Assembly (NCBI RefSeq): GCF_030144855.1
Contig: NC_082712.1
Span: forward strand, 10,044,001 to 10,108,000
Reading direction: 5' to 3'
DNA length: 64,000 bases
Source of the DNA: Hypanus sabinus
Lineage: Eukaryota
Shown here: in pieces, positions 1-64,000 of the stretch
Position numbering within the stretch: position 1 is the first letter of the stretch
Layout of the letters: each line of letters begins with the position of its first letter
Translations under genes and position numbers: made by a program
The notes under the pieces: generated by a model
Database searches by the model: none
What the model saw: only the letters and a program-made list of their open reading frames with translations
Told to the model about the DNA's origin: nothing

Positions 1-1450
1 GTGCATCACAGCCTGACAGGGAAACACCAATGCACTTGAACGGAAAATCATACAAATGTAATGAATACGACAGAGTCCTTCATGGGTATAGCCTTCCCCA
101 CTATTGAACACATCTACACAGGAGGTTGATACAGGAAAGTAGCATCTACACTCAGGGACCCCTACCACCCAGGACATGCTCCCTCTCTCACTGCTGCCAT
201 TGAGAAGAAGGTTGCAGGAGTCTTAGGACTGACAGAACGAGGGTCAGGAATACTTATTACCCCTCAAGCATCAGGCTCATGAACCAAAGGAAATAACTTC
301 ATCAACCTCACTTCATCATTAGATAATAAGACAATAAGACATAAGAACAGAATTAGTCCATTCACCCCATTGAGTCTGCTCCGTCATTCCATCAATGCTG
401 ATCCAGATACACTTGCCTTCTCACCAAATCATTTGATGCCCTGACCGAGCAGGAAACGATCATCTTTTGCTTTAAATATGCCCACGGACTTGGCCTCCAT
501 AGCAGTCTGTCGCAGAGCATTCCACGGATTTACACTCTGGCTGAAAATTCCTCCTTACCTCTGTTCTACAATGTCACCCTTCAGTTTAGAGACTGTGCCT
601 TTTAGCTCTGGTTACCTGCTACAGAGGAAACATCCTCTCTACATCCACACTATATAGTCCTTTCGACATTCGTTAGGTTTCAATGAGATCTGCTCACATC
701 CTTCTAAATTCCAGTGAATACAGGCAGAAAACTGCCAAACAGAACTCGTATGTTAATCCCTTCATTCCCAGAATCCTCCTCGTGAACCTCCTCTGGAATC
801 TCTCCAATGAAAGCACATCTTTTCGGAGATATGGGGCACAAAACTGTTCTTATAACTTAAAGGAACAACAGCACAGTGTGTCTTAATGCACTCACCATAC
901 TCTGTAAATCAAACTTGCCAACTATTATAAGCTGCACCCCTGCCCACTCCAAGCGCACGCACGCACGCACACACACACACCTATGATTTGCTGTAAGTGG
1001 GGCAATGGAGCATTGTGACCAGTTTTGGGCCCCTTCTCTAAGGAAATAAGGGCTGGCATTGGAGATGTTCCAGAAAAGGTTCACGAGAATGATTCTGGGA
1101 ATGAGAGGGTTAACATAAGAGGGAAGTTTAATGGTCTTGGGACTGTATTCAATGGAGTTTAGCAGAATGGCAGGGGGTGAGCTCATTGCATTCTGTCGAA
1201 AGCCCTAGACAGAGGCAATTGTAACAGGATATTTCCTATAGTGGCAAGTCTAGGACAAAAAGGGCAGGTCTCAGAATAGAGGGGTGTCCACTTGAAACAG
1301 AGATGAGGAGGACTTTCACTAGTCAGGGTTTAGTGAATCTGTGGAATTCATTGCCACAAATGGCAGTGGAGGCAATGTCATTGTGTATATTTAAAGCGGA
1401 GGTAGATAGGTTCTTGATTAATGAGAGTGTCAAACATTACTGTGTAGAGG
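1..1450 (+). repeat. Segment duplicated at 61092-62560 (Rex-like LINE 3' piece + CR1 minus piece + CR1 plus piece)
   Basis: gtgcatcacagcctgacagggaaac at both 1 and 61092. The three TE fragments share junctions in both copies. Confidence 0.9.
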
Positions 1451-2129
1451 CAGAAGAAAGGGATTGAGGGTTAAAACAAATAATCATGACGGGATGGCTG
1501 ATGTCTCATGTGGGTAGAATAAACTAATTCTGCTCTTGTATTTTACGGTTGTAATTGAGGATGTCTTTACAAACACTCTGAGAACTAAGTAATACAACTC
1601 CATATCCTACAATGGGAAAATAGTCCATCACACACAGGAACACTTCCATACACAGGAAGAGGCAGAACAAACGTGAAATTCTACAAGATTTCAAACAATC
1701 CATGGCCAAAGTCACTCAAATCTCATGTCTTCCCCATTCTGATATGTGACCTGAAATATAGCTAAAATTCTTGACCACATCTGCATGCCCTTTTGCATTA
1801 ATTACTGCCATATGATTTGCTGATTAGTTCCTTGGAGTAACGATCATGTGTACCTAGTAAAACGGCCACTGGCATAAGTCACTGATAACAAATTTGACTG
1901 GATGCATGGGAATATAAAAATGAAACATATTTCTCATTTCCTGCATCTGTAGTGTTAGGATTTCCAGCAAAAATTTCTGCCTTAAGCAATGGAAGCTTTT
2001 AAGGATACCAAACGTTTCTTCAGATATATGAAGTATAAAAGAGAGGTGAGAATGGATTTCGGACCGCTGGAAAATGATGCTGGAAGACACTAACACATAG
2101 TGGAATTTCTAGGTTTCAGGGGTCATAAA

Positions 2130-3300
2130 GTGTGTGAAGTTACCATTGTTAATGAGAAGGTTCTTGGGAACTGTAAGTTCTGAAGGTAGAAAAGTCATCT
2201 GAACCACATCATGTACACACTAGAGTTTTGAAAGGGGTGGCTGAAGAGATCTTTGAGGCATTAATAATGATCTTTCAAGAAACACTAGGTTGTGGAATGG
2301 TTATGGAAGACTGGAAAATTGCAACTGTCACTCCACTCTTCAAAAAGGGAAAGAGACAGAAGAAAAGATTTTATAGGTCACATGGATACTATTGGATGTA
2401 GTCAGCATAATTTCCTGAAGGGAATATCTTGCCTAACAAGCATATTTGAATTTTTTTAAGAAAGAATAAGCAGGATAGACAAAGGAAAATCAGTTGATGT
2501 TGTGTACTTTGATTTTCGGAAGTCCTTTGACAAGTTACAACACACGAAGCTGCTTAACAAGCTACTTGCCCGCGATGTTACACTGAAGATCCTAACATGG
2601 ATAAAAGAGGTTTGGGCTATAAAGGATCTCGGCCCGAAACGACGACTGTTTATTCATTTGCATAGATGCTGCCTAGCCCGCTGAGGTCCTCTTTCATCTT
2701 GCGTGTGTTGCATGAAGGGACCTTTTCTAGTTGGCTGCTGGTATCTCGTGATGTTGCGCAGGGGCCTGTGTTGGGACCGATTCTTTATACATTATACGTT
2801 AATGATTTGGATGATAGAATTGTTGGCTTTGATGCACACTTTGCAGATGATGCAAAGATAGGTGGAAGCCAAGATGGTTTTCAGGAAGTGGTGCGACTAC
2901 AGAAGGACCTGGACAGATTAGAGAATGGGGAAAGAAGTGGAGATAGAATACACGTAAGTGTATGGTCATGCGCATTGGTTGAGGAAATGAAAGGTTGACT
3001 ATTTTTTAAATGGAGAGAAAATACAAAAGAAAAAAGCAGCGGAGCAAAATGACTTCAGACACCTTGTTTAAGATTCCCTCAAGGTTAATTTCAAGGTTGA
3101 GACTGTGGTGAAGACAGCAAATGCGATGTTAGCGTTCATTTCAAGAGGTTGAATATAAATGCAAGGTTGTAATGTTGAGAGTTTATGTAGCACTGACAGG
3201 GCTTCACTTAGAGTATTGTGAGCAGTGCTGGGTCACTTAAGTTCGAAAGGATGTGCTGAAACTGAAGGGTTTTCAGAGGATGATTACGAGAATAGATCTG
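2130..3300 (+). mobile_element. Degenerate CR1 LINE ORF2 (RT) fragments with an inserted short repeat tail at about 2615-2712
   Basis: YFDFRKSFDKL; VAQGPVLGPILYTLYVNDLD; FADDAKIGG; stops and frameshifts. Confidence 0.85.
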
Positions 3301-5689
3301 CTATGATGAAATGGCGGAGCAGACCTAATGGGCCAAATGGCCTAATTCAGCTCGTATGCATTATGGTAAGTCAAATAACTAGCCGTTACAACAGTGATGT
3401 GCAGAATTCATTCAAAAAACGTCACTGCCTTAGGCTCTGGAAGCTTTTAACGAAAAGAAACAGTAACAGGGAAGCTCACGCACAGAGACATCCAATACAA
3501 TCACAATAGAATCACCGACCGGGACCAGGATTAGATCCCATGTATCATCAATCTACCGGCGGTGTCACTCAAGAACTTGGGCAATATTATGTTTTGTGAC
3601 TATATATTTTCTCCATTCATAATTAAATGTGCTATGTGCTATGTTTGACTGTTGCTATTGTGTTTTTCACATTAACCCCGGAGTAACGCTGTTTCGTTTG
3701 CATGTTTTCCTCTGTATGGATGAATGAAAAAATAAATTGAATTTGATCTTCAACTTAAACTAACTCAGTAACATCTCATACCGCAACCACATACCTCCCG
3801 ATCCCATAGATCAGCAGGGGAGGCTGCAATCACAAGAACTTTGCTGCTTCAAACTTCTACACTTATCTTTTGTTAACCCAAGATCTATGATCATGTTTAA
3901 CAAGGACAAATGCCTCTCGTACCAGGATTGCCAAAGTGTTTTCTTTTGACATGGAGTAATGCAAAGGGACATTGGACCTCCAGTTGGGAAAGCCTGCTCT
4001 CGAATTTACATAGAAATCTATATCTTTCTAATGGATGTCACTTTCAATTTATTATTCAGAGAAACAGCACAAACAAGCCTGCTCCGCCTAAGTACACTCA
4101 AGTGACTAATTATCCTCCGAGCCCTACATCTTTGGACTGTGGGAGGTAACCGGAACATCCAGAGAAAACCAAAACGGTACCAGGAAAAATGATCAAACTC
4201 CTTAAAATCCCCGGCGTGAATTGAACAGGCGTCACTGAAACTATTGTTTCTTGTGGTTTCTGTCTGGAATTTGCACGTTCTCACTGTGAATGTGGGTGAG
4301 TATCCCATAAGTGTTCTGCTTCTTTCCCCACGTCCCAGGATGAGTGGGATGATTTGTTAATTTTACAATATAAATTATCCTGAGTGTGATTGGGTGGAGT
4401 GTCGGGGGCAGTTAATGGTCATTGATGAGACCAGATGGGTTACAAATAAACAGAGAGGGAACGGGATAGCTGGGACCTCTCCGCTGAGAGCCAGCATTGT
4501 CCAATGGGCTGGATGTCCTCCTTTTGAGTAATGTAACACAGGACAGTTACTGAATTCAAATAGCATCTATAGATATAGCTAACTAAATCACTACAACACA
4601 CTCAAAATGTCGAAGGCAATTCAGCATATCAGGCAGCATCTATGGAAATGAATAACCATTTGACGTTTATGGCAGAGATCATTCATCATTTTGGAAAGGA
4701 AAGGGGAAGAAGCTAGACTAAGACAGTGGAGGAATGGAAGCTGGGTGTATGCAGGTGGGTGGGCGATGGGAGATGAGGTATGAAGCAGGGAGGAGATAGG
4801 TTAAGAATGTAAAGAGCTGCTGAAGAAAAAATTCTCATAAGAGAGGATAGTGGACCATGGGCAAAAGGAAACTACAGTGGGAGGGCCACCATGGAGAGAT
4901 GATTAGCCGCTGAGGAGATGAGAGTGGTAAGGGAGTGGCAGAGTGGAGAATTGAAGAAGAGGGAAGGGGAGGGGGAATTACCGGAAGTTGGAGAAATCAC
5001 TATGCGTGCCATCAAATGCAAAGCCAGCCAAATGGAATATGAGATTCTACTCCTCCAACAGGAAAATCCAACCTTTTGCAGATGGAGGGAAGGTGATCGA
5101 CAAAGCGGTCCTCCAATGTACGTCGGGTGTCAGATATGCAACTTTAATTGTTATTTACACAATGCACATGCTCACCTTCCCAACCTTTAATAAAAATGCG
5201 GTTACAGGGATTAATGCCAAACATGGTAACTGCTTCGGATGGATTTAGAAAGAAGTTGTAGAGTCACCACCAAACTGTTATTCTTCCTCATACCATCGAT
5301 TCAAACATGGAAGATTGTCCTCCATAAAACCCTGACTCCCCTATCCACGTACCTGTTTAAACCTCTCTTAAGTGTTGTCACAATTCTGTACAGAGCAAAG
5401 CTTGTCCTGCGGGCTGATAAGGTCGTCCATCTATACATTACACTTGACCCCATTAGGTGTGCAGGCTTTGACGCCTTGCCTAATTAGGTGTTGTCTGATT
5501 TCATCAAGGACGTTCCAGGTAACAAATCTCGTTCATACAAAATTCCTTGAAAACCCTTTGTTCTCCATCTGTATAATCTTATTTTGGATCCTCTTTTATG
5601 CAATGTTTGTTGGAAATGGGAAAGATAACTAATAGAAGCAGATCGAAACTTCGTCAATATTTGAGGGGCCAGAGATGATCCTCTACTAA

Positions 5690-6104
5690 TATTTTAGAGG
5701 AAGCACCAATGCCCAAGAAAGGAAAAGCCAACAACGTGGTAGATACAGGAAGTCTATCACAGGAAAAGGTCCCCCCCACCCACGCCACCCCCTACACTGA
5801 GTGGATTTACAAGCAGCGTTGCCACAAGAAAGCAGCGCTCGTCATCAAGGATGCCGCCCCCACCCCACCCCCACATCTTCCAGAACATGCTTTCTTCTCT
5901 CTGTTGCCATTGGGTGGCAGATGCATAACTCTTGGGTCCCAAACCACCAGGTTGAGGAACAGTTATTACCCTTCAACTACCTGGACAACCGTAGATAACA
6001 TCACTCAATTTAACACAAAACTGATTACTGAACACAACTTGGGGACTCAATTTCAAGGACCCTATAAATCACGTTTTTCAATTTATCTTTTCCTCTATCT
6101 ATTG

Positions 6105-6148
<44 letters not shown>

Positions 6149-6310
6149 CCATTTAGCTATTTATATAATCTGCCAATAGTTTTATGTTTGTTTCTTCGTT
6201 GTGCAAGTTTGCCTTCTTTTGTGCAATGTTTATGTGTCTGTCATTGATTCTATTGTATTTCTTTGTCCTGCTAAGATTGCCTGTATGAAAGTGAATCTTA
6301 GGATAGTCCA
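5690..6310 (+). mobile_element. Rex-Babar/L2-type LINE 3' fragment
   Basis: IYKQRCHKKAALVIKD...HAFFSLLPLGGR...TTRLRNSYYP C-terminal motif. Confidence 0.6.
6095..6148 (+). repeat. (TATC)n microsatellite
   Basis: Direct reading of the sequence. Confidence 0.95.
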
Positions 6311-6798
6311 TGCACCACCACATGTGAATTCTTTTGCTGCTGGGTGAATTCCCAGAACCTACTATGCTCACTTTTTCCACTGCAATCTGAAAGCCTGAGT
6401 TGAGAATCACGTTTCCACAAATGGCTGACCAGTGCGTGTCAGTGCGCGTAGACCGGACTCGGAAAAGATAGCCACTGCGCCTGCGAAGGTCGAGTAAGGC
6501 ATTGCACCTCACCCCTACTCACTCTCCTATGCCCAATAGTGATTGCTGTCTCTGCAGCGTTTACCATCGCCTTAATGAGGCCACTATCCACAATCTTTAT
6601 CCAGATCTACATATTCGTCACATTCAGCCCAGAATTCCGCAACAGGTCGTCGAAAAGTAGGAGAAGGCCAATTAAAAACAGGTAACATTTCTCTCTGTGG
6701 AACATGCTGTTCTCTGTTGGATTTCTTAAATTAATTGGACCGTGGTTGTTCCCTATGCGCAGAGCAAGAACGACAGTAGAGTAGTGTGATTAAACATT

Positions 6799-6804
6799 TT
6801 TATT
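6799..6804 (-). terminator. Candidate polyadenylation signal AATAAA of the Siglec-15-like gene
   Basis: AATAAA on the minus strand about 1.2 kb after the candidate stop, with a T/GT-rich tract about 25 nt downstream. Confidence 0.35.
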
Positions 6805-7269
6805 GAGTTATGTTAGCTAGGATACACTCTGGGTAACGTACAATGGGGGGTGAGACTAACCCGGTTTGACGGGACAAAACGCATGTGCACTTGAAAGCCC
6901 ACACCCAAAAGAAAGTGACAACTGTGGCTATGAGGCCCAGTTGTTTCCCATGAGATCGATCGACCGCCTATGAACTCGTCACATTCTCACAAACGTACCG
7001 ATCCGGTTGGATGCTTGTCCAGCAACTGAGAATATTCAGGACAAAGGTCGATATATTTTTTGAAAATCCTGGAAAGTGCGGGAATATGCAGCATTTGCAG
7101 GAAACGATCAGGCATGTTTGTATTTGAGAAGGGGAGCATGTACAAGGTGCCTAACGACCTCGTTTCCTTCACACCAAAAGATCTAGAACATAAAGCAGCA
7201 CAGCTCACTCGAGATCTGTCGGCCCACGGTGGCGACCCCACTTTTTACCCTGCTCCAAGCAAAACCTAA

Positions 7270-7400
7270 ATTTCGGGTGATACAGTCGAGTAGCATTTAT
7301 CGCAGTACTTTCGAGTGCCAGTCAGTGACGAACCATCGGGGTTCAATTCCCGCCGCTGAAGAACTTTGGATGTAAAACGTCAGATTCCAATAACAAAGTG
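7270..7400 (+). mobile_element. tRNA-derived SINE 5' fragment
   Basis: B-box ggggttcaattcccgccgctg with a degenerate A-box upstream; no cloverleaf. Confidence 0.55.
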
Positions 7401-7559
7401 CACGAGGAATCAGGTCTTTTCTTAGGTGGCAAGCTGTAACTAGAGGACAACCAGACGAATTTGTGTTTATGTCCCAGTTGTTCAAAGTCAACAGCAATAA
7501 ACTCGATGAGAGAAATAATTTCAACACCTCCATCTTAGTGGGTGGCGTAATGCGAGGTG

Positions 7560-7800
7560 ATTTGAGAATGGAAGATAGAATGGCTATACAGGGCCTCAGA
7601 GAGAACCTGTCTGAAATTTGTGCAGTTTTGAGTTTGTCACAGTTGCGTTGATTTATCCGGGAGTGAGTGCAACAAAGGTTTACTAGGATCCCGAGGGAGT
7701 AGAATTGTTACCTGATGACAGATTGAATCAGTTGGCCCCATAGTCACTGGAATTGAGAGGAATACCAGGAATTCATAAAAGCGTGTAAAATTCCAACAGG
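7560..7800 (+). mobile_element. Old CR1 3' ORF2 fragment
   Basis: Decayed YRAL..HLE.C.QFW and VQQRFTRIP...DRLNQL..SLE motifs. Confidence 0.65.
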
Positions 7801-7986
7801 ACAAGGCAGACTCTCAATGTCAGCGGGGCTGGATCCATAATAGGCAGACAAGGGAAAATCAGAAAGCCTTTTGGAAATCAGATCAGAAATACCCGCACCC
7901 AGAGTGCAGTAAGCTGATGGAGCACATGGTAGGGGTGGATGCAACTTGTGGTTGGAGAACTGGTTCTCTCAGCCTCCTGCGGTAGA

Positions 7987-8002
7987 TCAGACTCGTCGCT
8001 TT
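7987..8002 (-). CDS. Candidate terminal coding exon (R)KRRV-stop, followed by 3' UTR
   Basis: Strong acceptor ttttgttctgtccccag|A AAG CGA CGA GTC TGA completes the phase-2 codon of the TM exon and gives a basic stop-transfer tail. Other acceptors are not excluded. Confidence 0.45.
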
Positions 8003-11000
8003 CTGGGGACAGAACAAAACGGTTAACACGAACCTTGATCGTTGTACAATGACACCACATCCGATTCCCTCCCCCCAATTCACTAATAATGTTTGAAGGA
8101 ATTTGGATCGAGGCATGAATGGGATATCCCACAGGATAGATTTTATCGTCAGTATCAGTGTATGACAACACAACTGGAGATGAGCTCAAAGATGCATTCA
8201 ATTGGAAACATTACAATGATGTAACAATATAGGTCGTGTTTTTGGCAGTAAGGTGGTCTTAGGCTATAGGATAATATTGATAAAAATGTATGGTGCTTAG
8301 ATTCAGACCGTAAGAGCATGTGAAATAGCATCAGACTTTCGGCATTCATCCCTTCTGCTCTGTTTTTCATCATGGTTCATTTATTATCCCTAACAACCCC
8401 ATTCTCCTATCCTCATCCAGTCATCTTTGATACCCTTACTAATCAAGAATACATCAATCTCTGTTTTAATTATTCCCACAGCCATTTCCGGCAGTAAATT
8501 CCACTGATTCACTACCCTCTGGCTCAGAAAGTTCCTCGGAATATCCTTTCTAAAGCAAAATCCTTCTATTAATGGCAGAGTGAAGTTATTCCTGGCTGTG
8601 ATTCAACTTCTAGGACACAGTCCTTTGAAATACAGATTTCTCAGGATTAATCCTGAATAGAAGGAAGTAGATTAAAAAATCATTGGAGCTAAGTAAATGC
8701 AACGTATTGTGGACAGTAACAGATTGAGGCTGTAATTCAAGGTAGATAAGTCCCATGGTCTAAGGTAGATAAGACCCCTGGTCCTGATGGGATGCATCCC
8801 AAAGTGCTGAAGGAACGGCGGATGTTATAGTAGATGCGTTGATAATCATTTATCAAAAATCTCTAGCCTCTGGGCAGGTTCCGTTGCAATGGAAGACAGC
8901 AAATGTCACGCCACTTTTTTTAAAAAAAAGAATGTAGGCAAAAGATGGGCAACTATAGGCTGGTTAGCTTCATATCTGCAGTGGGGAAAATGCTTGAAGC
9001 TGTCATTAAGGATGAAATAGAGAAACATTTCAAAAGGAGTAATTCAATAAGACAGACGCAGCATGGATTCAGAAAGGGCAGGTCCAGTTTTACAAACTTA
9101 TTGGAGTTCTTTGAGAATGTAATGAGTGCAGTGGATAGACGGGAACAGGTGAATGTCGAATACATGGATTTCCAGAAGATGTTCCATAAGATGCCTCACA
9201 AGAGACTGATAAATAAGATACAGATGCATGGAGTTAGAGGAAGTGTATTGACATGGATAGAGGATTGGTTAACCAGGCAGAGTATTGGATTCAATGGGTG
9301 TGTCCTCTAGTTGGCAGTCAGTGGTGAGTGGGGTGCCACAGGGGTTAGTGCTTGTTCCACAGCTGTTTGCCATCTACATTGATGATTTGGAAGAGGGGAC
9401 TGAGTGTAACGTAGCAAAATTTGCTGATGACTCTACACTGAGTGGAAAAGCAAATTGTACAGAGGGTGTGGAAAGTCTGCAGAGGGATATAGATAGTTTA
9501 ATTGAGTGGGCCAAGGTCTGGCAGATGGAATACAACGTTGGTAAATGTAAGATCATCCACTTTGAATAATAGAAGAGCAGATTATTATTTCAACGGTGAA
9601 AGGTTGCAGCATGCTGTTGTGCAGAGGGACTTGGGAGTGCTTGTTCATGAATTTCAAAAAGTTGGCTTGCAGTCACAACAGGTTATTAAGAAGACAGACG
9701 GAATGTTGGCCTTCATTGCTAGAGGGTTTGAATTTGTGAGCAGGGTGGACATGCTGCAACTATACAGGGTACTGGTCAGGCCGCACCTGGAGTACTGTGT
9801 GCAGTTCTGGTCTCCTTACTTGAGGAAGGATATACTGGCTTCGGATAAAGTGCAGAGGAGGTTCACCAGGTTGATTCAAGGGATGAAGGTGTTGATCTAT
9901 GACGTGAGATTGAGTCGCCTGGGACTATACTCGCTGGAATTCAGAAGAATGAGAGGGGATCTTAGAGAAACATACAAAATTTTCAAAGGGATATATAAAA
10001 TAGAAGTAGGAAAGTGGTCTCCATTGGTAGGTGAGACTAGAACTAGGGCACATTGCCTCAAGATTCAGAGGAGAAGATTTAAGACGGAGATGAGGAGAAA
10101 CTATTTTTCCCATAGAGTGGTGAATCTGTGCAATTCTCTGTGCAGGGAAGCAGTTAAGACTTCTTCACTGAATATATTTAAGAAACAGCTAGATAGGTTT
10201 TTACATCGTAAGCGAATTAAGGGTTATGGGGGAAAGGCAGGTAGATGGAGCTGAGTTTATGGACAGATTAGCCATGATCTTATTGAATGGTGTGGTAGGC
10301 TCAACTGGTCAGATGGCCTACTACTGTTCCTACAACGATCCACTGAGTCTTGACAACCAGCAGCTCAGGGATGTAATCCCAGCCTAATCACACGATGGTT
10401 TACAATGAACAATTAATCTGATAACCGGAGCTTTTTTGGACCTTGGGTGGAAGCCAGAGCACCCAGAGGAAACCAACGTGCACATGGGAAGAGCGTACAT
10501 ACTTTCTAACAAAGGGTGCCAGGTGCTCTAACCTTTTCCTCTAGTTCTGCCGAAGGGTCTTTGCTTGAAAAGCCGACTGTACTTTTTTTCCCACAGATGC
10601 TGTCTGGCCTTCTGAGTTCCTCCAGCATTTTGTGTGTGTTGCTTTAATTTACAGCATCTACAGGTTTTCTCTCGTTTGCTCCTACATATCCATACATTTG
10701 TCTATCATTTAGTGGGTACGTTGAATCCGAAAGGTATCTCAAAATACTAAATAGTCCACAAACTCTTCTGAAGGAGTCACTCTTATGATGCAATGACTAT
10801 TTACTGCGGTGCTCCCAGAAACAGCAAACGACAAGTACTGAGTGGGTCGACTCAAGTATTTCAGCCGGTTCCCAACGTCCACCGACTGTCTGAGTGAATC
10901 AGATTTCAGTCACGTCCCGGCAAGAGCCTTCAGCATTAGTACATACAGTACCTGAGTTTGTCACAGTAGAGAACGGCACCCATCACTAAAAGGGTGAGAG

Positions 11001-14000
11001 TTTTCAGTCCGAGTGGGATACACAACATCAGCACGGCACAAGCGTCTGTCCCTGAAGAGAAAGTGAGAGAGGTCAATCCAGACTCAGGCAGAGAGGGAGA
11101 GACCAATAACGTAGACTGATTAAAATCTGTAGGTGTGTAGATGAATTTATCATTTAGCATATTTTTACCGAAGAAGCTACAGTTGTTAACTCGTGTGTGA
11201 AGGAATAAAAAAAAAGGATATTAATAAGAATTTAGAGATCAGAGTAACAAGAATTAAACATTTGAACAAAAAGTTTTAACCCGTAGTAAGACGGTAGATC
11301 ATACAATATAGGAGCAGGTCTGCACCATTCGGCCCAACGAGTCTTATCCGCCATACTATCATTTCCAATTTATTATGCTTCTCAATCCCATTCTCCTGTC
11401 ATCTCCCATAAAACTTGATGCCCTTTCCAATCAAGAACCTCTCAACCTCCGCTTAAAGACCAAGACTTGACGTTCAGTCGTCTGTGGCAACAAATTCAAC
11501 CTATTCACCATCGTCTGGCTGAAGAAATCCCACCCCCAACTCTGTTCTAAAGGGACGTCGCTCTATCCTGAAGCCACATGCTCTCTGGTGCTGGACTCCC
11601 CCTCTATATAAAACCTTTCTAAATCCACTCCAACTCGTGTTCGGTAGGTTTCAACCAGATCATCCCCGGCCCATTCTGTAACCTCCGCGAGTACAATCCC
11701 CGAGCCAATGAAGGTGTTCATACGTTAACCCTTTCATTCCAGGAGTCATCCTCGAGAACCTTCACTGGATATGTAGAACGTATATAATAACGTAAGTGAT
11801 TGTTGTGTAGTATTTTTACTCAAATGTTCAAACTCTCACTCATTTTTAAAACAAAATTACATATCATTGTCTTTTGGGTTTACCATGTACCCACCGATTT
11901 TCTCTGCTTTTCCATATTATCCCAGATGAACATTTGACAATACCTTACTTAACTCTAGTGAGGGATATTTACTCCATTATTAAATAAAAAGAAGGATAAT
12001 GTATTTCTCTTCTGCAACTTCCAGCTGATTCTCTCAACTTCTCTGTATTCCACTGACTCATTCTCTACGCCGCCTATCCCATTCATCTGCTCCCTTCCCC
12101 ACCTACCCCACCCTCCGTGTGGTGTGACAGCCTAGATTCCTACTCCCCCACCAACCCGGGGCAACTGGAGCTAAAGCTGACCCATCACCAGCGAGGCTGC
12201 AGCCACTGGAACGTCGTGCGATGCGTCTTCCCGTTCCTGCTCCCTTCCTCCCACACGCATCCTCCCCGTACCCTACTGAATGTAGCAATGGTCTCTTACC
12301 TGGTCTGACCCGCAGCCGGATCTCACTCTGGATCACGTGGATAAATGGGGGTTTTACGTGGTGTCTGTAGGATGAATAATCATGCTCACTTTTCCTGAAC
12401 TCAGCCAGGCACAGGTAGCTGAGGCTGTCCTCCACACTCAGCTGCTTTATCTTGGTCGAGGCGTTTCCCAGTTCTGGGTCCCCGACGAGCTCATACCGTG
12501 TCACTCCGTTTTCCGCTGCCCACGATCCATTTCCTTGGTGCCTGAAGGTGACGATGTGTCGGTAGGGTTCCTTCCTCATCCACGTCACAGTGTGTGCGGT
12601 GAGGTTCTGCCGAGGCGCTGTGAACACACAGGGTAACGAGGCCGAAGCTCCCTCGGTTCCAGTCATCACTGAGACACTCTCATTGGGAGCTGAGGGAAGG
12701 ACAGGTGCCAGAATGAATCAGTTAACCCCCACCAATCATGTTTAACCACTGACAAAATTTCCAGTCTACAAAATAATAAAAACTCCCCACAGCACCCTCC
12801 TGAATAAAAACACAACCCATCTGTGTCTCACTAATTGCAAACCAATCAAACAAGAGAAACTCTTTAGAACATAAATCAGTCCCATCGGGCAGGAGGTAGA
12901 GAAGCATAAATCTCACACCACTATGTTCAGGGACAACTAATTCCGTTCAACCATTCAGTTGTTGAACCAATTGACACCAACACAGATCAATGGAGTGTTC
13001 AATCAAGATCTGTCAGTACAATCAAGACCTAGCAGTTCAATCAATCAAGACCTATCAGTACAGTTTAGCAACACTAATCAGTACAGTGTATCAACACTAA
13101 GGCACTGTATTAAAGTGTTTTTTCCTTTGGTACAATTGCGTATTTTCCTGTAAAAATGTAAAGATTCTTGTAATAATTCATTTTTCATTTTAATTAATGA
13201 GTGAGAGTAAAAGATGCATTTCTACCTCTGAGTTCTCCTCACTAAGATAGCATTCTGTTCCCTGTTTACTCTGTACCTCTGCTGCACACTGCATTCACTT
13301 TAAATAATGTGTTATTAACATACTTGTGGGAATATTTTGTTTTATGAGCTGTGTGTGATATATGCCGTGTGAGTGCACTGTGATCCAGAAGAACGTTGTT
13401 TCATTTGCTTGTAAATATGTAAAGTCACATGACAGAAAACTTGAACTTCACTTGAATCTCCTCTGCTCCCTCTCCGGTGTCATAGTTACCGTACTGCAAG
13501 TGTTCAACAACCTGAGCTGGTGTGTTTGACAGGGAATTCTACAGTGAGCCCTCTCCAGTGTAATACTTACTGTACTGAAAGTGTTCAACAGCCTGAGCTG
13601 GTGTGTTTGACAGGGAATTCTACAGTGAACCCTCTCCAGTGTAATACTTACTGTACTGAAAGTGTTCAACAGCCTGAGCTGGTGTGTTTGACAGGGAATT
13701 CTACAGTGAACCCTCTCCAGTGTAATACTTACTGTACTGAAAGTGTTCAACAGCCTGAGCTGGTGTGTTTGACAGGGAATTCTACAGTGAACCCTCTCCA
13801 GTGTAATACTTACTGTACTGAAAGTGTTCAACAACCTGAGCTGGTGTGTTAGAGAAGGAAATCTCCTCTGCTCCCTCTCTGGTGTCATAGTTACTGTACT
13901 GAAACTGTTCAACAGCCTGAGCTGGTGTGTTTGACAGGGAATCCTGCAGTGAACCCTCTCCAGTGTAATACTTACTGTACTGAAAGTGTTCAACAGCCTG

Positions 14001-17000
14001 AGCTGGTGTGTTTGACAGGGAATTCTACAGTGAACCCTCTCCAGTGTAATACTTACTGTATTGAAAGTGTTCAACAGCCTGAGCTGGTGTGTTTGACAGG
14101 GAATTCTACAGTGAACCCTCTCCAGTGTCATACTTACTGTACTGAAAGTGTTCAACAGCCTGAGCTGGTGTGTTTGACAGGGAATTCTACAGTGAACCCT
14201 CTCCAGTGTAATACTTACTGTACTGAAAGTGTTCAACAGCCTGAGCTGGTGTGTTGGACAGGGAATTCTACAGTGAACCCTCTCCAGTGTAATACTTACT
14301 GTACTGAAAGTGTTCAACAACCTGAGCTGGTGTGTTTGACAGGGAATTCTACAGTGAACCTTCTCCTGTGTAATACTTACTGTACTGAAAGTGTTCAACT
14401 GTCATTAAGTGGACGTTGGGAGCGGACAAAAATGCAAGACACAGACACTGAACTACCAGGAACTGGACTAGGCATGAGAAGGAAGCAAGGGAAGCGAGGA
14501 AGAAAGGATGCTGGACATGACAAAGGTCCCGGATGAGACAAGTAATCTGGGCCTGGGCTAGGAATTGACAACGAAAGTGGAACCAGGACATGGAACTGTG
14601 AATTAGGAGCCTGGGCTTGCACTCCGAGCCAGTGACTGGACAAGGACCCAGAACCTGGGTCTTGACTGGAGCTCAGGCTCTAAAACCAGACAAAGACAAG
14701 ATGGCTACAGGATGAGGAAAGGCACAGGATGGGACATGACACTCTTGGACAGGACAAGGGAACCCAGACACAGGACGAGAGAATCCCAGCACCAGGCTGG
14801 GCAAGGTACCTCTGGGCTGGGCGAGCCTGGGTCGAGGGAGAACAGAAACGCAGAACACAGAGCCTGAGTAGGGGAAGAACAGGAATCTAGAGCACCAAGC
14901 CAGGACCCCTCCTTGGGTACAGGACGTAGGGCCAGGACTCATTACACAGAACGCTGAATTCAACGAGTCAGTTCCCAATGCTAGGTAGTGGCAAAACAGC
15001 CAGACCTACCTAGTGAAGGCGTGGACACAGACAGACAGTTCCAAACAGGGCGAGGCTCCCAACACAGGCGATGCAAGGATCCAGTCAGGGCAAGGCGAGG
15101 CAGGGTCCCAGGCGCGGGATGCAGGCCAGGGCTCCAGCCGTAGATTGTAAGGCAGGGCATCAGAGGGAAGGACGGGAACAGTCCAGCCTCAGGGTAACAG
15201 CAATGACGGCTTGACTTACCCAACGAAGGCAAGGGCCAGGAGGGACAGATCCCACCATAGGGTAACAGCAAAGACAGCCTGACTTACCCCACAGAGGCGA
15301 GGACACGAGACCAACAGGACAAACCCACAGAGAGGCAAGGACATGATACTGACGAGACAAACCCCACATAGGCAAGGACAGGATACTGACAAAACAAGTC
15401 AGCAGCCAGCCTCGAACCCAGGGCCACTTATATTCCTGGCCCCAAAACGAGAATCAGGTGCCTATGATTCAAAACCAAATGAGACAAGCAAACGCCGGAA
15501 AACCTGGAGTCTGGAGTACACGGACCGGACCGTGAGCCAAAACGCGGGTTTAAAGGACCGGACCATGACATCAACAGCCTCATCTGATGTGTTTGACAGG
15601 GAATTCTGCAGTAAAAGCTCTCCAGTGTAATACTTACTGTGCTGAAAGTGTTCACCAGCCTGAGCTGATGTGTTTGACAGTGAAATCTAGTGATCACTCT
15701 CCAGTGAATATACTTACTGTGGGAGAAAATTTAAAGCATAATTACTGATTAGGAACCACAGATTTAAGCCATTTTTGCCACGACAGCAATACTGTCTGTT
15801 CTTGGTAAACTGACAACGAACTAAGCGTTGCTAAATATAAGTAAATGAGTCGCGTGTTGCTTGTACTTTAAGAAGGATGGGGTATCTTCTTTTTCTTTGG
15901 AATTATTGTTCTGTAATCTGCCCAACGTTGCAGGCATTAACATTTAAGCTTATTGGTGCTTCGGGTTATCACCTCAGACATGCTGTGAAATTTCTCTATT
16001 CAATTTGTGTGATGAAGTGCTTCTTGTCACGTAGATTTTGACTATAAAATATGAGTGTAATCATCTGTTGGGCAGAGTATCAGAACTCCGTTTTTTAGGA
16101 GTCTGAGCTCTCCATGATATCGGGCTACAATGAGAGCTTTCTGAAGCAACCTCCCTCCGGGTCCGAGTAATACATTTCCGCGACACTTACCATACTGAAG
16201 GTTGGTGTGTTTGACAGGGAATTCTACAGTGAACCCTCTCCAGTGTAATACTTACTGTACTGAAAGTGTTCAACAGCCTGAGCTGGTGTGTTTGACAGGG
16301 AATTCTACAGTGAACCCTCTCCAGTGTAATACTTACTGTACTGAAAGTGTTCAACAGCCTGAGCTGGTGTGTTTGACAGGGAATTCTACAGTGAACCCTC
16401 TCCAGTGTGATACTTACTGTACTGAAAGTGTTCAAGAACCTGAGCTGGTGTGTTTGACATGGAATTCTACAGTGAACCCTCTCCAGTGTAATAGTTTCTG
16501 TACTGAAACTGTTCAACAGCCTGAACTGGTGTGTTTGAGAAGGATTTCTACAATAAACACTCTTCAGTGTAAATACTTAATGTACTGTAAGTGTCCAACA
16601 GCCTGAACCTGTGTGTTTGACAAGAATTTCTACAGTATACCCTGCGTTATCCAAAGATAGGACAGGGAGCTGCTACTGGTTACCTGTGCTGAGAACTACA
16701 GGCATTCTGAATTATACTTTATTAGTTATTTTTTGGCGATTTATAGTGTTTTATGAGCTGTGTGTGACATAGGTTTTGTGAGTCCACCTAGAGCCGGAAG
16801 AAGGTGGTTTCGTTTGGTTCTGTATCTGTGTACAGTCAGATGGCAATAAACTTGAACTTGATTGCTGCTCTTCTGACGCAACGCTCTTTGCCTGTGTTGC
16901 TATGGCAACTGGATTTTCACTGTACCTGTGCAGACACGTAGGCAGACGTGCAATGAAAATCCAACCTGCAGCAGCAAGTAAGTTCAGTTCCACTCCCCTC

Positions 17001-20000
17001 ATTACAGGAAGGATGAGGAAGCTTTCGAGAGGATGTAGAGGAGATCTACCAGGATGCTGCCTGGACCAGAGAGGATGTTTAATGAGGAAAGGTTGAGCGA
17101 GCTGGAGACTTTCTCTTGGGAGTGAAGAATGATGAGAGGTGACTTGATAGAGGTGAACAAGATGATAAGAGGCATAATCGAGAAGACAGCCAGAGATTTT
17201 TCCTGGGGTGGAAATGGCAAATATAAAGGGGCATCATTTTCAGTCGATTGGAAGAAAGTATAGGGGGATGTCAGAGGTAGGTTCATTACACGGTGTGTGG
17301 TGGGTGTTCGAACGCCTCGCCAGCTTTGTGACCGAGGCAGGTACATTTAAAGACATTTTAGAGGCTCGCCCATTTCAAACAGGTCAATGGGTAGAGGCCA
17401 CACTAAGAGTGTTCTGCATGCAGGACGGTGACCAGTGGTGGTCTGTAGGGATCTGTACCAGGTCCCCTCGTTCTTGTGATTTTTATAAGTGACCTGGAGG
17501 AGGTAGTAGAAGGGTGGGTTTGTGTTGAAGACACAAAAGTTGGAGGTGTTGTGGATAGTCTGGTGGGTTGTCAGAGGTTACAGCAGAACATCGATTAGAT
17601 GCAGAACTGGGCTGAGAAGTGGCAGATGGACTTTAACCTAGGTAAGTATGAAGTGGTTCATTTCGGTAGGTCAAATTTGGGGGGGGGGCGGGGAGAGAGA
17701 GAGAGAGCGTGAGAGACTCTGAGACAGGTACACGGATGTTGTAGAAATTGAGGGGTATGTGGTAAGCAAGGGCGAGATTGAACTTGGAGCAGGTTTAAAG
17801 GTCAGCACAACATTGTGGGCTGAAGGGCCTGTATGTTGCTGTTGTTCTATCTGCTGGTGCACATGACAATCACATCTATTTGACATGATTTTCCTGCAAA
17901 ATGTACTTGTAAATTATGAAAAAAAGTTTTCAGGGAGATAAATGTGAAATGATTAGTTTTACAACTCAATGCTTAAACATCGGTCCTCACCTCTCACAGA
18001 CAGATCTGTTAGAACATCCGTTTGAAAGCTGTCAACATTGAGCTCCACCCGGCACCGATACCGACCACCGTCACTCCGCTTCAGACTCTCCACCATTATC
18101 GAGATGTCCCTCTGACTGAGATTCCCCACGAATCCGAACCGCCCTCTTCCAGCCTCCTGTGTTTTAGTATCGCACCAAGATGGGCCGGAACGGGGATATG
18201 TGCACTTAAACATCAGTTTTGTAGCACCTGGTTCCCTCCTGTACCAGATCACGGAGCCGTTCAGGGCGACATCAGGAGGTGGGTGGGTGAAAGTACACGG
18301 TAACACAGCGGAGGTCCCTTTCACCGCAGAGACCACATCAGCACCGGACATTGACCAACCATTGAACGAAAACTCTGCAGAGAGAGAGAGGGAGTGTGAG
18401 AGAGAGAATGAGTGAGAGGAGGAACAGGCATTGGACGATATTTGAACAGCAAATCTGTGGGGGTAAAAGAACATTGAAGTTTTGGGCTTGCATCAGGACT
18501 GAGAGAGGACTGTTGAATAGCCAGAAGAAAAGGAATGGGCAGTCTGAAGGGAATGACGGATTGAGGAGCGGTGAGATAGGAGTCTGATGTGATCGATGGA
18601 TTGAGCAGGGAAGAGTCAGGAGTCTGAGGTGATTGTTAGATTGAAGAGGGGTGAGACTGGAGTCGGAGGTGATTGTTAGATTGAGGAGGGGTGAGACAGG
18701 AGTGATTAATTGATGCATTGAGGAGGGCTGAAAATGAGTCGGTGATTGATGAATTGAGGGGTATTCCAACAGTAGTGTCAGATGATGGATGGATTGAGGA
18801 AGGGAGAGTCAGGAGTCTGAGTCGATTGATGGATTGAGGAGGGGTGAGACTGGATTCTCAGGGGATAGATGGATTGAGGAGGGAAGAGTTAAGAGTTTGA
18901 GGTGACTGAAGTATTGAGCAGACATTATAAAGGAGTCTGGGTTTATTGATAGATTGCTGAGGAGTGAGAGAGGAGTCTCAGGTGATTTTTGGATTGAGGA
19001 GGGGTGAGACATGAGTCTGAGGTGATTGCTTGATAGTGGAGATATGAGGTCGTGGTCTCAGGTGACTGAAGAATTGAGGAGACATGCGACAGGAGACAGG
19101 TGATTGATGCATTGAGGAGGAGTGAGATGAGTCTGAGGTAATTGATGGACTGAGGATGGTGAGACAGGATTCTGAAATGATTGATAGTTTGAGGAGGGAT
19201 GAGCCAGGAGCATTAAGTGACTGATGAATTGAGGATGCGATATGAGTATTGGGTGATTGAGGGACTGAGTAGGAGTGAGACGAGTCTGCGGTGATTGATG
19301 TATTCAGGAGCAGTGAGTCAGGAGTCTGAGGTGATTGGTGGATTGAGAAGGGGTGAGAGGATTCTGGAGTGACTGATAGTTTGAGGAGGGCTGAGGCAGG
19401 ACTATTAAGTGATTGATGAATTGAGGATGCGACATGAGTCTCAGGTGATTGAGGGACTGAGGAGGACTGAGACGAGTCTGAGGTGTTTGATGTATTGAGG
19501 AGGGTTGAGTCTGGAGTCTGAGGTAATTAATGGATTTAAGAGGGCTCATATAGGAGTCTGAGTGAGACAGAGATCTGAGGTGATTGATAAATTTAGAGCG
19601 GTGAGACAGGAGTCAAGGTGATTGATTGATTGCTACAAGGTGAGGCAGGTGTATGAGGTGACTGAAGGATTAAGGAGATGTGAGTCAGGAGTCTGTTGAT
19701 TGATGGATGATGGATTCAAGTCTGAGGTGATGATGGATTGAGGTGTGGTGAAAAGTGCCTGAGGGGAAGTTTGGATCGAGGCGGGAACCGGCAGGAGTCT
19801 GAGCATATTTATGAATTGAGCATGGGTGAGACATGAGTCTGGGGTGATTGATGGTTTGAGGAGGAATCAGACGAGTCTGAAGTAATTGATGGATTGAGGA
19901 GGGATGAAACAGGAGTATGAGGTGATTGATGTATTGTGGAGGGGTGATACAGGAGTCTGAAGTAATTGATTGATTGAGGAAGGGTGAGACTGGAGTCTGT

Positions 20001-23000
20001 GATAAATGATGGATTGAGAGGGGTGAAAGAGAAGTCTGAGATGATTGATGGATTATGGAAGGGAGATACAGGAGACTGAGGTGATTGATGGATTGATGAG
20101 GGTGGAGAAAGGAGTCACGGGTGATTGTTCCATTGATGTGGGGTGAGGCAGGAGTGTAGGTGATTTCTGATTGATGGATTGAGGTGGGGTGAGACAAGCT
20201 TCTGCGATTCTTGATGGATTGATGAGCAGTGAGACGAGTCTCAGGTGATTGATAGAATGAGAAGGCAAAGGATTCTGTGGTGATTGAAGAATTATGGAGG
20301 GTTGAGGCCGGATTCTCATGTGATTAACGGTTTGAGGAAGGGTGAGACAAGGATCTTAAATGATTGATGGATTGAGGAGGAGGGGAGACAGGTTCTGTTG
20401 TGATTTATGGATTTAGGAGGGGTGATTCAGGCGTCTGAGGTAATTGATTAATTGAGAACGTGTGAGATAGGAGGCTGAGATGATTGATGTATTGAGGGGG
20501 GTTGCGATTGGGGTCTCAGGAGGTTGATGAATTGAGGAGGGGTGAGACCAGTGTCTGAGGTGATTGGTTGATTAAGGAGGAGTGAGACATGATTATGAGG
20601 TGATTGAAGGATTGAGTACTGAAGAGACAGGCGTATTGGGTGATTGATGGATTGAGGAGGAGTGAGATGGATGTCTGAGCTGATTGAAGAGATAGAAGTC
20701 TGAAGTGATTGGAAGACTAAGGAGGGATAAGGCAGCAGTCTGAGGTGCCTGAAGGATTGAGGAGTGATGAGATAGGTGTCTGACGTGATTGATGGGTTGA
20801 AGAAGGGTGTGACAGGTGTCTGAGGTAATCGAAGCACTGACAACAGGTGAGACAGAAGTCTGAGGTCATTGATGGTTTGAGGAGGGGTGTGACAGAAGTC
20901 TGCAGTGATTGATGAATTGAGGAGGTGTGGGACAGGCTTTTGAGGGGATTGATGGACTGAAGAGTAGTGAGACAAGTCTGAGGTGATTGATGGATCGAGT
21001 AGGGGAGAGTCAGGAGTCTAAGGTGATTGAAGAGGGGTAAGATAGTACCTTGAAGTGCTTGACGGTTTGCTGAACAGGGAGACTGGAGTCTAAAGTTATT
21101 GATGGATTGAGGATGAGTGAGACAGGAGACTGAGGTGATTGTAGATACAGGAGGGGTGAGGCATTTGTGTGAGGTGACTGGTGGATTGAGGAGGGTTCGG
21201 ACAGGAGTATGAGGTAATTGATGGATTGAGGAGGAATGAGACCAGTCTGAGGTGATTAATGGATGGAAGAGGGTAGAGCCGGAAGTCAGGTGATTGATGG
21301 ATGTACAGGGTTCTCAGATTATTAACTGCAGTGTTAACTGTTAACTGCATACGTATATAAAATGGTTTCTCTGCAGCGTTAGAATGAAATGGCTTCTTTG
21401 TAGGTAACTGATGAGGTAATGATCTGTTTAGTTGAAATGTTTGGGTTATAACTATTGATAACTGAGGAGCTAACCAATGAAAGCAATGGAAGTATGTGTG
21501 GGAACCTGGAGTGAGTGCACGGGATTCTCGGGAGGAGAACCGAAGAGGAAGGACATGCTGGAAGCGCTCTGGTCGACCACCCAGGTTGGTCCAAGGCGGC
21601 GGGCCGAGATCGGAGAAGATCGAATGGTGGACTGAAGACTTCGATAGTTGAGCTCCAACGGTTGTGCACAAATTGATTGACCCCTGATAAGTTTTGACGC
21701 CTTTTTCTTTTCTTTTTATATTGTATCTATTAATTATCTGGTTCCAGTAAGATTTATGAAGTGTACTCTGTAAAACATACATTGTGTGCTGTCTGATATT
21801 GTGTGCGCACATTTGTTTCAGTGTGCGTTACACAGCATCTACGCAAACAAGAGATACAATTTGGCCGGTGTACGGATTTCCCTTAGGCAAACACAAGCCG
21901 ATAGCCCTAGGCGTTACAGATTGGTGAGTGATGAGACAGGAGTCTGAGGTGATTGATGGATTGATGAGGGTTGAGACAGGAGTCTAAGGTGATTGATGGA
22001 TTGAGGAGCGTTGAGGTATGAGTCTGAGGTGATCGATGGATTGAGGATAGGTGAGACACTAATCTGAAGTGAATGATGGATTGAGGAGCACTGAGAAGTA
22101 TCTGAGGTGTGGATTGGTGAGGGTGAGAGTGGAGCCCGAGGTGATTGCTGGATTGAGGAGAGGTTAGACATGTGTCCGGGTGATTGATCGATTGAGTAGG
22201 GGTGAGAGAGGTGTTTGAGTTTATTGATGCATTGAGCAAGGTTGAGACAGAGGTCAGCGGTGATTGATGGACTGAGGACAGGTGAGAGAGGAATCTGTGG
22301 TGATAGAGGAGGGGTGGGAAAGGATTCTGAGGTGATTGATGTATTGAGGAGGGATGAGACTGAAGTCTGAGTTGATAGATGGATTGAGGAGGTGTGCGGC
22401 AGGAGTCTGTGATTGATGGATTAAGGAAGGTTACCCTTTTGAAGTAGGTGGGGCCTCTGACTGCAGCAGTGAGGGATTGAAGATATCCTTCATCTTTCCC
22501 AACAGTTGATCGACACAGGCTTTCAGCGATCTTCCAGATACACCAGCAGGGTCTGACAACTAAATGATCAGTAATGGATAGTCAGGACTGGGAACAGGCT
22601 GTGATCCATAGGAGGGTCCAGGCTGGGGGGGTTTATATGTGCAATAACGGATACTCAGGAGCGGGCTACATGCAGCGGTCTGGTGCTGTAGAGACCAGAG
22701 TGGGGGTTATGTCGGAATCAGAATTAGAGTCAGATTTAATATAGAAAACAATGGAATAGACAACGAGATTGCATCACTGGCGTATGTCGTGAAATTTGTT
22801 GTTTTGCAGCAGCAGCAGCAGTACAAGGCAATGTATAATAATAAAATCTATAAATTACAGTCAGTGCATATAAAATAAGAAAAGGAAATTAAATAACTGA
22901 TTAGCAGGACCACGAAGGTAGTAATTTAGAGATTACTGCCTGTGCCCCTGACAGTGAGTATAGGAATAGAGTGAAGAGGAGGATAAACCTGTGGCTAACA

Positions 23001-26000
23001 GATTGGAGCAGGGGGCAGGGATACAGATTTCTGGATCATTGCCACCTCTTTTGGGGCAGGCGGGACCTGTACAAAAAGGACACCAATATCCTTCCGAAAG
23101 CTTTTGGGGAGAGTTTAAACTAGAGTTACTGGGGGGTGGGAACCGAAATGAAGAGACGGTGGAGGAGACGGTTGGTGCACAAATAGAAAAAGCTTGGAGA
23201 CAGTCTGAGAGGGAGGATAGGCAGGTGATCGTGCAGCAACTTGCACAGACCGATGGTTTGAGATGTGTCTATTTTAATGCAAGGAATATTATGAACAAAG
23301 CGGATGAGCTTAGGGCATGGTTCAGTACATGGATCTATGATCCATTACAGAGACCTGGATGGCTCAGGCACAGGAATGGTTACTTAGAGTGCCAGGCTTT
23401 AGATGTTTCAGAGAGGACAGGAAGGGAGGCAAAAGAGGTAGAGGCATGGCACTGTTGATCAGAGATAGTGTCACGGCTGCAGCAAAGGAGGAAGTCATGG
23501 AGGGATTCTCTACGGAGTACCTGTGGGTGCTTGTTTATAGACCACCCAATAGTGACAGGGATATCAAGGAGCAGATATGGAGACAGATTCTGGAAAGGTA
23601 TAATAATAACAGCGTTGGCATAGTGGGAGATTTTAATTTCCTGAATATCGATTGGTTCTCCCTAGAGCAAGGGGTTTAGATGGGGTGGAGTTTATGAGGT
23701 GTTTTCAGGAAGGTTTCTTGACACAATCTGTAGATAAGACCACCAGAGGAGAAATGATCTGGTATTGGGAAATGAACCTGGTCAGGTGTCAGATCTCTCA
23801 GTAAGGGAGCATTTTGTAGATTGTGATCACAATTCTATCTCTTTTACCACAGCATTGGAGAGAGGTAGGAACAGGCAAGTTAGGAAAACGTATAATTGGA
23901 GTAAGGGGGAATATGTGGCTATCAGACAGGAATTGAGAAGCATAAATTGGAAACAAATGTCCGCAGGGAAACGTACGGAAGAAATATGGCAAATATTCAG
24001 GGGGTATTTGCGTGGGGTTCTGAGTAGGTACGATGCAATGAGACATGGAAAGGATGGTATGGTACTAGATCGGTGGTGCACAAAGGCTGTTGTAAATATA
24101 GTCAAGAAGAAAAGAAGAGCTTACGAAAGGTTCAACAAACTAGGTAATGATATAAATCTTGAAGTTTGTATGGCTATTAGGAAGGAGCTTATGACTGGAA
24201 ATAGGAAATCCAGAAGTGGCCACGAGAAGGCCTTGGAGGACAGGATTCAGGAAAACCACAAGGCATTCTGCAAGTATGTGAAAAGCAAGAGGATAAGTCG
24301 TGAGGTTCTGAATCCTTTCCAAAGCTTCCAGAACTTTCCTTTAATGCAGCACCCAGAACAGCACAGAAATCTCCTAATGTGGACTCCGCAAAGCTGCAAC
24401 ATTTGTATATTCAAGAAGTCGATGAAATATACCACAGCCAGAGCTTAATTCCGACCCCCGAGCACACTGTCCAACATAATTCACAGGAGAAGGATCCGGA
24501 GCAGAAACCCTGGCACGACACACAGACATGAGTCTGACCAGCATTTATTGATCACGTGTGTCGTTGTATCGCACCAGGAGCGGCCGGGACTGGGAAATGG
24601 GCAGTTAAACTTCAGCTTTTTTAGCACCTGATTCCACTCTGTAGCAGATCACGGAGCTGAACAGAGTGTGGGTGAAAGTAAGTGAGAGTGTGTTGTGTGT
24701 CTGAGAGAGAGCGGAGAGAGTGTGCCTGTGAGACTGTGATAGAGAGAAGAACGTGAGAAAGGGAGAGAGGGAGAGTGGGAGAGGGAGATGAGTAGGGGTA
24801 TAGATGTGAAGAGGGAGACGAGGAGAAGGACAGAGGGAGACAGCTAGAGAGACAGACAGACAGAAAGACACAGAGAGATTGAGGGAAAGCGAGAGAGAAA
24901 TCACAGAGCAGCAGGTAAACAGACACAGAACCCCACTGAACCCAGCCCCGTGTTGTCGTCCCACACAGTATCGCAATGTATCGGGGGATCTGGTTTGGAC
25001 ATCGAACCAGCGGAGTGGGTTACAGGCTGGATTCTGACGTGCGATACGTCCGGTTGGGAGTTATATGTATCATAACGGATTCCTTGCGTCAGGTGCAGGA
25101 AGGGTGTTCTGATGTGCGAGTAGGTGGGGATAGTTAATGTGTAATAACCGATACCCGAGAGTAGGAGGCGTCGGGTTGGGTGTTAAGGGTATAATAACGG
25201 ATTCCTGGGAGTGGGTTGCAGTCTGGGGTCTGACGTGGGAGGGGCGGGTGGGAGTGGTAGTTATATGTAGAAAAACCGATATCGGGGAACGGATTACAGG
25301 ATGAGATCGCATAGTTTCAGAACTTTATCGTTGTCTGCTTCTCGGATCTGTAGGCTTTTGCAATCTTGCCGCTTCGGAGAGGAAGTGGTTGGAGATTCTG
25401 GAGCATCGGTTACTGATAAGAGAGTTCTTGGAATTCCCTCAGAGTAACGGAAAGATTAGAGTAGCGTACGAGGACATTCAGCCCATTGTTCACACTGGCC
25501 CAATGTAAGAACAACCCACGCAGTCCCACTCCCCCATCCTGTTCCCACCGCCCCGTGAATTCCGTTTCAGACACTTGCCCCGTTCCCCTTTTCAACACTG
25601 CCTTCCTATCCCGGCCCACGTTGTACTCTAAATACGAGGAATTTATGTCTCCAGACACCTCTGTAGATCTATGGCGAATCTTTTTGATTCTATAAATTCA
25701 TTACTTTCCCCGTCCACCAATGGGACAGCCTCGTTCAGTCTGCATGCTTCATAATTTTAATACTCATCCCGAACCAGGTTTCCATCTGACCTCCGCTGCT
25801 GTAACCAGATCATCCAGAAGCTGGGTTAGAAGCAGGAGGCTGCTCGGCGCCCCTAATTCTACCGCCATTGAATAAGTTGATGGCTGATCTGTTTAAATTC
25901 AACACTCTATCCTTTTGCACCGCCGTAAGCCGCACCCCCCCCCCCTTGTTTATCGGGGGTTCCACTCATAGGTACGAAACCCTGGGATAGACGGGTGTGT

Positions 26001-26254
26001 TTCTCCAATTGCCCGACCACCAGATCACCTCCACCATAGTGAATGTGGTGTGTCAATAAGATGGACCAGTCTCCCAACATCCCCTCACTCCCTCGGTTCA
26101 ACCCAACGCTCAAACAGATGCAAAGCTGCCACAGCGGACACCCGAAAATTCAGATGAGGTAAGGAGATGATCAGGACAATGGAAAACACTTACTGTATCC
26201 CTGGACTGAGAGGGATAGCAGAACCGTGCAGAGACAAACCAGGAGAGAGAGCAT
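7987..26254 (-). CDS. SIGLEC15: Spliced gene model: Siglec-15-like type I membrane receptor (signal peptide - IgV - IgV - TM with Lys - short tail), about 316 aa
   Basis: Exons 26254-26194 (61 nt), 18374-17991 (384), 12689-12300 (390), 11051-10952 (100) and 8002-7987 (13 nt plus stop). All have GT-AG boundaries, phases are 1/1/1/2, and the joined frame has no stops. V1 resembles human Siglec-15 (WSM..VSA..G..AVLPCTFTHP; Y.CRVE) and the TM has LGLKTL (cf. LGFKAL). The symbol means 'like'; orthology is not proven. The last exon is the least certain part. Confidence 0.75.
8720..10330 (+). mobile_element. 5'-truncated CR1 LINE (RT to 3' UTR), frameshifted; lies in the TM-tail intron
   Basis: GNYRLVSFISAVGKMLE, QHGFRKGRS, GVPQGLVLVPQLF, KFADD, VRPHLEYCVQFWSP. 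Confidence 0.92.
10545..10680 (+). mobile_element. Abundant short retroelement tail (gaagggtct...gatgctg...gagttcctccagcattttgtgtgtgttgc)
   Basis: The same family occurs at about 2615, 4600, 26460, 30895, 33090 and 43800. Confidence 0.7.
10952..11051 (-). CDS. Exon 4: transmembrane segment with intramembrane lysine
   Basis: Acceptor ctttctcttcag|GG and donor AG|gtactg. Encodes GTDACAVLMLCIPLGLKTLTLLVMGAVLYCDKLR, in phase with V2. Confidence 0.85.
11300..11770 (-). mobile_element. CR1 3' fragment in the V2-TM intron
   Basis: Reverse complement of the CR1 3' end also seen at 330-880 and 61430-61900. Confidence 0.7.
12300..12689 (-). CDS. Exon 3: second V-set Ig domain (no essential Arg)
   Basis: Acceptor tccttccctcag|CT and donor G|gtaaga, phase 1/1. 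Encodes PNESVSVMTGTEGASASLPCVFTAP...VTWMRKEP...RYELVGDP...EDSLSYLCLAEF...IRLRVRP. Confidence 0.9.
14400..15570. mobile_element. Solo LTR, 1171 bp
   Basis: TGTCA...TGACA termini; exact 5-bp TSD TCAAC (14395-14399 and 15571-15575); no coding capacity. Confidence 0.85.
15718..16185. mobile_element. Solo LTR, 468 bp
   Basis: TGTGGGAGAAAAT...ATTTCCGCGACA imperfect inverted termini; 5-bp TSD CTTAC (15713-15717 and 16186-16190). Confidence 0.75.
17000..17830 (+). mobile_element. CR1 fragments
   Basis: RFTRMLPG-like and KWQMDFN-like decayed motifs. Confidence 0.7.
17991..18374 (-). CDS. SIGLEC15: Exon 2: Siglec-15-like V-set Ig domain with essential Arg
   Basis: Acceptor ctctctctctgcag|AG and donor G|gtgagg. 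Encodes FSFNGWSMSGADVVSAVKGTSAVLPCTFTHP...IWYRREP...FKC...SWCDT...GRFGFVGN...DGGRYRCRVEL...DLSVR: B- and F-strand Cys, C-strand Trp, an extra Cys pair and the CRVE Arg. Confidence 0.9.
18560..22430. repeat. Degenerate about 40-bp G/A-rich satellite just upstream of the V1 acceptor
   Basis: Consensus gtgattgatggattgaggaggggtgagacaggagtctgag, repeated over about 3.2 kb and interrupted at 21.3-21.9 kb. Confidence 0.92.
21302..21918 (+). mobile_element. Probable solo LTR inserted in the 40-bp satellite
   Basis: Unique block starting TGTAC and ending GTTACA; TSD degenerate (gat/gatt). Confidence 0.6.
22930..24310 (+). mobile_element. CR1 fragment (ORF1 3' end plus ORF2 endonuclease)
   Basis: CVYFNARNIMNKADELRAW, YRPPNS, VGDFN motifs; paralogous copy at 40270-41725. 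Confidence 0.85.
24560..24682 (-). pseudogene. Pseudo-V exon remnant A (homologous to the middle of V1)
   Basis: actttcacccac...ctccgtgatctgctacagagtggaatcaggtgctaaaaaa...tggtgcgatac aligns with V1 TFTH...SVIWYRREPGATK...WCDT. The 5' part and acceptor are missing, indels are present, and the 3' half is absent. Confidence 0.75.
24683..24910. repeat. GA/CT-rich low-complexity tract in front of pseudo-V A (counterpart at 42118-42320)
   Basis: Direct reading of the sequence. Confidence 0.9.
26194..26254 (-). CDS. Exon 1 (leader A): signal peptide MLSLLVCLCTVLLSLSVQGY
   Basis: gcgATG start, hydrophobic 20-mer ending VQG, consensus donor A|GTAAGT. Phase 1 joins V1 in frame (A+AG=Lys). Confidence 0.85.
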
Positions 26255-26289
26255 CGCTAACCCTGCAGTCTGGTGTCCTTTTTTGTTTC

Positions 26290-26430
26290 CCTAAAGTGAA
26301 ATGCAGAAGTTGCATGAAGTGTTCGTCATTTCCTCACAGATCACCCCACCCTTATTATAACAGTTTATTAGATAAATTACTCTTTTCTAACTAAAGAAAT
26401 TAGAACTTCCTGACTTCTGACAGGAAGTCC
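26290..26430 (-). promoter_or_regulatory. Putative promoter/5' region of leader A: IRF-like AAAGTGAAA, TGACG next to GAGGAA, inverted ETS pair
   Basis: aaagtgaaa at about 26293-26301; cgtca/tttcctc at 26324-26335; ACTTCCTG-8 nt-CAGGAAGT at 26405-26428. All lie within 180 nt upstream of the ATG. These are motif matches only. Confidence 0.4.
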
Positions 26431-27315
26431 ATGATGCACACAGGGTTGGTGTGTCAAATCACAAACAACAGAAAACTTACAGATGCTGGAAATCTAATCA
26501 GTACATACAAAATGCTGGAGGAACTCAACAGGGCAGGCAGCATCAATGGAAAGGAGTACAGTCGATGTTCGATATGTTGCAGGAACTGACCCTTGTGCCT
26601 TCAGCTATGACCACCTGAGAACGGAAAAGGACTCTGCGAAGTGTGGAGAGTTCAAACGTGTTTGTCGAAAACCGAACCTGAGAGGGCAAAGACTAACAAG
26701 AAAATTTCAGTGGAGGCTCGCAAAATATTTCAAACTCATTTACTCGCCTGTGTACCTTTGGGGTGTGTCTGGAGAATTTCGATCATTTATATGCAAGAAT
26801 TTCGAATTCCCACAAGCGACTTTAAGTGAGGGCAGCTCTGACAAAGTATCCTACTTCCTTGCAGGGATGAAGGTCTAATGATTGGTGGTAATCAGTGTTA
26901 ATGGCTGGCTAGAGTCATCATGATTCTCGCTCTGCCGTTTGTGTGATCTTAGTTTTTGTCATTCCAACCTGAGTGTATCGTCTCCCTCAAATATCTCCAG
27001 ACTAATTCCCATGTTGAACAAAATATAAGCGATAGGTAAAAATGAAACAGTACGTACTTAAAACCACCGACTATATATTTCACTTCTATGCCGCAGAACT
27101 CTTGATGTCCTTTCATATAAAAGCCTCTTACCTACCCCTCCCATTCATTTTTTCCCCAGAAACACACAAATACATTCACAAACAAGTATAATATTATAGT
27201 TCCCCGAAACGAGTAAACACAAACACCCCAATGGCATCCCGTACCGAACGGTCGGGCAGTTACAAACTTTCGCAGCCGGTGATTAGTCTCAATGAACTCA
27301 ATGTTTGGTCGCATG

Positions 27316-27473
27316 NNNNNNNNNNNNNNNNNNNNNNNNNNNNNNNNNNNNNNNNNNNNNNNNNNNNNNNNNNNNNNNNNNNNNNNNNNNNNNNNNNNNN
27401 NNNNNNNNNNNNNNNNNNNNNNNNNNNNNNNNNNNNNNNNNNNNNNNNNNNNNNNNNNNNNNNNNNNNNNNNN
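27316..27473. other. Assembly gap (N run)
   Basis: N bases. Confidence 1.
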
Positions 27474-29511
27474 CTCTTTTTTCCATATTTTAGTTAAATT
27501 TTTAAAAAAAGGAATACAAGGACTCAATTAATACAAATTGAAAAAAATAGTTCAAGTACATCAATAAATCCGAAAGAAATAAAGAACCCCTATCCCAACA
27601 CCTTCTCCCCGCATTTAGAAAAAAAGGAAGGAAAAAATAAAACATAAGAGACAGAGGAAAGAAAGGATAGGAGAGAAGAGGAAAGAAAAAAGGAAAAAAA
27701 AAGAAAAAGAAGAGTAGGCACCCAGCTCTCAGAGTCAGTTTGAAATACAAATTGCAGAAACTAGCTTATAATAAGGGATATATTAATTGAAAAGAATTAA
27801 AGCAAATAAGTTAAACAATCCGGGCATTTAAATAATCCAATTATGGTTGCCAAATCTCAATGAACATATTGTATTCATTCCTAAGGGTATAGGTAATCTT
27901 CTCAAGGGGTATACAACTTTGCATTTCTTTATTCCGATGATCAATATGAACAAGGGAATCGGTTTTCCATATTACCACTTCGCATTTCCTGGCTACTGAT
28001 AGTGCAATTTTAATAAATTTGGATTAATTCCTTGGGAGGGTAGCTTTCAAAACTGCTAATTTCTCCAGAAGAAACAATTCGGGGTCCAGAGGGAAATCTA
28101 TCCCCAGAATCTTTCCCATTACCTCCACCAGATCTATCCAAAAAGACCTCAGTTTCGTACATAGCCAGGTGGAATGCCAAACCTGAAACACTTATGAGAA
28201 ATTTCTGGGGGTTTTTTTGTATTTTTTCAGGTGTGAGATATAACTGATGTAAAAAATTAAAATGTATCATTCTGTATCTAGGTTGATAAGAGTGGTAACA
28301 GTATCCAAACATAAACTTGACCAGCATTGGTGATCAATTACAATGCCCAAATACGACTCCTATCTTTCCCTCGCTCTATGTATACCAAACTTTGGGCATT
28401 GGTCCTGGAATAAAGAATACATATTAGAGATAAATTTAGCTGTATTCCCCTTTAGAATTTGAATCTCGATGTCTGAGCACCTTGGTAGGGCCAGTGATGG
28501 ACCCAAGCAGTTCCTCAAAACAGATCGTAATTGGAGATAGCAGAAGAAAGTATTATTAGATAAACTATATTTATTTTTAAGTCCCTCAAAAGATATAAAT
28601 TGCCTCTGCTGATTCAACGCGCCTCAATTCAATTTTCAACGTGACTCAAACTGTGTTGATACCATGGTGACTAGGAACTTATTACCCAGAGTCATGTGTA
28701 TTAATCTATTCTGAGATAGAGGCGTCTTTGAGGATATTCCTTTTTTCAGACCCATAAATGTTTTTTCCCCAGTCATAAATTACATGTCTCAGTGGAGGAT
28801 TGTTTGTTTTCATTTTAATTAATTTGGAGTCCCATTTTTATATAAATTCTCCTGCCATCTCTTCTCCTACCATATGTAAGCCAATTGTAACCCAAGAAGG
28901 AATAGTTGTCTCATCAAAAAAGAAGCAATAAAACGTGCTTGTGCAGCTAAATAATATTTCTTTAAAATCTGGTAATTTTAACCCTCCCAATTTATAGTCC
29001 CAAGTCAATTTTTCCATGGAGATTCTAGATATTTTACCCACCATAATAATAGAGGAAAATGTCCATTGAGAATCTTAAAAAATATATTAGATAATGGGAT
29101 AGGTAAAGACTGAGAAAATACTGAGGCCTTGTCATTATCTTCATTTCTATGCAGTTACCCTGCCCATCAGTTTGATAGGAAGGCTTATCCACCTACGTAG
29201 ATTCTCCTCAACATTCTGCTGCAAGGGGAGATAATTAATTTTATAAAGGTCATCCAAATTACGATTAAACTTTATCCGCAGATACTTCATGTTGGAGTTA
29301 ATCCATCTAACCAGTGTCGTATTGATATTGGGCATAGTCTCCTCTACCTGAAGGTAAAATTTCACTTTTGTTCCAATTTATTTTATATCCTGAGACTATA
29401 CCATAATTGTCCAGCAAGGCCCTAAGTCTAACAAAGAGCCGGCTGGGTCAGCCAAATATACTAAAATCTCATCAGCAAATCAATTAATTTTATATTAATT
29501 CAATCCTCAGC

Positions 29512-30890
29512 ACGTCGAGGAACCAACTAGAGAGCAGGCCATTCTAGATTGGGTATTGAGCAATGAGCAAGGGTTAGTTAACAATCTTGTCGTGTGAGGC
29601 CCCTTGGTAAGAGTGACCATAATATGGTGGAGTTCTTCATTAATATGGAGGGCGACATAGTTAATTCAGAAACAAAGATTCTGAATTTAAAGAAGGGTAA
29701 CTTTGAAGGTATGAGACGTGAATTAGCTAAGATAGACTGGCAAATGATACTTAAAGGGTTGACGGTGGATATGCAAAGGCAAGCATTTAAAGATCGCAAG
29801 GATGAACTACAACAATTGTTCATCCCAGTTTGGCAAAAGAATAAACCTGAGAAGGTAGTGCACCCGTGGCTGACAAGGGGAATTAAGGATAGTATCAAGT
29901 CCAAAGAAGAAACATACAAATTAACCAGAAAAAGTGGCACACCTGAGGACTGGGAGAAATTCAGAGACCAGCAGAGGAGGACAAAGGGCTTAATTAGGAA
30001 AGGGAAAAAAGATTATGAGAGAAAGCTGGCAGTGAACATAAAAACAGACTGTAAAAGCTTTTATAGATATGTGAGAAGAAAAGGATTGTTTAAGACAAAT
30101 CTAGGTCCCTTACAGTCAGAAACAGTTGAATTGATCACGGGGAACAAGAACATGGCAGACCAATTGAATAGCTACCTTGGTTCTGTTTTCACTAATGAGG
30201 AATTAAATTATCTTCCAGAAATAGTAGGGGACCGAGGGTCTAGTGCGATGGAGGAACTGAGGGAAATACATGTTAGTAGGGAAGTGGTGTTAGTTTAATT
30301 GAAGAGATTAAAGGCAGATAAATCCCCAGGGCCAGAGGGCTTAAGGAAGTAGCTTAAGAAATAATGTATGCATTAGTGATAATTTTTCAAAACTCCTTAG
30401 ATTCTGGAATAGTTCCTGAGGATTGGAGGGTGGCTAATGTAACCCCACTTTTTAAAAAAGGAGGGAGAGAAAAACCGGGGAATTATAGACCGGCGAGTCT
30501 GACATCGGTGGTGGGGAAAATGCTAGAGTCAGTTATCAAAGATGTGATAACAGCACATTTGGAAAGCAGTGAAATCATCCAACAAAGTCAGCATAAATTT
30601 GTGAAAGAAAAATCATGTCTGACGAATCTTATAGAATTTTTTGAAAATGTAACTAGTAAAGTGGATAGGGGAGAGCCAGTGGATGTGGTATATTTAGATT
30701 TTCAAAAGGCTTTTGACCAGGTCCCATACTGGAGATTAGTGTGCAAACTTAAAGCACACGGTATTGGGGGTATGGTATTGATGTGGATAGAGAATTGGTT
30801 GTCAGATAGGAAGCAAAGAGTGAGAATAAACGGGACCTTTTCAGAATGGCACACAGTGACTAGTGGGGTACAGCAAGGCTCAGTGCTGAG
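29512..30890 (+). mobile_element. CR1 ORF2 fragment nested in the L1/Tx1
   Basis: GKSDHNMVEF, KSPGP, GNYRPASLTSVVGKMLES, YLDFQKAFD. Confidence 0.9.
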
Positions 30891-30994
30891 TCCAGATGAA
30901 GGGTCTCTGCCCGTAACGTCGACAGTGCTTCTCCTTATAGATGCTGCCTGGCCTGCTGTATTCCACCAGAATTTTGTGTGTATTGTTCACAAGT

Positions 30995-31903
30995 GAAGTG
31001 TCGCCTCACATGGAAGGACTGGTGGTGAGGGAGGAAGTGTAAGGGCAGGTGTAGCACTTGTTTCGTTTACAAGGATAAGTGCCAGGAGGGAGATCAGTGG
31101 GAAGGGAGGGGTGGGACGAGTGGACAAGGGAGTCGCGTAGGGAGCGATCCCCGTGGAAAGTAGAGGGGGGGGGAGAGAAAGATGTGCTTGTTAGTGGGAT
31201 CCCGTTGGAGGTGGCGGAAGTTACGGAGAATTATATGTTGGACCTGGAGGCTGGTAGGCTGGTAGGTGATGACTAGGGGAATCCTATCCCTAGTGGGGTG
31301 GCGGGCAGATGGGGTGAGGGAAAATATGCGGGAAATAGGAGAGATGCTTTTGAGAGCAGAGTTGATGGTGGAAGAAGGGAAGCCCCTTTGTTTAAAAAAG
31401 GAAGACATCTCCTTCGTCCTGGAATGAAAAGCCTCATACTGAGAGCAGATGCGGCGGAGACGGAGGAATTGTGAGAAGGGGATAGCAGTTTTGCAAGAGG
31501 AATAGTCCAGGGAGCTCTGAGAGTCTGTAGGCTTATGGTAGATATCAGTAGATAAGACAGCCGTCTCCAGAGATGGAGACAGAAACATCAAGAAATGGGA
31601 GTGAGGTGTCAGAAATGGACCAGGTAAATTTGAAGGCAGGGTGAAAGTTGGAGGCAAAGTTCATGAAGTCAACGAGCTCAGCATGTGTGCAGGTGGCAGT
31701 GCCAATGCAGTCGTCGATGTAGCGAAGGAAAAGAGGGGGGCGGATACCGTCGATGTAGCGAAGGAAAAGAGGGTACAGTCCATGTTCCAAGTCTATACGG
31801 GTATCCGTTCCCCTCTTTTCCTTCGCTACATCGACGACTGCATTGGCGCTGCCTTCTGCATGCATGCCACCTGGTCCATTTCCGACACCTCCCTCCCCTT
31901 TCT
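30995..31903 (-). mobile_element. Penelope-like retroelement RT fragment with 5' fold-back
   Basis: FLRYIDDCIG, LPFLDVSVSI, TDIYHKPTDS, AIPFSQFLRLRRICS. Confidence 0.85.
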
Positions 31904-34749
31904 AGAAAAAGGAGCATTCAATTCTTCCTGATCTTGTTGACTCAGTTTGGGAAGTTGAAAATTAGACAAGAGATTATCAATTTTCAATGAGTCACCCGCT
32001 GATTTTGATTTATATAGTTCCGATTAGAACTGCTTAAAAGTATCATTTATTCCTTTTGGTTCATATGAAATCTGACCTTCCCATGTTTGAATTACATTTA
32101 TTGTTCTAGAGGTTTCTTCCACCTTCGATGGCGAAGATAGTACTTTATGGGTTCTCTCTCCTAATACTGAATATTGTTGTTTTGATTATAGTATCATTTA
32201 TTTCTATTCTATGTTTGTTCTGTGTTATACTCTAATTTTTGTTTATTTTTTAATATAATTTTCCTCTGTTGTTGAATTCTTACAATCTTTTCCTAATTGT
32301 GTTATTTCTTTCGCCAACTCATTTAATTCTTTTACATATTAATTTTATTCCCTTAAAATATTCAATTATCTGTCCTCTTAAATATGCTTTTAATTTGTCC
32401 CATAATAAGAAATTATTGGCAGTAGAGGGTGAGTTCGTCTCACAGAACAGTTCTATTTGAGCTGTAATAAAACTGGAAAACTCTGGTCTTTTCAACCACA
32501 AAGGATTAAAACGCCATCTATATAATGTTTTTTTGTTTATCAGGCATTTAAATTGATAAAATTAAAGGTGAATGGTCCAAGAGTAGTCTAGCGGCATATG
32601 CTATTTTGAATGATCCTACTTTCTAATTTAGCTGATATTAGAAATAAGTCAATTGCTGAGTAGGAATCATATTGTTTTAAATAGAAAGTGTAGTCTCTTT
32701 CCCTTAGATGCTGCCATCTCCAAGCATCTATTATATCCAAGTCCTTCATGAAGGCCAGGTTGGATTTTGCTGCCCTGACCTTCATGACGTTTTTAACTGA
32801 TCTATCTAATATTGGATCCAGATAAAAATTGAGATCCACTCCAATTCAGATATTTTCATATCCTTGAACAACTTTCAGAAAAATAGTTTGACTAATTTTC
32901 TCGTCGTTATAATTGGGGGCATATAAATTCAAAAGTGTCCAGGATTCTGAATATATTTGACAGTTGACCATAGCAAATATCCCGGCTGGGTCTATGATTG
33001 TACCCTCCACCTCCACTGGCAAATTCTTCCCTATCAATACTGCCACTCCTCTGGCTTTAGAATTAAAGGAGGGCGATATTACTTGAACAACCCATTGAAG
33101 GGTCTCGGCCCAAAACGTCGACATCGCTTCTCCCTGTAGATGCTGCCTAGCCTGCTGTGTTCTACCAGCATTTTGTGTGTGTTGTTGTTTGAATTTCCAG
33201 CATCTGCAGATTTCCTTGTGTTTGTTCTTTTTAATTTGTTATGTTCTGTCACTGTAAGATGAGTTTCTTGAAGAAAGATAATATCAATATGATTTTTAAG
33301 ATATACCAAGACTTTTTTTCTTTTTATCGGTCCATTTATCCCATTAACATTAAGTCTTAAAAATTTAATTGCTCTATTCAGTTATCAGATCTTATTAGTT
33401 GATAAATCCTGCCCATATAAAAATAAATTAATCCCATTTCTTTGAGTGACTCTGAGTTACTTGCTGCCATTCTCAATAGAAGGTAGAGAGGAAACCAAAG
33501 AGGAAAGTAAAAGAAAAAAAGAAATAAGAAAAGAAAAAGAAAAGGAGAAATACCCTCCCAACTGTCGCTCCAAGTTTACCGCACCTTAACCCCTCTTATT
33601 GTGGGTTCCATTAACATCGCACTAAAGATGGACATTCTTTAACATATAACATAATGAAATCTTTTTTTTAGAAGAAAAAAAAGATTAATCACTCCCCCAA
33701 AACCCCTTAATTAAACATCTGTAAAAAATAAATTATATTCCACACCCGTTAGTACTAAATATCTAAGATAATCTATAATATTGAAAGTAAATATCATTAA
33801 TATAGCAATATATCCAAATAAAGGATTCAAAGAAACTTACAAAATATAACCCTAAATATTGTAACTTATTACATATCCAGCAATCCAAAAAGTAAACATA
33901 TCAAAAGATGATGTCCATATAATCAAAGATTTTAATACTTGTTATACCGAAATTAGATTAACTATATAGTTCCTTAGTAGTATAATTCTAAAAGACCCAA
34001 AAGAAAACTAAATAGATTTAATGAGAAATTAATATTTATAGTGATTTCTATCCATAATCATATGAATTTAAGTTCCATATTTGAAATCATAACAGTCTTC
34101 ATCCATAATCCTATTGATTCGAAGTTCAAGATTATAATATTTTTTAAATTAATCTATATTAATAAAGAAAATCAGATAATTTTCTTCATATATTTTGTCC
34201 CAGATACATGTTTCTAGGCCTCTTCTTCCAGAAGTACATTCTGAATCACAATGTCTCAGTTAATTTTTGAATAAAGTTTATCGCCTCCAGGGGGTTAGTA
34301 AAAAATTTCCTCCTCCCATCTGACCGAGTAATTCTCAGCTTTGCTGGACATAATAAAGAATATTGAAGAGCTTTATTCTTTAATAATCTCCTTGTTAAGT
34401 CAAATTATTTCCTTTTTCTTAACAAGGCCACACTAATATCTGCAAAGCAGGATATCTTTCCTTCAAACTCTAATAGGCCATTTCTCCCTCTGGCCTCTTG
34501 CTGCAGCTCGGAATACTTTTTGTTTATCTTGATACTTCAAAAAGCATATATGTATGGAGCGGGTCTTTGTTCTGGAGGTGGTTGGGGGATTAAAGTCTCG
34601 TGTGCTCTTTCTATAATTAATTTTTTATCAAAATGCTTTTCCCCCAGAACTTTGGGGACCCAATCTTGAAAGAAAGTTACTGCGTCTCTCCCTTCCAGTC
34701 CCCCTTCTTTTTTTAATTGGTTTTTTAAATGCATTTTCTTCAACACTAC

Positions 34750-36530
34750 GGATAAGAAAAAAAACCCAAATCAGAATAAAAAAATTAATACAGTGCAAAA
34801 ATAAACATACAATAACAATATAATACAAAAAAGATAATTGAGAAAGCACCCAAATTGAAGTCATATAAAGTTAGTATCCTCCCCAAGCCCCACAACAACA
34901 TAAAAAACACTCCAGACCAACCACAACACAATATAGAGAATATAAATCAGGACATTCAAACCCCCAAAACTGTAAATATGCTTGACAACAGAAGATAATA
35001 ATGCCTACTACCAAAGAGAAGAGCTGAAAGTAAGGGACTGAAAAACAAAACGTTAATTAAGAGGAAGGTTATGAAAGTACTCAATAAAAGGTCCCCAGAC
35101 CTTATGAAACTTTATATCCGAACTAAGAATTGAATAATGATTTTTTTAAGGTCTGAGCAGGACATAATATCAGTAAGCCATTGAGCATGCGTGGGCGGGG
35201 CAACATCTATCCATCTATGGAGGAGTAAACGTCTAGCCAGGAGAGAAGCAAAAGATAATATTCGACACTGAATCGAACTCAAACGTACATCTGTCTCACC
35301 CAAAAAACCAAACAGAGCAATTAAAGGGTTAGGTTCTAAGTGGTGATTCAGAATACAGGATAAAGTTATAAAAACATCTTTCCAAAATTTCTCTAAGCCA
35401 GGACAGGACCAGTACATATGAATAAGAGAAGCCTCGCCCCTTTTGCATTTATCACGAAGAGGACTAATATTGGGGTAAAATCGAGATAATTTAGATTTAG
35501 ACATATGTGCTCTCTGAACAATCTTAAACTGTAAAAGGCAATGGCGAGCACAAAGAGAGGTTGAATTAACCGATTTGAGAATCGAGTCCCAAATCTCATC
35601 AGATAAAGAGATATTTAAATCATGCTCCCAAGCCATTCTAATTTAATCCACAGGGGCACGCCGTAAGAATGCTAATTTATCACGAATAAATGATATTAAA
35701 CCTTTACCCAGTGGATTAATAGAAAGAAATAAATCCATACCATTTTTCTCGGGCATTTCAGGGAAGTTAGGAATTAAAGGATTAATATAATTTGGAGATA
35801 TCTAAAAAAATTGGGCATTAGGCAGATTGAACTTAGCAGAGAGCTGTTGAAAAGATGGGAAGCGATTATCGATAAAAAGATCTTCAAAATGTCTAATACC
35901 CTTCCTATACCAATCATAGAATGTTGAATCATACACAGTAGGTAAAAAAGGTGATTATGTAAGATAGGTCTAGAAAGGGAAAAACCATAACATTTCCTAA
36001 ACTGAGCCCATATTCGCAAAGTGTGCCTAACAAGAGGATTAACAATTAGCCTAGACAAACTACTAGGGAGTGCAGAGCCAAGAAGTGCAGAAATAGACAA
36101 ATCTTTGGTGGAACTCAACTCCATTGCCAGCCAATTACGGCACTCGGGTTGGCTATGAAAAAAAGACCAAAAGGTAGTACAAAGTATGTTAGCTGCCCAA
36201 TAATATAAACGAAAGTTAGGTAAGGGCATGCCACCCTCTTTTTTAGATTTTTGAAGATAAACTTTATTAATTCTAGAACGCTTATTCTTCCACACATATG
36301 ACAAAATAATAGAGTCTAAGGAATCAAAAAAGGTTTTAGGAATAAAAATTGGGATTGATTGAAATAAATATAAAAATTTAGGGAGAACATACATTTTAAC
36401 AAAATTATTACGACCTACCAAAGACATAGATAGAGGTGACCATTGTGACAGACTCTGTTTTGTAGTATATAAAAGATTGGCAAAATTTTCACGAAAAAGA
36501 TCAGTTCCTTGTAACTGTAATCCCAAAATA
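34750..36530 (-). mobile_element. Second, 5'-truncated L1/Tx1 LINE nested in ORF1 of the first
   Basis: LSLVGR..VKMYVLPKFLYLFQSIP, GGMPLPNFRLYYWAAN, C-terminal HMYWSCP zinc-knuckle region. Confidence 0.88.
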
Positions 36531-37382
36531 AGTAAATTGATTATGAACTACTTTAAAGGGGAGGTCACGAAATGCTAACTCTTGTGCTTCTTTATTCGGA
36601 AAAGTTCACTCTTATGTAAATTAAGCTTATAGCCAGAAAACTGGCTAAACTGATCAAGAAGTGAAAACATTGGAGGTAAGGATGTGGACGGATTTGAAAG
36701 CAAAAGAAATAAATCATCAGCATAAAGAGAAACTTTATGCTCAACAACCCCCCCCCCCCCTCCAGATCCCGGTCAGTCCAGTCCCTCTTTTAAACCAACT
36801 ATTTTGATATTATTTCTTCTGCTATAGTTTTCAAGGGAGTCCAGTTTATCCATTATTTTTACTTTCCCAATCCTCCAAGAATCTTTTTTTTTTCCAGGCT
36901 TTGTAATCTACTCACAACATCCTTCGCACTGTTTTCTAAATCCTGGGTTCGTAAATTTAAAGATTCCAAAGTTTGCTTCCTTTCCTTAGATTCTTGAATG
37001 ATAAGGTCTAAATGACTATCGTATTTATCCATCCTACCGGTTAAAGTCCGGACGGCATCCGTCAACTCATGAATCGCGGCCACGAGGTCACTGCCCGAGC
37101 CAACCCCGCGTCATACTGCCGCCGTCTTCGGGACTTCCGCAGGCTCAGAGGAACCGTCCGACGAACAAACCTCATCACCATTGCTGCCGCGTCCCTCAAC
37201 TCCAGACGCCCCCGGCAGTGCAAGGTCGGCAGTACTAGCGCCAGTAGAATTTCCATGATTTCTCCTTTTAACCATTGCTTTTGTTAAAGTTATATGAAAG
37301 CCTTATAAACAGGTTGTAAGGAACTTTTTGTAGGAATTATTTAGGAAAGTGCCCGATCAATGGAACGACATCACGTGACCAT

Positions 37383-37830
37383 CCTCTTCTTTCTTCTTCT
37401 TCTTTGGTTGTTCATCGGAATCCCATGATGACGTCCACTCCCTTAACGGTGAGATCCTTGATGACTATACAATCCTATCCTGGACCCACAAGCTCTGTTG
37501 CAGGTGGGACATGTATATGTGGTAGTGGTGGTAGTGCTGGCAACCATGGCTGCATTTCTCCGGGCTCTCTTCTCCTGTCTTCTGATTGTTCTTTCCATCT
37601 CCAGAATACAAACCCCATCCCTACACAGCTGTTGCCAAGTGTTGCAGTCAGCAGCAAAATCCTCCAGGTCCTTAGGTCTGATCTTGCACTTCCTTAAATC
37701 ATTCTTCATCTGATCCTTATAGCGCTTCTTCAGCCCTCCAGCTGAGCGTCGACAATGATGCAACTGGCCATATAACACTCTGAGGAATAGCCGACATTGG
37801 GGCATCCTTATCACGTGCCCCTGTCAATAC
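37383..37830 (-). mobile_element. RTE-clade (BovB-like) LINE 3' fragment
   Basis: LYGQLHHCRRSAGGLKKRYKD...CPTCNRACGSRIGLYSH; (GAA)n-like 3' tail. Confidence 0.8.
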
Positions 37831-37985
37831 CACCAAGACAGAAGTGATTTGCCAATGGAGTACCAGTGTCCTACCCTATCTACCTGCCTTCACTCTTGGT
37901 GATGAAAAGCTGTCAGTACACACACACTCACTCACACAAACACATGCACATGCATTAACAGATACAAATACTGACACACACACGC

Positions 37986-38192
37986 NNNNNNNNNNNNNNN
38001 NNNNNNNNNNNNNNNNNNNNNNNNNNNNNNNNNNNNNNNNNNNNNNNNNNNNNNNNNNNNNNNNNNNNNNNNNNNNNNNNNNNNNNNNNNNNNNNNNNNN
38101 NNNNNNNNNNNNNNNNNNNNNNNNNNNNNNNNNNNNNNNNNNNNNNNNNNNNNNNNNNNNNNNNNNNNNNNNNNNNNNNNNNNNNNNNNNNN
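37986..38192. other. Assembly gap (N run)
   Basis: N bases. Confidence 1.
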
Positions 38193-40269
38193 TTATATTT
38201 ACTAGATCAAGCTTCTGCCATGTTCTTTGATATTTCGTCATCCTGTGGCCATTGCCCTGAACAGATCTAAGCAAGTGATGCTGCTCTTATAACTACTCCC
38301 CTCCCCCTGGACTGCTTAAATCACTGGCCACACTCTGTGTCACGAATGTTCCCAGGGCAAACCAGCAAATGTTGTGACTATGATTGAAGAGACAAGAGAG
38401 AAAATGAAGCCGGTGTTATAGACTTCATTATTCATCACAGTAAGCAGGCATCGGGGTAGATTCTCACAATCACAAAAGTACATCATATTTTATGCTCTTA
38501 CGTGCATAAGGCTTTTTGCATGCAGGCTTCATAAATCAAAGTACTGACTGCAGGATTGACATGTTATATTGAAATTGTACAAAATGCTGGTGAGTTTTTC
38601 TGCATTTCTGGTCATATACTTACAGGAAAGGTATCAATACGTTTGGAAGTGTGCAGAGAAATTTTATAAAATGTTGCTGGGACTTGGCGACCTGACTTAT
38701 GGGGAAAGGTTTAATACATTAGGGCTTCATTCACTGAAGCATAGGAGAATGAGGGGAGCTTTGATAGAGGGATACAAGATTATGGAGAAGGTCTATAAAT
38801 CAGCCAAAAGCAGAACTTCCCGGTGGCCCAACATTTTGATTCTGATTCTTATTCCCATTTTGACATGTCAGTCCATGCCTTCTGTGCCACCCTCAGCGTG
38901 GAGGAGCAACACCTTATCACCTGTCTGGGTATGCTCCAACTTGATGGCATGTATATCGATTTCTCCTTCCCATAATTTTTTTCTTTCCCTCTCTGGAGGC
39001 AGATGTTCTATCTGAGCCATGGTATCCATCACAAGAACGACCTGCTTGATTTGTCACACTTACATCAAAACATCAATTGAAATGAGTCGTTTGCACCAAC
39101 TACCAACAGTCCGTGGGATGTGCTCGGAACAGTCTGCAAGAGTGACCTCTCTTCCAGCGTCAACGTAGCATGGCCACAACTTACTAACCCTGAGGCAAGT
39201 GCCTTTGGAATGTGGGAGGAAATCAGTGCACCTGGAGGAACAGCACGTGTTCACAGCGAAAACGTAGAAAATCCTTATTGACAGCAGCGTGAACTGAGCG
39301 CTGTAAAAGTGTTACGCTAACTGCTATGCTACCGACAGTCTCCGTAGTTTTACACGATGTACTCAGATGCCTTTTACAGAGGGCAGTGCCAACTTGCTCT
39401 GGACCTACCAGGTCAGGTGCTCCTTGCTGTCCAGAACCTGCTGTTGAATTCTCTCGTTAATGCACTGAGGCACAGAGAACCAAGAAAAAAACCATTTACC
39501 GAACATAGTTTGATCGTGTCCAAGGTCATCTCACCCATAGAATCAAAGTGAAACTCAAGTCTCTTGTTTTATGCACAAGTACACCTTATAAGGGTTCTTT
39601 AGATAAAGCTCCCTGATCTTAACTTTTTCACAACACAACACCCAATCTTGAATTGTCTTTTACCTTGTGGACTCAAGTACAAGAAAGTAGGGGACAGGTG
39701 TGGATTCCAGCCAAGACCAACCTCTCGAGGCATTTCATGGCAGTAGATGTGAGTGCCACTGGGTGATGGTCGTTAAGGCAGCTCACCCTGCTCTGCCTGG
39801 GCACCGACCGGTCTGATGTTACCCTTTTGAAGCAGGTGGGGCCTCTGACTGCAGCAGTGAGGGATTGAAGATATCCTTCATCTTTCCCAACAGATGATCG
39901 ACACAGGCTTTCAGCGATCTTCCAGATACACCAGCAGGGCCTGACAACTAAATGGTCAGTAATGGATAGCCAGGACTGAGAACAGGCTGTGATCCATAGG
40001 AGGGTACAGGCTGGGGGGTTTATATGTGCAATAATGGATACTCAGGAGTGGGCTACACGCTGCGGTCTGGTGCTGTAGAGACCGGAGTGGGGGTTACGTC
40101 AGAATCAGAATCAGATTTAATATAGAAAACAACAGAATAGGCAACGAGTTTGCATCACTGGTGTATGTCATGAAATTTGTTGTTTTGCAGCAGCAGTACA
40201 AGGCAATGTATAATAATAAAACTTATAAATTACAGTAAGTACATAAAAATAAGAAAAGTAACTGAGAAG

Positions 40270-41725
40270 CAAGACCAGAAACGTAGTAATCTCGGAATTA
40301 CTGCCTGTGCCACGTGACAGTGAGTATAGGAATAGAGTGAAACGGAGGATAAATGCGTAGCTACGGGATTGGAGCATGGGGCAGAGATTCAAATTTCTGG
40401 ATCATTGCGACCGCTTTTGGGGCAGGCGTGACTTGTAGAAAAAGGAAACCCGTATCCTTGCAAAGGCTCCTGGGGAGAATTTAAACTAGAATTACTGGGG
40501 GCGGGGGAGTGGGAACCGAACTGTAGAGACGGTGGGAAAGGCAGTTGGGTCACAAATAGATAAAGCCTCGAGACAGTGTGAGAGGGAGGATAGACAGCTG
40601 ATCATGAAGCAAATCGCACAGACCAATAGTTGGAGATGTGTCTATTTCAATGCAAGGAGTATTATGAACAAAACAGATGAGGTTAGAGTGTGGATCAGTT
40701 CTTGGATCTATGATGTTGTGGCCATTACAGAGACCTGGATGGCTCAGAGGCAGGAATGCCTTCTTAGAGTGCCAGGCTTTAGATGTTTCAGAAAGGACAG
40801 GGAAAGAGGCAAAAGAGGTGGAGGCGTGGCACTGTTCATCAGAGATAGTGTCACGGCTACAGAAAAGCAGGAAGTCACGGATTGATTGTGTACAGAGTCT
40901 TTGTGAGTGTACGTTAGAAACAGGAAGGGGTCAATAACTCGACTGGGTATTTTTTATAGATCACCCAATTGTAACAGGCACATCGAGGAGCAGATAGGGA
41001 GACATATTCTGGAAAGGTGTAATAATAACAGCGTTTCATGGTGGGTGATTTTAATTCCCAAATATCGATTGGTTCTCCCTAGAGCGATGGGGTGGAGTTT
41101 GTTAGGTGTGTTCAGGAAGGTTTCCTGACACAATATGTAGATAAGCCTACAAGAGGAAAGGCTGTACTTGATCTGCTAATGGGAAATGAACCTGGTCAGG
41201 TGTCACATCTCAGCGGGAGAGCATTTTGGAGATCGTGATCACAACTCTGTCTCCTTGAGCACAACATTGGAGAGGGATAGGAACAGATGGGTTTGGAAAG
41301 CGGTTAATTGGGGTAAGGGTAAATATAAGGCTATCAGGCAGGAACTTGGAATCATGAATTGAAAACAGATGTTCTCAGGGAAATGTACGGAAGAAATGTG
41401 TCAATTGTTCAGGGGATATTTGTGTGGAGTTCTGCATAGGTATAGTATGGTCCAATGAAACAGGGAAAGCATGGTAGTCGTACAGGAACCATGGTGTACA
41501 GAGGCTTCTGTAAATCTAGTCAAGGAGAAAAGTAGAACCTACGAAAGGTTCAAAAAACTTGGTAATGACAGAGATCTAGAAGATTATAAGGCTAGCAGGA
41601 AGGAGCTTAAGAAAGAAAATAGGAGAGCCAGAAGGGGCCATGAAAAGGCATTGGAGGACAGGATTAAAGAAAACCCAAAGGCATTCTACAAGTATGTGAA
41701 GTGCAAGAGGATAAGACGTGAGGTT
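40270..41725 (+). mobile_element. CR1 fragment, paralogous copy of 22930-24310
   Basis: CVYFNARSIMNKTDEVRVW, AITETW, NPKAFYKYVK. Confidence 0.85.
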
Positions 41726-41984
41726 CTGAATCCTCTCCAACGGTTCCGTATCTTTCCTTTAATGTAGCACCCAAAACAGCACAGTAATCTCCAAACTTGG
41801 ACTCTGCAAAGTTTTATAAATTAGCAACTTTTTTCTATTCAAGAACGCTATCAAATATGCCACAGCCAGGGTTTCATCCCTACCCCCGACCACACTGTCC
41901 AACATAATTCACAGGAGAGGGATCCGGAGCAGAAAACCCCGGCACAGCACACAGTCATGAGACCGACCAACATTTATTGATCAC

Positions 41985-42117
41985 GTGTGTCGTTGTATCG
42001 CACCAGGAGCGGCCGTGACTGGGAAATAAATATCGGCTTTTTAGCACCTGATTCCACCCTGTACCAGATCATGGAGCCGAGCAGGGCGACTTCAGTGGAT
42101 GGGTGGCTGAAAGTAAG
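41985..42117 (-). pseudogene. Pseudo-V exon remnant B
   Basis: Reads TFSHPSTEVALLGSMIWYRVESGAKK then a frameshifted WCDT (V1: TFTHPPPDVALNGSVIWYRREPGATK...WCDT). Same 5' truncation as remnant A. Confidence 0.8.
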
Positions 42118-42320
42118 TGAGAGAGAATGAGAATGTGTTGTATATGTGCGAGAGAGAGTGTGTGTGCGTGTAAGAGAGTGTGAGAGAGTGGAGAATGCGT
42201 GTGCCTGTGAGAGAGTCCGTGTGAGAGTGTGAAGAAGAGAGAGTGTAAGTGAGAGAGAGAAGAGAGTGAGAGAAGAAGAGAGGGAGAGTAAAAGTAAGGG
42301 GATAGATGGGAAGAGGGAGA

Positions 42321-42494
42321 NNNNNNNNNNNNNNNNNNNNNNNNNNNNNNNNNNNNNNNNNNNNNNNNNNNNNNNNNNNNNNNNNNNNNNNNNNNNNNNN
42401 NNNNNNNNNNNNNNNNNNNNNNNNNNNNNNNNNNNNNNNNNNNNNNNNNNNNNNNNNNNNNNNNNNNNNNNNNNNNNNNNNNNNNNNNNNNNNN
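42321..42494. other. Assembly gap (N run)
   Basis: N bases. Confidence 1.
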
Positions 42495-43577
42495 GGCACA
42501 GAGTTTCAGAACCCCACTGAACCCGGTCCCACTTTGTAGCTCCACAGAATATCGCAACGTAATGTATATGTTATATGTATCATAACGGATTCCTGGCATC
42601 AGGTGCAGGAAGCGGGTATGATGCGCGAGTGGGAGGGTGTAGTTATATGTGTAATAACCGATATCCGTGAGTAGGAGGTCTCAGTGTGGGTGTTAAATGT
42701 TTAATAACAGATATCTGGGAGTTGGTTACATCTGGGGTCTGACGTGGAAGGGGGCGGGGGTGTGTGGTTGTTTTTGTAGAATAACGGATATCGGGGAACG
42801 GGTTACAGGATGAGATCGGGTCGTTTCAGGAGTTTATCATTGTCTGCTTCTCGGGCCTGTAGGCTTTTACAATATTGCCGCTTCAGGGAGGAAGTGGTTG
42901 GAGATTCTGGAGCACCGGTTACAGATAGGAGAGTGCTTGGAATTCCCTCAGTGTGACGAAAAGATTACAGTAGGGTCTGAGAGCCCATTGTTCCCACTGG
43001 CCCTATGTAAGAACAACCCGAGCAGTCCCACTCCTCCATCCTGACCCCATAGCCCCGGAAATTCAGTTTCAGACACTTGTCCCGCTCCCCTTTTCAAGGC
43101 TCACTTCCTACCCCCGGCCTACGTTTTACTCCGAATACGAGGTAGTAATGTGCCCAGGCAACTCTATAGATCTATGGCGAATCACTTTCATTCTATAACG
43201 TCATTTCTTTCCCCATCCACCAATGGCACAGCCTCCCTCAGTCCACACGCTTCATAATTGTAATACTCATCCCGAACCACGTCTCCATGTGACCTCCGCT
43301 GCCGTACGGCATCATCTGGAATGTGGGCTCGAAGCAGGAGGTGTTCCACTCTGGGGTACCAAACCCTGGGATCCACTGGTGTGTTTCTCTAATTGCCCGA
43401 CCACCGGATGACCTCCACCAGAGTGAATGCGGTGTGTCAATAAAGCGGACCAGTCTCTCAGCATCCCCTCACTCCCTCGGTTCAACCCAACGCTCAAACA
43501 GATGCAGAGCCGCCACAGCCGTCACCCGAAAATTCAGATGAGGTACGGAGATGATGAGGACAATGGAAAACACTTAC

Positions 43578-43638
43578 TGTATCCCTGGACTGAGACGGAT
43601 AGCAGAACAGTGTAGAGACAAACCCGGAGAGAGGGCAT
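43578..43638 (-). CDS. Duplicate leader exon B: MPSLRVCLYTVLLSVSVQGY (alternative first exon or orphan)
   Basis: Same 61-nt length, intact ATG and A|GTAAGT donor as leader A, with 4 amino-acid differences. Confidence 0.6.
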
Positions 43639-45029
43639 CGCCAACACTGCAGTTTGGTGTCCTTTTTCTTTCCTAAAACTGAAATGCAGATGTTGCATGA
43701 AGATTTCGTCATTTCCTCAAAGATCCTCGCACTTAAAAATTGTTATAATTTGATAAATTACTAACTTCTAACTGAACAGGGTTGGAAGTCAAATCACAAA
43801 CAAGAGAAAATCTGCAGATGCTGGAAATCCGAGCAACACACACAAAATGCTGGAAAAACTTAGCAGTCCAGATAGCATCTATGGAAAAGAAAAGTACAGT
43901 CGATATTTGATATGTTACAGGAACTGACCCTAGTGCCTTCAGCCATGACCAAATGAGAACCGAGGAGGTCAATGGGGATTGCGGAGAGTTCAGACATGTT
44001 TCAAAATCTGAACGAGAGAGCAAGGTGTAGCAAGAAAGTTTCAGTGGCACACATGATTAAGGACGATCCCAAAGCTTTTCAAAACTCATTTACTCGCATA
44101 TATTAACTCGTGGCTAACTTTGGGATGCGTCTGGTGAATTTCAGTTATTTATTCGAGCTTGGCAAGAATTTTGAATACGCACAAGCGATTTTAAGTGAGG
44201 GTACCTTTGAAATGTTCTGCTTCTCTTCAGGAGTAAAGGATTTATGATTGGTTGTAATCAGTATTAATGGCTGGCTGGAGTCCTCACGGTTTTCGCTCTG
44301 TTGTTGTGTGATCTCAATAGCTAACACCCCCAATCTGCATATATCGTCTTTCTCAAATATCTCCAAAATATTTCAAAATATCTCCATATTCATCAAAATA
44401 TAAACGATGGGTAAAAATGAAAAAGTAAAGTTAGCACCACAGATTATGCACTCTGCAATATTTCACTTGTATACCACTGAACGTTTTCCTACAAAAACAC
44501 AAATACATTCACAAGCAAGTATGATACCCTCTAGTTCTCCGGAACGATTATACACACATCCCATTGGCGTCCGATACTGAACGGACCTTTCGCAACTGGA
44601 GATCCGGACACAGACACACACAAAACCACTTCCACATTTTATATCTACTAGGTCAGGCTTCTACCATGTTTTTTGATATTTCGTCATCCCGTGGTCATTG
44701 CTCTGAACAGATCTAAGCAAGAGATGCTGCTCTTAAAAATACTCCCCTCCCCCTGGACTGCTTAAGTTGCTGGCCACACTGTGTGTCCCGAATGTTTCCA
44801 GCAAATGTTGTAACTGTGATCGACGGAACAAGAGAGAAAATGAAGCTGGTGATACAGACACCAATATTCATCATAATAAGCAGACATTTTTCTGTAGGCA
44901 GTCGCGGTAGTCTCACAATCACAAAAGTATATTCCAATTTATGCTCTTAAGTCCAAAAGGTTTTTTGCATGTTGGCCGTCATAAATCGAAATACTGAGCA
45001 CAGGAATTGGCAGGTCATGTTGAACATAG

Positions 45030-45850
45030 AAACCCGAGAACATAGAATAGTACAGCACAGTACAGGCCCTTCGACCCATAACGTCGTGCCGACCCTGAAA
45101 CCCTGCCTCCCATGTAACCCCCCCCCCACCTTAAATTCCTCCATATACCTGTCAAGTAGTCTCTTAAATTTCACTAGTGTATCTGCCTCCACCGCTGACT
45201 CAGGCAGTGCATTCCACTCACCAACCACACTCTGAATAAAAAAAAACTTCCTGTAATATCCCCCTTGAACTTCCCACCCCTTACCTTAAAGCCATGTCCT
45301 CTTGTAATGAGCAGTGGTGCCCCGGGGAAGAGGTGCTAGCTGTCCACTCCTCTTAATTCCTCTTAGTCATGTATACGTCAATCATGTCTGCTCACATCCT
45401 CCTTCTCTCCAAAGAGTAAAGCTCTAGCTCCCTTAATCTCTGATCATAATGCATACTCTCTAAACCAGACAGCATCCTGGTAAATCTCCTCTGTACCCTT
45501 TCCAATGCTTCCACATCCTTCCTATAGTGAGGCGACCAGAACTGGATACAGTGCTCCAAGTGTGGCCTAACCAGAATTTTATAGAGCTGCATTATTCCCT
45601 CGCGACTTTTAAACTCTACCCCTCGACTTATGAAAGCTAACACCCCCTAAGCTTTCTTAACTACCCTATCTACCTGTGAGGCAACTTTCAGGGACCTGTG
45701 GACATGTACCCCCAGATCCCTCTACTCCTCCACACTACCAAGTATCCTGCCATTTACTTTGTACTCTGCCTTGGAGTTTCTCCTTCCAAAGTGTACCACC
45801 TCACCCTTCTCCGGGTTGAACTCCATCTGCCACTTCCTGTCATCCTTTTG
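45030..45850 (-). mobile_element. CR1 3' fragment specific to duplication copy B
   Basis: LVRPHLEHCIQFWSPHYRKDVEALERVQRRFTRML; (CATAGAA)-type tail. Confidence 0.88.
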
Positions 45851-46804
45851 TTCTTCACATAATTGAACAATGCCTTGGGATGTTTCTTTACCCTACTCAC
45901 TAAGGCCGTCTCATGCCACCTTCTTGTTCTCCTCAGCCCCTTCTTAAGCGCTTGGAGCAACCTGCAAGTGTTATCTCTCTTCGGCCATCAACATAGCATA
46001 CCACAACTTGCTAACCCTGACGCACAGGCCTTTGGAATGTGGGAGGAAATCAGAGCACCAGGAGGAACAACATGTGTTCACAGCGAAAGCGTAGAAATTC
46101 CTTATAGATAGCAGCGGGAACTGAGCGCTGGCACAGTGGAAGAGTTACGTTAACTATTATGCGACCATCTCTCGCCGTGATCTTATACGATGCACTCAGA
46201 TGCCTTAGCAGAGAGCAGTACAAACTTGATCCAGACCAACCAGGACAAGTGCTCCTTGCTGCGGAGAACCATCTGTAGACTTGCACTGTTAGTGTACTGA
46301 AACACAGAGAACCAAGACAAACCCCATTTAGTGAACATTGTTTGGTCATGTCCAAAATCATCCCACAGGTAGAATCAATGTCAAACTCAGGTCTATTGTC
46401 TTATGCACAAGTGCATCTCATCAGGGTTCCTTCAGCTTAAGCTCCCTGCTCCAATCTTGTTCACCACACAGCACTCAATCCAGAATTGCCTTTTTCATTG
46501 TTACTTGAAAAAATATTTGGTAGTCATTCTACAAATTCTTTCTTTTAGGATCCAACTCCCTGATTTTGTTGATCTACCTGTATATTGAGTTCTCCAAACT
46601 TCTTTGCAGCACTATCCCAGGTACATAGCCCATTAACGAGAAACAAAAATCAACACAATCATGAAATATAAAAAAAAGAAAGAATGAAATCGGGGTAATT
46701 AAACCAAAATCCATTGTCGTGCTAAGTTGTGAATATAGCCAAAGCGCTGCTAAACTGTAGTGATTAGAGTTGCGCCGGTTGGTTCAAAGACCGAATGTTT
46801 GATG

Positions 46805-47755
46805 TGTTACGTACCCCGTAACTGGGTGTCAGACCAGCAAAGATAGAAGTATCCGTTGGAGTCTGGTGATACTATATTCAAAAGTGTTTATTAGTAAAAT
46901 AAGCAAAACAATACCAACAATGCAAATATACATATAACACAAGCTAGCAGCAATAAACCTAAAAGTGTAGGAATAATAATAAGCAATAATAAACAAGCTC
47001 TAACGATGTCTAGGGGTAAATGAATTGTCATAGAAAAGTATAAAGTTCGGTTCAGTTTACGAGGGCTGAGGTAGTTATGCTTGTTGTATTGTAATCGTTG
47101 GAGAGAGAGAGAGCGAGAGATTAAGCAGCTGCAGTCAGCAAACCTTTCTGTTGCGTTTTGATTCTGTTGCACCGTTGTTGTGGTGGTCATTCAGCTATGA
47201 CCCCTCCGTCGTTCTGCTAGACCGTTCTTCTGTGGTGGACTCGTCACTCTGGCATGAGTGGACACACACACACAAGTCCCCACCGGCCCTGCTGTAACAC
47301 TGTGAGCTTTACTGACCGATCTCTTGGTTCGCTCTCCGAAGCCCCCACCTTCCTGTGGGTTCCCAACACTCAATCAGTGTCCACTGGTGTGTTTGAAGGG
47401 TGTCTCTCCAGACCTGTCTTTTATCCCTACTAACGGGGTCTCAGATATCCATAAATTCTGAATGACTGTTTCCATCAAATAAGGCCACTTCTGCAGTCTC
47501 CTGAGGAATTTTAACGAGCAAAATAACGTCCTTGTAGTGTAAGTAAATAATCCAGGAAGAGTCATAATAAATCAACAGTCCCTCTCTCTCTCTCTCTCTC
47601 TCTTATCTGTAGCGAATGTTCGTGCCTGTGTTTCGTCTCTGTCTATCATGAGCAGCATAACAACAGCAATAGTTCGTAGTTCTCGGGGGGGGGGGGGTTG
47701 AGAATGGTTAGATCTGCACCCCATTATCCATCAGGTCTGTTCATCACTCATAACA
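46805..47755. mobile_element. Solo LTR, 951 bp, inserted in an older LINE fragment
   Basis: TGTTA...TAACA termini; exact 4-bp TSD GATG (46801-46804 and 47756-47759). Confidence 0.85.
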
Positions 47756-48249
47756 GATGAGATTAGCTGTTCCTGAACCTGGCGGTTTGGGACTTCAGGC
47801 CTCTGCATTTCCTGCCCGAAAAGAGCTGTAAGAAGATGGCATAACCGGATGGTGGGGATCCTTGATGACAGATGTTGATTTTGTAAGGCGAAGACACTAC
47901 TGACGGTGGGGTGGAATGTGACTGTGACGTTTTGAATTGAGTCAGCTACTCTCTCGCAATTTCTTACATTGCTATGCATTTGACTTGCCGTGTCAAAAAT
48001 GTCAGATACTTTTAACAGCACATCTAGATAATACGTTCAAGTGTTTGCTGACAAGCCAAACCCCCTTAAGCTCCCCTAAAGCTAAAATCTTCTATAAATG
48101 TGCAGCGGGGAGCATATTGACTGGCCAAACCTCTGTAAGCACCCGTAAAACTAGAAATGGCTGGTGTGCCTTCCTTTGATTCATGGCTCATGAAAAGTCA
48201 TTCAATACTTTATCTAAAACTTTGCATGGCGTCTAAAACTTTGGCAAAC

Positions 48250-48850
48250 TTCTATAGATGAGCAGCGGAGGGTGTATTGACTGGTTGTATCACAGCCTGG
48301 TTTGGAAACACCAAGCCCTTGAAAAGTAAAGACCACTACAAGTAGTGGATACAGCCCAATCCATAACGGTTAAAACCCTACCCACTATTAAGCAGATCTA
48401 CACGGAATGCTGTCAGAGAAAAACAGCATCGATCTTCACGAACCCCTCTCTTCAAGCCATGCCCTCTTTTCGCTGCTGCCATCAGGAAGGAGTACAGGAG
48501 CCCAAGGACAGAAATCACGAGCTTCAGGAACAGTTATCACCCCTTATCCACCAGGCTCTTGCTTTCAACCTCACTCCCCCAACACTGAACTGCTCCTACA
48601 ACCTGTGAACTCACTTTCGAGGACTCTTCATCTCATGTCCTTGTTATTTATTTATTGCTATTATTATTTTAATTTGCACAGTGTGTTGTCTTTTGCATGA
48701 GTTGTTTATCTGTCGCGTGTGCGCTCTTTCATGGCCTCTACTGTGTTCCTTTGTATTTACTAGGTATGTTCACAAGAAAATGAATCTCGTGGTTGTATAT
48801 GCTGACGTATATGAATGTTGATAATAATTTTACCTTGAGCTTTGAACGCT
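48250..48850 (+). mobile_element. Rex-Babar-type LINE 3' fragment
   Basis: DTAQSITVKTLPTIKQIYTECC motif, related to 1-300 and 61090-61390. Confidence 0.6.
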
Positions 48851-49947
48851 GAGGAATTTAAAGATGCTCTCCGGCACAGATTCCCATTGTTCAATTCCCT
48901 TCCCCTTCCTTCAGTCCGCATTCAGTTTTGCTGACGTTAAGCGAGAATTTATTACTGTGGCACCACTAAACCAAGTGTCCCACCACACTCTGACATACTC
49001 ATGCTGACATACCGGTATGTCCGATATGCTTATCGATCAAGCTGAAACGATTACTAAAGCCGGCTCTTCGGAAATTAATGAAGGTGGATTGGAAATCGGT
49101 GCAATAGAGGGTCACGTTCCCTATACTGTTACGGAGTCCATACCTGCAGCCCACTGATGGATTGGAAAAGGCTTCGGCAATCTACCACAAAATGTTCTCA
49201 CGTTCAGCTACTCTCATGTCTAGAAACAAGAAGCTACCTTAGCTTGTAGGTCAAATGTGATAGCCTCCGTTGGCCAAGGTCGCCAGTGGATGTTGTCCCT
49301 TAGCTGTCTACTTGATACGCAATTGAGGACAATACAACATGGAGAGCAAGCTGTTGCTCATGCAGCTGATAAATCCAAAGATAAATCCTCTCCACGCAGC
49401 TGATAAATCCAAAGAAAAGGCGTTGCAGACGTTGTTAATTCAGCGTTGAACTCTACGTAGAACTGCCTTAGAGGCCCCAGCTGCCGAGTTTTCCCTCAGA
49501 GTTTGCTCTGACAGCCGTCCCCATAAGTGTGTGTAGCCACAAGGTAGTAGAGGTTTAAGATTAGAGTATTCCTTCTCCTCGATGAGATGCCAACCACAGC
49601 TGACGAACCGAATTGGCCCTATCTGCTGGGGAGTGACGGTGAAAAGGGGCAGGGCGATTGGGGAGCAAGAAGGCCCGAGAAGGATAACAGTAATCCGGAA
49701 TGGATGCAAGAAAGGAAAGGGTTTAGTGATTTAGTATACATTAGAACATGAGAAAGAGTTTGACAATAACAAGGCATTCGTCATTCAAAGTTTGCCAAAT
49801 TCCCATTCACATAGTGTGCTGATATAACTGTCGAGGTTAGATTTGAAGGTCTCTAAGGTATTACTCTTAACTGCACAACCAGGTAGTTTGGAGTATATGT
49901 CCACAACTCGCTGTAAAGTAATTATTCCTGATGTTACTCTGAAATCT

Positions 49948-51086
49948 CCCATTAACCATTGTTGATAAAGTCGGGAGGCATGGGATCCAAGGGGACATTG
50001 CTTTGTGGATCCAGAGCTGGCTTGCCCACAGAAAGCAAAGAGTGGTTGCAGACGGGTCATATTCTGCACAAGGTCGGTAACCAGTGGAGTGCCACAGGGA
50101 TCTGTTCTGGGACCCTTACTCTTCGTGATTTTTATAAATGACCTGGATGAGGAACTGGAGGAATGCGTTAGAAAGTTTGCTGATGACACAGAGGTTGGAG
50201 GTGTTGTGGATAGTATGGAGGGCTGTCAGAGGTTACGGCGGCACATTGATAGGACACAAAACTGGGCCCAGAAGTGGCAGATGGAATTCAACCCAGATAA
50301 GTGTAAAGTGGTTCATTTTGGTAGGTCAAACTCGTTAGCAGAATATAGTATTAATGGTGAGACTCTTGGCAGTGTGAAGGATCAGAGGGGTCTTGGGGTC
50401 CGAGTCCTTAGGATGTTCAAAGCAGCTGCGCAGGTTCGCTCTGTGGTTAAGAAGGCGTACGGTGTATTGGCCTTCATCAATCGTGGAACTGAATTTAGGA
50501 GCCGAGAGGTAACTTTACAGCAATATAGGAACCTGGTCAGACCCCACTTGGAGTACTGTGCTCATTTTTGGTCGCCTCACTACAGAAAGGATATGGAAGC
50601 CATAGAAAGGGTGCGGAGGAGATTTACAAGGATGTTGCCTGGAATGGGGAGCCTACCTTATGAGGACAGGTTAAGTGAACTCGGCCTTTTCTCCTTGGAA
50701 CGACGGAGGATGAGAAGTGACCTGATAGAGATGTACAAGATGATGAGAGGCATTAATCGTGTGGATAGTCAGAGGCTTTTCCGAGGGCTGAAATCATTGC
50801 CACAAGAGGACACAGGTTTAAGGTGCTGGGGAGTAGGTACAGAGGAAATATCAGGGGTAAATGTTTTTACTCAGGGAGTGGTGAGTGCGTGGAATGGGCT
50901 GCCGGCAACAGTGGTGGAAGCGGGTATGATCGGTTCTTTTAAGAGACTATTGGATAGGTAAATGGAGCTTAGAAAAATAGAGAGCCATGAGTAAGCCTAG
51001 TTGTTTCTAAGGTAGGGGCATGCCTGGCACAACTTTGTTGGCCAAATGGCCTGTATTGAGCTGTAGGTTTTCTATGTTCTATGTTC
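49948..51086 (+). mobile_element. Relatively young 5'-truncated CR1 (318-aa open RT C-terminus at 50005-50961)
   Basis: SGVPQGSVLGPLLFVIFINDLD, KFADD, VRPHLEYC; (TTCTATG)n tail; possible TSD TAACC. Inserted into an older minus-strand LINE. Confidence 0.92.
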
Positions 51087-51089
51087 TAA

Positions 51090-52170
51090 CCTGTCCTTGA
51101 TTATTGATTATTGTTGTAGCAGCTGGCATCCACGTTACTTCTTACATTAATCATTTTAAACACTTCTATCACGTCTCCTTTCATTCTACGTCTTCATAGT
51201 CTAACCGCTTTAATTCTTTCAATCTTTCTTCGTAGGTCATACCCTACAAACAATGAATTTAGTCGCCCTTCTCTGGACTTTCTCTGATGCCTACATATCT
51301 CTCACAAAGTATGTAGACCAACATTATATACCCTATTCAATGTGTGGAATCAATTGTGTATTATCTAACTTAAGGAGAAAGTGTGTAGCCTCGAAGTCTA
51401 CTCAGTGCATTATACAGCCCAACTTTCCATTAGCCTTCCCGATCGTTTTTGTGCATTGTCTAGGAGTTGACAGTGATAGGTCTACACCAGGATGCCCAAA
51501 TCCTTCTCAAACAGTACACTTTATAACTCAAGACCTCCATCTTATATTTATATCTAATCTTTCTACTTCTTACATTAAATACTTTATATTTACTTACATT
51601 GAATTTCATCTGCCATTTTCTTACCCACATCTGGACTTTTTTAAACCTAACAGTATGATTCTGCTGCCTTAATGTTGACACCTGCCTCACTATTTCTGTG
51701 TCATTGGCAAACTTCACGAATATATTTGTTATGTGCTTATCCAAATCATTAATGTAAATTAAGAACAACAGCGCCACCAACAACAATCCCTGTTGAAACA
51801 CATTTTTAACATCTTATTCGTGTGAAAATGATCTCACCATAATTTGGCTTGTTTTTATGATTTTGATCAATTCTGCACTGATTTACACAACTCCCTGTAA
51901 TTTGATTATTAATCTCTTGTGGGATACCTTATCAGAAGCCTTCCGAAAGTGGACGTAAATGATATCTACAGCTCCACTGTCGTAAATTTTAGTTGCCTCT
52001 TCATAGAACTCCAGCACATTAGTAAAGAATGATTTTCCCGTTCAGAACTCATGCTGACTTTCGGCTGACATACCCGTTCTTAACAGCTGCTTTTCCCACT
52101 CATTCTTTATTATTATTTCCATTCTCATGACTGCGATACACGTTCCGTTTACTGGTCTATAGTTACCAGG
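51090..52170 (-). mobile_element. Older CR1/L2 fragment (continues at 49770-49947)
   Basis: LFLIYINDLD...KFANDT...WQMKFNVSK motifs. Confidence 0.75.
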
Positions 52171-52659
52171 TCAGTGCGGTCACACGTCTTATATTCCGGA
52201 CTGTTAGGAGACGCTCTCAACGGTACCAGCCTCCGGAATTTGGAGACTCTAATTCTCCGGGGTATGGACAGCAGGGGTGGTCCCTTTAAGGGTTCAGGGC
52301 GGTCGCGCTCGTTGGGAGTTATGTTTTCCGACTCTCTACATTACACTCCATTCCAGATGGTGGCGGTCATGCACCTGAAGTTGGACAGCCAACCACATTA
52401 AAAGGAAGAAAAGGTTCAATGTTCAGTCGTAAGCCCAACGGATGTATTGTCTCTAGCCTTCTGTTTTTGCTCGGCTCTCGATCCAGTTTTATTCCGTATC
52501 TTGATCCTAGCCTCGGACTCTCCAGCATATGTGTCCAAACCATTCCCATCAAGGACTCCCGACATGGTACGGTTGTACCAAGAGATACACGAGCTCCAGG
52601 TAACCGTTTCACAATGTGTAAGTTAGAGAAGCGCGGGAGAGCTACTTCGTCCCTCTGAG

Positions 52660-53145
52660 GAGCCGTTACATCATCTAACCGAAAGAGATTCGACGGTGAT
52701 CCGGGCTTTTGCCGCGGTTCTTGGCTCAATCCTCATTAGCGTTAGAACTCCAGCCGCTCCGGTTTCCTTCGGAGCTTGGAAAGGCGGCCTTCATTATCTC
52801 TGTTCTGACTGGAAAAGCCCTAGCTTGGGCCACTGTGCATTGTGATTGAAGGTCTACGGAATTTATGGCCGCCATGAGGAAGCTATTCCATCACCCTGCC
52901 GGAACAAGCTGAGGCTCGGCCAGTCTGGTGAAAATGCGACAGAGCGGAGGGACAACGGCCGATAATGCTATGGAGTTTCGAACATTGGCCCAAGAAAGTG
53001 GTAGCAACGGAGAGGCCCTGTGCACTCTTTACCACCACAGACTTCAGGATTAACTGAAGGATGACTTTGCCTTGCGAGAGTCCGTAGAGGTTCTGATGAA
53101 ACAGTCCATTCGTCTCGATAATCGTCTGGCAGAAAGTAAATGAGA
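52660..53145 (+). mobile_element. Ty3/Gypsy sushi-type gag relic (frameshift plus stops)
   Basis: RFDGDPGFCRG/FLAQ...FIISVLTGKALAWAT...FMAAMRKLF...MRQSGGTTADNAMEFRTLA...LKDD...IRLDNRL, which matches the retrotransposon capsid pattern of the PEG10/sushi family. 52170-52650 may be its LTR/leader. Confidence 0.8.
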
Positions 53146-53189
53146 TTATATCCAGAAGTGGAAAGGGGCTAGCCCAAGCAATAAGACCA

Positions 53190-56100
53190 TAAAACATAAG
53201 ACCAGAATTAGTCCATTTGGCCCATCGAGTCTGCTCCGCTATTTAATCATGGCTGAACCTATTTTCCCCTCCTCAGAACCACTCCCCAGCCTTCTCTCCA
53301 TATCCTTGCTGTGACCAATCAAGAAACTATCAACCTCTGCCTTAAATACCCCCAACGTCTTGGCCTCCATAGGAAACTGTGGTAATAAATTCCACAAAGG
53401 CATCAGCTCTGGCGAAATTCTTCGTATCTCTGTTTCAAATGGATGTCCCTCTATCCTGAGGATGAGCCCTCTTGTCCTAGACTTCCCCACCATGGGAAAC
53501 ATTTTTTCCACATCTATCTCCAGGCCTCCCAGCATTTGAAAAGTTTCAATGAGATCTCCCTTCATTCTTCTAAATTCCAGCGATTACAGACCCAGAGATA
53601 TCAAACGTTCCTCGTATGATAACCCTTTCGTTCCCGAATCATCCTTGTGTACCTCCTCTGAGCCCCCTCCAATGCCAGCAATCCTTTTCTCATACAAGAA
53701 ACCGAAAATGTTGATAATACTCAAGGTGAGGCCACACCAATCCAGTATAAAGCCTCGGCACCTCTTCCCTGCTCGTGTATTCAAGATCTCTTCAAATGAA
53801 TGCTAACATTGCATTCGCCTTCTTCACCACCGTATCTACATTTAAGTTAACCTTTAAGGTGTTCTGTACAAGACACCCAAGTCACTATGCATCTCCGATT
53901 TTTGGATGTTCTCTCCATTTAGAAACTAGTCTACGCATTTATTTCTTCTGCCAAAGTGCATGACCATGCATTTTCTGACACCGCATCTCATTTACCACTC
54001 TCTTGCTCATTCTTCTAATCTGTCGAATTCCTTCTACACCTTTGCTGTTTCCTCAACCCTATCTGCCCCGCCACCATTCTTTCTATTATCTGCGAAGTTA
54101 GCAACAACGACACCTATTCCATCATCTAAATCATTGAAATACAGCAGAAAAAGAAGCTTTTTCAACACAGACTCCTGCAGAACACCATTGGTCTCAAGGA
54201 TACAACCAGAAAAAGACCCTTTTATTCAAATTCGTTGCTTCCTACCAATCAGCCAAAGTTCTAACCATGCCAGGAACTTTCCTGTAATACCATTGGTTCT
54301 TGGCAACAGCCTCATGTGTGGCATCTTATCAATGGCTTTCTGAAAGTCCGAATATGTAAATTCCAGTGCATATCTGTTATATATCCTCCGTGTAATCTCC
54401 ACGGGGAATTCCAACAGGCTCATCAGGAAAGATTTTCCGTTAACCATGTTGACTTTGTCCTATCTTGTCCTCTGGCACCAAGTACCCCAGATCCTCATCC
54501 TTATCAATTGACTCTAAAATCTTCAACCACTGAGGCCAGGCTAAATGTTCTACAGTTTCCTTTCTGCTGCCTTCCTCTTTTCCTAAAGAGTAGAGTAACA
54601 ATTGCAATTTTCCAGCCTCTAGGTCCGTGCCAGAGTCCAATGATGTTTGAAAGATCATTAGTAATGTCTCCACAATCTCTATCGCTACCTCTTGTCGAAC
54701 CCTAGGGTGAAGTTCATCTGGTCCGGGTGACTTGTGTACCGTTGGCTCTTTCAGCTTTTTCAGCACCTTCTCCCGTGTAATAGTAACAGCACTTATTTCT
54801 CTTCGCTCACAGCCTTCAACACCTGGCACACTACTAGTGCCATCCACGGTGACTTCTGATGCAAGATACCCATTTTGACCATCTGCCATCACCTTGCCCC
54901 CTATTTTCTTCTCTGGTCTCATTTTCCAGCGGTCTATATCCACCCTCAACTCTTTTTTTTATTTTTTATATACTTGAAAATGCTTTTACTATCCACTTTG
55001 ATGCTGTTTGCTAGCTTGATTTCAAATTTCATCTTTTCCCTCCTAATGTTTATTTTAGTTTCTGTAGGGTGTTAAAAGTTCCCCAATGCTCTGTCCTCGC
55101 ACTAATTTTTGCTTTTTTGTATGCCCTCTCTTTTAACTTTATACTAGCTTTGAATTCCCTTGTCATCCGCGGTTGTACTATTTTGTATTTTACTAAGTTT
55201 CAATGAGGTCTCCATCCATTCTACTGAACTCTAGTAAAAACAAACCAGAACCTTCAAAAAGCTCTTCACATAACTAGCTATTCTAACCTGGGGAATTGTT
55301 TCTCCATTGAACTGTCTCCTGTTACAACATATCATTTGAAAGATAAGGGGCGCAAATCTGCTCACAATACTCCAAGTGAAACCTCATCAGTGCTTTATAA
55401 AGTCTCAACACTATTCCTTGCTTTATACACTAGTCCTTCTATAATGAATGCTGAAATAAATGCTGAAATTGCAATGGCCTTCTTAATCACGAACTCAGCC
55501 TTTAAGGAATTTGCCTTTGGGAATCCTGTACAAGGAGTCCCAAGTACCTTTGAGCCTCATTTGTTTTGCATTTTCTCTCCATTTAGAGAATAGTCAACTC
55601 TTTCATTTCTTCTACCAGAGTGCATAACCATAAACTTCACGGCACGCCTCCATTTGCCATTCCTTTTCCACACTCCTAATCTGTCTACGTCCTTCTGTAG
55701 CCTCTCTGCTTCTTCAAAACTACCTGCCCCTCCGCCCGTCTACATATCATCTGCAAAATTTGCAACAAAGCCATCAATTCCATCATCCAAGTAACTGGCA
55801 TATGAAGTAAAAAGAATCGGTCCTAACATAGAGCCCTGAGGAATACCACTCGTCACCGGCAGGCAACCAGAAAAGATACCCTTTATTCCCCCCACGACCC
55901 CCTTTGTCTCCTGACAATCAGCTACTGCTTTATGCATACTAGAATAATCGCTGCAATATCATGCGCTCATCGCTTGTTAGCCTTATGTGTGGCACTTGCG
56001 AAAGGTCTTCTAAAAGTCCAAGTACGTAATATCCACCGATTCTCCTTTGTCTTATCCTCCCTGTTAATTTATGAAGGATTTCCAATGGAGTTGTCAAGCA

Positions 56101-56820
56101 AGGTTTTCCATAGTTGAAACCATATTAGTTACAACCTACTTTGTCGTGTGCCTCCACTTACCCCGAGACATCATCCTTAATAATCGACTCCAAAATCTTC
56201 CCAATCACTGAGGTCAGGCTAACTGGGCTATAGTTTCCTTCCTTCTGCCTCCCTCCGTTCTTAAAGTGTGTAAGTGCTTTTTTTGTCTTCCGCAGACAAG
56301 AACCTTTTCTCCAGTTCTGGTAATTTAACACACTTTATGACTCCTGAAACATGGAACTTCCTAATCCTCTAACTACTCGCTGACGTTTGCTGTATTATAT
56401 ACCCCCTCTATGCTTTTATTTTGCATTTGACTTCTCTTGTTAGCCACTGGTTTCCACTTTCCTTTAGAATACTTCTTTGGGATGTATCTCTCCTGTGCCT
56501 TTCGAAATGCCTCCAGAATTTCCAGCCATTGCAGCACTGCTGTAATCCTTGTCGGTGTTCTTTAACAATCAATTCTGGCCAGCACCTCTCTCAAGCGTCA
56601 GCAATTCCTATTCCCCACTGTAATGCTGATACCTCTGACTTTATCTTCCACTTCTCAAATGTGAGAGTGAATTCGGTCATATTGCGATCAATTTCCCATA
56701 TGGGTTCTTTTATCTTAATTTATCTACCAATTCTGCTACGTCGCACAACGCCCAATCCAGAATGGTTGATCCCAGAGTAGGCTCAACCATGAGCTTTTCT
56801 AAAAGCCATCTCATAGTCGC
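53190..56820 (-). mobile_element. Stack of CR1 fragments
   Basis: Repeated GDLIETF, KSPGPDELHPRV, GIPQGSMLGPILF and FADD motifs on the minus strand. Confidence 0.85.
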
Positions 56821-56829
56821 CGTAGAATC

Positions 56830-57640
56830 TCTCCCTCCTGGAATTCAGCAGCAGCCAGAGGCCCAATCGCCATCGGGAGCAGAGCACTTCGAAGAGGTTA
56901 CTCACAGGTCAGCCAATCATGTATGAAAGGGAGCTTCGCGGGCGTTAGGACATTCCGAATGGACCAATCCGCGTCAGGAGCTCAGCACATCAAATTAAAT
57001 GAAAGTACAGGGGTGGGGTGGGGGCGGCCACTATTGGAATAGACCAGCGCTGAGTGTAGGAGTGCCGGGCTTTGACTCAAGAGACTTTAACGAGAAGAGG
57101 CTGAGGCTAAAGACACAGGTTAGTTGATTTGTCCTTGGTTATCCATTGTACAGTGCAGGTAGAATAGCGGATCGGGCAGTGGAATGTTCCTCCTGTAGGA
57201 TGTGGGATTTCATGGAAGCTGAGAGTCTCCTTGATGACTCCGCCTGCCGGAATTGCAGCCAACTCCAGTATTAAGGAAGCTGGAACAGGAGTTGGATGAA
57301 TTTAGGATTATCCAGTAGGCAGAACAATTGCTAGATACAACTTTTTAGCAGATGGTTTCCCCCAGAATGCAGAATTCGGGAAGTATATGGGTGAATATCG
57401 GGAGAGGTTGAAGGGGAGAGAAGTCAGTACAGGGTCTCCCCGTGGTGATTCACCTCAGCAACAGGAGACACTTACCTTTGATTACTACTCCGAAGCATGC
57501 CCTATCTGGGCAAGGCAGCAGCGGCCAGACCAATAGCACTGTGGTCGGGTGTGAGCCTCAGATGGACAGGGTAAAGTCGGGCTGAGTAATGGTCACAGGG
57601 GACTCGATAGTTAGGGTGGCGGATAGGATTCTAACGTAGG
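56830..57640 (+). mobile_element. CR1 5' UTR and decayed ORF1 start
   Basis: Several CCAAT boxes and a GC box, then AVECSSCRMW-like Cys motif and GDSIVR. Confidence 0.65.
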
Positions 57641-58089
57641 AGGGTTCCGAGAGAGTTGTTAGGGTTACTTCAGAGTGTTGGAACGGTTACAGCAAGATTG
57701 AAGGACACTCTGCCCATTGAGAACATACTGACCCTAGCTAAGAACTTCTTAGCCGGTGCAACTCCATCACGCTCTCTCGACAACACCATGAATTCCTTTG
57801 CAGACTCTTGCCCTGCTCCTCGTTGCAACGCCCATTCCTACTGTATCCCCGCCATTCACTATGAATACTACTGGGTAGGAAACAATGTCTCCAGGCAATA
57901 GCTCAGTTATTTGCGGATTCACGTTCATTCTATAAAGTAATCTCTTACTCCGTCCACTGAGCCTCCCTCAGTCCACATTCTTCAACATTTTAAATCATCC
58001 CCATTGCTCCTGAACCAGGTATCTCTCCAACACTTGCCGCTGTAAGGAGATCATCCTGGAGGGGGATAACTGGGCACCTGTAGATCTCA

Positions 58090-59930
58090 CAATCATTGAA
58101 TAAATTGGCGGATAATCTGCTTTAACCTTAACGCCCGATCCACCCTCCAGATTATTGAGGCTTCCTTTCTGACCCTCATGCAGAATATGACCCGTCCACA
58201 ACCAGCCTTTGCCTCCTGTGGGCAAGCAAATTCTGGATCGACAAAGCAAGCTTCCTTTTGGATTCCATACCTCATTACTTTCTCAATAAACCTTGCATGG
58301 GGTACTTTGTCAAATGTCTTGCTGAAATCCATATACACTACATCTACTGCACTACCTTCATCAACGTGTTTAGTTACATCCTCATAAAATTCAATCAGGC
58401 TCGAAAGGCACGACCTGCCTTTGACAAAGCCATGCTGACTCTTCGTAATCATACTATGCCTCTCCAAATGTTTATAAATCCTGCCTCTCAGAAACTTTTC
58501 CATCAACTTACCAGCCACTGAAGCAAGACTCAGTGGTCTATCGTTTCCTCGGCTATCTCTACTCCCTTTCTTGAGCAAGAAAACAACATCTGCAACACTT
58601 TAATACTCCGGAACCTCTTCCATCCCTATTGATGATGCAAAGATTATTTTTCAAGGCTCAGCTATCTCCTCCCTTGCCTCCAGGAGTAGCCTAGGGTATA
58701 TCCCGTCTGGTATCGGGGACCATTCCAACTTGATGCTTTCTAAAATCTCCAGCACATCCTCCTTCTTAATGATTATGTGCTCAAGCTTTTCAGTTCGCGT
58801 AAGGTCGTCCCTACAATCGCCAAGGATCTTTTCTGTGGTGAACACTGAAGCAAAGTCTTCATTACGTACCTCCACTATCTCCTGCAGTTACATACACACT
58901 TTTACACTGTCACACTTGAATGCTCCAATTCTCTCATGTCTTATCCTTTTGCTCTTCGCAGACTTGCAGAATGCCTTAGGATATTTCTTAATCCCGCTCA
59001 CCAAGGCCTTCTCATGGCCCCTTCGGGCTCTGCTAATTTCATTCCTATGCCTGTTCCTGCGAGCCTTATAAATTTCTAGACCTCTATCATAACCTAGGTT
59101 TTTTGAACCTTTCGTAAACTTCTCTTTTCTTCTTGACTAGATTTTCAACAGCCTTTATACACCATGGATTCTGTACCCTACCACCCTTCCCCTGTCTGAA
59201 CGGAACATTTGCATTGCGTCACGCAAATATCCCCTGAACATCTGCCACATTTCTGCCGTACATTTCCCTGAGAACTTCTGCTCCGAACAATACTTCCAGG
59301 TACCTGCCTGATAGCTTCATACTTCCCCTTATTCCAATTAAACGTTTTCTGAATTGTTTGCTCCCATCTCTCTCCAATGCTATGGCAGATGAGATAGAAT
59401 TGTGATCACTATCTCCAACTGGGGACCTGACACTGTCCAGGTTCATTTCCCAAAGCCAGATCAAATACACCCTGTCTTCTTGCAGACCTATCGACATATT
59501 GTGTCCCAAAACCTTCCTGCACACTCCTAATAAACTCCACCCCATCAAAACCGCTTGTTCTGGGGAGACGTCAATCAATATTGTAGAAATTAAAAATTCC
59601 CATCACGGCAACCCAGTTATTATTGCACCTTTCCAGAATCTGTCTCCCTATCTGCTCCTCAGTGTCCCTGTAACTATTGGGTGGTGTATAAAAAGCATCC
59701 AGTAGAGCTTATGACCCCTTCCTGTTTCTAACTTCCACCCACAGAGATTCCGTAGACAATCCCTCCATGTCTTCCTCCTTTTCTGCAGCCGTGACACTAT
59801 ATCTGATCAACAGTTCTACGCCCCAGCCTCTTTTCCTCCCTCCATGTCCTTTCTGAAACACCCAAAGCCTGGCCGTCGAACGAGCCATCCAGTTTCTGTA
59901 ATGGCCTCAACATCAGAGCTCCAAGTACCG
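58090..59930 (-). mobile_element. CR1 endonuclease-RT fragment
   Basis: RPLSLASVAGKLMEK, QHGFVKGRSCL, YMDFSKTFDKVPH; VGDSDHNSI. Confidence 0.88.
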
Positions 59931-60499
59931 GTCCACGATCTGAGCTCATCCGCTGTGTTCACGAATCGTTCATTAGCGGAAGGGGAAGTACTGGAAAACA
60001 TTTTACAGGGCACGATTTATTTACAGAGATGAGGCAACAGTGCTTTGAGGCAAATTGATACCCCTGAAGAAAAATCCCATAAAACCACAAGTACAAATCC
60101 AAGCAGAAAGGAAGCCGATTGGTATGGCAAAATGCCTTGAGCATTATATGGCAGGCCAGGAAGTGCAACGCCATGACAGGGTAAATTACGAGTTCAAAAG
60201 ACCATCTAAACTTACAATTATCAACAGTTTTATAACATTGAGATACTGTAGCGTGCAGAAGGCTTATACCTAGGATACCAAAGACTGTAGCACAGCACTA
60301 TATTTGACAAAGTGAAATGAAAAGCGAGTTTGTGAATCTGGCAGGAGCAAAGAATGTTGGAAATGGCGAGGGTGGCATTTCGCTGGAAGGGTGTTCGAGA
60401 AGGTGGTCGGGTCCTGCAGTTTCCATACCATACAGTCATGCAACATGTTTGGATGCTCTTTATTTCACGTCTGTAGAAGGGCGTAAGTATTGCTGTGCA

Positions 60500-61390
60500 T
60501 AGGCCATCTCTGTTCAGCCTCCGGAGGGAGAGTTATCTTGACGTCCATTTTCGATGTCGTCACTTGCACAGCTCTGTCATTTTGGATTGGCAACAACAAC
60601 CCCTCCGCGGTCTCCATCAGCACAGGTGCATCACGACGCTGTGTGCTCAGTCCCCTGCTCGACTCGCTTTGCACTCATGACTGTGTGGCTCAGCACAGCT
60701 TCAGTGCGATATTCAAGTGTGCTGACGACACCGCTGTCACCGGCTGAATCAAAGGTGGTGGCCAATCAGCATAGAAGCTGGAGACTGAAAATCTGGCTGA
60801 GTGCTGCTGTAATGTCTTACTCAATGTCAGCAAGACCAAGGAGCTGAGTCTTGACTTCTGGAGGAGGAACAAAGAGATCCATAAGCGAGTACTCATGGGA
60901 GGATCAGAGGTGGAGAGGGTCAGTAACTTTAAATTCCTCCGTGTTACTATTTCCGAGAATCGACCCTGGACCCCCACCTACGTGCAATTGCAAAGCGCCG
61001 CTATTTCTTTATGAGTTTGCGAAGTATCGGCACGACATCTAAAACGTCGCCAAACTTGTACAGATGTGTGGTGGAGAGTTCATTGACTGGGTGCATCACA
61101 GCCTGACAGGGAAACGCCAATGCCCTTGAACGGAAAATCATACAAATGTAATGGATACGACAGAGTCCTTCACGGGTACAGCCTTCCCCACTATTGAACA
61201 CATGTACACAGGAGGCTGATGCAGGAAAGTAGCATCCATCATCAGGGACCCCGAGCACCCAGGGGTCCACCCAGTGAGCTCCGTCTCACTGCTATCTTTA
61301 GGAAGAATATACAGGGGTCTCAGGACTGGCAGAACGAGCGTCGGCAATACTTATTACCCCTTAAGCATCAGGCTTATGAACCAAAGGGAA
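60500..61390 (+). mobile_element. Rex1/Babar LINE RT fragment
   Basis: ISTGA..CVLSPLL.SL.THDCVA...FKCADDT. Confidence 0.8.
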
Positions 61391-62560
61391 TAACTTCATC
61401 AACTTCAGTTCAACATTAGATAATGAGACATAGGAACAGAATTAGGCCATTCACCCCATTGAGCCTTTCCCGCCATTCTATCAAGGCTGATCCAGATACA
61501 CTTGCCTTCTCGGCAAATCATTTGATGCCCTGACCGAGCAGGAAACGATCATCTTTCGCTTTAAATATGCCCACGGACTTGGCCTCCACCGCAGTCTGTG
61601 GCAGAGCCTTCCACGGATACATACTCTGGCGAAAAAATTTCTCCTTCGCTCTGTTGTAAAAGGTCACCCTTTAAATTAGACGGGGTGCGTTCTAGCTCTG
61701 GATACCTGCACCAGGGGAAAAATCCTCTCCACATCCACACTATATAGTCCTTTCAACATTCGGTAGGTTTCAATGAGATCTGCTCGCATTCTTCTAAATT
61801 GCAGAGAGTACAGGCAGAAAGCTGCCAAACAGAACTCCATGTTAACCCTTTCATTCCCGGAATTCTCTTCGTGAGCCTCCTCTGGACTCTCTCCAATGAC
61901 AACACATATTTTCGGTGATATGGGTCGAAAACTGTTTTTAGTCCTTGTAAGAACAGCAGTGTGTCTTGCTACACTCACCATATTCTCTGTAAATCAAACT
62001 TGCCAGCTCTTATAAGCTGCACCCCTGCACACTCCACGCTACATCAGCGCCCCCTCCCGCCACCACCACCACCACACATACATGCACGTTAACCATAAAA
62101 CTACGACTTGCTGTATTTGGAGAAAAAGAGCATTGCGAACAGTTTTTGGGCCCTGCTCTAAGAAAATATGGGCTGGTATTGGAGATGTTCCAGAAGACGT
62201 TCAGGAGAATGATTCGGGGAATGAGTGGGTTAACATAAGAGGTAAGTTTAATGGTCCAGGGACTGTATTCGATGGAGTTCAGAAGACTGGGTGGGGGTGA
62301 GCTCACTGAATTCTGTTGAAAGGTCAAGATAGAGGAGATGCTGAGAGAATGTTTCCGATAGTGGCGAGTCTAGGATCAGAAGGGACAGTCTCAGAGAAGA
62401 GGGATGTCCGATTAGAACTGAGATAAGGAGGAATTTCGTTAGTCGGGGCAGTGAATCTGTGAAATTCTTTTGTCACAGATGGCGGTGGACACAATGTCAT
62501 TGTCTATATTTAAAGCAGAGGTAGAAAGGTTCTTGATTAATGAGGAGGTCAAACATTACG
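61092..62560 (+). repeat. Second copy of the window-start segment
   Basis: Collinear with 1-1450 across TE junctions; diverges where a CR1 5' end begins at about 62590. Confidence 0.9.
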
Positions 62561-62589
62561 GGGAGAAGGCAGAAGATGGAATTTGGAGA

Positions 62590-64000
62590 AGGAAGTCTGA
62601 GAAACAGAACGGGAGTGCTGCGGGAGCCATTTTGATTTTTTCTTCTCATCGGAGTTAAGAGACGCGGGACTGCGCATGCGTGTGACGTCGGGCAGTAAAG
62701 CGTGGAAGATTTCAAAGGAACAGTCTTATACAGCGGGCAGCGGAGTGATCCGGGTACAGAGGCTTCGGCTCAAAGGGCTTAGGCGGAAACGAGCGAGGCA
62801 AGGTAGGTTTAGTTTTCTATTTACCTGTTATTTAAGGAAAGAGGGAATAATGAGTGTAAGGGCAGCTTGTTGTTTTCGGTGTCGGATGTGGGAAGTTCTG
62901 GAGTCTCCTAGCCTCCCGGACGCCTATACTTGCGTCAGGTGCGCCGAGCTGCAACTCCTAAGGGACCGCGTTAGGGAACTGGAGCTGCAGCTCGATGACC
63001 TTCACCTGGTCAGGGAGAGTGAGGAGTTGATAAAGAGGAGTTACCACACAGTTGGTCACACCGGGGCTACGGGAGGCAGACAAGTGGGTCACGGTTAAGA
63101 GAGGGAAGGGGAAGAGTCAGGTACTAGAGAGTACCCCAGTGGCTGTAACCCTTGACAATAAGTACTCCTGTTTGAGTACTGTTGGGGTGGGGGACAGCCT
63201 ATCTGGGGAAAGCAACAATGGCCGTGCCTGCGGCACAGAGTCCGGATCTGCAGCTCAGAAGGGTAGGGAAAGGAAGAGGAAGGCAGTAGTAATAGGGGAC
63301 TCGATAGTTAGGGGGTCAGATAGGCGATTCTGTCGACGCAGTCAGGTGACCTGGATAGTAGTTTGCCTCCCGGGTGCCAGGGTTCGGGATGCTTCTGATC
63401 GCTTCCAAAATATCCTGAAGTAGGAGGGTGAGGAGTCAGAGGTCGTGGTACATATAGGTACAAATGACCTAGGTAGGAAATGGGAAGAGGTCCTGAAAGG
63501 ATAATATAGGGAGTTAGGAAGGGAGTTGAGAAGAAGGCCCGCAAAGGTAGTAATCTCGGGATTACTGCCTGTTCCACGCGACAGTGAGAGTAGGAATGGA
63601 ATGAGGTACAGGATAAATGCGTGGATGAGGGATTGGAGCAAGGGGCAGGGATTCAAGTTTCTAGATCACTGGGACCTCTTTTGGGGCGGGTGTGACCTGT
63701 TCAAAAAGCACGGGTTGCACTGGAATCCTAGAGGGACTAATATCCTGGCGGGGAGATTTGCTAAGACTACTAGGGAGACTTTAAACTAGAATGGTTGGGG
63801 GGTGTAACTCAAATTGAAGAGACGAAGAGAGAGCAGGTTGGTTCACAAATAGAGAAAGCTTGCAGACAGTGTGTGAGGGAGGATAGGCAGGTGATAGAGA
63901 AGGGGAACGCTCAGACCGAAGATGTAGGGGAGAAGGAAGAAAAAGAAGATAGTAAAGTTGTTTGCACAGCTGGGGATAAACAGAGAGTAAGGGGTGGATA
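62590..64000 (+). mobile_element. CR1 5' end: UTR plus ORF1 (Cys-rich N-terminus, coiled coil, SGNH-esterase-like), disrupted; runs off the window
   Basis: CFRCRMWEV...TCVRCAELQLLRDRVRELE; VIGDSIVRG; HIGTND; DGLHWNPRG-like motif. The UTR has TGCGCATGCG and TGACGTC. Confidence 0.9.

What the first reader, a model, noticed from the sequence alone, without database searches (positions are those of the whole stretch)
7987..26254. Siglec-15-like receptor with a non-canonical V-V-TM(Lys) architecture (no C2-set domain)
Seen in sequence: five canonical exons join into a stop-free product of about 316 aa, comprising a signal peptide, two V-set domains, a Lys-containing TM and a very short tail. The 1.25-kb V2-TM intron contains only a CR1 piece and AT-rich DNA, with no C2 exon visible. 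Established: mammalian and teleost Siglec-15 is V + C2 + TM(Lys), and Siglecs normally have one N-terminal V-set domain. Inference: this is a lineage-specific, probably chondrichthyan, remodelled activating lectin-type receptor in which a duplicated V exon replaced the C2 exon. It may define a separate receptor family.
Basis: partly seen in the sequence, partly recalled or inferred. Interest (0 to 1): 0.85.

Follow-up and report, generated by a model that had tools for sequence, protein, structure and literature searches.

The report
Ray Siglec-15-like two-V activating receptor
The window holds an intact gene for a small immune-cell receptor related to Siglec-15 that carries two variable-type domains and no constant-type domain; it is one copy of a large, apparently undescribed shark-and-ray family that arose by losing a domain, not by swapping one.

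Summary
Five minus-strand exons with canonical splice sites and matching phases join into a 316-aa protein: signal peptide, V1, V2, Lys-bearing transmembrane helix, five-residue tail. Both domains are Pfam V-set, and the best solved-structure match of both is the human Siglec-15 V domain. No C2 exon or relic is present.

The gene is not a one-off. It aligns end to end with RefSeq models from stingrays, mantas, skates, sawfish and sharks. This "family A" has many paralogues per species, including forms with an uncharged helix and ITIM tails. The scan noted the same architecture at six or more other places in this genome.

Chondrichthyans, including elephant shark, also carry a V-V-C2-TM(Lys) Siglec-15 gene ("family B"). 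In a domain tree, V2 of A and V2 of B form one clade (support 100/98). So V2 predates the A/B split and A lost the C2 exon.

V1 keeps the Siglec-15 Arg and extra Cys pair; V2 has Leu at that position. The likely function, inferred only, is sialoglycan binding by V1 and signalling through a DAP12-type adaptor.

I found no paper describing the family. It is a new variant of a known kind, of moderate interest.

The parts
26194..26254 (-). Exon 1: ATG and signal peptide (MLSLLVCLCTVLLSLSVQGY + 1 base), phase-1 donor ACA|gtaagt
   Evidence: Sequence read; model. It aligns with the leaders of P0007, P0008 and P0006. The only other leader-like exon in the window is at 43638-43579.
17991..18374 (-). 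Exon 2: V1, a Siglec-15-type V-set domain with the CRVE Arg and four Cys
   Evidence: Pfam V-set E 2.7e-12. The best solved-structure hit is human Siglec-15 7zoz, E 9e-17, with WSM, LPCTFTHP and YxCRVE aligned. Clade A_d1 has support 97/96.
12300..12689 (-). Exon 3: V2, a diverged Siglec-15-type V-set domain with Leu at the Arg position, two Cys only, and a long F-G loop
   Evidence: Pfam V-set E 5e-12. The best solved-structure hit is Siglec-15 7zoz, E 8.9e-10; the next best is 1e-4. Clade A_d2 has support 100/99 and is sister to B_d2 at 100/98. Residue table.
10952..11051 (-). Exon 4: short stalk and transmembrane helix with Lys (LCIPLGLKTLTLLVMGAVLY), phase-2 donor
   Evidence: The same IPLGLK motif occurs in more than 25 family-A proteins.
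7987..8002 (-). Exon 5: last four codons (KRRV) and TGA
   Evidence: Homologues end ...DKLRKRRD or ...DKLRKRQD.
24544..24757 (-). Truncated relic of a V1-type exon inside intron 1. It keeps only the FTHP..WCDT middle part, is frameshifted, and has no acceptor or 3' half.
   Evidence: tblastn; 81% nucleotide identity to 18257-18158; DNA alignment.
22430..27251 (-). Block of upstream region + leader + V relic + LINE piece, which has a second copy at 39818-44584
   Evidence: blastn 75-83% identity over about 4.8 kb.
39818..44584 (-). Upstream paralogous copy of that block: a second intact-looking leader (43638-43579, MPSLRVCLYTVLLSVSVQGY) and a second V relic (42132-41985). No V2 or TM exon follows it.
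18541..22427 (.). 40-bp minisatellite filling most of intron 1
   Evidence: Tandem Repeats Finder; GC skew.
13468..16643 (.). Two arrays of an 81-bp satellite in intron 2 (13468-14399 and 16203-16643)
11296..11767 (.). Dispersed-repeat (LINE 3'-end-like) piece in the 1248-nt V2-TM intron; no Ig exon there
8924..10251 (+). Reverse-transcriptase fragment of a LINE in intron 4
   Evidence: Pfam RVT_1 E 2e-14.

Best explanation
The locus is an intact member of a multigene family found across sharks and rays, which I call family A. Its members are type-I membrane receptors derived from the Siglec-15 lineage. They consist of a signal peptide, a membrane-distal V1, a membrane-proximal V2, a transmembrane helix with a central Lys, and a tail of about five to eleven residues.

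Shown here:
- The gene structure.
- The V-set nature of both domains and their Siglec-15 affinity.
- Conservation of the architecture in many species.
- V2 is the same domain as the second V of the chondrichthyan V-V-C2-TM(Lys) Siglec-15 genes (family B). The C2-less form therefore arose by loss of the C2 exon from a V-V-C2 ancestor.

Inferred, not shown:
- V1 keeps the Arg and the Cys pattern that human Siglec-15 needs for sialic-acid binding, so V1 is probably the sialoglycan-binding head.
- V2 lacks the Arg and varies less between paralogues, so it probably serves as a stalk or secondary contact.
- The buried Lys probably recruits a DAP12/DAP10-type ITAM adaptor, as in Siglec-15. This would make the protein the activating partner of ITIM-bearing relatives in the same family.
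For: Gene model: canonical splice sites, consistent phases and a 316-aa open product.

Domains: V-set for both. Siglec-15 V is the top solved-structure hit for both, at 9e-17 and 8.9e-10. An AlphaFold model of the 316-aa homologue P0007 (pLDDT 79.9) shows two nine-strand domains and a helix at 282-313. Its best structural matches are two-V proteins: JAML, scFvs and pIgR.

Family: 69 elasmobranch proteins match V2. More than 25 of them share the V1-V2-IPLGLK-short-tail layout.

Family B: V-V-C2-TM(Lys) proteins occur in Mobula, Hypanus, Pristis, skates, five sharks and Callorhinchus. In seven species they sit on the same chromosome-sized contig as family A.

Tree: A_d2+B_d2 has support 100/98, and each of the four domain groups is monophyletic. 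Holding A_d1+A_d2 together is disfavoured, with delta lnL 20.4 and AU p 0.030.

Residues: the Arg is kept in 20 of 21 bony-vertebrate V domains, 15 of 23 A_d1 (including the window) and 0 of 23 A_d2. The extra Cys pair is kept in 23 of 23 A_d1.

Variation: V1 differs more than V2 among paralogues, 53.2% against 58.8% mean identity, with V2 higher in 178 of 253 pairs.

ITIM tails (VIYAEV, VTYAAI/V, VIYAAV) occur in relatives P0018, P0043, P0064, P0066, P0078 and P0079.

The roles of R143 and the TM Lys in Siglec-15 are taken from PMC7226832.
Against: - There is no transcript or protein evidence for this locus. The homologues are automatic RefSeq predictions.
- Intron 1 is 7.8 kb and contains a dead V relic. 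The leader block is duplicated, so leader usage is uncertain.
- The family evolves by birth and death, so an intact reading frame does not prove expression.
- The AU test is only marginal (p 0.030), and I named the hypothesis after seeing a quick tree.
- Deep nodes joining A_d1, B_d1 and bony-vertebrate V domains are weak (65-88). One-to-one orthology to SIGLEC15 is therefore open.
- Ligand binding and adaptor pairing are inferred from conserved residues only.
- I did not check that a DAP12 gene exists in rays.
Confidence: 0.75

Rival explanations
1. One reading: a lineage-specific remodelling in which a recently duplicated V exon took the place of the C2 exon of a V-C2-TM Siglec-15 gene.
For: V2 is Siglec-15-like, with 7zoz as its best solved-structure hit. 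It is only 27% identical to V1, so on sequence alone it could be an old copy of V1. No C2 is present.
Against: V2 is orthologous to the second V of genes that still carry the C2 domain, including the one in Callorhinchus (support 100/98). So the gain of V2 and the loss of C2 were separate events, and V2 came first. A clade of A_d1+A_d2 is disfavoured (AU p 0.030).
Confidence: 0.08
2. The five exons do not make one working gene. The leader belongs to a decayed gene unit (leader + dead V), and V1-V2-TM is a leaderless or unexpressed remnant in a birth-and-death cluster.
For: A truncated V relic sits 1.5 kb after the leader, as it does in the duplicated upstream block. Introns are swollen by satellites and LINEs. 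A scan note reports a nonsense-disabled V exon about 20 kb beyond the window (unchecked).
Against: All five exons are open, with good splice sites and matching phases. The leader-V1 junction (QGY|K-FSFNGWSM) matches RefSeq models such as P0008 (QGYNWSFNGWSM). The relic lacks an acceptor and its 3' half, so it is unlikely to be spliced in. No other leader lies nearer to V1.
Confidence: 0.15
3. The gene belongs to the CD300/TREM/pIgR-like immune receptors of cartilaginous fish (skate MDIRs) rather than to the Siglec-15 lineage.
For: MDIRs are multigene families of activating and inhibitory V-domain receptors described in skate (PMC3031540). Some RefSeq names among the relatives read 'polymeric immunoglobulin receptor-like'. 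pIgR appears among the structural matches.
Against: V1 scores 9e-17 against Siglec-15 but only about 7e-5 against pIgR. The WSM / LPCTFTHP / CRVE motifs and the PLGxK helix are Siglec-15 signatures. MDIR sequences could not be fetched for a direct comparison.
Confidence: 0.03

Closest known systems
Siglec-15 of bony vertebrates (human structure 7zoz; V-C2-TM(Lys), DAP12/DAP10-associated)
   Same: The N-terminal V domain is the best sequence match (E 9e-17, about 40% identity to a mammalian sequence). It shares the CRVE Arg, the extra Cys pair, the transmembrane PLGxK Lys and the lack of a signalling tail.
   Different: The window gene has a second V-set domain where Siglec-15 has a C2-set domain. 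Its tail is much shorter (5 aa against about 50). It belongs to a multigene family rather than being a single conserved gene.
Chondrichthyan V-V-C2-TM(Lys) 'sialic acid-binding Ig-like lectin 15' (family B; e.g. Mobula hypostoma P0096, Callorhinchus milii P0109)
   Same: The two-V head has an orthologous Arg-less V2 (clade support 100/98). Both have a Lys helix and a short tail. Both sit on the same chromosome in seven species.
   Different: Family B keeps the C2 domain and has a different helix motif (LIPLIKF). It has roughly one activating gene per species. In 8 of 14 sequences its V1 has lost the Arg, and it has lost the extra Cys pair.
CD33-related Siglecs and other paired activating/inhibitory receptor families (Siglec-5/14, KIR, NITR)
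   Same: All are tandemly expanded. Lys/Arg-helix activating members sit beside ITIM members. The ligand-binding head evolves faster, and the Arg is sporadically lost.
   Different: This family derives from the Siglec-15 stem, not the CD33 stem. It uses V-V rather than V-C2n.
JAML (junctional adhesion molecule-like; V-V-TM)
   Same: JAML is the top structural match of the two-domain model (Foldseek E 2e-15). Both have two V-type domains in tandem on a single-pass membrane protein.
   Different: Identity is only 17% and TM-scores are 0.35-0.45. JAML has a long signalling tail. The resemblance is in architecture only.

Membership tests
Siglec-15 (SIGLEC15) | N-terminal V-set domain most similar to the Siglec-15 V domain | tested here: met
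   7zoz_A is the best solved-structure hit, E 9.1e-17. The next best (CD33) is 2.5e-8.
Siglec-15 (SIGLEC15) | Essential Arg on the F strand (human R143, motif C-R-V-E) and conserved extra Cys pair | tested here: met
   V1 reads RYRCRVEL and has four Cys. The role of R143 is taken from PMC7226832.
Siglec-15 (SIGLEC15) | One C2-set domain between the V domain and the membrane | tested here: not met
   The second domain is V-set. It has nine strands in the model of homologue P0007. tblastn with 14 C2 domains finds nothing in the window; the best hit, E 0.03, is V1 itself.
Siglec-15 (SIGLEC15) | Lys in the transmembrane helix | tested here: met
   The helix reads LCIPLGLKTLTLLVMG.
Siglec-15 (SIGLEC15) | Sialic-acid binding and DAP12/DAP10 association | not testable with these tools
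   These need glycan-binding and co-precipitation assays.
Siglec-15 (SIGLEC15) | One-to-one orthology or synteny with the SIGLEC15 locus | tested here: inconclusive
   Deep nodes of the domain tree have support of only 65-88. The window holds only repeats besides this gene. Chromosome coordinates of relatives could not be fetched.
Elasmobranch V-V-TM(Lys) family (family A, unnamed) | Colinear SP-V1-V2-IPLGLK helix-short tail; both domains inside the family's clades | tested here: met
   End-to-end alignment with P0004, P0006, P0007 and P0008. A_d1 has support 97/96 and A_d2 has 100/99, with the window inside both.
Chondrichthyan V-V-C2-TM(Lys) Siglec-15 (family B) | V1-V2-C2 ectodomain with LIPLIKF helix | tested here: not met
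   There is no C2 domain. V1 and V2 fall outside the B clades.
MDIR / CD300 / pIgR-like receptors | V domain of CD300/pIgR type | tested here: not met
   pIgR scores about 7e-5 against 9e-17 for Siglec-15. Direct comparison with skate MDIR sequences was not possible.

The most novel reading that the evidence does not exclude
In sharks and rays the Siglec-15 lineage is not the single conserved V-C2 gene known from bony vertebrates. It has instead radiated into a large paired activating/inhibitory receptor system, a functional counterpart of the mammalian CD33-related Siglecs that arose independently from the Siglec-15 stem.

Within it, the C2-less family A (this gene) has kept the sialic-acid-binding Arg in V1. 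The structurally canonical C2-bearing gene has lost the Arg in most elasmobranchs. If so, canonical sialoglycan sensing has moved to the expanded family.

The two-V head would date to before the split of chimaeras from sharks and rays.
Probability: 0.4. Interest if true: 0.7.

Novelty: new variant of a known kind. Interest (0 to 1): 0.55.

Why it matters
Siglec-15 is treated as one of the few Siglecs conserved across vertebrates, with a fixed V-C2-TM(Lys) plan. It is also a drug target in bone disease and cancer.

This locus and its relatives show a different picture in cartilaginous fish:
- The lineage carried an extra, Arg-less V domain early on.
- It then lost the C2 domain in one branch.
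- That branch expanded into dozens of activating and inhibitory genes.

This gives three things:
- A natural experiment on what the second domain of Siglec-15 does.
- A second, independent example of a Siglec family evolving as paired receptors.
- A set of candidate innate immune receptors for elasmobranchs, whose non-rearranging receptors are poorly known.

The genes are already in public automatic annotation under mixed names ('sialic acid-binding Ig-like lectin 15', 'uncharacterized', 'pIgR-like', 'HAVCR1-like'). I found no paper describing them, so the value lies in recognising and naming the family, not in this single locus.

Tried and rejected
- I searched for a C2 exon or relic with 14 C2 domains from families A and B and from bony vertebrates. 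Nothing was found.
- I searched for ITIM or long-tail exons of relatives in the window. None were found; only the exon-5 region matched, in another frame, the tail of a Mobula isoform.
Names and taxa therefore came from the search for homologous proteins instead.
- The look-up of encoding contigs gave no record for P0091, P0081 or P0096. For P0008 it gave a place without DNA or coordinates. Exon structures and gene order in other species could not be compared.
- Both ESM Atlas look-ups returned only generic Ig clusters at phylum level.
- Six literature searches found nothing on Siglec-15 or V-V receptors in cartilaginous fish. The teleost Siglec paper (PMC7226832) and the whale shark genome paper (PMC8455134) do not treat them.
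- One outgroup, P0171, attached by a very long branch inside the tree. I left it out of the final tree.
- The spliced 316-aa product has no reference, so I did not send it to the remote search or fold tools. I used single exons and the 316-aa homologue P0007 instead.
- The first homologue search could only see proteins of 112-357 aa, which is why family B appeared only later.
Full report
**1. What is in the sequence**

The gene lies on the minus strand. Reading the reverse complement and assembling the exons in a script gives five exons:

| Exon | Coordinates | Length | Splice signals | Phase |
|---|---|---|---|---|
| Leader | 26254-26194 | 61 nt | donor ACA\|gtaagt | 1 |
| V1 | 18374-17991 | 384 nt | ctgcag\| ... 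GAG\|gtgagg | 1 |
| V2 | 12689-12300 | 390 nt | cctcag\| ... CAG\|gtaaga | 1 |
| TM | 11051-10952 | 100 nt | cttcag\| ... CAG\|gtactg | 2 |
| Tail | 8002-7987 | 16 nt | ccccag\|, codons KRRV, TGA | - |

Pfam calls both Ig exons V-set, at 2.7e-12 and 5e-12, with nearly full profile coverage. The V2-TM intron is 1248 nt. It holds a dispersed-repeat piece and no Ig-like frame. A tblastn search with 14 C2 domains of Siglec-15 relatives finds nothing anywhere in the window. The one limit is that no transcript data were available.

**2. Affinity of the two domains**

Against all solved structures, the best hit for both domains is the V domain of human Siglec-15 (7zoz).
- V1 scores E 9.1e-17, with the next hit, CD33, at 2.5e-8. 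The WSM, LPCTFTHP and YxCRVE motifs are aligned.
- V2 scores E 8.9e-10, with the next hit at 1e-4.

V1 keeps the F-strand Arg (RYRCRVEL) and four Cys. V2 reads SYLCLAEF, with Leu at the Arg position, and has only the two canonical Cys. The helix LCIPLGLKTLTLLVMG has a central Lys, like the PLGxK helix of bony-vertebrate Siglec-15.

In human Siglec-15, R143 is needed for sialic-acid binding and the helix Lys is needed for DAP10/DAP12 pairing. This is summarised in PMC7226832.

**3. The gene is one of a family**

A search with V2 returned 69 proteins, all from elasmobranchs:
- Stingrays: Hemitrygon akajei (up to 86% identical) and Hypanus sabinus.
- Mantas, skates, sawfish and an electric ray.
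- Sharks: Heterodontus, Hemiscyllium, Chiloscyllium, Rhincodon, Heptranchias and Pristiophorus.

They are RefSeq predictions of about 290-350 aa. Their names are mixed: 'sialic acid-binding Ig-like lectin 15', 'uncharacterized', 'pIgR-like' and 'HAVCR1-like'.

The sequences and a domain scan show the same layout in more than 25 of them: signal peptide, V1, V2, IPLGLK helix and a tail of about 11 aa. The window's product aligns end to end with Mobula P0007 (316 aa), Mobula P0008 (315 aa) and Hypanus P0004, which ends ...YCDKLRKRRD. This also validates the tiny fifth exon.

Each species has many members on a single chromosome-sized contig. The same family includes members with an uncharged helix and tails carrying ITIM motifs (VIYAEV, VTYAAI/V, VIYAAV). 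It is therefore a paired activating/inhibitory family. I call it family A.

No identical protein was returned, so this genome's own gene seems not to be in the database. By similarity and tree position the host is a myliobatiform ray, probably near Dasyatidae. This is an inference.

Earlier notes of this scan list the same V-V-TM(Lys) architecture at six or more other places on the same piece of this genome, from 36 kb before the window to 3 Mb beyond it. I did not check those notes.

**4. A second chondrichthyan family changes the history**

The exhaustive search with V1 and two follow-up searches revealed family B. Its members run V1-V2-C2-TM(Lys, helix MLCLIPLIKFLLLL)-short tail, at about 400 aa.
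- There is roughly one such gene per species.
- It occurs in Mobula, Hypanus, Hemitrygon, Pristis, Leucoraja, Rhinoraja, Cetorhinus, Heterodontus, Chiloscyllium, Mustelus and Rhincodon, and in the chimaera Callorhinchus milii (P0109).
- Inhibitory long-tail variants also exist.
- In seven species, family A and family B proteins come from the same chromosome-sized contig.

Bony vertebrates have V-C2-TM(Lys). Extra V domains occur in lungfish, gar and a characiform, and each pairs with its own neighbour in the tree, so they are independent duplications.

**5. Domain tree**

I built a tree of 100 V domains with IQ-TREE (LG+C20+F+G4, 129 columns).

| Group | Support (UFBoot/SH-aLRT) |
|---|---|
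| A_d1 | 97/96 |
| A_d2 | 100/99 |
| B_d1 | 99/97 |
| B_d2, including Callorhinchus | 99/90 |
| Bony-vertebrate V | 92/86 |
| A_d2 + B_d2 | 100/98 |

Forcing A_d1 and A_d2 into one clade costs 20.4 log-likelihood units (AU p = 0.030). That test is marginal, and I framed it after seeing a quick tree.

The second V domain therefore existed before families A and B separated. It existed before chimaeras split from sharks and rays, provided the Callorhinchus domain is correctly placed.

The C2 domain of family B is homologous to the C2 of bony-vertebrate Siglec-15 (phmmer hits).

Relations among A_d1, B_d1 and the bony-vertebrate V are weakly resolved (65-88). Which chondrichthyan family is the strict orthologue of SIGLEC15 stays open.

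**6. Residues and rates**

Counts at the Arg column:

| Group | Arg kept | Other residues |
|---|---|---|
| Bony vertebrates | 20 of 21 | |
| A_d1 (window has Arg) | 15 of 23 | |
| A_d2 | 0 of 23 | Leu in 21 |
| B_d1 | 5 of 14 | Leu in 8, all of them activating elasmobranch genes |
| B_d2 | 1 of 14 | His in 11 |

The extra Cys pair is kept in all A_d1 and all bony-vertebrate V domains. It is lost in A_d2, B_d1 and B_d2. Family A's V1 is thus the most Siglec-15-like head in elasmobranchs, more so than that of the C2-bearing gene.

Among family-A paralogues, V1 is less conserved than V2. Mean identity is 53.2% against 58.8%, and V2 is higher in 178 of 253 pairs. The pairs are not independent. 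This is the pattern expected if V1 is the ligand-binding head.

**7. Structure**

An AlphaFold2 model of the 316-aa homologue P0007, built with 46 family members, has mean pLDDT 79.9 and pTM 0.73. It shows two beta-sandwich domains. The second has nine strands, including C' and C'', and a long, poorly defined F-G loop. A helix spans residues 282-313.

Foldseek against the PDB ranks two-V proteins first: JAML (E 2e-15), single-chain Fvs and pIgR. This fits a V-V ectodomain but shows no closer kinship, as identity is only 14-19%.

**8. Surroundings**

The window is otherwise repeat-rich.
- Reverse-transcriptase fragments lie at four places.
- A 40-bp minisatellite fills intron 1 (18541-22427).
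- An 81-bp satellite lies in intron 2.

A 4.8-kb block at 27251-22430 holds the upstream region, the leader, a V relic and a LINE piece. It is duplicated at 44584-39818 with 75-83% identity.

Both copies carry an intact-looking leader exon. Each leader is followed 1.5 kb later by a truncated V1 relic. The relic keeps only the middle third of the exon, is frameshifted, and lacks an acceptor and its 3' half.

No V2 or TM exon follows the upstream copy. The leader at 26254 is the nearest one to V1. Its junction matches the homologues (QGY|KFSFNGWSM against QGYNWSFNGWSM), but whether it is the one used cannot be decided here.

**9. Mechanism**

Shown: the gene structure, the domain types, the family membership and the orthology of V2.

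Inferred from conserved residues and from what is established for Siglec-15:
- V1 binds sialylated glycans through the Arg.
- V2 acts as a stalk or secondary surface.
- The Lys recruits a DAP12/DAP10-type ITAM adaptor.
- The five-residue tail does not signal.
- The protein is the activating counterpart of ITIM-bearing relatives.

I did not verify that rays have DAP12.

**10. Novelty and score**

The proteins are already in public automatic annotation. Six literature searches found no description of Siglec-15 relatives in cartilaginous fish. Closed-access reviews could not be searched.

Skate MDIRs, which are CD300/pIgR-like (PMC3031540), are a named elasmobranch multigene receptor family. I could not compare them directly. 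The far stronger match of V1 to Siglec-15 than to pIgR makes identity with them unlikely.

I rate the finding a new variant of a known kind. It is real and of moderate interest. It is one copy among many, and the evolutionary explanation needed correcting.

Noticed in passing
window 43579-43638 (-) and 41985-42132 (-); block 39818-44584: There is a second leader exon (MPSLRVCLYTVLLSVSVQGY, 80% identical to the first) followed by a second truncated V1 relic. Both are part of a 4.8-kb duplicate of 22430-27251. No V2 or TM exon follows, so this looks like a truncated gene copy or a possible alternative promoter.
   Followed up: partly
window 24544-24757 (-): A dead V1-type exon relic lies inside intron 1. 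Only the FTHP..WCDT middle third is recognisable. Its 5' part is replaced by CT-rich low-complexity DNA, it has a frameshift, and it has no 3' half.
   Followed up: yes
window 18541-21302 and 21932-22427: A 40-bp G-rich minisatellite (about 70 + 13 copies, 64-70% matches) makes up most of intron 1. It causes the strong GC skew (0.4-0.5) at 18-24 kb.
   Followed up: partly
window 13468-14399 and 16203-16643: An 81-bp satellite lies in intron 2, with 11.5 copies (94% matches) and 5.4 copies (91% matches). It produces long spurious open frames on both strands.
   Followed up: partly
window 8924-9307 (+), 30358-30993 (+), 49969-50958 (+), 58096-58599 (-): These are LINE reverse-transcriptase fragments (Pfam RVT_1, E 1e-11 to 4e-19). 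No other cellular gene was recognised in the window.
   Followed up: partly
related proteins P0096, P0213, P0215, P0217, P0219, P0220, P0221, P0223: In the C2-bearing elasmobranch 'Siglec-15' (family B), the V1 Arg is replaced by Leu (CLVD/CLVN/CLVE) and the extra Cys pair is lost. Callorhinchus and Mustelus keep the Arg. Neither V domain of these proteins then has the canonical sialic-acid Arg.
   Followed up: partly
window 7886-7983 (-) compared with P0016: The 49-aa tail of a Mobula hypostoma isoform matches the window's exon-5 region read in another frame (…SISLLHSGCGYF). In the window that frame is closed by a stop. Some paralogues therefore reach a longer tail by a frame or acceptor shift in the last exon.
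   Followed up: no
related proteins P0091/P0233 (Protopterus), P0234 (Lepisosteus), P0098 (Metynnis): Siglec-15 genes of lungfish, gar and a characiform carry 2-4 tandem V domains in front of the C2 domain. In the tree each set pairs with itself, so V-domain duplication happened repeatedly and independently in this lineage.
   Followed up: partly
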